From contig JASFYR010000029.1 of NCBI GenBank assembly GCA_045047115.1, positions 1 through 42,206 on the forward strand: a stretch of 42,206 bases of DNA, in the 5' to 3' direction. Positions 1 to 42,206 of this stretch are shown in pieces; within the stretch, counting starts at the first letter, position 1; every line of letters starts with the position of its first letter. A model generated the notes under the pieces. The model was not told where the DNA came from. It worked only from the letters and a program-made list of their open reading frames with translations, and did no database searches. The translations under genes were made by a program, and so were the position numbers. This DNA comes from Sulfurospirillum sp. Its GTDB lineage: Bacteria; Campylobacterota; Campylobacteria; Campylobacterales; Sulfurospirillaceae.

Positions 1-209
1 TCCTTATTCACCTCTAACCCTGTTACATTATGAAACTGCTACTGCATTGTCAGTGTAGTTTTCATCATTGATTTGTAAACTCTCAAAGTAAACGCTCATA
101 GGCTTTTGTGGGTGTTGTTACTGTGCAGTGGTCTCATGATGCTTGAGGGTGCAAGAGGGTAATAACTTATTTTAAATCAGTTATTTACCCCGTTTCTTTT
201 TATTTTAGC

Positions 210-236
210 TTTTTATGATATTAGTTATCATAAAAA
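210..236. promoter_or_regulatory. Palindromic operator, Fur-box-like
   Basis: TTTTTATGATA-ttagt-TATCATAAAAA has perfect 11-bp arms. The core TGATATT-A-GTTATCA matches the 7-1-7 Fur consensus TGATAAT-N-ATTATCA with 2 mismatches. Confidence 0.45.
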
Positions 237-283
237 TAGTAAGCAATCTTTTACATTATTTTAGCTAAAATACAATTTTATTT

Positions 284-381
284 GGAGGGTATATGACCCT
301 GGTGGGCATCACGGGCTTCAAACCCGATGTCTGGGCGGTTGACCGTCTGGAGGTAGGTTCGATTCCTACACCTTCTCGCCA
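284..381 (+). tRNA. selC: tRNA-Sec (anticodon TCA)
   Basis: Anticodon loop CTTCAAA (316-322) in a CGGG/CCCG stem, long variable arm, T-arm GTAGG-TTCGATT-CCTAC and GCCA 3' end. A TAAAAT -10 candidate lies at 266-271. Confidence 0.93.
316..381 (+). repeat. attL core (66-bp direct repeat, 3' part of selC)
   Basis: Identical to 12592-12657 and begins at the anticodon loop. Confidence 0.97.
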
Positions 382-1262
382 TCTTTTAAGCTATCAAATA
401 CTTTAGAGATAACAGATTTACTAATTTCAGGTTTTATGGTAATGTATTTTTGAGTTATCTCTATATTTGTGTGACCTAAAGCATAAGATACGTGCTCTAT
501 GGGCAAAGAGAGAAAATTGATAGCATAAGTACCTAAGAGATGTCTTATGTCGTGTAAGCGAATATAGGGCAAGTTATAGCACTTCAAAAGGCGAAACCAA
601 GCACCCCTTAAATCTTTATATCTCGTTTGAGTGTTTGGATTCGTAAAAACATAACCTTTTGGATATTTTGTGTTTTGGTTGATACACTCTTTTAAGAATA
701 TTTTATATAACCTTGTATAAAGAGGGTCTGTCATCATATATTGCATATTTTTACGCACTTTGTTAATCTTAGCAGGTATATAGTAGAGTTTCTGCTCTAA
801 ATCTACCATATCCCAAGTGAGACAAAGAACTTCACTTCTGCGACGACCGTGGAGAAGAAAAAAGAAAATATCACAATAAACAGGCTCATTATAGTTTATA
901 AGTGCATTTATAAAATCTTTTTGTACTTCCAAAGAGAAATTAAAGTACCTGGTATTATCAAACTTTGGTAACTCTATGTCCAAAGTGGGGTCATAATCAA
1001 TCAATCTTAGTTTTTTAGCAAATCTAAAATGATTTTTTAAAACTGTAAGAATGTTTTTTACTGTTTTGATTTTATACTCTTTGGAAACAAGAGCATTGAC
1101 GAAGAGCTGCACATCAAGATAAGCGATAGTATCAATAGATTTTATACCTAAAGTATCTTTTATGTGTTTATTATAATAACCAAAATTTGTTTTATATGTT
1201 CGCTCACTATGGAGGACTTTTACATGATTAAAATACTGTTTTGAGATGTTATTTAAAATCAT
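366..1262 (-). CDS. Tyrosine recombinase / phage integrase
   Basis: Catalytic motifs GRRRSE, HDIRH, LGH and TQKY. Adjacent to attL, with an AGGA RBS at 1270-1273. Confidence 0.93.
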   Translation of the reverse strand: MILNNISKQYFNHVKVLHSERTYKTNFGYYNKHIKDTLGIKSIDTIAYLDVQLFVNALVSKEYKIKTVKNILTVLKNHFRFAKKLRLIDYDPTLDIELPKFDNTRYFNFSLEVQKDFINALINYNEPVYCDIFFFLLHGRRRSEVLCLTWDMVDLEQKLYYIPAKINKVRKNMQYMMTDPLYTRLYKIFLKECINQNTKYPKGYVFTNPNTQTRYKDLRGAWFRLLKCYNLPYIRLHDIRHLLGTYAINFLSLPIEHVSYALGHTNIEITQKYITIKPEISKSVISKVFDSLKDGEKV

Positions 1263-1271
1263 GTAAATATC

Positions 1272-1466
1272 CTAAATTTTTCTAACAAAACTTAAAAATT
1301 CTAAAAATAATAAAAACTGTTCATTTTTTAAATTATCTATTTTGATATCAAGTGAAAAAGTACTAATATCTTTTAAAATCAATTCATCACGAATATATAA
1401 ATATTTTTCAAGTTGCAAAGTTGACTTAAGTATTTTTTCTTGTAATTTATCTAATTTATCTTTCAT
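1272..1466 (-). CDS. Hypothetical phage protein (64 aa, helical)
   Basis: AAGGAG RBS precedes the ATG at 1466 (MKDKLDK...), which is a better start than 1484. Confidence 0.65.
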   Translation of the reverse strand: MKDKLDKLQEKILKSTLQLEKYLYIRDELILKDISTFSLDIKIDNLKNEQFLLFLEFLSFVRKI

Positions 1467-1481
1467 TTTAAACTCCTTTTG

Positions 1482-1489
1482 CATTTATA
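1482..1489. repeat. 8-bp target-site duplication CATTTATA (left copy)
   Basis: Identical to 3708-3715 and directly flanks the terminal inverted repeat. Confidence 0.92.
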
Positions 1490-3707
1490 GGGTATTCGCA
1501 AAGTAAGTGACTTTTTAACATATTTTGCTATCCCAATTTTTTACCATTCTTGATAATCCCTGAATATCAACACCTACATTTATTTCATTTTTTTTATCAA
1601 ATTTTGGCTTTTTCTTTTTATGTAAATTAGTAGAATAAAGCATCTTTGCTCTAATGCTTTCAAAGCTATAGCTTCTACCCATTCTATCAACATGACGAAT
1701 TACACTATTCATAGCTTCTGTATAAGCATTTGTTACAGGATAATCAAAGTAGGCAAATATTTCTTTGTGCCAATTTCCTAAAGCTCTAACTAAATCAGAG
1801 AAATATGGTTTAACTTCGCTTGTGAGTTCTTGCTCAAATTTCAAATATCTATCATAAGCTTCCTCTTTATTTTCAGCTTCGTATATTTCAAAAAACTGCT
1901 CTTTTAAATAATACATTTTTGCTAATATTGGATAATTATTTTCCCAATATGAGATTAAGAAACTTTCTCTATCGTTAAGATTATTTTTTCTTTTAAGAAG
2001 AAGAAATCTATCATTTTTTAAATCTATTCTTTGCTTAGAAGTAAGAGAACTTTTTAGCTCTTTACGGTATTTTTCTAATGCAGAATTTGCCATTTTTACG
2101 ACATGAAATTTATCTATAACAACTATTGCTTTTGGTAATACTAGATTAACAGAATCTCTATAAGGCTTCCACATATCAATAGTCACAACTTTTATTTTTT
2201 CATTATCTTTTATACCTCTTAAATATTTAACAATAGTAGTTTTATTTCTATCTTTAAACATTTCAATAATAGTTCTATCTTTAATATTAGTTATTACTGC
2301 TCTTGGTTTACCAGATAAATGAATTTCATCTATACCTAAAATTACAGGTGTTCCAAATACATATTTTTTTTCTAAATCTAAAATATTGTTTTTAAATATT
2401 TTTCTAATATTGCCCTCACTAACACCAGTATCATCTGCTATATATGTAAATGGCTTTAGTAAAGATTGTTTTTTTATATATTTTACTAATCTAGTAGTCA
2501 TATTATGGTTACTAGAAATATTTGGTAAAGTATCTTGAAAAAACTTATTGCACTCATGACATTTGTAACCTTGAACTTTAATCATTAATCCAACTCTTTT
2601 ACCCCTTATAGGCAAATCAAAATAAAACTGATTTCTAACACCCTTTTTTCTATAATAACTACTATTACAATGTTTACAACTTGATGGTATTGTTTCACAG
2701 TTCAATTTAATATTAATATCATGCTCTGTTTCTTCTGTATCTATAATCGAATAATCATCTAAATTCAAAATTGGCATATAAGTATCCTTGTTTAACACAA
2801 CATCTATAGCATTTCTAAAAGATATGCCATTATTTTGTAATGACATCATTTTTTCATATCTATTTGGACTTTTTAATTTTTGTTTTTCAAATCTACTTTC
2901 ACTTTCCAAATGAATACCAAAACCACAAAAAACACAACCAGTCCTAGTTTCTGCTTTTAAAAGAACTCCATCAATATATTTATCATAATAACAATCTGCA
3001 AATTTTATATTATTAATTTTTGCATATTCCCATATATCTTCATCATTCCAACCAGTTCTTAAAAATGGATATACTTTTTTACCGTCTTCTTTTCCGTATA
3101 AAGCTAATTGTTTCCTAAGTGCAGACTCTCCACTCATCAAACCTATTAAAGGCTTCATATCATTCTGTTTTTGCCATTTTTCAATAGGATTTTTCTTTAA
3201 AATTGCACAACACTTAGAATTAACATCAAAATCTTGTTTGACTAAATATCTCCATTTAACTGGTAACTTCCCACTACCATTCTCATAACCGTTTAATCTT
3301 ATATCTTCTAATATATGGCTTTTTGTATATTTTAATTCATTAACTTTCTGAGAAACTTCTTTACTAACAAGTGGAAAACCATATTCTTTAACAACTGTAT
3401 TAAAATTCATTTTAGGCTTAACCCAAATAATATTATTATGAGATTTAACATATTTAATAATGTCAATATCTTCATTTGTTGTATTTGAGAAAACTGCTTG
3501 AATATTAGGAAATATACTTCTAGCTAAATGTAATAAAACGGTGCTATCTTTTCCACCAGAAAAACTTACAAATATTTTTCCATTATTTTTTTGATATTCA
3601 TTTTTTATAATATCTTCTGATAATTTTATTTTTTCTAAAATACACATATTTTTCCTTTATTAGATTTATGGTTAAAATTTAAAAAGTCACTCTTTTTACG
3701 AAGACCC
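1490..3707 (-). mobile_element. ISL3-family insertion sequence (2218 bp) with a PAPS-reductase-like/transposase fusion
   Basis: Terminal IRs at 1490-1518 (GGGTATTCGCAAAGTAAGTGACTTTTTAA) and 3679-3707 (reverse complement GGGTCTTCGTAAAAAGAGTGACTTTTTAA) match at 24/29. An 8-bp TSD and GG ends are typical of ISL3. Confidence 0.92.
1515..3647 (-). CDS. Fusion protein: N-terminal PAPS/APS-reductase-family domain (aa 1-290) plus ISL3 transposase (aa 291-710)
   Basis: N-terminal part has the SFSGGKDS PP-loop, KCCAILKKNP and RTGCVFCGFG. C-terminal part has a zinc finger (CKHC...CHEC), an HTH-like segment, GIDE, IDMW, DKFHV and TNAYTEAMN. Confidence 0.9.
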   Translation of the reverse strand: MCILEKIKLSEDIIKNEYQKNNGKIFVSFSGGKDSTVLLHLARSIFPNIQAVFSNTTNEDIDIIKYVKSHNNIIWVKPKMNFNTVVKEYGFPLVSKEVSQKVNELKYTKSHILEDIRLNGYENGSGKLPVKWRYLVKQDFDVNSKCCAILKKNPIEKWQKQNDMKPLIGLMSGESALRKQLALYGKEDGKKVYPFLRTGWNDEDIWEYAKINNIKFADCYYDKYIDGVLLKAETRTGCVFCGFGIHLESESRFEKQKLKSPNRYEKMMSLQNNGISFRNAIDVVLNKDTYMPILNLDDYSIIDTEETEHDINIKLNCETIPSSCKHCNSSYYRKKGVRNQFYFDLPIRGKRVGLMIKVQGYKCHECNKFFQDTLPNISSNHNMTTRLVKYIKKQSLLKPFTYIADDTGVSEGNIRKIFKNNILDLEKKYVFGTPVILGIDEIHLSGKPRAVITNIKDRTIIEMFKDRNKTTIVKYLRGIKDNEKIKVVTIDMWKPYRDSVNLVLPKAIVVIDKFHVVKMANSALEKYRKELKSSLTSKQRIDLKNDRFLLLKRKNNLNDRESFLISYWENNYPILAKMYYLKEQFFEIYEAENKEEAYDRYLKFEQELTSEVKPYFSDLVRALGNWHKEIFAYFDYPVTNAYTEAMNSVIRHVDRMGRSYSFESIRAKMLYSTNLHKKKKPKFDKKNEINVGVDIQGLSRMVKNWDSKIC

Positions 3708-3892
3708 CATTTATATTTTTGTGGAAAACTTACACGAATAAAACGCTTTTTTTTGTTATGTTCTTCTACAATAGAATAAATATCATCAGAGGTGTAACCA
3801 TTCGGAACATAAAAAAAGCTGTAATCATCCAAAATTACTTTAGAAAAGAAAGGATCATAAGGCAAAGTAAATATTATAAGTTTAACTCGCAT
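3635..3892 (-). CDS. Small phage protein whose 3' end was replaced by the IS
   Basis: ATG at 3892 overlaps the end of rep. Removing the IS and one TSD restores ...SFPQKYKCKRSLK*, whose TGA overlaps the ATG at 1466. Confidence 0.65.
   Translation of the reverse strand: MRVKLIIFTLPYDPFFSKVILDDYSFFYVPNGYTSDDIYSIVEEHNKKKRFIRVSFPQKYKWGLRKKSDFLNFNHKSNKGKICVF
3708..3715. repeat. 8-bp target-site duplication CATTTATA (right copy)
   Basis: Identical to 1482-1489. Confidence 0.92.
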
Positions 3893-5102
3893 AGTCAAAA
3901 TCCATATTAAAATAATTTGGAGGGATATAATCCATATCAAGCAAACCTCTTTCGATAAGCTCATTTTGTACGAGTCCATAATGCTGTAAATTACAATACT
4001 CCAAATCTAAATTTTTATAATATTCAAAGAGTTGATAATCTTTGTAAGACAAAACAGGTTTTGAAATATCAAAAGATATACCATTTTTAACAATAAAAAC
4101 AGGGATACGAGATGATTTTTTCTCTTTTAAAACAGGTTTGCGGTTATCGTAATTTATAGAACTTGTTACTTTAAAACTTTTTTTACTCCAAAGAGTGCCA
4201 TATTTATCAACTATCTCTAAAAGTTTATTGGTGTTAGGATCAACAAAAACAGATATTTCTTTATCTCTGTACATCCAAGTAAGCTCATTGAGCGTGTAAC
4301 GACCCTTTAAGGCTCTGTAAACATCTAAAGATACTAAAGTCCTAGAGGTGTATATCCTGCATATTCCGTGCAGTATATACCAAAGAGTTAAATCAGTTAT
4401 TTTGTCATCACCGTATCTTAAATCATCAAGAGTTTTTAAGATGTATTTCATAAGATAAGCGACAGGGTTTTTGATATTTACTTCTAATTTACCAAGAGGG
4501 AAAGGATAAAAACGCTTTATAACTTTGACGATATTATCTACATATTGTTTAGGGATAAAAATACTAATATGAAGATGAGGACAGCCGTCTTTATGTGGCT
4601 CAATAACTCTAAAATAGACTCTATCAGATTTTGGAATCTTACACCAAGAACGATGAGTCAATAATCTTGAAAACATCTTTGAGAGTTGTTTACTGGCTTC
4701 TTTTGGGAAGTACTTTTTTCTGTTTGACATAGGATTGATAAACTTGATTTTTTTCTTTGTTATAGGATGTTTGCAAGTAAAAAGAAACTCTCTTCCATTG
4801 TAGTTTTTATTGTTTATAACTTTACCACTTGAAAGAGTCTTTTTTGGGTGGTAAATGCTAGGCAAAGTAAGAGTCAAAAATATGTTTTGTAAATCTCTTG
4901 ATTTAGCATATGAGTAGAGAGAATTAACCCTATTGTTTATCTCTGCAATGTATCTGTTTGAGTTTATATAACTATTTTTTGTAATATCTGATAAAGGGAT
5001 ATGTTTATCATCAACTACTAAAAAATTATTGTCTAAAAAGAGCTTGTTTTTTTCTATTTTATCTAGTGCTAACTGACGCATATTTTTTGTTAAACCAAAC
5101 AT
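3882..5102 (-). CDS. Rolling-circle replication initiator (HUH endonuclease, gpA-like)
   Basis: FLTLTLPS motif I, EPHKDGCPHLH (HUH) and YLMKY (YxxxY) catalytic motif. Confidence 0.85.
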   Translation of the reverse strand: MFGLTKNMRQLALDKIEKNKLFLDNNFLVVDDKHIPLSDITKNSYINSNRYIAEINNRVNSLYSYAKSRDLQNIFLTLTLPSIYHPKKTLSSGKVINNKNYNGREFLFTCKHPITKKKIKFINPMSNRKKYFPKEASKQLSKMFSRLLTHRSWCKIPKSDRVYFRVIEPHKDGCPHLHISIFIPKQYVDNIVKVIKRFYPFPLGKLEVNIKNPVAYLMKYILKTLDDLRYGDDKITDLTLWYILHGICRIYTSRTLVSLDVYRALKGRYTLNELTWMYRDKEISVFVDPNTNKLLEIVDKYGTLWSKKSFKVTSSINYDNRKPVLKEKKSSRIPVFIVKNGISFDISKPVLSYKDYQLFEYYKNLDLEYCNLQHYGLVQNELIERGLLDMDYIPPNYFNMDFDYAS

Positions 5103-5103
5103 C

Positions 5104-6258
5104 TTAAAAGCTCATTTTAGAAAGAGATTTAATTGACAAAACTATTGAAAAAACCTCTTTTCTATTTGTAACAGTAGTATGTTCAGTAATTTTATTTAGA
5201 ATAGGTACATATTCAATAATAGGAATATTTGCAATAGTGTTTTGAATAGTTGTTTGATTTAAGCCACCAAGCAAAAACAGAGAATTTTTGGAAAGATTGC
5301 AATGAGTTTTTATATGTTTTGATGTAGTTTTTGGAGTGAGAGAAGAATCTAAAATATTTTGCACAAATATCTCCAAATCAAACTGAACAGAATTTTTAGA
5401 AACAGAAACATTTGTAAAATACATCTTTAATCCTACATCTTTATAATTATAAGAATTTTGCGTAGTAGTGGTATTATCTTTTGTGCTAGTTGTAAAGGTT
5501 AGAAAAGGGATGTTTGTCGTGCTCTCTAACAAACTAGGTTTATTATCTAAAAGCGTAATTTGAGGGCTTGTGAGAATTTTAGATATATCTTTAGATTGCA
5601 ATAAATGCAAAAGTGAATAAAATTGAAAACGACTATTTAAAGTAGAAGGTATATTTACTGTACTAGTTAGAATTGATAAATAATAAGAAGGATTAAATTT
5701 CAATATGCTAAAATCCAAACCAGCATTTTTTAATTTATCTTGATTTGTACTAAGTACAACAACATCAATAACAGAAGAGTAAAAGGATTTATCCAAATTA
5801 ATTATTTGATTTTGTATCTTTTTAAATGTTTGAAAATCTGAAATAAGCAAAATACGACCACGAGAAATGAGATATTTTACATCAGGATACAACTTATTAA
5901 AAAAGTCATTTATATCATTTTTTGATAAGTTATTATAACGAATGATAAAATTATCGATAACAACTTTTTTCTTACTAAGTGCAAAAGGATCATAGATATA
6001 TACAGTATTTAGAGAAACACTATATGCAAGATTATTATATTTTAAAATATTTTTGAGCAAATCAAAAGTGATTTTTTTATCTTTGAAATTGAGAACAGGC
6101 AATGACAAAGAAATAGTTTTATCAACATTTGAAGATACAACAATATTAAAACGGCTATTATCAGCAACAATAGAAGCAAAATCAGATAGAGTTATATTTT
6201 TAAAATTATTTGCTATCAGACTTGAAAAAAGCAGAACGAACAGGACGAGAATCTTCAT
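5104..6258 (-). CDS. Phage secretin (pIV-like)
   Basis: Signal peptide and secretin motifs (SPQITLLDNKPS, YKDVGLK, LLGGL, IPIIEYVPIL). Follows the Zot-like gene. Confidence 0.85.
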   Translation of the reverse strand: MKILVLFVLLFSSLIANNFKNITLSDFASIVADNSRFNIVVSSNVDKTISLSLPVLNFKDKKITFDLLKNILKYNNLAYSVSLNTVYIYDPFALSKKKVVIDNFIIRYNNLSKNDINDFFNKLYPDVKYLISRGRILLISDFQTFKKIQNQIINLDKSFYSSVIDVVVLSTNQDKLKNAGLDFSILKFNPSYYLSILTSTVNIPSTLNSRFQFYSLLHLLQSKDISKILTSPQITLLDNKPSLLESTTNIPFLTFTTSTKDNTTTTQNSYNYKDVGLKMYFTNVSVSKNSVQFDLEIFVQNILDSSLTPKTTSKHIKTHCNLSKNSLFLLGGLNQTTIQNTIANIPIIEYVPILNKITEHTTVTNRKEVFSIVLSIKSLSKMSF

Positions 6259-7291
6259 TTTTTTTACCCCCAGAAAGTAAAGTGAATTGATTTAAAAAAC
6301 CCAAATTTTGACACTTCAACAAATAAGAAGTTTTAGAAACAGTAGTTTCTTTAAAAATAGATGAGCAGGTAAACTCTTTTATAACAAAAGCGAGAGAGTT
6401 TGGAGTTAATACAAAATCATAATTTTTAAAAGTACAAGTAAAACCTGAACAAGTTATATAATAATAATTTGTATTATTATTTATTTCTTGAGATAATCTT
6501 GCAGATTTTTGCCGAAGAAAACCACCATTACCGCTTGGAACATATATTTTATCTCTTTTAACAGCCAAATCACGTGACGGACTAGAAACATTTTTTTTAA
6601 CATTTGGATCGCCTTTCATAAAATTTGTAACAAAATGAAACATTATAGAAACAATTATAACACCTATCAAAAAATAAATAAGATATTTTTTAATAACATT
6701 TGGAGATTTAACACTATCTCCTGAATGATACAAATCAAAAATTTCTTTAGATTTTTTAAGTTTTTTAACACTAGCTTGACTTTTAGCACTCATACGACTA
6801 TCTATAAAAATTCTATATTTGAAAGTATTTGAAAAAAGTAAAAGAGTTGTAGGAACAGCACGAATGAAATATTCAGCAAATTTTTTATACTTAGAATCTA
6901 TAAGAGCTAAATTTTGCGTAATAAGAAGAAAATCTATAAAAATATGTCTATGATAAGAAAAGAGCCAAACAAATACAGGATTAAGAGCGTCAAAAAAATT
7001 ATGACTTTCATCAATAACAAAAAGTGTTTTATAATATCCTAATTTTTTAACTAAATCAATCAAATCATCATCAGTTGAGTCTTTGTCTTTATAAAGATTA
7101 TATAAATCTATAATATTTAATTGAAACTCCTCAAAATCAAATTTTTTTATCTTACTAGAAAGTTTAAAATCAAATTGGTCTATATTAGTATATATAAATT
7201 GATGTTTATTTGATTTCACATCCTCAAATATTTCATTTACTGCATAATATGTTTTACCAGCTCCAGGGACACCTACAAGATAGATAATCAT
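6206..7291 (-). CDS. Zot/pI-like morphogenesis ATPase
   Basis: Walker A GVPGAGKT, Walker B FVIDESH, YHRH, LITQN and a central TM helix. Confidence 0.92.
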   Translation of the reverse strand: MIIYLVGVPGAGKTYYAVNEIFEDVKSNKHQFIYTNIDQFDFKLSSKIKKFDFEEFQLNIIDLYNLYKDKDSTDDDLIDLVKKLGYYKTLFVIDESHNFFDALNPVFVWLFSYHRHIFIDFLLITQNLALIDSKYKKFAEYFIRAVPTTLLLFSNTFKYRIFIDSRMSAKSQASVKKLKKSKEIFDLYHSGDSVKSPNVIKKYLIYFLIGVIIVSIMFHFVTNFMKGDPNVKKNVSSPSRDLAVKRDKIYVPSGNGGFLRQKSARLSQEINNNTNYYYITCSGFTCTFKNYDFVLTPNSLAFVIKEFTCSSIFKETTVSKTSYLLKCQNLGFLNQFTLLSGGKKNEDSRPVRSAFFKSDSK

Positions 7292-7653
7292 TATATTAAC
7301 TTTAATGCTTTATCAATTAAATCTTTTTTTACCTGCATAGCATAAACCCATAAAATCTTAGAAAATAAAAATAAAAGAGCAGAAACAATAAAAGGTAAAG
7401 AAGACAAAAAAGCGTCAGTAAAACCCATACAATGTAATAATCCCCAAAACTTAGGCAAAATATTAGAAGGATCAGAAACGGAAATATTATTAACAGAATT
7501 TATCAAAGTATGTACTAAATTATAAAAAGAATATAAAGAAGTCAAAAGAAAACCATAAAAAGAAAGAACTGAAGTATAATAAGCACTAAGAATAAGAATC
7601 TTAAGACCTTTTACACCAATAAAACCAGCTAAAAAAGTTAAAATTTTAGTCAC
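7291..7653 (-). CDS. pVI-like minor coat membrane protein
   Basis: 120-aa hydrophobic protein located between the pIII-like and pI-like genes. Confidence 0.7.
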   Translation of the reverse strand: MTKILTFLAGFIGVKGLKILILSAYYTSVLSFYGFLLTSLYSFYNLVHTLINSVNNISVSDPSNILPKFWGLLHCMGFTDAFLSSLPFIVSALLFLFSKILWVYAMQVKKDLIDKALKLI

Positions 7654-7655
7654 AA

Positions 7656-8921
7656 TTAATTACTCCCCTGATTAAATTTAATTCCAAGCCAAAAAATACG
7701 AACTGATAAAAACAAAAATACAAAACTAAATATTAAATACAAAATAGGCTTAAAAATAGAAAAAGAAGGGCATAAATCAATATTAATAGTTTTGCCAAAA
7801 GCTGTACTAGTAAAAGAAGGATCAACACCAGAAGGTAAAGAAAAATCTGATTCAGAGAAACCATTTTCATATATACTTATATAATTATCAAACTGTTCTG
7901 TAATAGTAGATAAATCAGTTTGCACATTATTATAAAAATCAGTAATAGAACCAAATCCCAAATCACCCATAAAAGAATCACCTGAAATAGTATCTTTTAA
8001 ACCGTCAATTTTATTTCCAAGAGAATCAAAACCATTTTGATTAACAGATTTTAAAGATTGTAAATTACTATTTATCAAATTATTATTATTATTAACAGCT
8101 TTTAAAGAACTATCAATACTAGATAACTTAGAATTCGTTGATGACTGAATTAGTCCCAAATTATCAAGTTTTTGCCCTAAAAAATTTGTATTTTGTGCTA
8201 TCATTTTGTCAGTTTGTTTTATTATAGTTAAAGATACATTATTAATAGCATCTACATTTGTCCTTCCAACAACTCCAACTGATGAATTATCATCTAAATT
8301 ATTCTGAGTAGGAGTAAATGACAAATTATCATCTTGAATATCTCCAGTAAAATTATTATCAGCTAAAACAATATTAGAACGCTCTTGATAAGAAATAAAA
8401 GAAATACCATTAATACAAGTCATTATATTTGAATCATATTCAATATTATCAATTGTAACAATGGTAGAAATATAAGGAGCATATTTCAATGTAGAGCCAA
8501 TAGATTCACAATTTGTTTGAGCATCTTGCATATAATCTCCAGATGTAGCATTTGTACAATTACCATCGGATAAAAGCATATTATTAACTCCAGGACAATC
8601 AGAATTTGAGGGAGGAGGAGCAATAGAAGAAGTTAAGACACAAGTAACATTTCGAACTTTATAAGAACCAGCTTGACAAACTACATATGAAGGATCAGTA
8701 ATTTTAGATTCATCAGGTCCTTTTAGGACAGTTCCCCAATAATTATTTGAAGAATCGTGAACAGAAGAAAAAGAAACCATAGTATAAGAAACAAAATGAT
8801 TACCATCCCACCAATCAAAAGTAGTACCAACAGAAGGACAACCGTCAGGCTTATGAAGAACAGTAGTATCAGCAAAGAGAGAAAAAAATAAAAATGAGAA
8901 AATCAAAAAAAATTTTAACAT
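7656..8921 (-). CDS. pIII-like adsorption protein
   Basis: Signal peptide, Cys-rich N-domains, N/D/S-rich linker and coil, DLCP motif and C-terminal TM. Syntenic position. Confidence 0.8.
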   Translation of the reverse strand: MLKFFLIFSFLFFSLFADTTVLHKPDGCPSVGTTFDWWDGNHFVSYTMVSFSSVHDSSNNYWGTVLKGPDESKITDPSYVVCQAGSYKVRNVTCVLTSSIAPPPSNSDCPGVNNMLLSDGNCTNATSGDYMQDAQTNCESIGSTLKYAPYISTIVTIDNIEYDSNIMTCINGISFISYQERSNIVLADNNFTGDIQDDNLSFTPTQNNLDDNSSVGVVGRTNVDAINNVSLTIIKQTDKMIAQNTNFLGQKLDNLGLIQSSTNSKLSSIDSSLKAVNNNNNLINSNLQSLKSVNQNGFDSLGNKIDGLKDTISGDSFMGDLGFGSITDFYNNVQTDLSTITEQFDNYISIYENGFSESDFSLPSGVDPSFTSTAFGKTINIDLCPSFSIFKPILYLIFSFVFLFLSVRIFWLGIKFNQGSN

Positions 8922-8922
8922 A

Positions 8923-9039
8923 CTAATTTCTCGCTAAACTTATAGCCGCAAAAGCAGGAATAAGAACTAAAGATACATTTACAAAAATTGAAATAAAAAA
9001 ATTAAATGCAGGGTCAGTTGTAAAAATGTAAATATCCAT
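8923..9039 (-). CDS. Small single-TM minor coat candidate (38 aa), not in the ORF track
   Basis: AGGAG RBS at 9046-9050; MDIYIFTTDPAFNFFISIFVNVSLVLIPAFAAISLARN*. Confidence 0.75.
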   Translation of the reverse strand: MDIYIFTTDPAFNFFISIFVNVSLVLIPAFAAISLARN

Positions 9040-9048
9040 AATATACTC

Positions 9049-9423
9049 CTATTTTTTTGATACCAAAATAACTATATAAACCCCAAAAAAGAGGAACAAA
9101 AAACCGATAAGCAAACCTGAAAAAGAGAGTAAATATCTGTAATTTTCAGCACTCAAACCAAGATAGATAGCTTGCTCAGGAATATAACAATTATCTTTAT
9201 CAGAATCATAAATAAAACCGGGATAAAGATATTTATAATAGTTGTTAGTTGTAGTTCGATGCCAAGTGTCATTATCATCTTTGCTGTAATGATAATAAAA
9301 AGTACCGCTTTCAAAATAAAAATCATTTACGCATTTATCATTCTTGCCATAAAGATAATCAGCGTTTAAAGATTGTGTAAATAAAAAAAGAAAACTAAGA
9401 ATTTTTAGATATTTTAAGAGCAT
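9049..9423 (-). CDS. Exported, C-terminally anchored phage protein (about 124 aa)
   Basis: Signal peptide ending SLNA, a two-Cys aromatic-rich domain and a C-terminal TM. ATG 9423 preferred over 9450. Confidence 0.65.
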   Translation of the reverse strand: MLLKYLKILSFLFLFTQSLNADYLYGKNDKCVNDFYFESGTFYYHYSKDDNDTWHRTTTNNYYKYLYPGFIYDSDKDNCYIPEQAIYLGLSAENYRYLLSFSGLLIGFLFLFFGVYIVILVSKK

Positions 9424-9505
9424 AAGCGACACCCCATAAAGTAGAAACAAATACTAAGAAGATAGACATTAATTGCAAAAAAATATCATAATTAATCGAA
9501 AACAT
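9395..9505 (-). CDS. Small single-TM minor coat candidate (36 aa), not in the ORF track
   Basis: AAGGA RBS; MFSINYDIFLQLMSIFLVFVSTLWGVAYALKISKNS*. Confidence 0.7.
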   Translation of the reverse strand: MFSINYDIFLQLMSIFLVFVSTLWGVAYALKISKNS

Positions 9506-9523
9506 CTAAAAATCCTTAAAATT

Positions 9524-9543
9524 AAAAGGGGAGAAACTCCCCT
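9524..9543 (-). terminator. Intrinsic terminator after the major coat gene
   Basis: AGGGGAG-TTT-CTCCCCT followed by a T run on the minus strand. Confidence 0.6.
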
Positions 9544-9576
9544 AAAAGCGAATGGTGAAAAGCACCAAAACTAAAA

Positions 9577-9699
9577 CTAACCTCTATTACCCATAGAGAT
9601 AGCTTTCTTAACACCCCAGATAGTAGCAACAGCGGCAAGCACCAAAGCACCAACGCTAAGCACATCAGCGGTATTAAAAGCAACGCCTGTCAAATCCAT
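9577..9699 (-). CDS. Major coat protein (pVIII-like, 40 aa, no signal peptide), not in the ORF track
   Basis: Strong AAGGAG RBS; MDLTGVAFNTADVLSVGALVLAAVATIWGVKKAISMGNRG* has an acidic N-terminus, Ala/Val TM and basic C-terminus. Confidence 0.88.
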   Translation of the reverse strand: MDLTGVAFNTADVLSVGALVLAAVATIWGVKKAISMGNRG

Positions 9700-9782
9700 T
9701 ATGGACTCCTTTTTTTATGTAGTAGATGAAACTCATCCCTATCAAAGGCACTAATAAAAAGAGTGCCTTTTGTAGGAGGAAT

Positions 9783-10100
9783 TTATTTTTTTATCTGTTC
9801 AAGTGGGTTTTTATCGAAAACTTGAAAAGATAGATTATCGTCGGGGAATGTATATGTTCCGCTCTTTGCTGATATAGTCATATAGGGGACTACTATATAC
9901 TTTCCTTTGGTTTGTTGTAATGCACCTAATAGGTCTATTGGAAAAGATATGTTTTCAGTAGATTTAACGGTGTAGTTGTCATTATCGATTGTCTCAAATG
10001 TAGCAGTTAATTGAGAACTCATATTTACTTGACCAGTTGTTTTGTCTTTGCGAGAGATTGGACGGACTTCGTCAACTTTGCCTATAAAGAATGTTGTCAT
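9783..10100 (-). CDS. ssDNA-binding protein (pV-like), putative
   Basis: 105-aa beta-rich protein immediately upstream of the coat gene, with an AAGGAG RBS at 10109-10114. Confidence 0.65.
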   Translation of the reverse strand: MTTFFIGKVDEVRPISRKDKTTGQVNMSSQLTATFETIDNDNYTVKSTENISFPIDLLGALQQTKGKYIVVPYMTISAKSGTYTFPDDNLSFQVFDKNPLEQIKK

Positions 10101-10114
10101 AATATTGACTCCTT

Positions 10115-10187
10115 CCCTGAAAAAGAATTTCCCTCTTTAAGTTCAGGGCAAAAAGAGGGGAGTAGTTTTAAGACTTGCTCGGGTCTT
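10115..10187 (-). promoter_or_regulatory. Putative tandem H-type pseudoknot leader of the ssb gene
   Basis: Interleaved stems AAGAC/GTCTT with GAGCA/TACTC, then CCCTCTTT/AAAGAGGG with CCCTGAA/TTCAGGG abutting the RBS. Confidence 0.55.
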
Positions 10188-10267
10188 GTTTTTTAGCATT
10201 TTTAGTAAAAACAAAAAAATGTTATAATTAAAGGTTAGTTATGGATTTACACCCATAAAAAATATAA

Positions 10268-10350
10268 ATGCTTAATAATTTAGCATTTATATAAAAGAAT
10301 GATAAAACAATAAAGCTTAAAAAGAAATAAATATGCTTAATAATTTAGCA
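10268..10350. promoter_or_regulatory. Two identical operator-like sites ATGCTTAATAATTTAGCA
   Basis: 18-bp exact copies at 10268-10285 and 10333-10350 (TGCT-N9-AGCA dyad) in the divergent intergenic region. Confidence 0.7.
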
Positions 10351-10372
10351 ATAAAACAAAATAGGCAAAAAA

Positions 10373-10576
10373 ATGAATAGAATAGAATTAGCAGAATTAC
10401 TAAAAGTTAATAGAAATACTCTTACAAACTGGGAAAAAGAAAAACCTGAACTAATAAGGCTAATAAATCAAGGTCTTGCTCTTGATGAACAAATAGAGGA
10501 AGTAGAAAGACATCTTGAAAAACTAAAAGAAATAAAAAACAAAGCAAAATCAAAAAAAATAAGATTAATAAAATAA
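10373..10576 (+). CDS. HTH transcriptional repressor (XRE/Cro-like)
   Basis: ELAELLKVNRNTLTNWEK helix-turn-helix; divergent from the structural operon. Confidence 0.8.
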   Translation: MNRIELAELLKVNRNTLTNWEKEKPELIRLINQGLALDEQIEEVERHLEKLKEIKNKAKSKKIRLIK

Positions 10577-11256
10577 TGAGTAATTTTATAATAATAACAA
10601 TTATAATTTTGATAATTCTATTAGTAAAAGATTTAGAAAAACAAAATAAAAAGAGAAAAAGACCAAAAAAAAGAGAAAAAACAATAGAAGAAATACAAGA
10701 AGAACTATATCAAAAAGAAAAAAAAAGAGAAAAAGCAGACAGAGAAAGAGAGAAAAAGCAAAAAGAGTGCAAAGATAAAAATACAAAAACAAAATATAGT
10801 CCATATAGTATATATAAACAAACAACAAAAGAAGAGAAAAAAAAGATTTTTGAAGAAAATAGAAAAAAAAGATACAGAGAATTTATGAAAAAAAATATAA
10901 AAAAAGGAAAAGAGTACGAATTAAAAATTGGTAAATTTTATGAAGAGGGAAAATACATAGTAAGCTATAACGGAATTGGAAGAAAAAAAGAAGACGGAGG
11001 AATTGACCTTATAGCAAAAAAAAATAATGAAATATTACTAATACAATGTAAAAATTGGAAGGGAAAAAATAAAATAAGTCAAAAAGAATTAAGAATATTT
11101 ATAGGAGATTGCCAAATTTATATAGAAAAAAACAATCTATCAAATAAACAAATAAGAAAAATATTTATAATGTCAAATGAAAATATAGACTATGGAGCAA
11201 AAAAATACCTAAAAGAAAACAAAAAACATATTGAATATAAAATAATACCAGAATAA
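10576..11256 (+). CDS. Membrane-anchored Mrr-like PD-(D/E)xK endonuclease
   Basis: N-terminal TM, charged linker, then GKEYE...DGGIDL...LIQCKNW Mrr catalytic motifs. Confidence 0.8.
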   Translation: MSNFIIITIIILIILLVKDLEKQNKKRKRPKKREKTIEEIQEELYQKEKKREKADREREKKQKECKDKNTKTKYSPYSIYKQTTKEEKKKIFEENRKKRYREFMKKNIKKGKEYELKIGKFYEEGKYIVSYNGIGRKKEDGGIDLIAKKNNEILLIQCKNWKGKNKISQKELRIFIGDCQIYIEKNNLSNKQIRKIFIMSNENIDYGAKKYLKENKKHIEYKIIPE

Positions 11257-11415
11257 TAAGAAAATGATATTTTTAAATGAGAAAGAAAAAAAAGAAATAT
11301 TGAGTTATATAGAAGCTACATATAAAATATAGATATTTGATAGTAAATTGTGAATTAAGAGTGTATTTATTGAGGGAAAATGAAAGTGGCTAATAACTTT
11401 TTATATATAGCCAAG

Positions 11416-11466
11416 AGGAATTTATGATATTTTTGCTCATGCCTCGCAAAAATATCATAAATTCCT
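11416..11466. repeat. Perfect 21-bp inverted repeat (candidate packaging signal or origin hairpin)
   Basis: AGGAATTTATGATATTTTTGC-N9-GCAAAAATATCATAAATTCCT. Confidence 0.8.
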
Positions 11467-12094
11467 TGTGTAGTCGCTCCGCTCCAAAGTAAGAGTAGAA
11501 GTCATCAGGGGAGTGACTAAGTCCCCTAATTTGCTCCTAGTACAATCTAATTACTAAGAATATAGATATAACTAAGAGCACGACTACTACTCTATGATTA
11601 AACAAAGTTTATCTTTTGTTATGACACTCCCACCCACTCCACGCGATTTTTAAAGCAAAAAAAAAGGACTAAGGCAGTCAAACCCTAGTCCTTTGCGTCA
11701 CTAATTGGATAGTCAATCCAATAAAGATAAACAAATCAATTTACTCAATCTGACGCCCTATCGGTTGTCGTTTTAAAAAAGAAGTAGCTAAACAACAAGG
11801 CTCTAAGAACATCAATTCAAGCTTTTTTAAAAGAAAATAATCGGGCAAATGGCTATTAATGTAAGTAAAAGATGAAAAATGCAAAAAAAAAGTAAATAAT
11901 TCAAATACAGAATAAAGACAGCTGTTTAGGTAGGAGTTGAAAGTATGGTTTTTAATCTTTACATGTAAAGGGTGGCAAAGTTCCATTGTAGTTATACCAT
12001 TAACTTTAGGAGGACGCTATAAGTAGCTTATTTACTTCACGAGATACTTAATAACAAAGTTATTATCTCTTATACCTGCGGTGCTAAGAAATTA

Positions 12095-12352
12095 TTAAAA
12101 ACGAGGATATACAGAAAACAAACTAAGAATAGTATAACTACAAACTTTTTTAGTTCGTTTAAATCTGATAGTAGGAATATATGCAGTTCTTGAATTGAAG
12201 TTAAAAAAGAACAGCACAGAGAATAGAAATGAAAGTACTGGAGCAAAGAAAATATCAAGCTTAGTTTTAAGAACAGATACACACTCACTCTTATATGCAG
12301 AGTAAAGATAATCTTTAGAAGTTGCAACAAATAACTTTAATTGAATTTTCAT
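12095..12352 (-). CDS. Hypothetical phage protein (85 aa, one hydrophobic segment)
   Basis: AAGGAG RBS 5 nt before the ATG and a TATAAT at 12381-12386 on the minus strand. Confidence 0.45.
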   Translation of the reverse strand: MKIQLKLFVATSKDYLYSAYKSECVSVLKTKLDIFFAPVLSFLFSVLFFFNFNSRTAYIPTIRFKRTKKVCSYTILSLFSVYPRF

Positions 12353-12591
12353 CTAATCTCCTTTCTTTTTCTCTATATATATTATAACCTTAAAGTACTT
12401 AATACCACCTTAAATAGGTACTTTAAGGCACTTGTTTTGTTAAATAATTGATGTTTTTTAGTAGTTTTCTTAAATTAATTCTATAAATAATTATTTCAAT
12501 CGGGTCAGTTGTTTTTGGTTGTTTTTGATAGTGCATATATGTAAGTACTTTTTGTTTAAGCAAAAATAAAAAGTGGTTTACTACACACATA

Positions 12592-12657
12592 CTTCAAACC
12601 CGATGTCTGGGCGGTTGACCGTCTGGAGGTAGGTTCGATTCCTACACCTTCTCGCCA
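12592..12657 (+). repeat. attR core (duplicated 3' part of selC)
   Basis: 66/66 identical to 316-381; lacks the 5' half of the tRNA. Confidence 0.97.
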
Positions 12658-12758
12658 CTCTCCTTATAGTCTCAAGCGTTTTTGCAAAAAATTATGATTT
12701 AATCCTATACTTATCACTTTTCAGCACCTATTAATTCTTATGTATATATAATCTTTTT

Positions 12759-13628
12759 ATGAAAAAAGGTGTTGCTCTTCTTATTACTATAGGGTTTGTT
12801 GCTGTTTTGACGGCTTTGATTGCATATATATTTTCTCTCACAAATGTTGTTTTTGACAAAGTGGACAATCTTCACAAAAGAGATCAAAGCAGTGTGATAT
12901 TCAGCGATGTTAAAAAGATTTTAGATAGTTATGCCGGCGATATTGAGAATAGCAATGATTTTTCGACTTTCCTTTTAGGGGTACCTCCATTTTACGAGTC
13001 TTCAAGTGGATTGGGGCTTGATGTCAAGATGAGTCCGTTAAGTGATAAGATAAATATAAACTCTATACTCACGGGTAAAAAGCCGGATAAAAATATAGTG
13101 CATTTTTTACAAAATATTTGCGAAACTTACAATATATTAGATGCGAGTTTTTTTATTTCATTGGTGTTGGATACTATCGATAAAGATACACTTGAGAGAC
13201 AGGCTTTAAGTGAAATTTCCCTTCACGATTTAAAGTACTCAAATGGTAGAATTTACAGTAAAAAACAGTTTGAAACTTTAGAAAAATATTACGCAGATGT
13301 TGTTCAGGATAAAAATATCTTTAGCGTTCCGTGGGATAGGTTTGTATATTTTGGAGGCAAAAATTCCGGTATAGTTGATTGCGACAGGATGAGCAAAGAG
13401 ATGATTTATATCTTGGGTTTAGATAGTGAAAATTTTACAGGATGTGATGATTTAAAAGACAAAGAGAGCAAGAAAATAGCGACAAAATATAACTTAAAAA
13501 AGTTTAGTAAAGAAAATAATTATTATATTTTAGTTAAAATCTTCTATCAGATAAATTCCATAAAAGATAGAGCGTCTTTTATCTATGATATAAAAACAAA
13601 GAGGGCAAGCAATTTTGAGCTTTTTTAA
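12759..13628 (+). CDS. Type II secretion GspK-like minor pseudopilin
   Basis: MKKG|VALLITIGFVAVL prepilin-like N-terminus and KININ motif; first gene of the T2SS cluster. Confidence 0.7.
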   Translation: MKKGVALLITIGFVAVLTALIAYIFSLTNVVFDKVDNLHKRDQSSVIFSDVKKILDSYAGDIENSNDFSTFLLGVPPFYESSSGLGLDVKMSPLSDKININSILTGKKPDKNIVHFLQNICETYNILDASFFISLVLDTIDKDTLERQALSEISLHDLKYSNGRIYSKKQFETLEKYYADVVQDKNIFSVPWDRFVYFGGKNSGIVDCDRMSKEMIYILGLDSENFTGCDDLKDKESKKIATKYNLKKFSKENNYYILVKIFYQINSIKDRASFIYDIKTKRASNFELF

Positions 13629-14559
13629 TGGCAGAAAAAAACCTAACTATTTTGTAAGTAAAAATTTCAAAACCAAGCTCTTGGAAAAGTGCAATCTGAT
13701 CCTCTCTCCGGAGTTTTATTGGAGTAAAAAGGTTACGCTAAATCTAAGATATTCTTATGAAGCAAACAAGATGGCTCAGTCTGTATTTGACGGAGTATTG
13801 CCTGATGGAAATTTTAAATATAAAGTGTTTAAAATGGCAAAAAAGGAGTTTATATTTATAGCATATGATGTCTCAAATATACTCAAAGAGCTGGAAGATA
13901 TGGGCATGGATATAAAGATGGTAGATAAAATTTATACCTTGCAAAGCGAATTTTTAAATCGAGATATTGCACTGAAGATTGACGATAAACATGCCATAGT
14001 CGCCAATGATGGGATTATGACATCTGTTCCTTTGAAGCTTTTAAATTCAGGAGTTGAGGTATATATATCTGATGTCTTAAAAGATAAAAAACTCTCTTCA
14101 AACTATATATACTCCAAAAATTTTAAAAAGACAAATCTAGGCTCAAGACAGTCTAACCAAATCATATCGATTTTGTCAGTTTTGGCTTTGATACTGATTT
14201 TTAATCTTTTTAGACTGCAAGAAGGCAGAAACCTACTTCTAGAGCAAAAAAAGAATTTGATAGAAAAATACAATCTTCCACAGACAAGTTTTCAGGTAAA
14301 AAGTATGCAAGATGAACTCTCAGAGATAGACAAACATCAGAGTGATTTGCGAGAAATGATCAAATATGTAGGCAAATTTAAACTCTCAAAAGATGAATTT
14401 TTAAGCTCATTGTCGTATAAAAAATCTCTACTTAAATTTGTGATAAGATTAAAAAACAGCAGAAGAGAAAAAGAGTTTAAAACATATATGTCTAAAAAAT
14501 ATAAAATTCTCAAAGCAGCAAAATCAAATAAAGGTTATATGATAGAGGTTGGACTATGA
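13615..14559 (+). CDS. T2SS GspL-like inner-membrane protein
   Basis: Cytoplasmic domain, single TM and coiled periplasmic part; assigned mainly by synteny. Confidence 0.55.
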   Translation: MSFFNGRKKPNYFVSKNFKTKLLEKCNLILSPEFYWSKKVTLNLRYSYEANKMAQSVFDGVLPDGNFKYKVFKMAKKEFIFIAYDVSNILKELEDMGMDIKMVDKIYTLQSEFLNRDIALKIDDKHAIVANDGIMTSVPLKLLNSGVEVYISDVLKDKKLSSNYIYSKNFKKTNLGSRQSNQIISILSVLALILIFNLFRLQEGRNLLLEQKKNLIEKYNLPQTSFQVKSMQDELSEIDKHQSDLREMIKYVGKFKLSKDEFLSSLSYKKSLLKFVIRLKNSRREKEFKTYMSKKYKILKAAKSNKGYMIEVGL

Positions 14560-14945
14560 GTCGATTTAAGCAGTATATTTTAGTTTTTTTACTGATTTTG
14601 TTGGCATCTCTATCTTTTTATACATACATATCTTCAGACAAGTTAAGAAGAGAAAAAAAGCTCTTTGGAAACTTTAAAGATCAATCCAGCGCACTGATTC
14701 TGCTAAAACAGAAATACAAACAAAATAAAGACTATAAAAAGATATTTGCAAGACTTAGAGCAATCTCAAAACCGAGTAAAGATACAACAATCGGCAATAG
14801 ACATACTTTTTATTTTGAAAACCTGTCTCAAGTCTCCTTGCAGAGATTAAACTCTATACTGTTTAATTCAGGTTTTGTGATTAAGAAACTAGACATCCAA
14901 AAAAGAAGAGACAAAGTATCTCTACATATAGAGGTGAAAATATGA
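14556..14945 (+). CDS. T2SS GspM-like protein
   Basis: N-terminal TM with a small C-domain; synteny. Confidence 0.5.
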   Translation: MSRFKQYILVFLLILLASLSFYTYISSDKLRREKKLFGNFKDQSSALILLKQKYKQNKDYKKIFARLRAISKPSKDTTIGNRHTFYFENLSQVSLQRLNSILFNSGFVIKKLDIQKRRDKVSLHIEVKI

Positions 14946-15451
14946 AAAAAGCTATCATATTTATAGTTTTATCTCTTTTTTGGATAGTTTTACTCTTTCC
15001 AAAATATATACTTTGGGATAAATTTACGCAAATTATGAACAGGCAAAATATCAGCATAATTACTCAAAAAAAAGATGACTTGAGATATAAATTTACCGCA
15101 TCATCCATAAAAGTGTTTTTTCAAAGTGTACAGATTGCAACAATCAAAAAAGCTGAGATGAAGCCTTGGATTTTTTATAATGAGATAGATTTGCAAGATG
15201 CAAAAATAAGTAAAAATCTGCCTCTGTTTAAAGAATTTAAAATCAAAAATCTAAGAGCGATATACTCTATATTCTCACCAAAAAAGATAGAGATAAAAGG
15301 CACTTCAAATCTAGGTAATTTCAGAGCTGAAGTAGATATTTTTAAGCACAAGGGATATATATTGTTTAAAAATATAAATTCTAAAAACAGTGTTGTGAAG
15401 AGTTATTTTAAAAAAACAAAAGAGGGGATGAAGTATGAGCTTGCTTACTAA
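14942..15451 (+). CDS. T2SS GspN-like protein
   Basis: N-terminal TM ending LFPK and a beta-rich domain; synteny. Confidence 0.5.
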   Translation: MKKAIIFIVLSLFWIVLLFPKYILWDKFTQIMNRQNISIITQKKDDLRYKFTASSIKVFFQSVQIATIKKAEMKPWIFYNEIDLQDAKISKNLPLFKEFKIKNLRAIYSIFSPKKIEIKGTSNLGNFRAEVDIFKHKGYILFKNINSKNSVVKSYFKKTKEGMKYELAY

Positions 15452-16229
15452 TTCAAAGTTTATCTCTGTTTTGTGGTGGATTTTTATGCCTGTTTTGGTA
15501 GCGCTTTTGTTTAACTCTGTTATTCTGCTTATTTTTATGGATAGAGGCGTAAAAGAGATCAAGTTTGAGCAGCAAAAAACTCAATATATAGAAAATTTTC
15601 CAAAATTTTTAAATTTAAACAGGGTAAGAAGTAAAAGAGTTTCACCAAAAATCAAAAAAGTAGAAAACTTAGGAGCAATGATACTGCAAGCTTGTTATGC
15701 CAGTCAAAACAAAAAGTTTATAATTTTCAAAGAGGGCTCAAAAACTATTTTTTTAGATTTAAACCAAAGCTATAAAGGTGCAAAGCTGCTTGATGTGGGT
15801 TTGGATTATGCTGTTTTTTCTAAAAATGGCAAAAAGATAGAGTTGAAACTAGAAGAGATAAAAACAAAAACTCAAGCCAAAAAAGGTATGCTCCAATCTT
15901 CTGGAAGAGAAAAATACATAGGTGTTAAAAGAGATGATTTTAAAAAATATACGAAAAATATAAGACGAGCTTTAAGAGATGTGAGAATTCAGGAATTAAG
16001 AAAAAAGAGAAAATTTGCCGGCATAAGACTGAGTTTCATAAGAAGAGGCTCGCTTTTTGATAAAATGAGGCTCAAAGTTGGCGATGTCATAAAAAGCATA
16101 GACGGAAATGAGCTTGGAAGTATGATGGATTTGTTGCCATACTATAACAGGATCAACGATACTGCAACGATACAGGTTGGTTTTGAGAGAAACAATGAGA
16201 TGAAGGAGATTATATATGAAATTAATTAG
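15435..16229 (+). CDS. T2SS GspC-like protein with PDZ domain
   Basis: TM, HR-like domain and PDZ motif LKVGDVIKSIDG; precedes gspD. Confidence 0.75.
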   Translation: MSLLTNSKFISVLWWIFMPVLVALLFNSVILLIFMDRGVKEIKFEQQKTQYIENFPKFLNLNRVRSKRVSPKIKKVENLGAMILQACYASQNKKFIIFKEGSKTIFLDLNQSYKGAKLLDVGLDYAVFSKNGKKIELKLEEIKTKTQAKKGMLQSSGREKYIGVKRDDFKKYTKNIRRALRDVRIQELRKKRKFAGIRLSFIRRGSLFDKMRLKVGDVIKSIDGNELGSMMDLLPYYNRINDTATIQVGFERNNEMKEIIYEIN

Positions 16230-18015
16230 TATTTTGGTTCTATTTGCAACTTTGATGTTTGGTGGTGTCAAAACCGACAATAAATCAAATGTGGAGATAA
16301 ATTTTAAAAACTTGCAAATAAATGCCTTTGTGAAGATGGTGTCCAAGATAAGTGATAAAAATATACTATTAAACTACAATATCCCCGGCAAAGTAAACTT
16401 TATCTCTGTAAAGCCTGTAAAAAAAAGTCAAGTTTATGATCTGCTTATCAGCGTACTTAAAAACAAAGGATATACCCTCATAGATAGTCATAGTGGTTAT
16501 TTTCAAGTGGTAAGAAGCAGTGATGCAGCCAGAGAGTCTCCGCCTTTGAGTACAAAAAATATACTAAATCAAATCCAAACAGATATCATAGGCATACGTA
16601 ACCTTTCGGCTGATCAGATGTTGGCACAGATAAGATTTTTATTGAGCAAATATGGCAAGATAGCTGTCTCTAAAGAGGCAAACAGTTTGATTATCACGGA
16701 TTATCCTCAAAATCTAAAGAGCATCAGAGGATTGGTGCGCAAACTTGACTCTCAAAAAAAGAAAGAGATAAAATTTTACACACTAAAAAATTCAAAAGTG
16801 ACTACTGTTCTGCCAAAGATAAAAAGTATAGCAAACAGCATCTACAACCAGAAAATGCCTAGCCAAAAAGTCGATCTGTTTTCAGATGAAGGCACAAATA
16901 CCCTCATAATAGTCTCAAGCAAAAAGATTATAGATGCTCTTCTTTCGCATGTGAAGAAGTTGGACCAAAAAGATGAGATTTCGCAAAGATCCTTGCATAT
17001 AGTCAGTCTTAAAAATTCTGATGCAAAGCTTGTTGCCAAAACTTTGGAGACTATCATCTCAAACAAACCCAAAAATAAAAATAAAAAGGTAAAAATCGAT
17101 ACGACCAAGCCAACATTTACTGCTGATGAAGAGACAAATACACTTATCATCTATGCCTCAAATGAAGAATTTAAAGAGATAAAGATACTCATAAATGCTC
17201 TAGACATTCCAAGACAGCAAGTTTATGTAAGTGCCAAGATAGTAGAGATAAGTGATACAAAATCAAGTAAAATAGGTGCAAAATATGGTGTTTTGGGAGG
17301 TGTCGCCAACTCATCAGGACTCTACTCTTTTAGTGCAGCTCTAGGTGCTCCTGCCATACCGTTTAATTTGAGCAGTTTGGGAATCGATACACCCTCTATC
17401 ACAAGAGGATTGGCTCTTGGGGCGACAATCTCTTTGTTGAGCTCAAAAGGCGCTGCAAATGTTCTCTCACAGCCATCTTTGCTTTGTGTTAACAACCTCG
17501 AATCTTCCATATATGTCGGAAAAACCGAATCCATAATAACACAAGGAAGCGTAGGTTCAACTACAACCGATGTTACGAAAAACACCTATACCAGACAAGA
17601 CATAGGATTGACACTCACAGTAAAACCAAGAATATCAAGTGACAATAAAGTCCTTCTACATGTAAAGGTTATCATGGAAGATGTGCTTCCCGGAAGCGAA
17701 CAGGGCCTGCCCACTACAACCAAAAGAGATGTAGAGACTACAGCTATAGTGAAAAACGGTGAGAGCATCATCATAGGCGGACTCGTAAAGGACAACATGG
17801 GAGATACAACCACCAAAGTACCGCTTTTGGGAGATATTCCTATTTTGGGTCAGGTATTTAGATATAAAGAAAAAAGCAATGATAAGATAAATTTACTGGT
17901 TATTTTAACCCCGTATATAGTAGATAAAAGCGCTGAACTTTCATCTCTAAAAGAGATGCTCTCAAAGCTAAACAATATAGAACAACAATTTGTGAAAAAT
18001 ATAACAAAAAAATGA
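16216..18015 (+). CDS. gspD: T2SS secretin GspD
   Basis: N0-N3 domains, DIPRQQVYV and KVPLLGDIPILG secretin motif. Confidence 0.92.
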   Translation: MKLISILVLFATLMFGGVKTDNKSNVEINFKNLQINAFVKMVSKISDKNILLNYNIPGKVNFISVKPVKKSQVYDLLISVLKNKGYTLIDSHSGYFQVVRSSDAARESPPLSTKNILNQIQTDIIGIRNLSADQMLAQIRFLLSKYGKIAVSKEANSLIITDYPQNLKSIRGLVRKLDSQKKKEIKFYTLKNSKVTTVLPKIKSIANSIYNQKMPSQKVDLFSDEGTNTLIIVSSKKIIDALLSHVKKLDQKDEISQRSLHIVSLKNSDAKLVAKTLETIISNKPKNKNKKVKIDTTKPTFTADEETNTLIIYASNEEFKEIKILINALDIPRQQVYVSAKIVEISDTKSSKIGAKYGVLGGVANSSGLYSFSAALGAPAIPFNLSSLGIDTPSITRGLALGATISLLSSKGAANVLSQPSLLCVNNLESSIYVGKTESIITQGSVGSTTTDVTKNTYTRQDIGLTLTVKPRISSDNKVLLHVKVIMEDVLPGSEQGLPTTTKRDVETTAIVKNGESIIIGGLVKDNMGDTTTKVPLLGDIPILGQVFRYKEKSNDKINLLVILTPYIVDKSAELSSLKEMLSKLNNIEQQFVKNITKK

Positions 18016-19535
18016 ATATAGACAATATACCATCAATCAACAACAAAGATCTCTATCCGATAAATCTTGATGGGATGGACATCAATCTTTTGGTAAAAAA
18101 CTATCTGCTTCTGACAAAGATAGACGGGACCACTTTTGCAGTTTTGGACAAAGAGTATGTAAGTGATGGTCTAAACTATCTCTCAAAGCTAACTATCGAG
18201 TGTGAGATTTGTTTTTTGGACACTGCATCCTATGATAGACTGTACAACAGATATATAGAGCAAAAAAGTGACAAAGAGCTAAGCGGTTCATTTAGTGAAG
18301 ATGAAAAAGAAGAATTTTTAGAAGATGATATTTCACTATCACAGTTTTTAAAAACCAGTTCTGACATACTCACAAGTGAAGAATCAGCCCCTATCATAAA
18401 GTTTGTAAATTCACTCTTTTATCAAGCTATAAAGAAGAGATCTTCGGATATACATATAGAGACTCATGAGCAAAGGGGAGTGGTGCGTTTCAGGATAGAT
18501 GGTGCTTTGATAAAACATGTAGATTTGGACAAACACATCATAAATCTCATCATCAACCGTATAAAAGTCATCTCAAATTTAGATATATCTGAAAAAAGAG
18601 TTCCTCAAGACGGAAGAACCGTCATAAAGATATCTGACAAAAGTTTGGATGTCAGAGTATCTGTACTGCCCACTTACTATGGAGAGAGAATTGTTATGAG
18701 GATACTTATGGACTCATCTACCATACCTTCTTTGGAAGGTTTGGGGTTTGATGTAGAGTTGACAGAGCAGTTTAGATCCTTGCTTTCTCACTCGTATGGT
18801 ATGATTTTAGTGACGGGCCCCACAGGTAGTGGAAAATCAACCACTTTGCACTCATTTTTAAGCACAATTGCAACTTCTGAGAAAAATATAATCACCATAG
18901 AGGATCCGGTTGAATATAAAGCAAACAACATAAACCAAATCCAGGTAAATGTAAAAACCGGACTCACATTTGCATCAGGACTAAGGTCTGTATTGAGACA
19001 GGATCCGGATATTGTGATGGTAGGAGAGATACGAGATACAGAGACAGCAAAGATAGCGGTTCAATCAGCCCTTACAGGACATCTGTTGCTCTCAACACTA
19101 CATACAAACAACACAACAGCGGCTCTGACTAGACTTATAGATATGGGTATAGAAGAGTTTCTTATCAGTTCAAGTCTTCTTGGTGTCTTGGCTCAAAGAT
19201 TGGTTAGGAAGCTCTGTTTGCATTGCAAAACAGAAGATAAAGACAATAGTGAGTTTAAATCAGAATTTGGTATAAAAAAAGAGGCAAAAATCTACAAGGC
19301 AAATGGCTGTAGTAAATGTAACTTTACCGGTTATGATGGCAGAGTAGCGGTTGGGGAACTATTTTTGATGAGTGATGAAGTAAAAAATATGCTAAAAAAA
19401 GATATGAAAGATTTTGAGATAAGAGAAGCTATGCATCAAAAAGGTTTGGTTCTATTGGCTCAAAAGATAAGTTCTTTGGTTGAAGACGGCACAACTAGCT
19501 TCCAAGAGGCACTCAGAGTCGGTATAAGAGATTGA
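18012..19535 (+). CDS. gspE: T2SS ATPase GspE
   Basis: SDIHIE, GPTGSGKSTT, EDPVEY, LRQDPD and a tetra-Cys motif. Confidence 0.93.
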   Translation: MNIDNIPSINNKDLYPINLDGMDINLLVKNYLLLTKIDGTTFAVLDKEYVSDGLNYLSKLTIECEICFLDTASYDRLYNRYIEQKSDKELSGSFSEDEKEEFLEDDISLSQFLKTSSDILTSEESAPIIKFVNSLFYQAIKKRSSDIHIETHEQRGVVRFRIDGALIKHVDLDKHIINLIINRIKVISNLDISEKRVPQDGRTVIKISDKSLDVRVSVLPTYYGERIVMRILMDSSTIPSLEGLGFDVELTEQFRSLLSHSYGMILVTGPTGSGKSTTLHSFLSTIATSEKNIITIEDPVEYKANNINQIQVNVKTGLTFASGLRSVLRQDPDIVMVGEIRDTETAKIAVQSALTGHLLLSTLHTNNTTAALTRLIDMGIEEFLISSSLLGVLAQRLVRKLCLHCKTEDKDNSEFKSEFGIKKEAKIYKANGCSKCNFTGYDGRVAVGELFLMSDEVKNMLKKDMKDFEIREAMHQKGLVLLAQKISSLVEDGTTSFQEALRVGIRD

Positions 19536-19541
19536 GCGTAG

Positions 19542-20762
19542 ATGTTTTTTAAATACAAAGGCTTAGATGGCGAAGGAAAAAAAACCAAAGGAGTTTTTGA
19601 AGCCAATGATATGCAAGAAGCAAAGGCAAAACTCAAAACAAGAGGTATCATCTATAGCTCTTTGGCGGAAGACAAACCTTTTATCAAGAGCCATTTTAGA
19701 GATCTTTTTACAAAAAATTTTCCACACAAAAAACTATATATCATAAGCAAAAATCTAAGCATCTATCTAAAATCCGGTGTTTCATCCATCGTATATGCCA
19801 TAAAACTGGAAAAACAGCAATATGAAGACGATAAAAAAATATTTAGATTTTTTAGCTCTGTCGAGACTGCGCTGCAAGAGGGTAAGAGTTTTTATGTGGC
19901 ACTGGAATCTCAAGAAGTTTTTAAGCTGCCAGGCTTCTATAAGCAGTCTGTAAAAGTGGCTGAAGAGTCAGGAACTTTGGGTATTGTACTTAAAGAGTTG
20001 TCAATTTTTCTGAAAAATCAAGAAAAGATAAAAAGTAAAATTTCTAGTGCTCTTGCTTATCCATTGTTTATAGTGATAGTTTCATTTTTTATGGTTGGTT
20101 TTATGCTCAGTGTAGTCGTCCCAAAAATTACAAATATGTTTGACCAGTTAGATCAAAAGTTACCAAAAATCACACAGTTTGTTATAGCTTTGGGTGATTA
20201 TATAGATAAAAATTGGATCACTATATTGGCTTCAATTTTTATATTTATCACCATTTTTTCCTATATGTACAAAAGTTTTTCTAAATTTACTTATATGATA
20301 GACAGTATGTTTTTGAGGTTTCCTCTTTTTGGAAAAATTATCCAGACTTCGGAGTTGGCAAAGTTTTCATATATAGTATCTGTCCTGATAAACTCGGGAG
20401 TGACTTTTGTGCAAGCAGTAAAACTCTCCTCAAATACTATAAAAAACAGAGTGATAAACCACACTTTTATTCAAGCGTCAAATGATCTTGTAAAAGGCAA
20501 AAAACTTTCAAATTCGCTTCAAAAACAAAACTACAAAATAGACAGGGCTTTCATCCAGGCTATATCACTGGGAGAAGAGACAAGCCAGATGAGAGAGATC
20601 CTGCAAAACCTTTCCGAACTCTACACAGAAGAGAACAGCGACAAGATAAACAAAATGCTTTCCCTTTTGGAGCCTGTACTTATACTCATAGTGGGGGCCA
20701 TCATCGGTGTCATAATTGTTGCAATGTTGCTACCAATTTTTTCATTGAACCTAAATATGTAA
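19542..20762 (+). CDS. gspF: T2SS inner-membrane platform protein GspF
   Basis: AEESGTL, ALAYP and LLEP motifs with three TM segments. Confidence 0.92.
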   Translation: MFFKYKGLDGEGKKTKGVFEANDMQEAKAKLKTRGIIYSSLAEDKPFIKSHFRDLFTKNFPHKKLYIISKNLSIYLKSGVSSIVYAIKLEKQQYEDDKKIFRFFSSVETALQEGKSFYVALESQEVFKLPGFYKQSVKVAEESGTLGIVLKELSIFLKNQEKIKSKISSALAYPLFIVIVSFFMVGFMLSVVVPKITNMFDQLDQKLPKITQFVIALGDYIDKNWITILASIFIFITIFSYMYKSFSKFTYMIDSMFLRFPLFGKIIQTSELAKFSYIVSVLINSGVTFVQAVKLSSNTIKNRVINHTFIQASNDLVKGKKLSNSLQKQNYKIDRAFIQAISLGEETSQMREILQNLSELYTEENSDKINKMLSLLEPVLILIVGAIIGVIIVAMLLPIFSLNLNM

Positions 20763-20846
20763 AAAAAATGTAATTTTTTTAGTAAAGATTAATTAAAATA
20801 TTAGTATTATATAGTAGTTGATTAAATCCACTTAAGGAGGTAGGTT

Positions 20847-23800
20847 GTGAAAAAAGTTCTTGGTCTTGTGATGATGAGTATGCTCATCATCTTTTTTTCA
20901 GGTTGTGGAGGCGGTTCCGGTGCTACAGGCAGTAGTTCGACAGGAGCTACAGGAGTTGGTGCAAAAGGACCTTTTGTGCAGGGTTCTGCTGTAACTGCAT
21001 ATAAATTAAATACAAATGGTACACGAAGTACAATAGACATAAACGCAACTGTAACAACAGATAACTTGGGAAATTATGATTTGGGCAATATTCCTTGGAG
21101 TGGGGCTACTGAAATTGTTATAGCCGGTAATTATTTTGATGAAAATACCGGTGCGAATAGCACAACTGCTGTGTCTTTATCTGCTGTAGTAGCCATAGAG
21201 AGTGGAAAAACTGTTACTGCAAATGTAAATATTTTTACAGATTTGGAAGCAAGGCGTGTCAAATATCTGATGAGTCAAGGCTACTCTTTTGCAGATGCCC
21301 AGACTCAAGCTAGGACAGATATCATAGATCTGTTTGATCTTAATATCACTGCAGATACAGGTTTGCAGGACTTGGATTTGACAGATGGAAGCCAACACAG
21401 TCAGGGTAATGCTGAACTTCTTAGAGTTTCAGCTGCAGTAGCTGTTGATCCAAGTATTTTAGACGGCTTGAGACATGGTATAGAAGATGGAAATATGACA
21501 GGCGATGCAGAGGGCAAAGGTGCTTTTGTTCGCTTGGGAAATATCGTTGATGATGATGTGAATATGACTGCTGCATCAGGTCATCTGGAAACAGATTTAA
21601 ATGTAACGGATGCTCCAGATGCAAATGATACAGATATAAATGCTACATGGGTAGATAGAAGTTTGGGGCATGCCCCAGTTTTAGATCCGATAGCAGATGT
21701 GAATGTAACTGAAGATTCTGGATTGTTTACGGTTACTTTTCATGCAACAGATGCAGATGGAGATTCTTTATCTTATTCTGCAACAACAGATTGGTCAATT
21801 TTAGGCGGTCAGGGTAGTGGTATATCTGGAGCTACATTAAGTCTTGTTCCGCAACCGAATAAAAATGGTGTTGCAACTGTAATTGCTAGTGTTGATGATG
21901 GCACAGGTTTGGTCACCACTAGAACATTTACTGTAACTGTAAATCCTGTAAACGATGCTCCGGTCGCAAATGACGATACTGCTATAACTAATGAAGATAC
22001 CAATGTAACTATAGATGTTTTGGCAAATGATACTGATATAGATACAGGAGATACTAAAAGCGTTAAAAGCGTTACTCAACCAGCACATGGTGCTGTCATA
22101 AATGGAATTACAAATGTTGTTTATACTCCAAATGCTGATTTTAACGGTACAGACAGCTTTACATATACTATGCAAGATGCAGGTGGTTTAACATCAACAG
22201 CCACGGTTACTGTGAGCGTTACTCCGGTAAATGATGCTCCTATAGCGCATGATGATAACGCAACATTAAGTGAAGACAGCGGTTCTCATGTGATAGATGT
22301 TTTGGCAAATGATACAGATGTGGATACAGGGGATACCTTAACGGTTTGGAGTGTAACACAGCCAACTCATGGTAGCGTAACAATTGGTAACGGAAGTTTA
22401 AATGTTAACTATACCCCAAGTTTAAATTTTAATGGTACAGATACTTTTACATATGAAGCAAAGGATTCAGGTGGATTGATGTCAACAGCTACTGTTACCC
22501 TAACAGTTACTCCGGTTAACGATGCTCCGGTTGCGAATCCTGGTATAGTAAATGCGATAAAAAATGCACAATACAGTGGAACACTGAGTGCAAGTGATAT
22601 AGATGGTGATGCTCTAACATATAGTATAGTTTCTCAAACTGATGCAAATGGAACTGTGAGTATTACCAATGCAAACACAGGCGCATTTACATATAATCCA
22701 GCCACCGATTTTATAGGGGATGCAAATTTCACATTTAAAGTAAATGATGGCACCGTAGATTCAAATACAGCTACAGTAACTATACATGTAGTTGATAGAG
22801 TTATAAATGTAACTGCAAATGATGATAGTAGCACGATTGATGAAGATCATAATGCAACTATTAATGTTTTAGGAAATGATGTATCAACTTTTGCTGATGA
22901 TAACAGTACTGCTAGTGGTACTATAGTTTCTGCAGTCTCTACTCCTTCGCATGGTATTGTTACTATAAATAGCGATTATAGCATCAAGTATGTTCCAAAT
23001 GCAAACTACTATGGAATAGACACTTTTGTTTACACAGCCCAGAGTGCCAGTGGAAGTGAAGACAATGCTACTGTAATCGTTACAATCAATTCAGTCAATG
23101 ATGTACCAGTGATATCAAGTATCTCAAATATATCAGAAAATGAAGACAGTAATGATACAAACATAACACTAAGTGCAACAGATGCTGACAATAATGATAC
23201 TCTGACCTTTAATGCAGTATCTTCAAATACTTCTATCGTAACCGTAAGTGTAAGCGGTACTACTCTTACAGTCCACCCCCTTCCAAATGCAAATGGAAAT
23301 GTTGATGTAAATGTAAGCGTAGATGATGGGCATGGAGGAATAGACAGTACATTGTTTACTGTAACATTAAATCCGGTAAATGATAATCCTGTGGCCACAG
23401 GTCCTTTATATACAACTCGTTCACAAGATGATCCTTATTCTGATACGGTTAGAGCTACAGATGTAGATGGAGATTTAAATGCAAGCGGATATGCGTTGGT
23501 AGACAGTAATCTCTCAGGAGGAAGTTTAATATTTGATGCAAATGGAAGCTTTACATATAATCCAAATGGAGTATTTGACCACTTGCCTCTTAATGTATAT
23601 GGCCCGGATGTATCCTTTAGGTTTACCGCTAGTGATTCACATGGTGGCGTGAGTGATCCGGTTACTGTTAGTTTCAGATATGTTGGTTTAAATGATGCTC
23701 CAGTAGTTAATGAAAAACTGGGGGATGTAACATTATTTGTTGGAGATGTTATAAATAATGCTATAAATCCAAATGCTTTTAGCGATGTAGATGACAATAC

Positions 23801-25592
23801 TACGCTTACATATACTCAAACAGGATTGGCAGGTACGGGAGTATCAATGAGTTCGGATGGTAATTTTATCGGAATAGTCACGGCCGATCCGGATACTTAT
23901 AGCGTAACCGTTACAGCTACTGATGACCATAGTGCATCTGTTAGTGACACTTTTGTTGCCACTGTCAATTATCCGGCGCAAGCAAGTGATGTTAACAATA
24001 CAGCATGGGTCTTCAGCGATGGTATAAAAGTTGTTTTTTATCCAACGGGTCAATTTGTTGCTGTCGGTGTCGATGGCAATAAAAGTTTCTGGGATGATGG
24101 TATGTGGGATATAAATACCACAGCACATGCAGTACAGTTAATTTCAAGTGGCGGTTCAGTAGATTTTCTATACTTGCCTCATACCGGACCAATCAGTGGT
24201 GATATAGTAACAGATAGATTTATGGAACCAACTTCGGATGACAGATTTACACTGTTGATAAATCAAGTGATAGATATACAAGGTGCTATATCTGATGTGA
24301 ACACTACTGCTATCACTACAGATGAAGTTAACAGTACAGCTATAAGGATAGTTGACGGTCCGACAATTAATCTGTTTGCAGACAGTACATATCTTATGAT
24401 AGATAATGCTGATCAAAATATCTCAAGAACTTATAAAAATGGTGTATGGTCTGTAGTCGGCGGTGCTTTGACGCTTGATAACGGTGATACAAATGTGACT
24501 TTTGCTCAAAGCAGTATAGGCGAAGGTACTCTTGGATATCATCAAGAAAGCAATGGAGGTGGTTGGCTTACAGTTCGCCAAGTTGTTGATATAAATAAAA
24601 CTGATCCATTTGCAAGTCCTTATTCTGTGTCTGCAAGTGATATAAATAGAACAGCTATGATATTTACCGATGGCAATGCTATGCATTTTTATGAAGCAAA
24701 TGCTACTGACGGTGGAAATTACTGGTATAAAGGCAGAAGTGCAGACGGAGTGATAAAAGACAAAGGTACATATCAGGTTGAAACAAACGGTACTATAACT
24801 TTGACAAGTGATATGTCAACTGGTTTAACAAGATATTTAACCAGTATGTCTTTTAATTCATCTCCGGCTAAAGGCACTATAGTTATTTCACATTATACAG
24901 ATGGTGATATGGATGGATCAGTCATAAGAAAGATATTTGGTTTTGGAAGCCCAGATTATACTACTAGCTTAAGTCCTAGCATGTTTCAAAATAAATCTAT
25001 ACAGCTAACAAATGGAAACACATACAGTTTTTATCCGGATGGTATATTTAAGATGCATGGTTTAAGCTTTGATAATCAAACTTACTATAATAAGCAGGGA
25101 ACATGGGATGGATCCAGTAGTAGTTATATGCTTATTACATATCTGGATAATTCTACGGATACTTTTAACTTTAATGAATCTGTTATACAAACAGGAACAA
25201 GAGCAAAATGGTGGAGTTCAAGTGCAGCTAAGTATTTGCATGGTGTTGTAAAAAATGTTCTAGATATAAATGCCAGCCATGCAGTAGATGCTTATCCTGA
25301 ATATGAGTATGAAGTATCCGATGTATCCAATAATGCTCAGATTTATGCACTTAATGGAATATCTTATACCGTGACTGCTTACTCAAAAGACTCAATTGCA
25401 ACTTTTGCAGGAAGCAAAAAAAGTATTACTATTTCATTTTACGGGAGTAGTGCAATTTTTGATATACCTACAGAATACACTAGTATAGTATTTAAAGTAT
25501 ATAAAGATGGTGAATTTGTAGGAAATTACGGACCTTTTGATCCAAATTCAGTGTCAGGTGGCATATTAGGAAATCATGCTTTTAGCGAGTAA
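20847..25592 (+). CDS. Large surface lipoprotein/adhesin with tandem Ig/cadherin-like repeats
   Basis: Lipobox FSG-C followed by GGGSG, repeated PVNDAPVA.DD / YTP..FNGTD.FTY units, and an AAGGAGG RBS with GTG start. Confidence 0.85.
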   Translation: MKKVLGLVMMSMLIIFFSGCGGGSGATGSSSTGATGVGAKGPFVQGSAVTAYKLNTNGTRSTIDINATVTTDNLGNYDLGNIPWSGATEIVIAGNYFDENTGANSTTAVSLSAVVAIESGKTVTANVNIFTDLEARRVKYLMSQGYSFADAQTQARTDIIDLFDLNITADTGLQDLDLTDGSQHSQGNAELLRVSAAVAVDPSILDGLRHGIEDGNMTGDAEGKGAFVRLGNIVDDDVNMTAASGHLETDLNVTDAPDANDTDINATWVDRSLGHAPVLDPIADVNVTEDSGLFTVTFHATDADGDSLSYSATTDWSILGGQGSGISGATLSLVPQPNKNGVATVIASVDDGTGLVTTRTFTVTVNPVNDAPVANDDTAITNEDTNVTIDVLANDTDIDTGDTKSVKSVTQPAHGAVINGITNVVYTPNADFNGTDSFTYTMQDAGGLTSTATVTVSVTPVNDAPIAHDDNATLSEDSGSHVIDVLANDTDVDTGDTLTVWSVTQPTHGSVTIGNGSLNVNYTPSLNFNGTDTFTYEAKDSGGLMSTATVTLTVTPVNDAPVANPGIVNAIKNAQYSGTLSASDIDGDALTYSIVSQTDANGTVSITNANTGAFTYNPATDFIGDANFTFKVNDGTVDSNTATVTIHVVDRVINVTANDDSSTIDEDHNATINVLGNDVSTFADDNSTASGTIVSAVSTPSHGIVTINSDYSIKYVPNANYYGIDTFVYTAQSASGSEDNATVIVTINSVNDVPVISSISNISENEDSNDTNITLSATDADNNDTLTFNAVSSNTSIVTVSVSGTTLTVHPLPNANGNVDVNVSVDDGHGGIDSTLFTVTLNPVNDNPVATGPLYTTRSQDDPYSDTVRATDVDGDLNASGYALVDSNLSGGSLIFDANGSFTYNPNGVFDHLPLNVYGPDVSFRFTASDSHGGVSDPVTVSFRYVGLNDAPVVNEKLGDVTLFVGDVINNAINPNAFSDVDDNTTLTYTQTGLAGTGVSMSSDGNFIGIVTADPDTYSVTVTATDDHSASVSDTFVATVNYPAQASDVNNTAWVFSDGIKVVFYPTGQFVAVGVDGNKSFWDDGMWDINTTAHAVQLISSGGSVDFLYLPHTGPISGDIVTDRFMEPTSDDRFTLLINQVIDIQGAISDVNTTAITTDEVNSTAIRIVDGPTINLFADSTYLMIDNADQNISRTYKNGVWSVVGGALTLDNGDTNVTFAQSSIGEGTLGYHQESNGGGWLTVRQVVDINKTDPFASPYSVSASDINRTAMIFTDGNAMHFYEANATDGGNYWYKGRSADGVIKDKGTYQVETNGTITLTSDMSTGLTRYLTSMSFNSSPAKGTIVISHYTDGDMDGSVIRKIFGFGSPDYTTSLSPSMFQNKSIQLTNGNTYSFYPDGIFKMHGLSFDNQTYYNKQGTWDGSSSSYMLITYLDNSTDTFNFNESVIQTGTRAKWWSSSAAKYLHGVVKNVLDINASHAVDAYPEYEYEVSDVSNNAQIYALNGISYTVTAYSKDSIATFAGSKKSITISFYGSSAIFDIPTEYTSIVFKVYKDGEFVGNYGPFDPNSVSGGILGNHAFSE

Positions 25593-25601
25593 ATAATCTA
25601 T

Positions 25602-25633
25602 AAGAAGCGTCTCAAAGGCGCTTCTTGTTTTTT
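25602..25633. terminator. Intrinsic terminator (probably bidirectional)
   Basis: AAGAAGCGTC-tcaaa-GGCGCTTCTT plus a T tract, between the convergent adhesin and tRNA genes. Confidence 0.7.
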
Positions 25634-25642
25634 ATGTAGTGT

Positions 25643-25718
25643 TGGTGGAGTATAGCGGGTTCGAACCGCTGACCCCGACGCTGCCAGCGTCGTGCTCTCC
25701 CAGCTGAGCTAATACCCC
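25643..25718 (-). tRNA. tRNA-Ala (GGC)
   Basis: GGGGTATTAGCTCAGCTGGGAGAGC...CTGGCAG...GGTTCGAACCC...CTCCACCA, 76 nt. Confidence 0.96.
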
Positions 25719-25722
25719 ACAC

Positions 25723-26718
25723 TTAGGTGATAAAATATTTGCGAAGTTCGCTCTTGTCTTCATAGGGCGACTCGCTTACTATTTTTTCGCCAAGTATTAT
25801 ATCATATTTTTTATTTAGTTGAGTTTTTGCAAAGGCAAGAGTTGCTTTTAGTGCCAAAATAAGATCATTTTGTGACGCATTTGCACTTAGAAGCGATGAA
25901 GGTCCCGGTATATCTTTTGCTTTTATAAAGATGTACTTATCGCTTTTTATACTCTCTATCCTCTCGTTTTCTTCCTGGTTTCTGCCAATTATGAGTTTTG
26001 CACCATCTTTGAGTCTTAGTTGTCTGCCGTTTTTTAAAACATCTATATCTTCCACTTCGAGTTTGTCATGTTTGACAAAATCTCTCATTTTCTTAGTAAA
26101 GTTTATATCAGTCAGCAGACATCCGCCGCCCGGTTTTTCAAAATCATCCCAGCCAAATTCCTCTGCAAGAGCTAGTTGAATATCTCTGCTTCTGCCATTT
26201 ATGCCAAGCAGTTTCCCCCGTTCTACCCAGCCTTCCATCTCCGGCTTGGTTGGTTTCATCACTTTTGCACACAATGGACGAAGTATCAGGCCCTCTTCAT
26301 CTCCGGCCAGTTTTCTTACTGATTGAAGAGCATCACTTCTTTGACTCATAGGCCTTTGCCCCACAACTTCCCCGGTTACTATAAAAGAGGCTCCAAATCT
26401 CTCCATAAGTCCCAAAGCGACTTTAAACATAAAGCCATGGCAATCTATACATGGATTGAAGTTTTTTCCATATCCGAATTTTGGATCAAAAAGTATCTCT
26501 TTTATGTAGGTGTCACGCATATCTATCACTTCAAAATTTCCACCCGCAAGCTCGGCTCTTTTTCTCATTAGTTCACTTATATCTGTTTTGGAACCAAATC
26601 CTATATTTATATTGATAGCCGTTACTTCTATGTCTTGCATACTCATCAGTTTTATCGCAAGCATACTATCGAGTCCACCACTGAAAAGTGCCAGACATTT
26701 TCTTTTTTCACTACTCAT
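25723..26718 (-). CDS. ThiI/MnmA-like PP-loop ATPase, putative tRNA sulfurtransferase
   Basis: SGGLDS PP-loop, NPCIDCH, TGEVVGQRPMSQ and PGGGCLLT. Confidence 0.7.
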   Translation of the reverse strand: MSSEKRKCLALFSGGLDSMLAIKLMSMQDIEVTAININIGFGSKTDISELMRKRAELAGGNFEVIDMRDTYIKEILFDPKFGYGKNFNPCIDCHGFMFKVALGLMERFGASFIVTGEVVGQRPMSQRSDALQSVRKLAGDEEGLILRPLCAKVMKPTKPEMEGWVERGKLLGINGRSRDIQLALAEEFGWDDFEKPGGGCLLTDINFTKKMRDFVKHDKLEVEDIDVLKNGRQLRLKDGAKLIIGRNQEENERIESIKSDKYIFIKAKDIPGPSSLLSANASQNDLILALKATLAFAKTQLNKKYDIILGEKIVSESPYEDKSELRKYFIT

Positions 26719-28348
26719 AAGCTACGAGTTCTCCTCTTTTTAACTTAAATATTTTTTCTTGAAAAGACCTTATATGAAACTGCTTCTCTTTATAATCCAG
26801 TGTTTTGTCACTCTTCACAAGGGACAGCTTTTCACTATAAAATTTAACCAAAAATGTAATCATAGCAGAAAAAAGCTCTTTTTCATCATAAATTTTTATA
26901 TCATCCCAGAGCATTATCTCCCTCAGTTTTGGGTGCTCTTGCTCATTATCAAGCAAAAGTCTGAACTCTTGGGCATGAGTTTTAAACATACTCGCATCTA
27001 CTGTATCGAGCAGTGTGTCTATCAAAGATGGTTTTGTTAGAATAGTTTTGATGATAGTCAGCTCCAGCATATCTATAAAATCTTCTCTTTTGTGTCTTGT
27101 TTGGACATCTCTTTTGATTTTGACCAGATTTTGCGGTAGATTCAGAGCACCGCTTAATACCCCGCGATAACTCTCTTGAAGCGTCGCAGGCAGACTATGC
27201 AGGTAGACCATCCCCTCTTTTAGTGCTTTTTGTTTTTCCAGTCCATCGTGTAGATTGTACTTTTTGACTATCTGTTCTATGGCAAACTCTACAAAGGGTT
27301 GAGCTTCGCCAAAGAGTCTGTTTAGTTTTTCGACTTCCCCGTTTCTAACCATATCTGCCGGGTCCATTTCTTCGCCAAAGAGTATAACTCCACCTTTGAA
27401 AGAGTGACGACTAAGAAGTATAGATGCCTTTAGTGCTGCTGCGATTCCCGCATCATCTCCGTCATAAGCCAGGATGACTTCTGGTTCCATTTTTGTGATG
27501 AGAGGGAGATGTTCATTCGTCAAAGCGGTTCCGAGTGTAGCTACTGCATTTGTAAAACCTGCCTGGTGCAGCATGATGGTATCCATGTATCCCTCGGTTA
27601 TGATTATCTTTTTTTGTTTAAATATACTCTCTTTTGCAAAAAAATAACCATACAGAAGTCTGGATTTGTTAAAATATTTTGTTTGTGGCGAGTTTATATA
27701 CTTTGCGGGATGATTTGTGATGGTTCTGCCACCAAATCCGACAAATTTTCCATTGCGTGAGCGGATAGGAAATATAATTCTGTCTATAAATCTACAATAC
27801 GCCCTGTTGCTGTTTTCCGACATGTCAGCCACACCAAACTCTTTTGCCTCGCTCAAAGAGTAGCCGTGACTTCGTAGGAAATTTAGCGTCTCATCACTGC
27901 TAGGTGCAAATCCTATCTCAAATTTTTCTATAGTTGCCTGACCTATTCCCCGCTCCAAGAGGTATTTTTTTGCACTCTGTTGATCGTCAAGTTTTTTACG
28001 GAAAAAGAGAGTGAGATTTTCCATCAGTTTTCTATCAACTCTGTCATTTTTATCGTCTGTATATGTGAGTGAAAAGTTGTACATATTTGCAAGTTTTTCT
28101 ATAGTTTCAGGATAGTTTAGCTTTTCATACTCCATCACAAATTTTATACTGTCTCCCCCGGCACCACAGCTAAAACAGTGGTATATCTGCTTAGATGGAC
28201 TTATGACCAGACTTGGATTTGAGTCATTGTGAAAAGGGCAGATGGCTTTAAAATTTGCTCCGTTTTTCCTAAGCTCCAAATAGCTTCCCACAACATCTAC
28301 TATATCTAATCTGCTTTTTAAATTTTCTATTGAATTGTTCTCTATCAT
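26711..28348 (-). CDS. dnaG: DNA primase
   Basis: CPFH...CFSC zinc finger, KYINSP, EGYMD and YDGD TOPRIM motifs. ATG 28348 (MIENNS) is the likely start. Confidence 0.95.
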   Translation of the reverse strand: MIENNSIENLKSRLDIVDVVGSYLELRKNGANFKAICPFHNDSNPSLVISPSKQIYHCFSCGAGGDSIKFVMEYEKLNYPETIEKLANMYNFSLTYTDDKNDRVDRKLMENLTLFFRKKLDDQQSAKKYLLERGIGQATIEKFEIGFAPSSDETLNFLRSHGYSLSEAKEFGVADMSENSNRAYCRFIDRIIFPIRSRNGKFVGFGGRTITNHPAKYINSPQTKYFNKSRLLYGYFFAKESIFKQKKIIITEGYMDTIMLHQAGFTNAVATLGTALTNEHLPLITKMEPEVILAYDGDDAGIAAALKASILLSRHSFKGGVILFGEEMDPADMVRNGEVEKLNRLFGEAQPFVEFAIEQIVKKYNLHDGLEKQKALKEGMVYLHSLPATLQESYRGVLSGALNLPQNLVKIKRDVQTRHKREDFIDMLELTIIKTILTKPSLIDTLLDTVDASMFKTHAQEFRLLLDNEQEHPKLREIMLWDDIKIYDEKELFSAMITFLVKFYSEKLSLVKSDKTLDYKEKQFHIRSFQEKIFKLKRGELVAYE

Positions 28349-28354
28349 TCTGCT

Positions 28355-28386
28355 ATTATAACATTTAAAAACTAATTTGGTATAAT
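28355..28386. promoter_or_regulatory. Back-to-back extended -10 promoters
   Basis: TGTTATAAT on the minus strand (28355-28363) and TGGTATAAT on the plus strand (28378-28386). Confidence 0.65.
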
Positions 28387-28413
28387 AGTCAAATATCCAT
28401 ATAAGGCAAATCA

Positions 28414-29457
28414 TTGAATAGTTTTTTTATTGAGTATAGGGACCCGATGTTTGGGATTATCATACTTTTTGCTGTTATCTTTGTCATCTCTTTTGCAAAT
28501 TATTGGTGGGGAGTTTTTAAGAGCAAAGAAGAGAAAGACTCTATAGAGAAATTTGTCAAAAAGTTTGAAATAGTAAGTGATGAAGAGGAGTATAAAAAAC
28601 TTTTGCAAAACTCAAATATCCCTACCCAATCTCTGGCTTTGCTCGCAGATGCTTATGGTAAAAGCGGTGATTATGAAAAAGCTATAAATATCTACCTTGT
28701 AGCACTGAAGAGGGTAAAAGGAAAAGATAAAAAACAGTATCTTCTCTCCAGTCTTGGCAAGACTTATTTTAAGGCCGGATTTTTAAGCAGAAGTGGTGAT
28801 GTATTTCTCGAATCTCTAAGGATTCATCCGCGAAATGAAGAGTCATTAAAGTATCTGACCGTTGTTTATGAGAGGCTCAAAGAGTATGATAAGGCTATTG
28901 AAGTTTTGGATGCTCTGGAAGAGTTGGGTGCTGTTGTAAAAAAACAGAAACTCTATCTTGAGGTTTTACAGATTAGTGAAGACAGTAAGCTGGTAAATCA
29001 GAAAAAAATGCAGAAATTAGAAGAAATATCTACCAAAGAGAGATTTTTGCAGAGAAAATATTTTGAATTTATGCAACAAAACAGGCTTGAAATTCCAAAA
29101 AAGATATTGGCAAAGCTGTATTTTAAAAACCTAACCGATTTGCTTTGGTTTGCAGATAATGATTGGCTGGATCTCTCTACATCAGATCAGCCTGTTTTGA
29201 AACAGATTGCTATGGCAAAAGGTTTTATTAAATATGAAAAGATAAAAAATGGAATTTTTGCATTTGATGTTTTGGGTGCTTTGAAAAAAGAGGGTGGTGT
29301 TAAGGCAGATCTTGGTTTCCACTACATGTGCAGCGAGTGTAAAAATGTCTATCCGCTTTACTTTTACAGATGTCCAAATTGTCTTAGTATCGGTAATGCA
29401 AAGATACAAAGCTCCATAATTAAAGCAAATGATGAAGAAAATATACCTTTTCTCTGA
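28414..29457 (+). CDS. TPR protein, LapB/YciM-like
   Basis: N-terminal TM, TPR repeats and a C-terminal CSEC...CPNC rubredoxin-like motif. Confidence 0.75.
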   Translation: MNSFFIEYRDPMFGIIILFAVIFVISFANYWWGVFKSKEEKDSIEKFVKKFEIVSDEEEYKKLLQNSNIPTQSLALLADAYGKSGDYEKAINIYLVALKRVKGKDKKQYLLSSLGKTYFKAGFLSRSGDVFLESLRIHPRNEESLKYLTVVYERLKEYDKAIEVLDALEELGAVVKKQKLYLEVLQISEDSKLVNQKKMQKLEEISTKERFLQRKYFEFMQQNRLEIPKKILAKLYFKNLTDLLWFADNDWLDLSTSDQPVLKQIAMAKGFIKYEKIKNGIFAFDVLGALKKEGGVKADLGFHYMCSECKNVYPLYFYRCPNCLSIGNAKIQSSIIKANDEENIPFL

Positions 29458-29851
29458 TGGATCTTCTCTTGGAAATCCAGGCGAGGGAGGATACTGTGCG
29501 ATTTTGAAATATAATGACAAAGAGAAGACAGTCAAAGGCGGATGGAAGATGGCCACAAACAATCAGATGGAGCTTTTGGCAGTTATCGAGGGCTTAAAAG
29601 CAGTAAAGGAGCCTTGTGAGGTTGAGGTGATTAGCGACTCCAGCTATGTGGTAAAAGGCATAAATGAGTGGCTTAAAAACTGGATAAAAAGAGATTTTAA
29701 AAAAGTGAAAAATCCAGAACTTTGGAGAAATTACATAGAAGTGGCAAAACCCCATAAGATAAAAGCGACTTGGGTAAAGGGGCATGCGGGGCACAAAGAG
29801 AATGAGATGTGTGATTTGATAGCAAAAGAGGAAGCGGAAAAGTTAAAATAA
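29429..29851 (+). CDS. rnhA: Ribonuclease HI
   Basis: SDGSSLGNPG, TNNQMEL, SDSSY and WVKGHAG. Confidence 0.95.
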   Translation: MMKKIYLFSDGSSLGNPGEGGYCAILKYNDKEKTVKGGWKMATNNQMELLAVIEGLKAVKEPCEVEVISDSSYVVKGINEWLKNWIKRDFKKVKNPELWRNYIEVAKPHKIKATWVKGHAGHKENEMCDLIAKEEAEKLK

Positions 29852-29863
29852 AAGGGGCATTAT

Positions 29864-30547
29864 ATGGATAAAAATTTGGAGATTTTACAAAAGCGTTTGG
29901 ATTATCAGTTTAAAAATCAAAATCTGATAATCGAAGCTCTTACGCATAAAAGTTATAAAAAACCATACAACAATGAGAGGCTTGAGTTTTTGGGTGATGC
30001 TGTTTTGGATTTGATAGTCGGAGAGTATCTGTACCATAAATTTCCAGATGTTGCTGAGGGGGAGCTCTCAAAATTAAGAGCATCTTTGGTCAATGAAAAA
30101 GGTTTTCAAAAACTCGCACAAGTCTTAAATCTCGGTGATTGCATATACATCTCACTCGCAGAAGAGAACAATAAGGGTAGAGAAAAATCATCTCTTCTCT
30201 CAAATGCTTTTGAAGCTCTGATGGGAGCTTTGTATCTTGAAGCAGGTCTTAAAGAAACCAGAAAAATTTGCGTACATCTCTTGGAGTCGGCATATCCGGT
30301 CATAGATATGGAGGCTATATTTAGAGACTTTAAAACCACACTGCAAGAACTCACACAGGCAAAATACGCCCAAACACCAGAGTATAGACTTGTGAAATCT
30401 TATGGGCCTGACCATAAAAAAGAGTTTGAAATGGCAGTTGTAATCCAAGGTAAAGAGATATCAAAAGCCACAGGAAAAAGCAAAAAAGAGGCGCAACAAG
30501 CCTCAGCAAAATTGGCTTTGGAAGTACTAAAAAAGGAAGGTTTGTGA
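29864..30547 (+). CDS. rnc: Ribonuclease III
   Basis: [12 protein letters not shown] signature and a dsRBD. Confidence 0.97.
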
Positions 30548-31617
30548 ACAAATTTGGTAAAAGATTTAGCTTTAGCACATTTGGAGAGTCTCACGGAAAG
30601 GCAATAGGGTGTCTTATAGATGGAGTACCAGCCGGCGTGAAACTTGATATGGAATTTATCCAAGGTGAATTAGATAGAAGAAAACCCGGGCAAAACAGGT
30701 TTGCTACTGCCAGAAAAGAGGGTGATAGAGTTGAGATTTTAAGTGGTATTTTTGAGGGCTTTAGCACGGGGACACCGATAGAGCTTGTTATATTTAATGA
30801 AGATCAAAAAAGCAGAGACTATGACAATATCAAAGAGATTTTTCGCCCAGGGCATGCTGATTTTACCTACTATAAAAAGTATGGTATAAGAGACTACAGA
30901 GGTGGAGGAAGAAGCAGTGCAAGAGAGACTGCCGCAAGAGTCGCAGCAGGTGCAGTGGCAAAACTTATACTAAAAGAATTAAATATCGAAGTAAGAAGCG
31001 GTGTATGCGAAGTTGGAGGCGTAGAGGCTGATTCTCTTGATTTCTCTTATCCGCCAAGCAGTCCTGTTTATGCACTTGACAGAGAGAAAGATTTAGTATG
31101 GCAAGATAAGATACTGGAGGCTAAAAATACACATGACTCCATCGGAGGAGTTGTATATGTAAGGGTTTCAAATCCACCTACAGGACTTGGCGAGCCTATA
31201 TACTATAAACTGGATGCTGTTTTGGCGGATGCTATGATGGGTATAAACGGAGCCAAAGCAGTAGAGATAGGTGAGGGCATAAAGGCTGCGAAGATTTTTG
31301 GTTCACAAAACAATGACCAGATTTCAAAAAAAGGTTTTTTAAGCAACAACAGCGGTGGAATCCTGGGTGGCATATCAAATGGCGAAGATATAGACATAAA
31401 AGTTCACTTTAAGCCGACGCCCTCCATATTTATGGAGCAAAAGACCATAGATAAAGAGGGACAAGAGAGAGATTTTTCACTCAAAGGCAGACACGATCCT
31501 TGCATAGCTGTGCGAGGAAGCGTAGTAGCCGAAGCGATGGCTGCTGTAGTCATAACTGATATGTTGTTTTTAAATATGAGCTCAAAAATGGAAAATATCA
31601 AAAAAGTATATATCTAA
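30544..31617 (+). CDS. aroC: Chorismate synthase
   Basis: GESHG, RPGHAD, RSSARET and GRHDPC. Confidence 0.97.
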
Positions 31618-31883
31618 TAGACTTGTTGTGGTATAAGAGCATATCCTAAACATCATATACATATTCATAATCAAGGCAAGACGACGCAGGGCTAACTGGT
31701 TAGCTCAAGAAGTCTTAACGCAGAGTATGGATATATATATGATGCCCGTAGGGTAGTCTCTAAAGAGCAATCTTGAACAAAATTTTTCATCACCTTAGCT
31801 ATGGCTAAGCTTCAAAAAAAGTTTTGCTCAATCTCACCCTTTAGAGACTACTTAGGGTATGCTCTTATATCGCAACAAGTCTA
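31618..31883. mobile_element. MITE-like structured repeat element (266 bp)
   Basis: 32-bp terminal inverted repeats (29/32) beginning and ending in TA, with two long internal hairpins; non-coding. Confidence 0.7.
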
Positions 31884-31891
31884 ATGTTCAA

Positions 31892-32443
31892 TCAGAACAG
31901 AGTCGGCTCTCTTAGGCTTTTGATTTTAAAGCTTTTTCTATGACAAGATGAGTAGCCAAACTCTTTTATCTCCTGCACATGTAGAGCTGTCCCATAGCCT
32001 TTGTGCTTGATAAACGAATAGTTTGGAAATTTATCTTGTATCTCATACATGTAGCTGTCCCGACTCACTTTTGCTAGGATACTAGCAGCACTTACCTCGG
32101 GTACTTTTGCATCTGCTTTTACCAATGTCTTTATTCCATCGACTCCAAATGAACTGTTGCCGTCCATCAAGATATCGTACTCTCTAAAGTGCTCTTTTAT
32201 TTTTTTAATTGCATATCCCAAGCAGTAGCCAAGACCTTTGTTATCTACCATTTCATTGTCACAAAAGATGATTTTATAATCTGCGTTCTCTTTTATGATT
32301 ATGAAAAGCTCATCTCTTCTTTTTTCACTGAGTTGTTTTGAGTCTGCCAAACCTTTAATCTTCTCTTTAAGCACAACTCCGGCCACGACCAAAGGGCCAG
32401 CTATACACCCTCTGCCGGCTTCATCTATGCCGCATAGTTTCAT
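31892..32443 (-). CDS. rnhB: Ribonuclease HII
   Basis: GIDEAGRG, DSK, SAASILAKVSRD and HKGYGT. Confidence 0.96.
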   Translation of the reverse strand: MKLCGIDEAGRGCIAGPLVVAGVVLKEKIKGLADSKQLSEKRRDELFIIIKENADYKIIFCDNEMVDNKGLGYCLGYAIKKIKEHFREYDILMDGNSSFGVDGIKTLVKADAKVPEVSAASILAKVSRDSYMYEIQDKFPNYSFIKHKGYGTALHVQEIKEFGYSSCHRKSFKIKSLREPTLF

Positions 32444-32444
32444 T

Positions 32445-33521
32445 TTAAGCCCCCAATGCCCACTCCCAAAAGGAGATTTGTTTAAATTTTATGTTTCCTA
32501 GTTCAAAATTACCCTCGTTGCCTATGGTGATAATCTCAATTTTCTCTATGTGCAGAGATTTAAAATGAGGTGTCAGTCTATCCATCTTCTCTTTTAGAGT
32601 ATTTAAGGGAGTAAAAGGAGAGCAGATGATTCCTAACTTTTTTGTAGGGATAAAAAAGTCTATCCGATCAGTATAGTACATATCTTTCTCTCTTTTAAAA
32701 AGCTCCAAAAAGATCATATTTTCAAATCTTTTCAAAAAGTCTTTTTTGAAAGTTAAGCCGCTTTTAATCGCAAAATCAAAAATATATATCTTTTTTATCG
32801 CCTTTTTCTGTCTATATTTTTCCAAAAACAGAATCAACTCTCTATCGCTTAGTCTTTGAGCGAAATTATATAAAAAATCCTTTGAAATCTTCATTATGCC
32901 TTTTAGTTGATTGTAAATTTGAAAGAGTGAAGCTTTTGAGCTTTGTAGTTCGCAAAATTTTTTGAAAATCAGAAATTCATTTTTTGAGTCAAAAAATTCT
33001 CTCGATACTCTTTGAAACTCACCTTGGTAGTTTCTCTCATTATATAGCACCACCTCAGGAATTCCTCCTCTTTTCGAAAATATACTGAATAGTTGCTCTA
33101 TATTGAAGTGTCTTTTGTCAAAGGCTATAAATTCCTCAAAGTCAAGTGGATAAAGATAGAGTCTGTGAAAATTTTCAAGTTTTATATTTTTATCATCCGT
33201 ACTTATGATGATCTCTTGTACATCAGGTAGAGTAAAAGAAAAATCGAAATTTTCCAATACCAACAGCCTGATATGATTTTTTGCTATAAAATTTTTTAAT
33301 TTTTGCATTTCGAGGTCATCAAAACTGACTCTAGTATCATTAAAATCTATGTATAGATACTCATCTTTGTCAAAATTTTGTAGATAATCTACAATCAAAT
33401 GAGTCTTTCCTGATTTTTTTGGTCCAAGCAGAAGAGTTTTTTTGTTTGTTATTCTCATCTTTCTATCATAAAAAAAACTATTTTCTAGTTTTATGTCATA
33501 AAGTGTTTCTAGTAAAATCAT
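32445..33521 (-). CDS. AAA+ ATPase-like protein (AAA_14/DUF4143-type)
   Basis: GPKKSGKT Walker A, YPLDFEEF, GGIPE, KKIYIFD and FENMIF. Confidence 0.75.
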   Translation of the reverse strand: MILLETLYDIKLENSFFYDRKMRITNKKTLLLGPKKSGKTHLIVDYLQNFDKDEYLYIDFNDTRVSFDDLEMQKLKNFIAKNHIRLLVLENFDFSFTLPDVQEIIISTDDKNIKLENFHRLYLYPLDFEEFIAFDKRHFNIEQLFSIFSKRGGIPEVVLYNERNYQGEFQRVSREFFDSKNEFLIFKKFCELQSSKASLFQIYNQLKGIMKISKDFLYNFAQRLSDRELILFLEKYRQKKAIKKIYIFDFAIKSGLTFKKDFLKRFENMIFLELFKREKDMYYTDRIDFFIPTKKLGIICSPFTPLNTLKEKMDRLTPHFKSLHIEKIEIITIGNEGNFELGNIKFKQISFWEWALGA

Positions 33522-33593
33522 AATCTAATAGTATTACTATCCTTATTAAAAGGAAATAAAATTGATATAAATTGAGTAAAGTCCCCTAAATCA

Positions 33594-33622
33594 TTGACTT
33601 TTAAGTCATATTTTAGTACAAT
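33594..33622 (+). promoter_or_regulatory. Sigma70 promoter of the S10 operon
   Basis: TTGACT-N17-TACAAT. Confidence 0.75.
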
Positions 33623-33699
33623 CTCGTTCCTTATTAGGTCATCATTGATGGTTTTTAAAAACCATTGGATAGGTGACAAGTTCTTTTTTAGGGGTAATT

Positions 33700-34011
33700 A
33701 TGGAAAAAATACGACTTAAACTCAAGGCACATGACCATAGAGTTTTAGACAGATCTGTTGCAGCAATTGTAGAAGCTGTTAAGCGAACTGGAGCTGAGAT
33801 AAAAGGCCCAATTCCTATGCCTACGAAGATAAAGCGCTATACTGTGCTTAAATCACCACACGTAAACAAAGACTCAAGAGAACAATTCGAGATAAGAATT
33901 CACGCTCGTATGATAGATATCGTATCTGCTACAACTGACACAGTTGATTCTTTGATGAAGCTTGACCTTGCACCTGAGGTGAATGTCGAAGTAAGAGCAA
34001 TGGGTAAATAG
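33700..34011 (+). CDS. rpsJ: 30S ribosomal protein S10
   Basis: MEKIRLKLK...[16 protein letters not shown] 33700 follows an AGGGG RBS. Confidence 0.97.
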
Positions 34012-34018
34012 GGGAGTA

Positions 34019-34600
34019 ATGATGGAATATATAGTAGAAAAAATCGGAATGAGCAGAACTGTTACAGTTCCCAGCGTTCCTGTAACATTACTTAAAGTTG
34101 TAGAGGCAAAAGTTTGCGAAGTTGATGCTGAGAAAAAAGCAATCGTAGCTTATGCCAGTGGCAAAAAAATGAATCGTACAATTGCCGGAAAGCAAAAAAA
34201 GTATAACTTAAGTGCACAGTTTAATCGTTTCGCTACATTGGTAGTTGCAAATGAAGAAGCAGGCGACTTGGATACATCTGCGCTTGGTGAAGTAAAAGTT
34301 ATAAAATCAACTTTTGATTCAAAGGGTAGAGGTTTCGCAGGTGTTATGAAGAGATATAATTTTGCAGGTGGTCCAGGAGGTCACGGTAGCCGTTTTCACA
34401 GAGCTCCGGGTTCAATCGGAAATGCTGAATGGCCAGGTCGTGTTCAAAAAGGCAAAAGAATGCCGGGACACTATGGAAATGCAAAGACAACAGTTAAAAA
34501 TGAAGTTCTCTCTTTTGACGCACAAAACGGCATTCTGGCTGTTAAGGGACCGGTTCCTGGCGCAAATGGAGCACTTGGAAGAGTGAGGATAGTTAAATGA
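34019..34600 (+). CDS. rplC: 50S ribosomal protein L3
   Basis: [12 protein letters not shown] and HRAPGSIG. Confidence 0.97.
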
Positions 34601-35211
34601 GTAGTGCAATAGTACTAAATGAAAAATTTGAAAATAGTGGCGAGTTGGCACTTCCTGAGAATTATGAAAATATAAACTCACACAACCTATACCTATATGT
34701 AAAATCATATCTAGCAAGTATTCGTGCAAATACTGCAAATACAAAAACTAGAGCTCAAGTGAGTGGCGGTGGTAGAAAACCATGGGCACAAAAAGGTAAA
34801 GGCGGTGCTCGTGCCGGATCAAGCAGAAGTCCAATCTGGGTTGGCGGTGGTGTATCATTTGGACCAAAGTCAAATAGAAACTATGAGCAAAAAGTTAATA
34901 AAAAACAGAAAAAATTGGCACTTAGCTACGCTTTAAATGAAAAAGCTGTTGCAAATGCACTTTTTGTAACTGATTCAGTTAGTATAGAATCAGGTAAAGC
35001 AAAAGATGCTGCTGCACTTATAAAGACTTTGGGTGCCAGAGATGCATTGATAGTAAAAGAGTTAGTAGATGAAAAAACATTTTTAGCTTTTAGAAATCTA
35101 AAAAATTGCTATCTTATAGAAGCAAATGAGCTAAATGCTTATTTGACTACTGCATACTACACAGTAGTGATTGAAAAATCAGTACTAGAAACTATAACAA
35201 AAGAGGGCTAA
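34597..35211 (+). CDS. rplD: 50S ribosomal protein L4
   Basis: [12 protein letters not shown]. Confidence 0.97.
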
Positions 35212-35213
35212 TT

Positions 35214-35495
35214 ATGGCAGATATAACTGATATAAAAGCAATCCTTTATACTGAAAAGAGCTTGAGCCTTCAAGAGAATGGAACAGTTGTTATTCAAACA
35301 TCAACAAGAATGACAAAAAATGGTCTAAAAGAGGTATTAAGAGAGTATTTTGGCTTTACTCCACTCAAGATTAACTCTATGAGAGTTTTGGGAAAAGTAA
35401 AGAAATTTAAAGGAATTGCCGGTAAAAGAAGTGATTCAAAAAAATTCTATGTTCAGCTACCTGAGGGTGCTAAACTAGAGAATCTGGAGGCGTAA
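35214..35495 (+). CDS. rplW: 50S ribosomal protein L23
   Basis: TEKS and KKFYV motifs; operon position. Confidence 0.95.
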
Positions 35496-35496
35496 T

Positions 35497-36327
35497 ATGG
35501 CAATTAAATCATATAAACCATATACTCCAAGTCGTAGATATGTGACAGGCTTGGATTCAAGCGATATTACAGCTAAAGCGAGTGTGCCGTCTCTTCTAAA
35601 AAAGCTTCCTGTAAGCGCAGGTAGAAATAACAATGGTAGAATCACATCTCGTCATAAGCAAGGTGGCGCCAAGCGTCTTTACAGAATTATAGATTTTAAA
35701 AGAAGAAAATTTGATATAGAAGGTGTTGTAAGCGCTATCGAATATGATCCAAACAGAAACTGTAGAATCGCACTCATCACTTATGTTGATGGTGAAAAAA
35801 GATATATAATTCAGCCTTCAGGCTTAAAAGTGGGTGATCAAGTTCAAGCAGCTGAGGCTGGACTTGATATCAAGCCTGGAAATGCCATGAAGATGAAAAA
35901 CATACCAGTCGGTACTATCATTCATAACATAGAGATGAAGCCGGGACACGGTGCACAGATGGCAAGAAGTGCAGGTGGATATGCTCAACTTATGGGTAAA
36001 GAAGAGAAGTATGTAGTTCTAAGACTTCCAAGCGGTGAGATGAGACAAGTGCTTTCAGAGTGTATGGCAACTATCGGAACAGTCGGATGTGAAGATTGGG
36101 CAAATGTTGTTATCGGAAAAGCCGGTCGTAACCGTCACAGAGGAATTCGTCCTCAAACAAGAGGTAGTGCTATGAACCCAGTTGATCACCCACACGGTGG
36201 TGGTGAAGGTAAAAAGAATTCAGGTCGTCACCCTGTTACTCCTTGGGGTAAACCAACTAAGGGTGCTAAAACTCGCAGAAAAAAAGCGAGTGATAAACTG
36301 ATTATTTCTAGAAGAAAAGGAAAATAG
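35497..36327 (+). CDS. rplB: 50S ribosomal protein L2
   Basis: [14 protein letters not shown]. Confidence 0.98.
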
Positions 36328-36609
36328 ATGGGAAGAAGTCTAAAAAAAGGTCCTTTCGTAGATTCTCACTTGGCTAAGAAAGTAGATACAGCAAAGGCTG
36401 ACAAATCTAACAAGCCGATAAAAACCTGGTCAAGAAGAAGTACTATTACTCCTGATATGATTGGATTAACATTTAATGTACACAATGGAAGAAATTTTCT
36501 TCCTGTATATATAACAGAGAATCATGTTGGATATAAATTGGGTGAATTTTCTCCTACAAGAACATTTAAGGGTCATAAGGGCTCTGTTCAGAAGAAAATC
36601 GGTAAGTAG
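36328..36609 (+). CDS. rpsS: 30S ribosomal protein S19
   Basis: RSLKKGPF and KLGEFSPTR. Confidence 0.98.
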
Positions 36610-36617
36610 GGGTAGTT

Positions 36618-36950
36618 ATGAGTAAAGCAATATTAAAATTTATAAGATTATCTCCTACAAAAGCAAGGTTAATAGCAAGAGAAGTGCAGGGAATGAATGC
36701 TGAAATCGCATTGGCAAGATTGGAGTTTACTCCAAATAAAGCTGCTCTTGTTATCTCTAAAGTGATAGCATCAGCTGTTGCAAATGGTGGTTTTGAACCA
36801 GAAGAAGTTATCGTATCTTCTTGTCGTGTTGACGCTGGTCCGGTACTTAAAAGATTTAGACCAAGAGCCCGTGGAAGTGCTAGTGGTATCAGAAAACCTA
36901 CTTCACATGTAATGGTAGAAGTAAGCGAAGCTGCAAAGAAGGAAGACTAA
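36618..36950 (+). CDS. rplV: 50S ribosomal protein L22
   Basis: KRFRPRARG. Confidence 0.97.
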
Positions 36951-36951
36951 G

Positions 36952-37644
36952 ATGGGTCAAAAAGTAAATCCAATTGGTTTAAGACTTGGAATCAATAGAA
37001 ATTGGGATTCAAGATGGTATCCAGGAGTAAATGCGGCAGCAAATATTGGCGAAGATTATAAAATAAGAACTTTTCTAAAAAAAGAGCTCTATTATGCTGG
37101 TGTCAGCCAAATTGTTATCGAAAGAACCGCAAAGAAACTAAGAGTTACAGTTGTTGCAGCTCGTCCGGGAATCATCATAGGTAAAAAAGGTGCAGATATT
37201 GAAAAGCTTAGAGTAAAACTAAATAAGCTTGTTGGTAAAGATGTAAATGTAAATATCAAAGAAGAGAGAAAAGCACAGGCTTCTGCTCAACTGGCAGCTG
37301 AAAATGTTGCAATGCAATTAGAAAGAAGAGTTGCATTTAGAAGAGCAATGAAAAAAGTTATCCAAGGTGCTCAAAAGTCTGGTGCAAAAGGTATAAAGAT
37401 ACAGGTTGCCGGAAGACTTGGCGGCGCTGAGATGGCAAGAACTGAGTGGTATCTTGAAGGAAGAGTTCCTCTTCATACACTAAGAGCCAAGATCGATTAT
37501 GGGTTCGCTGAAGCTCATACGACTTATGGAATCATCGGTGTAAAAGTATGGATATTTAAAGGTGAAGTTTTAAGTAAAGGCGTTCCTGCTGAAAAGGCGG
37601 AGCCACGAGAGTCTAGAAGACCAAGAAGAAGAGGTAGAAACTAA
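36952..37644 (+). CDS. rpsC: 30S ribosomal protein S3
   Basis: [13 protein letters not shown]. Confidence 0.98.
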
Positions 37645-38069
37645 TGTTAATGCCAAAAAGAACAAAATACAAAAAGCAGATGAAAGGCCGTAATCGCGGT
37701 AAATCTTTCAGAGGTAACTCTATAGCTTTTGGTGATATTGCACTTAAAGCTATCGAAGCCGGCAGAATTGATTCTCGCCAGATAGAAGCGGCAAGAATTG
37801 CAATGACCAGAAAAGTAAATAGACAAGCAAAGACTTGGATAAGAGTATTCCCTGACAAACCTTTGACAGCCAAGCCACTAGAAACCAGGATGGGTAAAGG
37901 TAAAGGTCCTGTTGATAGATGGGTTATGAATATAAAGCCGGGTCGTATAGTTTATGAGATGGCCGGAGTTAGTGAAGAGCTTGCAAGAGAAGCTTTGACA
38001 CTTGCTATGCATAAACTGCCATTTAAAACAAAAATTATAACTAAAGAGAGCGAAAATGAAGTATATTGA
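37644..38069 (+). CDS. rplP: 50S ribosomal protein L16
   Basis: RMGKGKG. Confidence 0.98.
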
Positions 38070-38244
38070 TTTAAAAGAAAAAAATGCTTCAGAACTTTTG
38101 GAGTTATTAAAAGAGAAAAAGGTTCTTTTGTTTACAGTAAAGCAAAAGTTAAAAACAATGCAACTAACTAATCCAAATGAGTTAAGAGAAGTTAGAAGAG
38201 ATATTGCGCGTATTAATACGGCTATTTCCGCTCAAAATAAGTAA
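38056..38244 (+). CDS. rpmC: 50S ribosomal protein L29
   Basis: RRDIARINT. Confidence 0.95.
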
Positions 38245-38257
38245 TTAAGGGTAAGTA

Positions 38258-38509
38258 ATGGCTTTAAAAAGAGAGATTCAAGGCGTAGTTGTACAAAAAG
38301 CTGGTGAAAAAACAGCTACTATTTTAGTTGAAAGAAGAGTAATGCACCCGCGATATCGCAAGTTCGTTAAACGATTCAAAAAATATCTTGTACATGACGA
38401 AAAAAATGAAGTTAAAGCAGGAGATGTGATAATCGCAATCGAGTGCAGGCCACTATCTAAAAATAAATCTTTTAGATTAAAAGAAATCGTATCTGTAGGA
38501 GTTGAGTAA
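38258..38509 (+). CDS. rpsQ: 30S ribosomal protein S17
   Basis: HPRYRK and ECRPLSK. Confidence 0.97.
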
Positions 38510-38877
38510 TGATTCAAAGTTTTACTAGACTCGCAGTTGCTGATAACACCGGTGCAAAAGAGATTATGTGTATAAAAGTGTTGGGCGGCAGTAAGAGAAG
38601 ATATGCAAGTGTTGGTGATATTATCGTAGCTTCCGTAAAGAAAGCCATACCAACTGCAAAGGTTAAAAAAGGTCAAGTTGTAAAAGCGGTCATCGTTAGA
38701 ACTAAAAAGGAGATTCAAAGAGAAAATGGATCTTTGATTAGATTTGATGAAAATGCTGCTGTTATACTTGATAGTAAAAAAGAGCCTATGGGGACAAGAA
38801 TTTTTGGACCTGTAAGTCGTGAAGTAAGATATGCAAATTTTATGAAGATTGTTTCACTTGCTCCGGAGGTACTATAA
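38509..38877 (+). CDS. rplN: 50S ribosomal protein L14
   Basis: VADNTGAK and SLAPEVL. Confidence 0.98.
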
Positions 38878-39113
38878 TGTCAGTTAAATTTAAAATCAAA
38901 AAAGGTGATAGAGTTAAAATTATTGCCGGAGATGATAAAGGCAAAGTCGCAAAGGTTACTAGAGTTCTTCCAAAGAGTTCCCAGGTAATTGTTGAGGGTT
39001 GCAAGATAGTAAAAAAAGCTATCAAACCTGATGACAATCACCCAAAAGGTGGATTTGTAAACAAAGAGATGCCAATCAATATCTCAAATGTGCAAAAAGT
39101 CGAGGGTGAATAA
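38877..39113 (+). CDS. rplX: 50S ribosomal protein L24
   Basis: [19 protein letters not shown] motif. Confidence 0.96.
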
Positions 39114-39658
39114 TGAATAGATTAAAAGCAAGATACAGTGCGGAGATAAAAGACGCATTAGTAAAAGAGTTTGATATTAAAAACCCTATGTTGATACCTG
39201 CTGTTGAAAAGGTTGTTATCAGTGTTGGTGCCGGTGAAGAGGGAAAAGACAACAAGATTATACAAAATATTGTTGATACAATCTCTTTGATAGCAGGACA
39301 AAAAGCAGTGGTAACAGTAGCTAAAAAATCAGTAGCGGGTTTCAAAGTTAGAGAGGGATATCCTGTTGGTGTAAAAGTTACACTAAGAGATGAGAGAATG
39401 TATGCGTTTTTAGATAAACTAATCGCAGTCGCACTTCCTCGTGTGAAGGATTTTCGTGGTTTGCCAAGACATGGATTTGACGGAAGAGCAAACTATAACT
39501 TTGGTTTAGATGAGCAGTTGATGTTTCCTGAGGTTGAGTATGATGATATACTTAAAACTCATGGTATGAATATCACAATTGTAACAACAGCCGCTGATGA
39601 CAAGCAAGCTTTCAAGCTTCTTGAGTTAATCGGGCTACCATTCGCAAAGGGTCGTTAA
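39113..39658 (+). CDS. rplE: 50S ribosomal protein L5
   Basis: LPRVKDFRG. Confidence 0.98.
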
Positions 39659-39659
39659 G

Positions 39660-39845
39660 ATGGCAAAAAAATCAATGATAGCTAAGGCAAAGAGAAAAGC
39701 CAAATTTAGCACAAGAGCATACACTAGATGTCAAATCTGTGGTCGTCCACATTCTGTTTATAGAGATTTTGGTATATGTAGGATTTGTCTTAGAAAAATG
39801 GCAAATGAGGGTCTGATTCCAGGACTCAAAAAAGCAAGTTGGTAA
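39660..39845 (+). CDS. rpsN: 30S ribosomal protein S14 (short Zn-binding type)
   Basis: CQICGR...CRIC, 61 aa. Confidence 0.96.
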
Positions 39846-39854
39846 GGAAAGATA

Positions 39855-40250
39855 ATGATAAATGATCTCGTAGCAGATTCTATAACAAGAGTCAGAAATG
39901 CAGCCATGAGAAAGCTGGATGTTACTACACTTATGCACTCAAAATTAGTAGAGGCTGTTATGGTTGTATTCCAGAACAAAGGCTACATAGAGAGTTATAA
40001 TGTTGTAAAAGACGGTAACAAAAAGTTTATAAAAGTTGTTATTAAGTACGACAACAATGGCAAAAGTGTTATAACAGAAGTTAAAAAAATCTCAAAACCG
40101 GGCAGAAGAGTCTATAAAGGTAAAGATGAGATGAAGCGCTTTAAAAATGGTTATGGTACGATAGTGGTTAGTACATCAAAAGGTGTGCTTAGTAATGAAG
40201 ATGCTCATAAAGCCGGTGTTGGCGGAGAGCTTCTTTGTAGTATTTGGTAA
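39855..40250 (+). CDS. rpsH: 30S ribosomal protein S8
   Basis: SKPGRRVY and GGE. Confidence 0.98.
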
Positions 40251-40323
40251 GAAGTTTTCTTTTTATGGTATTCGATATCCATTTTAAGATGTAGACTTAT
40301 CGTAGACAAGTAAAAGGAAAAAA

Positions 40324-40860
40324 ATGTCTCGTATTGGAAAACAACCAGTAGCTATACCTAGCGGAGTTGAGGTGAAACTTGATGGCGATGTACTGGTATT
40401 TAAAAAAGGCAGTGTTCAAAAGAAGTTGGACACAAAAGGTAATGTTGTTGTAAAAGTAGAGAATGGAAACATCTCTTTTTTGCCTAAGAGTGACGATAGG
40501 AAAGATCGCGCTTTTTGGGGAACTTACAGATCACTTAGTCAAAATGTTATAGTAGGATTAACTGATGGTTTTGTAAAAAAACTAGAGATAAATGGAGTTG
40601 GTTACAGAGCCGCAGTAAAAGGTAATGTTCTTGAACTTCAACTCGGATTTTCTCATCCGGTTAATTATGAATTTCCAAAAGACTTAAATATTGTAGTAGA
40701 GAAAAATCTTGTAACAATCAAGGGCGATGACAAACAAGTTGTCGGTCAAGTGGCTGCAGAGATTAGAGCTTTCAGGCCACCTGAGCCATACAAAGGCAAA
40801 GGTGTTAAGTATTCTGATGAAGTTATTATCCGCAAAGCCGGAAAAACAGCTAAGAAATAG
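40324..40860 (+). CDS. rplF: 50S ribosomal protein L6
   Basis: MSRIGK and PEPYKGKG. Confidence 0.98.
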
Positions 40861-40868
40861 AGGTTAAA

Positions 40869-41225
40869 ATGAGACAAAATATTTTAAAACGCAAGTTAAA
40901 CTTAAGAGCTAAGCGTAAAAGAAGAGTAAGAGCTAAAATTTTCGGTACATGTGAGTTGGTTAGAGTCTCTGTCTTTAAATCAAATAAAGCAGTATATGCT
41001 CAAGCGATTGATGATGTAAATGGCGTAACACTGGCAAGCGTAGATGGTAATAAATTAGGACTTAAAGCAAATAAAGAGGGAGCAGCACAACTTGCAAAAG
41101 TTTTTGCCGATACTCTTAAGTCTAAAGATTTAAATAAGATAGTATTTGATAGAAATGGATATCTCTATCATGGAGTTGTGGCTGCTTTTGCGCAGGGCCT
41201 TAGAGATAACGGTATTACACTGTAA
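40869..41225 (+). CDS. rplR: 50S ribosomal protein L18
   Basis: [10 protein letters not shown]. Confidence 0.97.
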
Positions 41226-41241
41226 ATAAAGGAACGATATA

Positions 41242-41685
41242 ATGGAAAAATATAATAGAGAAGAGTTTGAAGAAGTTATCGTTAATATAGGTCGTGTAAC
41301 AAAAGTTGTTAAAGGCGGTAGAAGATTTAGATTTACTGCTCTTGTGGTAATTGGCAACAAAAAAGGACTTGTAGGATACGGATTTGGTAAAGCCAAAGAG
41401 GTTCCAAATGCGATTAAAAAAGCGGTTGACGATGCTTTTAAAAATATAATGGAAGTAAATGTTAAGGGCTCAACCATAGCGCACGATGTTGAGGTTAAGT
41501 TCAATGCAAGTAGAATCCTGCTTAAACCGGCAAGCGAGGGTACTGGTATCATCGCTGGTGGTGCGACTCGTCCTGTGGTTGAGTTGGCTGGCATCAAGGA
41601 TATCTTGACTAAGTCATTGGGTTCAAACAATCCTTCAAATGTTGTAAGAGCAACTCTTAAAGCTCTCAGTATGTTAAAAAGTTAG
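41242..41685 (+). CDS. rpsE: 30S ribosomal protein S5
   Basis: [12 protein letters not shown]. Confidence 0.98.
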
Positions 41686-41699
41686 AGGGGGTATGAATT

Positions 41700-42104
41700 A
41701 TGGCATTAGATAATTTAACACCGGCAGGAAATTCAACTCATAAGAGCAAGAGAAAAGGCAGAGGTCAGGGATCTGGCATGGGTAAGACTGCAAGCAGAGG
41801 TGCAAATGGTCAAAAATCTCGTACAGGTTACAGTATAAAAAGAGGATTCGAGGGTGGTCAACAACCACTTCAAAGAAGACTTCCAAAAGTCGGTTTTTAC
41901 TCAGGACTAATTAAGCCTTATGTAATAAATGTTCAAAAGATAAAATCAGTAGCTACTCTCGAAGAGATTACTATGGAAACTCTTAGAAGTGTTCATAAGA
42001 TAGCAAATTCTGTAAAACAGGTTAAGTTGATAGGCAAAGGCGCAAAAGAGCTAGCAGCAAAAATCAAAGATGAAAATGTAATTTACAGTGGAATTAACAA
42101 ATAG
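41700..42104 (+). CDS. rplO: 50S ribosomal protein L15
   Basis: [15 protein letters not shown]. Confidence 0.97.
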
Positions 42105-42107
42105 CAA

Positions 42108-42206
42108 ATGAAACATTCTATGCAAAGCATTAGCTTTAGTGAGAGGAATTTAACTTGGGCTTTGCCTAAGTTAAAGGAGACATCAATATGAAACATTCTA
42201 TGCAAA
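42108..42206. repeat. Direct repeat with 80-bp period and an internal hairpin (cut off by the window end)
   Basis: ATGAAACATTCTATGCAAA at 42108-42126 and 42188-42206; hairpin TTTAACTTGGGC-TTT-GCCTAAGTTAAA at 42149-42175. Confidence 0.75.

Follow-up and report, generated by a model that had tools for sequence, protein, structure and literature searches.

Background

Bacterial insertion sequences are usually described with a bare transposase or, in their transporter forms, with separate passenger genes. The ISL3 family is characterized by terminal inverted repeats, an 8-bp target duplication and a transposase of roughly 400-450 aa, and it includes cargo-carrying ('transporter') elements such as ISPpu12. 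Transposase-derived DNA-binding proteins and truncated transposases are familiar as a general concept. Genes for 'PAPS reductases' are widespread in phages, where they are frequently counted among auxiliary genes of sulfur metabolism; DndC, SspD and BrxP are PP-loop enzymes directed at DNA (phosphorothioation, BREX type 4).

Here, we analysed a 42,206-nt stretch of DNA from Sulfurospirillum sp. (Campylobacterota), referred to as the window, for which an initial annotation had proposed an ISL3 element whose only ORF joins a PAPS-reductase-like enzyme to the transposase. What is new here is the occurrence of enzyme and transposase as one mobile polypeptide. The annotation had regarded such a fusion as a candidate for an undescribed system, and the excerpts returned by a literature search indeed contained no account of a fusion between an ISL3 transposase and a PAPS reductase. 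The locus reads as a cargo-carrying ISL3 element whose cargo has become fused, and not as a new class of insertion sequence.

Results and discussion

Structure and insertion site of the element

The element occupies 2,218 bp (window positions 1490-3707) within a filamentous prophage and is present once in its own genome. The 29-bp inverted repeats (24/29), the 8-bp duplication CATTTATA and the 710-aa ORF enclosed by them, with its stop codon inside one repeat, were all found where they had been annotated (Table 1). The start codon lies 32 nt inside from the opposite repeat. The two repeats form the longest inverted pair within positions 1300-3900. The chance of a 24/29 repeat is ~2e-4 among 150 x 150 offsets and that of an 8/8 duplication 1e-4 (jointly ~2e-8), while the best repeat in shuffle controls stayed at or below 20/29 in 60 of 60 shuffles. 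A promoter scan returned 11 sites, against 16.7 expected from shuffles.

Table 1. Features of the ISL3 element and its immediate flanks, in window coordinates
Feature	Position	Strand	Evidence
Target-site duplication, left copy CATTTATA	1482..1489	.	Sequence reading, re-checked
Terminal inverted repeat, transposase-distal end, with stop codon 1515-1517	1490..1518	.	24/29 match
Single ORF, enzyme-transposase fusion, 710 aa	1515..3647	-	ORF call, Pfam and NCBIfam
DDE_Tnp_ISL3 catalytic domain, residues 437-667	1647..2339	-	Pfam, E 2.4e-56
ISL3 zinc ribbon (residues 321-366) and helical HTH region (~380-430)	2358..2687	-	Pfam and model
Internal Met291 (ATG 2777..2775) with AAGGA (2789..2785) 7 nt upstream	2775..2789	-	Alignment and sequence
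PAPS-reductase-like PP-loop/Fe-S enzyme domain, residues 1-287	2787..3647	-	PAPS_reduct and model
Terminal inverted repeat upstream of ORF start	3679..3707	.	24/29 match
Target-site duplication, right copy CATTTATA	3708..3715	.	Sequence reading, re-checked
5' part of small prophage ORF (114-aa frame 3635..3979), frame entering element	3716..3979	-	ORF list

As in other ISL3 elements, a DDE_Tnp_ISL3 domain is preceded by a zinc ribbon and HTH, the stop codon lies within an end repeat, the repeats start with GG(G/C)T(A/C)TTCG and the 8-bp duplications are AT-rich. The protein differs in its 710 aa, of which 290 form an N-terminal enzyme, whereas the unfused relatives among the matches are mostly ~400-470 aa long. 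The element also resembles transporter insertion sequences in that an activity unrelated to transposition is located inside the repeats and moved along, but here as a fused domain and not as a separate gene.

Judged by eye, the 114-aa prophage frame that enters the element would, without the element, stop a few codons on, overlapping the start of the ORF at 1272..1484. The left duplication copy holds the ATG of this 70-aa ORF, which is encoded on the minus strand. When an allele free of the element was sought with the right flank (3716-5102), the 401 genomes of the order gave only matches of ~65-70% inside a replication gene and the phage collection a single short, unrelated match, with no empty site in either. 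A 20-nt, 70% match between 1491-1510 and 2899-2918 was considered as a relic of an older left end and rejected. It was taken as chance because 2899-2918 belongs to the stretch coding for CGFGIHLE, which is conserved in all enzyme relatives.

Domains of the fused protein

From the N-terminus, the 710-aa protein consists of a PAPS_reduct domain (Pfam, residues 25-224, E 5.4e-15), an ISL3 zinc ribbon with HTH, and the ISL3 DDE domain. Pfam Zn_ribbon_ISL3 matched residues 321-366 (E 5.3e-06), and the NCBIfam model transpos_ISL3 matched residues 319-671 with 253 bits against a cut-off of 180. The transposase had been annotated as keeping its motifs, and for the zinc ribbon and the DDE region this was borne out. 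Each of the cysteines C324, C327, C363 and C366 is shared by 170-171 of 172 ISL3 transposases, and each of the retained residues D440, D491, D512 and E644 by 167-169 of the 172; all positions conserved in at least 93% of this set are present in the window transposase, except one. The HTH, however, was not recognized as such, since Pfam HTH_Tnp_ISL3 gave no match to the window protein at E <= 0.01. In the predicted model, strands at residues 299-371 are followed by four helices at 385-429, and relatives carry PF13542.

The enzyme part contains SGGKDS at residues 30-35, C146-C147, C219 and C238-x-x-C241, all invariant in 51 of 51 sequences. An AlphaFold model of residues 1-430 reached a pTM of 0.80, with a pLDDT of 91 for the enzyme domain. 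The best PDB matches in Foldseek were CysH and APS reductases (6vpu, 1sur and 2goy; probability 1.00, E ~1e-6, TM by target 0.56-0.63, 11-18% identity). A sequence search of solved structures gave only a marginal match to CysD (E 0.006). The feature scores of a protein atlas (at most 0.80) serve as leads only, and its structural entries were PAPS_reduct clusters.

The domain thus shares the fold of CysH and also has paired cysteines, CC...CxxC, placed as for the Fe-S cluster of APS reductase. It differs from CysH in several respects: i) its scores stayed below the curated family cut-offs (TIGR00434 (cysH) 34.2 bits vs 165.1, PRK02090 33.6 vs 154, APS_reductase 22.2 vs 235) and only the broad Pfam domain passed, ii) its PP-loop is a canonical SGGKDS, and iii) CysH sits in sulfate-assimilation operons, whereas this enzyme is found in phages and mobile elements. 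The C-terminal catalytic cysteine motif of CysH was not seen in the window enzyme domain. With DndC, SspD and BrxP it shares a PAPS-reductase superfamily domain, used there on DNA in defence and modification. Weak PADLOC matches were obtained for BrxP (36.6 bits to the window protein) and SspD (39.5 bits to the related protein P0036), but these cover only ~50-70 residues around the PP-loop, with no full-length profile match, and no Dnd, Ssp or BREX partner genes were detected in the element or beside members of the enzyme family.

At the boundary between enzyme and transposase, Met291 aligns with the start methionine of unfused transposase relatives and is not conserved in the fused relative P0002. 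It might serve as an internal start, yielding the transposase alone.

Related fusions and mobility

P0001 (708 aa) and P0002 (735 aa) are full-length fused relatives, 65% and 61% identical, respectively, and P0270 and P0271 represent further 708-aa fusions; P0001, P0270 and P0271 were partly located on IS-sized contigs of 2,218-2,442 nt. Full fusions comprise three lineages, 61-66% identical and all with the same junction. The one-off loss of a stop codon that the initial annotation had kept in mind is therefore not what is seen.

Other copies with different duplications could be identified in two further samples. L007 carries a full 735/739-aa fusion between repeats of 19/22, with its own duplication GAATATAA. 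In L049, which has repeats of the L007 type and its own duplication AATTTTAT, the DDE core is deleted and the C-terminal tail of the transposase is still readable beyond the stop. In both, a repeat of the window type is located upstream of the enzyme domain, i.e. outside it. A fourth copy was represented in metagenome run X1 by contigs ~91-93% identical to the window, which match from 1490 to at most 3712 and then continue into unlike flanking DNA; one of them spans the enzyme-transposase junction (2753-3297) without gaps. Among 36 readable changed codons of this copy, 21 changes were synonymous, 15 nonsynonymous and none a stop.

Three insertions bounded by inverted repeats thus bear three different 8-bp duplications, and the flanks of the fourth copy differ as well. 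The enzyme domain is therefore part of what moves, as had been proposed, and not a gene into which the element inserted. As far as can be read from sequence, the 2,218-bp unit including the enzyme domain is mobile, and its relatives have inserted as the same unit elsewhere. The fusion nevertheless represents a rare lineage, given that just one of the 401 genomes of the order had it, that none of 50,697 phage records did, and that it was missing from the best 150 matches among 1.84 billion cluster representatives, where shorter proteins may stand in for fusions owing to the clustering at 50%. Viral contigs searched with a single fusion protein yielded no relative.

A diverged family without the DDE domain

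About 50 diverged proteins of 430-480 aa, encoded in phages and genomic islands of Campylobacterota, possess the same enzyme followed by an ISL3-derived zinc ribbon and HTH (ZnR-HTH), while the DDE domain is absent. Pfam mostly misses their ZnR-HTH; an HMM derived from 47 distant members and covering their C-terminal regions matched 179 of 180 ISL3 transposases, and the zinc ligands are invariant or nearly so in 51 aligned sequences. The neighbours of these genes are variable, with no fixed partner, and searches for ISL3-type repeats around the distant genes returned only AT-rich chance matches. As most members lack repeats, they are unlikely to be regulators of transposition.

In the enzyme tree, the clade of ZnR-bearing proteins has the fusions as its two basal branches. 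The tree of the ZnR-HTH places the whole DDE-less family on one long branch, which clusters (96) with the fusions and the five transposases closest to them. Both trees come from 'quick' searches, with moderate support of key nodes (80-84). Moreover, identity among these genes is mosaic (e.g. P0025 vs P0002), which suggests recombination and weakens inference from the trees. Independent deletion forms were represented by P0025, P0273 and P0024. Together, the trees and the three deletion forms suggest that the DDE-less family descends from a fused element.

As in truncated transposases, L049, P0273 and the DDE-less family lack the catalytic core but have kept the N-terminal DNA-binding part; here, however, the retained module is joined to an enzyme. 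Since the putative descendants retain the attached ZnR-HTH with near-invariant zinc ligands, it can be argued that enzyme and DNA-binding module are selected as one protein.

Cargo in a sister element and the probable role of the fusion

An ISL3 element of Vibrio phage K256 (repeats 19/24, duplication GAAAAGAG) has an ORF for a DNA methyltransferase in front of tnp. As in the window, a gene of DNA-modification type is flanked by the left repeat and tnp, points the same way as tnp and is mobilised with the element. However, the K256 cargo is a separate ORF overlapping tnp, whereas the cargo and transposase of the window form one polypeptide, which, unlike cargo ISL3 elements with separate ORFs, appears to have spawned DDE-less descendants. 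In line with a cargo reading, P0095, a DNA methylase-PAPS fusion, branches just below the fused clade, and PAPS-only relatives occur in phage replication modules, some of them beside Dam, Dcm or D12 methylases.

From these comparisons, it appears fairly probable that the window element is an intact, probably autonomous, cargo-carrying ISL3 insertion sequence, its cargo being a phage-type PP-loop ATPase with a four-cysteine Fe-S motif fused N-terminally to the transposase. Since this position is taken by a DNA methylase in the sister ISL3 element, a fused cargo fits better than a coupling of the enzyme chemistry to transposition. The DDE domain would mobilise the element by the usual ISL3 route, with the enzyme domain dispensable for cutting and joining. 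The enzyme would modify nucleic acid, most likely DNA, by ATP-dependent activation followed by transfer of sulfur or a similar group. Its activity would travel with the element, tethered to DNA via the zinc ribbon and HTH of the transposase, and the carrier phage or island might gain, for example, protection from restriction, in keeping with the methylase in the sister slot. Fusion would turn the enzyme and DNA-binding module into a selectable unit, and repeated internal deletions of the DDE core would lead to PAPS-ZnR-HTH proteins that no longer move and have since diverged into the family seen in phages and islands of Campylobacterota.

More tentatively, the fused protein might be a DNA-modifying enzyme directed to specific sequences by the ISL3 ZnR-HTH, which in its mobile form marks DNA at or close to the element ends or throughout the genome of the carrier phage and, after loss of the DDE domain, was retargeted into a solo family of sequence-directed DNA modification (sulfur insertion or similar) in phages and genomic islands. 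If this somewhat speculative view were true, an enzyme would have exapted the DNA-binding domain of a transposase, and the mobile form that marks the transition would still exist today.

The enzyme also occurs unfused. P0269 (PAPS-only, 295 aa) shares 88% identity with residues 1-286 of the window protein, and P0272 (PAPS-only, 289 aa) 92% with P0001 residues 1-288; at the protein level, both end at the junction. That they stop within a few residues of it indicates that fused and unfused states interconvert or recombine, and the fused state itself may not be under selection. The fusion could then be incidental, a labile form of an ISL3 element with cargo and tnp as two ORFs, arisen by loss of the stop between the cargo and an overlapping tnp start; the enzyme would work alike in either form, and being fused would serve no special role. 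The overlapping separate ORFs of the Vibrio phage element are consistent with this, and so is the persistence of Met291 with its upstream AAGGA, as expected of a former tnp start. However, the fusion persists with the same junction in three deeply separated lineages, the DDE-less proteins keep the ZnR-HTH on the enzyme, and the two-ORF version of the element was not seen at the DNA level. We therefore consider a merely incidental fusion rather unlikely.

Returning to the fused cargo element as the preferred reading, the direction of events has to be considered. In a reverse history, the immobile PAPS-ZnR-HTH family would be older and the mobile fusions would have arisen later, by ISL3 recombination through the shared ZnR-HTH. 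DDE-less proteins greatly outnumber the fusions (56 vs 3 rows in the enzyme tree) and are much more diverse, two regains of the DDE domain need fewer steps than at least four losses when events are counted on that tree, and recombination among these genes is evident. Nevertheless, the ZnR-HTH of the family must derive from a transposase; as the junction includes the very first residues of the transposase, this is most simply explained by a complete tnp gene that followed a cargo gene. Furthermore, L049 and P0273 directly exemplify loss of the DDE core by deletion, leaving the tail of the transposase or the repeats in place, and in the ZnR-HTH tree it is the family that forms one long branch beside the fusions, not the converse. 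Such a reversal thus appears improbable.

Finally, the initial annotation had envisaged a new class of insertion sequence coupling transposition to nucleotide/sulfur chemistry. The enzyme would then be integral to the process and might modify the ends or target DNA, or gate transposition through ATP, sulfur or redox state. Although the fusion is conserved across deep divergence and puts the enzyme beside the module that should recognize the terminal repeats (enzyme and ZnR-HTH being predicted to form one rigid unit in the AlphaFold model), we find this hardly likely, and the new class not upheld, because transposases 60-70% identical to that of the window lack the enzyme domain within ordinary ISL3 elements, the K256 cargo is separate, the enzyme survives with invariant motifs in the ~50 proteins devoid of DDE and repeats, and its relatives occur alone or fused to DNA methylase in phages.

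Conclusions

A probable path of domestication is visible in present-day sequences, leading from cargo located before tnp (in the sister element) to a mobile in-frame fusion, then to repeat-bounded elements with the DDE domain deleted, and to a diverged immobile family. This path offers a handle on the substrate of the phage 'PAPS reductase' genes: the covalently attached, sequence-specific DNA-binding domain argues that these enzymes work on DNA. The fusion also represents a testable case of mobile elements supplying DNA-targeting modules to other enzymes.

Structure of the element and its prophage host

The initial annotation had described an ISL3 insertion sequence whose only ORF fuses a PAPS-reductase-like domain to the transposase, with 29-bp inverted repeats, a flanking duplication and a stop codon lying inside a repeat. 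All of these features were confirmed by ORF calling, Pfam, NCBIfam, repeat search and shuffling. The element is 2,218 bp long, and CATTTATA directly abuts both of its repeat ends. Shuffling the sequence 60 times never gave a repeat better than 20/29, as against 24/29 here, and simple arithmetic gives a chance expectation of about 2e-8 for repeat and duplication jointly. Residues 319-671 of the protein scored 253 bits with the NCBIfam ISL3 transposase model (cut-off 180); with the NCBIfam cysH and APS-reductase models the protein stayed far under the cut-offs.

Features of the window
Feature	Position	Strand	Remarks
tRNA-SeC gene	284-377		anticodon tca; overlaps 3' end of integrase gene
Prophage integrase	366-1262		overlaps tRNA-SeC gene
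Small ORF	1272..1484		its ATG lies in the duplicated octamer
Inverted repeats	1490-1518, 3679-3707		29 bp, 24/29; enclose fusion ORF; longest inverted pair of the region
Fusion ORF	1515..3647	minus	710 aa, single; stop codon inside repeat
PAPS_reduct	residues 25-224		Pfam, 5.4e-15
Zn_ribbon_ISL3	residues 321-366		Pfam, 5.3e-06
DDE_Tnp_ISL3	residues 437-667		Pfam, 2.4e-56
Small ORF	3635..3979		reading frame extends into the element
Inovirus-like module	3882-8921		Rep, secretin, Zot/pI-like ATPase
Rolling-circle replication protein (Rep)	3882-5102
pIV-type secretin	5104-6258
Zot/pI-like ATPase	6206-7291

By gene content, the host of the element is a filamentous-phage-like prophage, which appears to be integrated at tRNA-SeC, since this gene overlaps the 3' end of the integrase gene. 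The ORFs that follow the ATPase gene in the inovirus-like module had no family match. The element lies between two small ORFs and is single-copy in its own genome (2.14 Mb, 41 contigs), where no second ISL3 transposase was found.

Both halves of the protein are well preserved. Of the transposase positions shared by at least 93% of 172 ISL3 transposases, all are kept (among them the cysteines of the zinc ribbon, four in number, and D440, D491, D512 and E644) except one, G360, which is mostly R elsewhere. In the enzyme half, S30 and G32-K33-D34-S35 of the PP-loop (SGGKDS), as well as C146, C147, C219, C238 and C241, are invariant in 51/51 aligned relatives. Residues 1-430 were modelled with AlphaFold on the alignment of these 51 relatives; the model was confident (pLDDT 91, pTM 0.80), and its closest PDB structures are PAPS and APS reductases. 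The CC...CxxC spacing resembles that of the Fe-S ligands of APS reductase. Likeness to DndC, SspD and BrxP is limited to the PP-loop.

Mobility and rarity of the fused unit

That the enzyme domain moves with the element, as had been proposed, is supported by four lines of evidence in agreement; the domain is part of the mobile unit. Firstly, the fusion encoded by metagenome contig L007 (735/739 aa) is identical to P0002 and shares 61% identity with the window protein; repeats of the same type lie outside its whole ORF, and it has its own duplication, GAATATAA. Secondly, viral contig L049 has these repeats too, together with a third duplication, AATTTTAT, so that copies with different duplications do exist. 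Its ORF ends after the HTH, and the downstream DNA still encodes the C-terminal tail of the transposase; the DDE core was therefore deleted internally. Thirdly, one public run yielded contigs with about 91-93% identity to the element that match it from exactly 1490 to 3712 (5 bases beyond the repeat end at 3707) and then run into DNA unlike the window, thus representing a different insertion site; one of them spans the enzyme/transposase junction (2753-3297) without gaps. Finally, the 36 readable codons changed between this run and the window, a partial view beside another 88 differences, comprise 21 synonymous and 15 non-synonymous changes and no stops.

The fusion is rare. A word-indexed protein search returned two full-length relatives among 335 matches, P0001 (65%) and P0002 (61%). 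The P0001 cluster contains three different fusions, each 708 aa long; several of the contigs that encode them measure 2,218-2,442 nt, a size that a repeated element would yield in assembly. No fusion was present in the best 150 of 1.84 billion 50%-cluster representatives, none of 50,697 phage records held at least 80% of it, and among 401 genomes of the order it occurred only in the window's own. A literature search for ISL3 together with PAPS reductase found no paper.

Two PAPS-only proteins are counter-evidence to over-reading of the fusion. P0269 (295 aa) shares 88% identity with window residues 1-286, P0272 (289 aa) shares 92% with residues 1-288 of P0001, and both terminate no more than a few residues from the junction. 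They could represent a two-ORF form of the element, remnants, or genes native to phages and exchanging sequence with it. A transposase-only product from a putative internal start is also possible, because the window retains Met291 with AAGGA 7 nt upstream; P0002 has no equivalent of this Met.

Proteins lacking the DDE domain

Some 50 proteins, 420-482 aa in length, align with window residues 1 to ~420 at 40-49% identity. They consist of the enzyme, a zinc ribbon and a helical region, with the DDE domain absent. Pfam detects Zn_ribbon_ISL3 in only 4/51 and HTH_Tnp_ISL3 in only 2/51 of them; an HMM made from the 47 most distant members, using their C-terminal regions, matched 179/180 ISL3 transposases (E <= 1e-3; lowest E 3e-20). 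C324, C327, D344, C363, C366, T384 and R386, near-invariant in transposases, are invariant or near-invariant in this family as well.

ISL3-type repeats are absent around the genes of the family, and their neighbourhoods are variable (HATPase_c_3, GIY-YIG, GmrSD, NERD, SIR2, integrases, N6/N4 methylase, HNH). At one locus (L021, 4576-7296), only 4 nt separate the end of a C5 cytosine DNA methylase gene from the start of the DDE-less gene downstream of it, and the two genes look operonic; MksE, GmrSD-N and an integrase are close by. Two loci come from MAGs labelled Sulfurovum and Sulfurospirillum. One 634-aa member of the family (P0083) continues past the enzyme and ZnR-HTH into an additional C-terminal domain, some 150 aa long and of unrecognised type.

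Proposed origin of the fusion and of the DDE-less family

The first branches of the enzyme-domain tree (quick search, 96 rows) are a large group of PAPS-only proteins and four proteins that are PAPS-only or fused to a methylase. The pair of the window and P0001 fusions comes next (support 84), and then a clade (99) uniting the P0002 fusion and three DDE-less forms with the main DDE-less family. In the ZnR-HTH tree (76 rows), this family forms one long branch. With a support of 96 it falls together with the fusions and their five nearest unfused transposases, apart from 42 other transposases. Some nodes have moderate support. The junction is identical across fusions and DDE-less family and takes in the first residues of the transposase, window Met291 aligning with the start Met of unfused relatives. 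In the P0002 lineage, three different deletion products were found (P0025/L049, P0273 and P0024).

On account of the trees, the common junction and the three deletion products, we read the order as follows: a cargo gene would have been positioned ahead of the transposase gene and then fused to it in frame, after which the DDE domain would have been lost repeatedly, resulting in an immobile enzyme plus ZnR-HTH family. As caveats to this history, event counting alone favours the reverse order, and recombination evidently affects these sequences. The unfused transposase P0003 shares 90-98% identity with window residues 501-650 (1698-2147) and only 44-68% with residues 301-500; such a mosaic suggests that fused and unfused ISL3 elements recombined recently.

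Role of the enzyme domain

The initial annotation had further postulated a new IS class coupling transposition to sulfur/nucleotide chemistry. This found no support, and is less likely than fused cargo given that closely related transposases lack the enzyme domain and that a sister element carries a methyltransferase instead. The latter, a complete ISL3 element in Vibrio phage K256 (OZ195684.1, L067 891-3374; repeats 19/24, duplication GAAAAGAG), has a DNA methyltransferase ORF at the position of the enzyme domain, overlapping the start of the transposase gene; there the cargo is an ORF of its own, whereas here it is fused. The same transposase-plus-methyltransferase match appeared in 17 Vibrio phage records among the matches listed (H4-H20).

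One protein (P0095, L024), branching just outside the fused clade near its base in the enzyme tree, combines an N6/N4 DNA methyltransferase domain with a following PAPS-like domain, without zinc ribbon. Among the PAPS-only relatives, which are located in phage modules for replication and recombination, some have Dam, Dcm or D12 methylases as neighbours. In a filamentous-phage-like locus with Zot and secretin (L038, 2333-5560), a stand-alone PAPS-like gene directly follows the secretin gene. A Helicobacteraceae MAG contig (L048, 3991-4974) has a PAPS-only gene with an IS110-family transposase some 1 kb upstream.

Nothing ties the enzyme to transposition chemistry. Our best reading is that it represents nucleic-acid-modifying cargo which became fused and would now use the DNA-binding module of the transposase. 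The element is a novel form of cargo-carrying ISL3, with a previously unreported domestication trail.

Follow-up and report, generated by a model that had tools for sequence, protein, structure and literature searches.

An insertion sequence encoding a PAPS-reductase-like domain fused in frame to an ISL3-family transposase in a Sulfurospirillum prophage, and related phage proteins

Results

The insertion sequence and its prophage

The window, i.e., the whole stretch of DNA that was analyzed (42,206 nt of a Sulfurospirillum sp. contig), carries a filamentous, inovirus-like prophage with a G+C content of ~25% (Table 1). A perfect 66-bp direct repeat (316-381 and 12592-12657) flanks the prophage and overlaps the tRNA-SeC gene at 284-377. 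An insertion sequence (IS) of 2218 bp (1490-3707), consisting of one ORF, inverted repeats and an 8-bp target duplication, went into this prophage recently. The first-pass annotation had placed its enzyme inside an IS, and the repeats and duplication substantiate that location. Target duplications of 8 bp are typical of ISL3 elements. In keeping with that family, the window's IS has repeats of the GGCTCTTCG type, and its transposase scored 253 bits against NF033550 (cut-off 180), covering profile positions 8-369 of 370.

Table 1. Positions in the window of the fusion gene, its insertion sequence and the surrounding prophage
Feature	Position	Strand	Evidence or remark
Filamentous (inovirus-like) prophage carrying the IS, 12.3 kb	382..12657	.	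Pfam, composition, flanking repeat
Prophage integrase	366-1262		Pfam
Target-site duplication (8 bp), CATTTATA, copy 1	1482..1489	.	Includes the start codon of a 70-aa ORF (1272-1484)
Inverted repeat, transposase-distal end of the IS, begins GGGTATTCGCAAAG	1490..1518	.	Repeat search and sequence
Whole fusion ORF	1515..3647	-	710 aa, one copy in the genome
DDE_Tnp_ISL3 catalytic domain, residues 437-667	1647..2339	-	PF01610, E 2.4e-56; D440, D491 and E644 invariant in the alignment
ISL3-type Zn-ribbon (C324, C327, C363, C366) and HTH, residues 296-425	2373..2762	-	PF14690, E 5.3e-6; columns invariant in the alignment
Met291, candidate internal start	2775..2777	-	Alignment with canonical ISL3 transposases, BLASTP against P0016, sequence
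PAPS-reductase-like PP-loop/Fe-S domain, residues 1-290	2778..3647	-	PF01507, phrog_424, AF2 model, Foldseek
CxxC, C238 and C241 (GCVFCG, residues 238-241), presumed Fe-S ligands	2925..2936	-	78/78
C219 (AxCYY)	2991..2993	-	Conserved only in the clade bearing the Zn-ribbon/HTH
CC pair, C146 and C147 (KCCAILKK), presumed Fe-S ligands	3207..3212	-	78/78; aligned with the CC of 2goy, weak
PP-loop SGGKDS, residues 30-35	3543..3560	-	S30, G32, K33, D34 and S35 identical in 78/78
Inverted repeat directly upstream of the fusion ORF	3679..3707	.	24/29 positions match the other arm
Target-site duplication (8 bp), CATTTATA, copy 2	3708..3715	.	Sequence at the IS end
Prophage Rep	3882-5102		Pfam
Prophage secretin	5104-6258		Pfam
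Prophage Zot-type ATPase	6206-7291		Pfam; sole ATPase in the prophage

One copy of the IS was present in this genome. Scanning viral contigs with the consensus of the window's two inverted repeats gave no match. A related IS from another genome (G141; locus L174, 430-2872) carries a Fic ORF (PF02661, 32.8 bits) as a passenger in the slot that the enzyme domain occupies here, between the repeat and the transposase; the left end of that element, at 430, was located by a regular expression, a 16-mer search having recovered the right end only. Inspection of the sequence at this element and at a further one (L003) revealed a clean 8-bp duplication at neither.

A single polypeptide joins the enzyme domain to a complete transposase

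The sole ORF of the IS encodes one protein, and a whole-genome search found it once. An enzyme domain (residues 1-290) is joined in frame, exactly at the usual transposase start Met, to a complete ISL3 transposase comprising Zn-ribbon, HTH and DDE domains; we regard this architecture, together with the IS status of the element, as established almost beyond doubt. The invariant residues D440, D491 and E644 are what we take to be the catalytic triad of the DDE domain. Other ISL3-family elements also carry passenger genes, but in the window's IS the passenger and the transposase make up a single polypeptide. This was the main point overlooked in the first-pass annotation, along with the phage proteins that probably descend from such a fusion.

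Met291 of the fusion fell on the Met at which canonical ISL3 transposases start, both in the multiple alignment and in BLASTP against P0016, and an AAGGA lies 7 nt upstream of it. Judging from these letters, Met291 may be an internal start yielding a transposase-only product; a canonical start Met preceded by AAGGA suggests that the transposase could be made alone as well.

Fold and conserved motifs of the enzyme domain

The enzyme domain matched the Pfam family PAPS_reduct (PF01507; E 5.4e-15; score 56.3 bits, cut-off 22.5) and phrog_424 (E 4.1e-41, 142.4 bits, residues 6-272), sequence matches that lie far beyond chance; the latter agrees with the earlier reading of a phage-type PP-loop domain. 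The motifs that had been picked out at 2778-3647, namely SGGKDS, a CC pair and a CxxC, were indeed there, and S30, G32, K33, D34, S35, C146, C147, C238 and C241 did not vary in any of the 78 relatives aligned (three fusions, 51 stand-alone proteins with a Zn-ribbon/HTH, and 24 proteins without one). C219 was found in 54/54 proteins bearing the Zn-ribbon/HTH vs 1/24 without it. In APS reductase, the cysteines of the CC...CxxC pattern are Fe-S ligands. The CC pair of the enzyme domain aligned, weakly, with that of the Pseudomonas aeruginosa APS reductase 2goy in phmmer, and the conserved cysteines lead us to infer an Fe-S cluster.

Structure prediction, one of the checks proposed in the first-pass annotation, gave an AF2 model of the domain with a pLDDT of 87.6. 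The top Foldseek matches of this model were CysH (6vpu, 2o8v, 1sur) and APS reductase (2goy, 7lhr), with a probability of 1.00, TM scores on the target of 0.56-0.63, and E values of 5.1e-7 for 6vpu_H and 3.6e-6 for 2goy_A; LarE sulfur transferases were also among the matches. Sequence searches of the PDB were marginal (CysD 1zun, E 0.005 for a profile query, 0.024 for the sequence by itself). As modeled, then, the enzyme domain has the PAPS/APS-reductase fold.

A role in sulfate assimilation is very unlikely

Assimilatory APS/PAPS reductases (CysH; 2goy, 1sur, 6vpu) are the best structural matches of the domain, and its CC...CxxC pattern is that of APS reductase. PAPS reductase is also the name that databases give to such proteins, and the case for a metabolic function of phage-borne PAPS reductases has been made in a preprint on Bifidobacterium prophages. 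One might accordingly take the gene for an auxiliary metabolic one that serves assimilatory sulfate reduction. Against this reading, all four profiles of the CysH/APS-reductase type scored far under their cut-offs: cysH (TIGR00434) 34.2 vs 165.1, PRK02090 (NF002537) 33.6 vs 154, APS_reductase (TIGR02055) 22.2 vs 235.3 and PAPS_reductase (TIGR02057) 18.3 vs 254.2 bits.

The C-terminal catalytic Cys of assimilatory PAPS/APS reductases sits in an ECGLH motif. The only cysteines in residues 1-295 of the fusion are at 2, 146, 147, 219, 238 and 241, and the next is C324 of the Zn-ribbon; since no cysteine follows C241, the enzyme domain lacks the catalytic one. It also differs from the CysH-type enzymes in its mobile-element context, its missing pathway partners and its PP-loop, which is of the canonical ATP type (SGGKDS) where 2goy has SFSGAED. 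A whole-genome search with PF01507 returned the fusion gene, TilS and MnmA only, with no CysH, CysD or DndC. No cys or dnd/ssp partner was found among the prophage ORFs or the 26 ORFs of ≥130 aa at 12.6-42.2 kb (secretion, adhesin, primase, RNase and ribosomal genes), just as had been stated for the neighborhood at the outset. The earlier judgment that the domain probably does not serve sulfate assimilation is thereby upheld: such a role is very unlikely, and we give the reading as an auxiliary metabolic gene hardly any credence.

Full-length fusions are rare and stand-alone relatives are numerous

Besides the window's protein, two full-length fusions (P0001 and P0002) occurred among the best 120 of 335 matches. 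None was found in the best 150 matches among 1.84 billion representatives, in 61 genomes of the family or in 401 genomes of the order, and none of at least 80 metagenome loci listed for a query made from the three-fusion alignment spanned both the enzyme and DDE domains. The three fusions share 61-66% identity, with the reading frame and every motif kept. In the same best 120 matches there were 51 stand-alone proteins consisting of the enzyme domain and an ISL3-type Zn-ribbon/HTH without DDE. All 51 of their C-termini matched an HMM built from transposase N-termini only (E ≤3e-8), vs 0 of 24 PAPS proteins without the region.

The one further insertion of the element lies at 4921-6445 of a tailed-phage contig (L083), where matching repeats and an 8-bp duplication of its own, AATTTTAT, mark a second, independent event. 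The ORF of this element is P0025 (100% identity). Its DDE domain has been deleted: residues 1-429 and 696-735 of P0002 map on the two sides of the deletion. The contig carries genes for Sak, YqaJ, NinB, SSB, Dam and NinG; the element adjoins Dam on one side and DUF6378/ThyX on the other, with NinB and NinG homologues flanking.

In a tree of the Zn-ribbon/HTH, 48 stand-alone rows formed one clade (SH-aLRT 100; branch length 1.98) that sits among the transposases, adjoining the fusions. The tree of the enzyme domain, rooted on proteins without a Zn-ribbon/HTH, gave the same order, i.e., the window's protein with P0001, then P0002/P0024/P0025/P0033, then the 48 stand-alone proteins. A topology with all 54 enzyme-linked rows in one clade was not rejected (p-AU 0.477). 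Both trees come from 'quick' IQ-TREE runs on the best 120 of 335 matches (135 and 305 columns) with SH-aLRT support only; support at the key basal nodes is 80-96, and one of the branches concerned is long. Since the trees of both domains and one intermediate, the L083 element, point the same way, a fusion-first origin of the stand-alone clade appears likely from these sequences.

These relatives bear on two other readings of the fusion. In the first, it arose by accidental read-through and the passenger has no function of its own. The junction falls exactly at the transposase start Met, and the Fic passenger ORF of the G141 element stops directly before the transposase ATG, so a single lost stop codon would suffice for a fusion. 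Such an accident accords poorly with three fusions that have retained frame and motifs at so low an identity, and with a derived stand-alone clade in whose members enzyme and Zn-ribbon/HTH are still linked; we consider it quite improbable. In the second, the enzyme domain gates the fused transposase, either by sensing redox state, oxygen or sulfur with its Fe-S cluster or by switching in an ATP-dependent manner. Sensing is a frequent task of Fe-S clusters, three lineages have the two parts in one polypeptide, and C219 is specific to the clade linked with the transposase-type domain. However, the domain is present with all motifs intact in 51 proteins without DDE and 24 without any transposase part, which argues that its role is independent of transposition; the invariant PP-loop points to catalysis, and Met291 with its AAGGA suggests that transposase can be made apart from the enzyme. 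Gating, which the first-pass annotation had put forward as a redox/sulfur sensor, is therefore disfavored, and we think it unlikely.

Discussion

Relatives of the enzyme domain and a link to DNA

Among the closest known counterparts is NinC of phage lambda, which belongs to the same PHROG (phrog_424; E 1.2e-89 for NinC) and whose PP-loop aligned with that of the enzyme domain in hhalign (probability 74%, E 2.8e-5). Phage relatives were placed in early, recombination or nin-type regions; the L083 one has NinB and NinG homologues on its two sides, which is also the position of ninC in the lambda genome. NinC differs in being a 290-aa protein without a Zn-ribbon/HTH or transposase, and in having FC where the fusion family has CC. 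In deposited phages, relatives comprise the catalytic domain only: 68 records were found, at 27-36% identity, and none covered 80% of the 425-aa query. Two relatives (L003 and L004) adjoin DNA methyltransferases, and P0095 is a methyltransferase-PAPS fusion.

A related arrangement has been described in Vibrio phage P5a_red, whose p0018 is a fusion of a PAPS domain to a Dam methyltransferase with a part in anti-Dnd activity (in the accessible part of bioRxiv 10.1101/2021.05.05.442762). According to the same portion of that preprint, transfer of the p0018 region into a sensitive phage permitted infection of a Dnd-carrying host (see also PMC13551039); two genes were moved together, and its authors ascribe the effect 'at least in part' to the PAPS domain. 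By its description there, p0018 resembles the window's protein in combining a phage PAPS-like domain with a DNA-targeting module, and among the relatives it alone has a phenotype; its partner is a methyltransferase, that of the window's domain a transposase. The relative in Vibrio phage 511E55-1 was considered as the published anti-Dnd fusion and ruled out, since this 386-aa protein has no Dam domain.

Given the relatives that adjoin or are fused to DNA methyltransferases, and the Vibrio-phage precedent as far as the preprint's accessible part conveys it, a DNA-modifying or DNA-protecting role of the enzyme domain is plausible. For a DNA-directed protective function in particular, our analysis would put the chance slightly under even. 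The host shows no Dnd system that would have to be evaded, a counterpoint to protection.

A different possibility is that the substrate is not DNA, i.e., that the domain thiolates or otherwise modifies tRNA or other RNA, or makes a small molecule, in the manner of TtcA, TtuA, LarE or QueC, with the Zn-ribbon/HTH serving only expression or location. The LarE matches in Foldseek and the weak NCBIfam matches to LarE, TilS and TtuA would fit, and homologues may act outside sulfur metabolism (PMC11437467). The repeated association of the domain with DNA methyltransferases and with a DNA-binding transposase module speaks against it, as does the anti-Dnd precedent in the part of the Vibrio-phage preprint that is accessible; we rate a non-DNA substrate as improbable.

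Comparison with phosphorothioation enzymes

By sequence, an ATP-type PP-loop and cysteines for a putative Fe-S cluster are common to the enzyme domain and DndC, SspD and BrxP, which have the PAPS-reductase fold and act on DNA (accessible parts of PMC8569181, PMC12914056 and PMC12707154). The domain could conceivably be a bona fide phosphorothioation (PT) writer of this type, working with the host's IscS and with the Zn-ribbon/HTH in place of DndE or SspB. PADLOC returned weak matches to BrxP (39.7 bits, E 4.4e-11, residues 16-84) and SspD (32.4 bits, E 1.8e-8), with DndC at 15.3 bits, and in Bacteroides the pair BrxP and BrxC is enough for PT by the accessible text of PMC12914056. However, these matches cover little beyond the PP-loop region, and TIGR03183 (DndC) gave 15.6 bits vs a cut-off of 290.4.

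The known enzymes also differ from the window's domain in that it is fused to a transposase and has no partner ATPase or nickase. Profile searches of the ORFs found no DndD, SspC or BrxC-like ATPase inside the IS or the prophage, and DndD (TIGR03185) had no match in a genome scored as 100% complete. All four known PT systems require such an ATPase (DndD, SspC or BrxC), and isolates with a PAPS reductase but without one showed no PT, in so far as the accessible portion of PMC12914056 reports. Thus, of the link to DndC/SspD drawn in the first-pass annotation, the cysteine ligands of the APS-reductase/DndC kind stood, but membership did not, given the tiny scores and the missing partner ATPase, and we doubt that the domain is a PT writer. 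Overall, the observation made there was confirmed and its interpretation supported in part.

Proposed origin and function

The explanation that we favor, combining the architecture, a fusion-first origin and a DNA-protecting function, seems to us moderately probable as a whole. A phage passenger gene of the NinC/phrog_424 kind would have become fused to an IS transposase; copies of the fusion that lost the DDE domain would have been retained by phages, leaving a clade of at least 48 stand-alone proteins that combine the enzyme with a transposase-derived Zn-ribbon/HTH. In line with proposals for DndC/SspD/BrxP, the enzyme domain would be an ATP-pyrophosphatase that adenylates a nucleic-acid oxygen and transfers sulfur by means of an Fe-S cluster. 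The Zn-ribbon/HTH would take the enzyme to DNA, and the mobile DNA carrying the gene, whether IS or phage, would gain by being shielded from host restriction of the Dnd/Ssp kind. A more specific version, in which the Zn-ribbon/HTH binds the inverted repeats and delivers the enzyme as a mobile DNA-protection module that marks or shields IS and phage DNA, and which phages tamed by deleting the DDE domain, is more speculative, and we hold it only tentatively. If it is true, an insertion sequence was the source of the DNA-targeting domain in an entire clade of NinC-like phage proteins, and the full-length ancestral form, now rare, has survived in the window.

Phage 'PAPS reductases' are very common and often annotated as metabolic, and their function is not established. 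In the window's locus, one branch of them is physically tied to the DNA-binding module of a transposase, which speaks for a role directed at nucleic acids. A literature search found no paper combining 'ISL3' with 'PAPS reductase'; PMC13230959 makes no mention of PAPS or Dnd, and PMC10853773 holds nothing relevant on transposase fusions or NinC.

The elements can be arranged as a natural series, from the separate passenger of the G141 element to the in-frame fusion in the window, the DDE-deleted IS copy in the L083 phage and what would be domesticated phage genes (48 clusters), and this series is a clear candidate case of phages recruiting the DNA-binding domain of a transposase. The inverted repeats of the IS offer a defined DNA target with which the enzyme could be assayed.

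The Enzyme Domain is Part of an ISL3 Transposase

The interval 2778-3647, described in the first-pass annotation as the cargo domain of an insertion sequence (IS), corresponds to codons 1-290 of a 710-aa ORF that carries the Pfam domains listed in the table below and scores 253 bits (cut-off, 180) against the NCBIfam ISL3 transposase model. The domain therefore makes up the first third of one polypeptide with the transposase; it does lie inside the IS, although it is not a separate gene. The motifs reported for it were all located, i.e., SGGKDS at residues 30-35, the CC pair at 146-147, and CxxC at 238/241 (GCVFCG). Ordinary ISL3 transposases of 440-450 aa begin with a methionine that aligns with Met291 of the fusion. 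Since AAGGA lies 7 nt upstream of the Met291 codon, which aligns with the canonical transposase start, a transposase-only product is possible, and the IS may make plain transposase as well as the fusion protein.

Coordinates of features in the window and in the fusion protein
Feature	Position	Strand	Remarks
Inverted repeats of IS	1490-1518 and 3679-3707		Bracket fusion ORF; 24/29 positions match
8-bp duplication	1482-1489 and 3708-3715		CATTTATA; identical on both sides of IS
Fusion ORF	1515-3647	-	710 aa
AAGGA and Met291 codon	2775-2795	-
PAPS_reduct	residues 25-224		Pfam, E 5.4e-15
Zn_ribbon_ISL3	residues 321-366		Pfam
DDE_Tnp_ISL3	residues 437-667		Pfam, E 2.4e-56
66-bp perfect direct repeat (att duplication)	316-381 and 12592-12657		Bounds low-G+C stretch
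tRNA-SeC	284-377		Overlapped by 66-bp repeat
ORF, 70 aa	1272-1484	-	Upstream of integrase gene
ORF, 114 aa	3635-3979	-	Spans IS end
ORF, 226 aa	10576-11256	+	Mrr_cat domain
Type II secretion cluster	16216-20762		Host; next to prophage
Host protein, 331 aa	25723-26718	-	PP-loop N-terminus

The top family match of the enzyme domain was phrog_424 ("phosphoadenosine phosphosulfate reductase," E 4.1e-41), a phage family that includes lambda NinC; alignment of NinC to the profile of the fusion's family by hhalign was weak (probability 74%). Residues 1-425 were modelled with AlphaFold2 from a 20-sequence alignment (mean pLDDT 87.6); a Foldseek search of the PDB with this model ranked CysH (6vpu, 2o8v, 1sur) and APS reductases (2goy, 7lhr) highest, followed by LarE. 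As a role for the domain, however, sulfate assimilation is very improbable. Every CysH/APS reductase model scored 18-34 bits against cut-offs of 154-254, and the PP-loop is the ATP-type SGGKDS, whereas that of APS reductase 2goy is SFSGAED. Sulfonucleotide reductases carry their catalytic cysteine in an ECGLH tail; the cysteines of the enzyme domain end at C241, and thus this residue is missing. A PF01507 search of the genome (scored 100% complete) returned only TilS and MnmA beyond the fusion, i.e., no CysH. These results agree with the first-pass view that the domain is probably not for sulfate assimilation, and its statement that no cys, dnd or ssp partners lie nearby also held, with zero such genes in the rest of the window. 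Membership in DndC/SspD/BrxP was also disfavored. The DndC model gave 15.6 bits (cut-off, 290.4), and PADLOC matches were confined to ~70 residues around the PP-loop. No partner ATPase is encoded in the IS or prophage, and a whole-genome search for DndD found none.

The IS Resides in a Filamentous Prophage

The IS (2218 bp) is present as a single copy in the 2.14-Mb genome. It lies in a stretch of ~25% G+C (vs. ~35-40% in the remainder of the window) that codes for a tyrosine integrase, a Rep/GPA-type initiator, a secretin, and a Zot-type ATPase, as identified with Pfam. This stretch is a ~12.3-kb filamentous (inovirus-like) prophage integrated in tRNA-SeC, with its own secretin gene. The 70-aa ORF has its start codon within the target duplication, and therefore the IS cuts that ORF off from its former upstream DNA; the 114-aa ORF is probably no gene. 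The 226-aa ORF of the prophage, hydrophobic in its N-terminal part and ending in a Mrr_cat restriction-endonuclease domain (E 3.3e-9), may be a defence or exclusion gene. Genes outside the prophage comprise a type II secretion set and a ribosomal operon, along with those for DnaG, RNases, and a cadherin-like protein of 1581 aa. The 331-aa host protein, with a ThiI/argininosuccinate-synthase-like N-terminus and an NFACT-R_2 RNA-binding domain, is the window's second PP-loop protein and has no relation to the IS.

Relatives of the Fusion

Searching 5.8 billion clusters, we scored 8000 candidates and obtained 335 hits, the best 120 of which (metagenomic cluster representatives) were examined and sorted by domain content. 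These 120 comprised 43 plain ISL3 transposases, 51 proteins with the enzyme domain and Zn-ribbon/HTH but no DDE domain (420-634 aa; "stand-alone"), 24 enzyme-only proteins, and two full-length fusions, P0001 (708 aa, 65% identity) and P0002 (735 aa, 61%). Enzyme-transposase fusions are very rare. None occurred in the 150 top-ranked of 1.84 billion 50%-identity representatives (top match, a 443-aa transposase at 459 bits), among the 80 metagenome loci listed, or in 61 genomes of the family, and of 401 genomes from the order, only one (G141) had a close transposase. Deposited phages matched the catalytic domain only (68 records, 27-36% identity), with 0/68 covering 80% of the 425-aa query. Each part of the fusion belongs to a known family; neither the in-frame enzyme-transposase architecture nor its link to a clade of phage proteins was found in the open-access literature searched.

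When an HMM was trained solely on N-terminal regions of the 43 transposases, it matched the C-terminus of every stand-alone protein (51/51, E <=3e-8) and 0/24 enzyme-only proteins. In an alignment of the Zn-ribbon/HTH regions that spanned transposases, fusions, and stand-alone proteins, C327, D344, P346, C363, C366, T384, and R386 were invariant and C324 nearly so. Within the enzyme domain, the PP-loop residues and four cysteines (146, 147, 238, 241) were identical in 78/78 relatives, while C219 was present in 54/54 members of the Zn-ribbon/HTH-carrying clade vs. 1/24 elsewhere. Two relatives differ in layout: P0095 (516 aa) joins the same enzyme domain to an N-terminal N6/N4 DNA methyltransferase, and P0083 (634 aa) has ~170 aa of additional C-terminal region beyond the Zn-ribbon/HTH.

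A Probable Path from Transposase Fusion to Phage Gene

The transposase of G141 (63% identity) is the nearest ordinary relative among those whose DNA was examined. Its element has GGCTCTTCG-type ends at 430 and 2872 of locus L174, matching the window IS, with no clean 8-bp duplication in the flanks of 430-2872. A 239-aa Fic/DOC ORF (546-1265) and a 79-aa ORF whose stop immediately precedes the transposase ATG occupy the space from the left end to the transposase; therefore, this IS lineage carries passengers upstream of its transposase gene, and one lost stop codon would give a fusion like the window's.

In a quick IQ-TREE run on the Zn-ribbon/HTH (97 rows, 135 columns), with distant transposases as the root, a single clade of 48 stand-alone rows (SH-aLRT 100, branch length 1.98) was nested inside one transposase subclade. 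Outward from these came P0024, P0025, P0002, and P0033, followed by transposases P0004 and P0005 and then by the window with P0001. The enzyme-domain tree (78 rows, 305 columns), for which the 24 enzyme-only proteins served as root, gave the same order, i.e., window and P0001, next P0002/P0024/P0025/P0033, and last the 48 (supports 80-96). Constraining all 54 enzyme-linked rows to one group cost 0.75 log-likelihood units (p-AU 0.477), and thus a single origin of the linkage was not rejected. The long branch of the Zn-ribbon/HTH is absent at the same place in the enzyme domain, a contrast consistent with altered DNA specificity following DDE loss.

L083, a 9.6-kb tailed-phage contig from IMG/VR, encodes Sak, YqaJ, NinB, SSB, and Dam, followed by an enzyme and Zn-ribbon/HTH gene (P0025, 100% identity), DUF6378, ThyX, NinG, and a tail protein. 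Inverted repeats of the same type, at 4921 and 6445, flank the enzyme gene, as does an 8-bp duplication of its own, AATTTTAT. Because residues 1-429 and 696-735 of P0002 map there side by side (4994-6295 and, in a different frame, 6292-6411), the element derives from a P0002-like fusion IS by deletion of the DDE domain (~266 codons). It represents another insertion of this IS lineage, independent of the first and again in phage DNA. We regard L083 as an INTERMEDIATE caught in the act. At greater distance, the stand-alone genes of loci L003 and L004 lack repeats of this type around them and have DNA methyltransferases, an HNH nuclease, and a helicase as neighbors. In L003, from a Sulfurovum MAG, a 1358-bp element without transposase (6060-7417), bounded by near-identical ISL3-type inverted repeats, lies ~550 bp upstream of the stand-alone gene; its ORFs (147 and 175 aa) had no family match.

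Taken from two quick trees with short alignments and a long branch, covering the best 120 of 335 hits, the likely order of events would be passenger, fusion, DDE loss, and phage gene.

Possible Function

The domain has an intact ATP-type PP-loop, and its four invariant cysteines follow the APS-reductase/DndC pattern; it is covalently joined to a DNA-binding module, in a context of mobile element and phage. By analogy with DndC and BrxP, the domain would adenylate a nucleic-acid oxygen and then pass sulfur via an Fe-S cluster. Such chemistry has been proposed for DndC, an Fe-S protein that acts as an ATP pyrophosphatase (PMC8569181), and for BrxP (PMC12914056). The Zn-ribbon/HTH would place the enzyme on DNA, in the IS form presumably at the inverted repeats. 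An RNA or small-molecule substrate is unlikely, as is a role purely in regulating transposition.

The likely benefit would be shielding of the carrier DNA from restriction. In its support, a two-gene region with a PAPS-Dam fusion in a Vibrio phage provides the sole phenotype known for a relative, namely infection of a Dnd-carrying host (bioRxiv 10.1101/2021.05.05.442762), and PAPS reductases are listed as candidate anti-defence genes in Aca-regulated operons (PMC13551039). By this analogy, a DNA-directed protective role is possible, and we favor it tentatively. Against it, the host shows no Dnd system and the phosphorothioation (PT) partner ATPase is absent here; such an ATPase is required by every known PT system (PMC12914056, PMC12707154). 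A genuine PT writer acting alone is unlikely.
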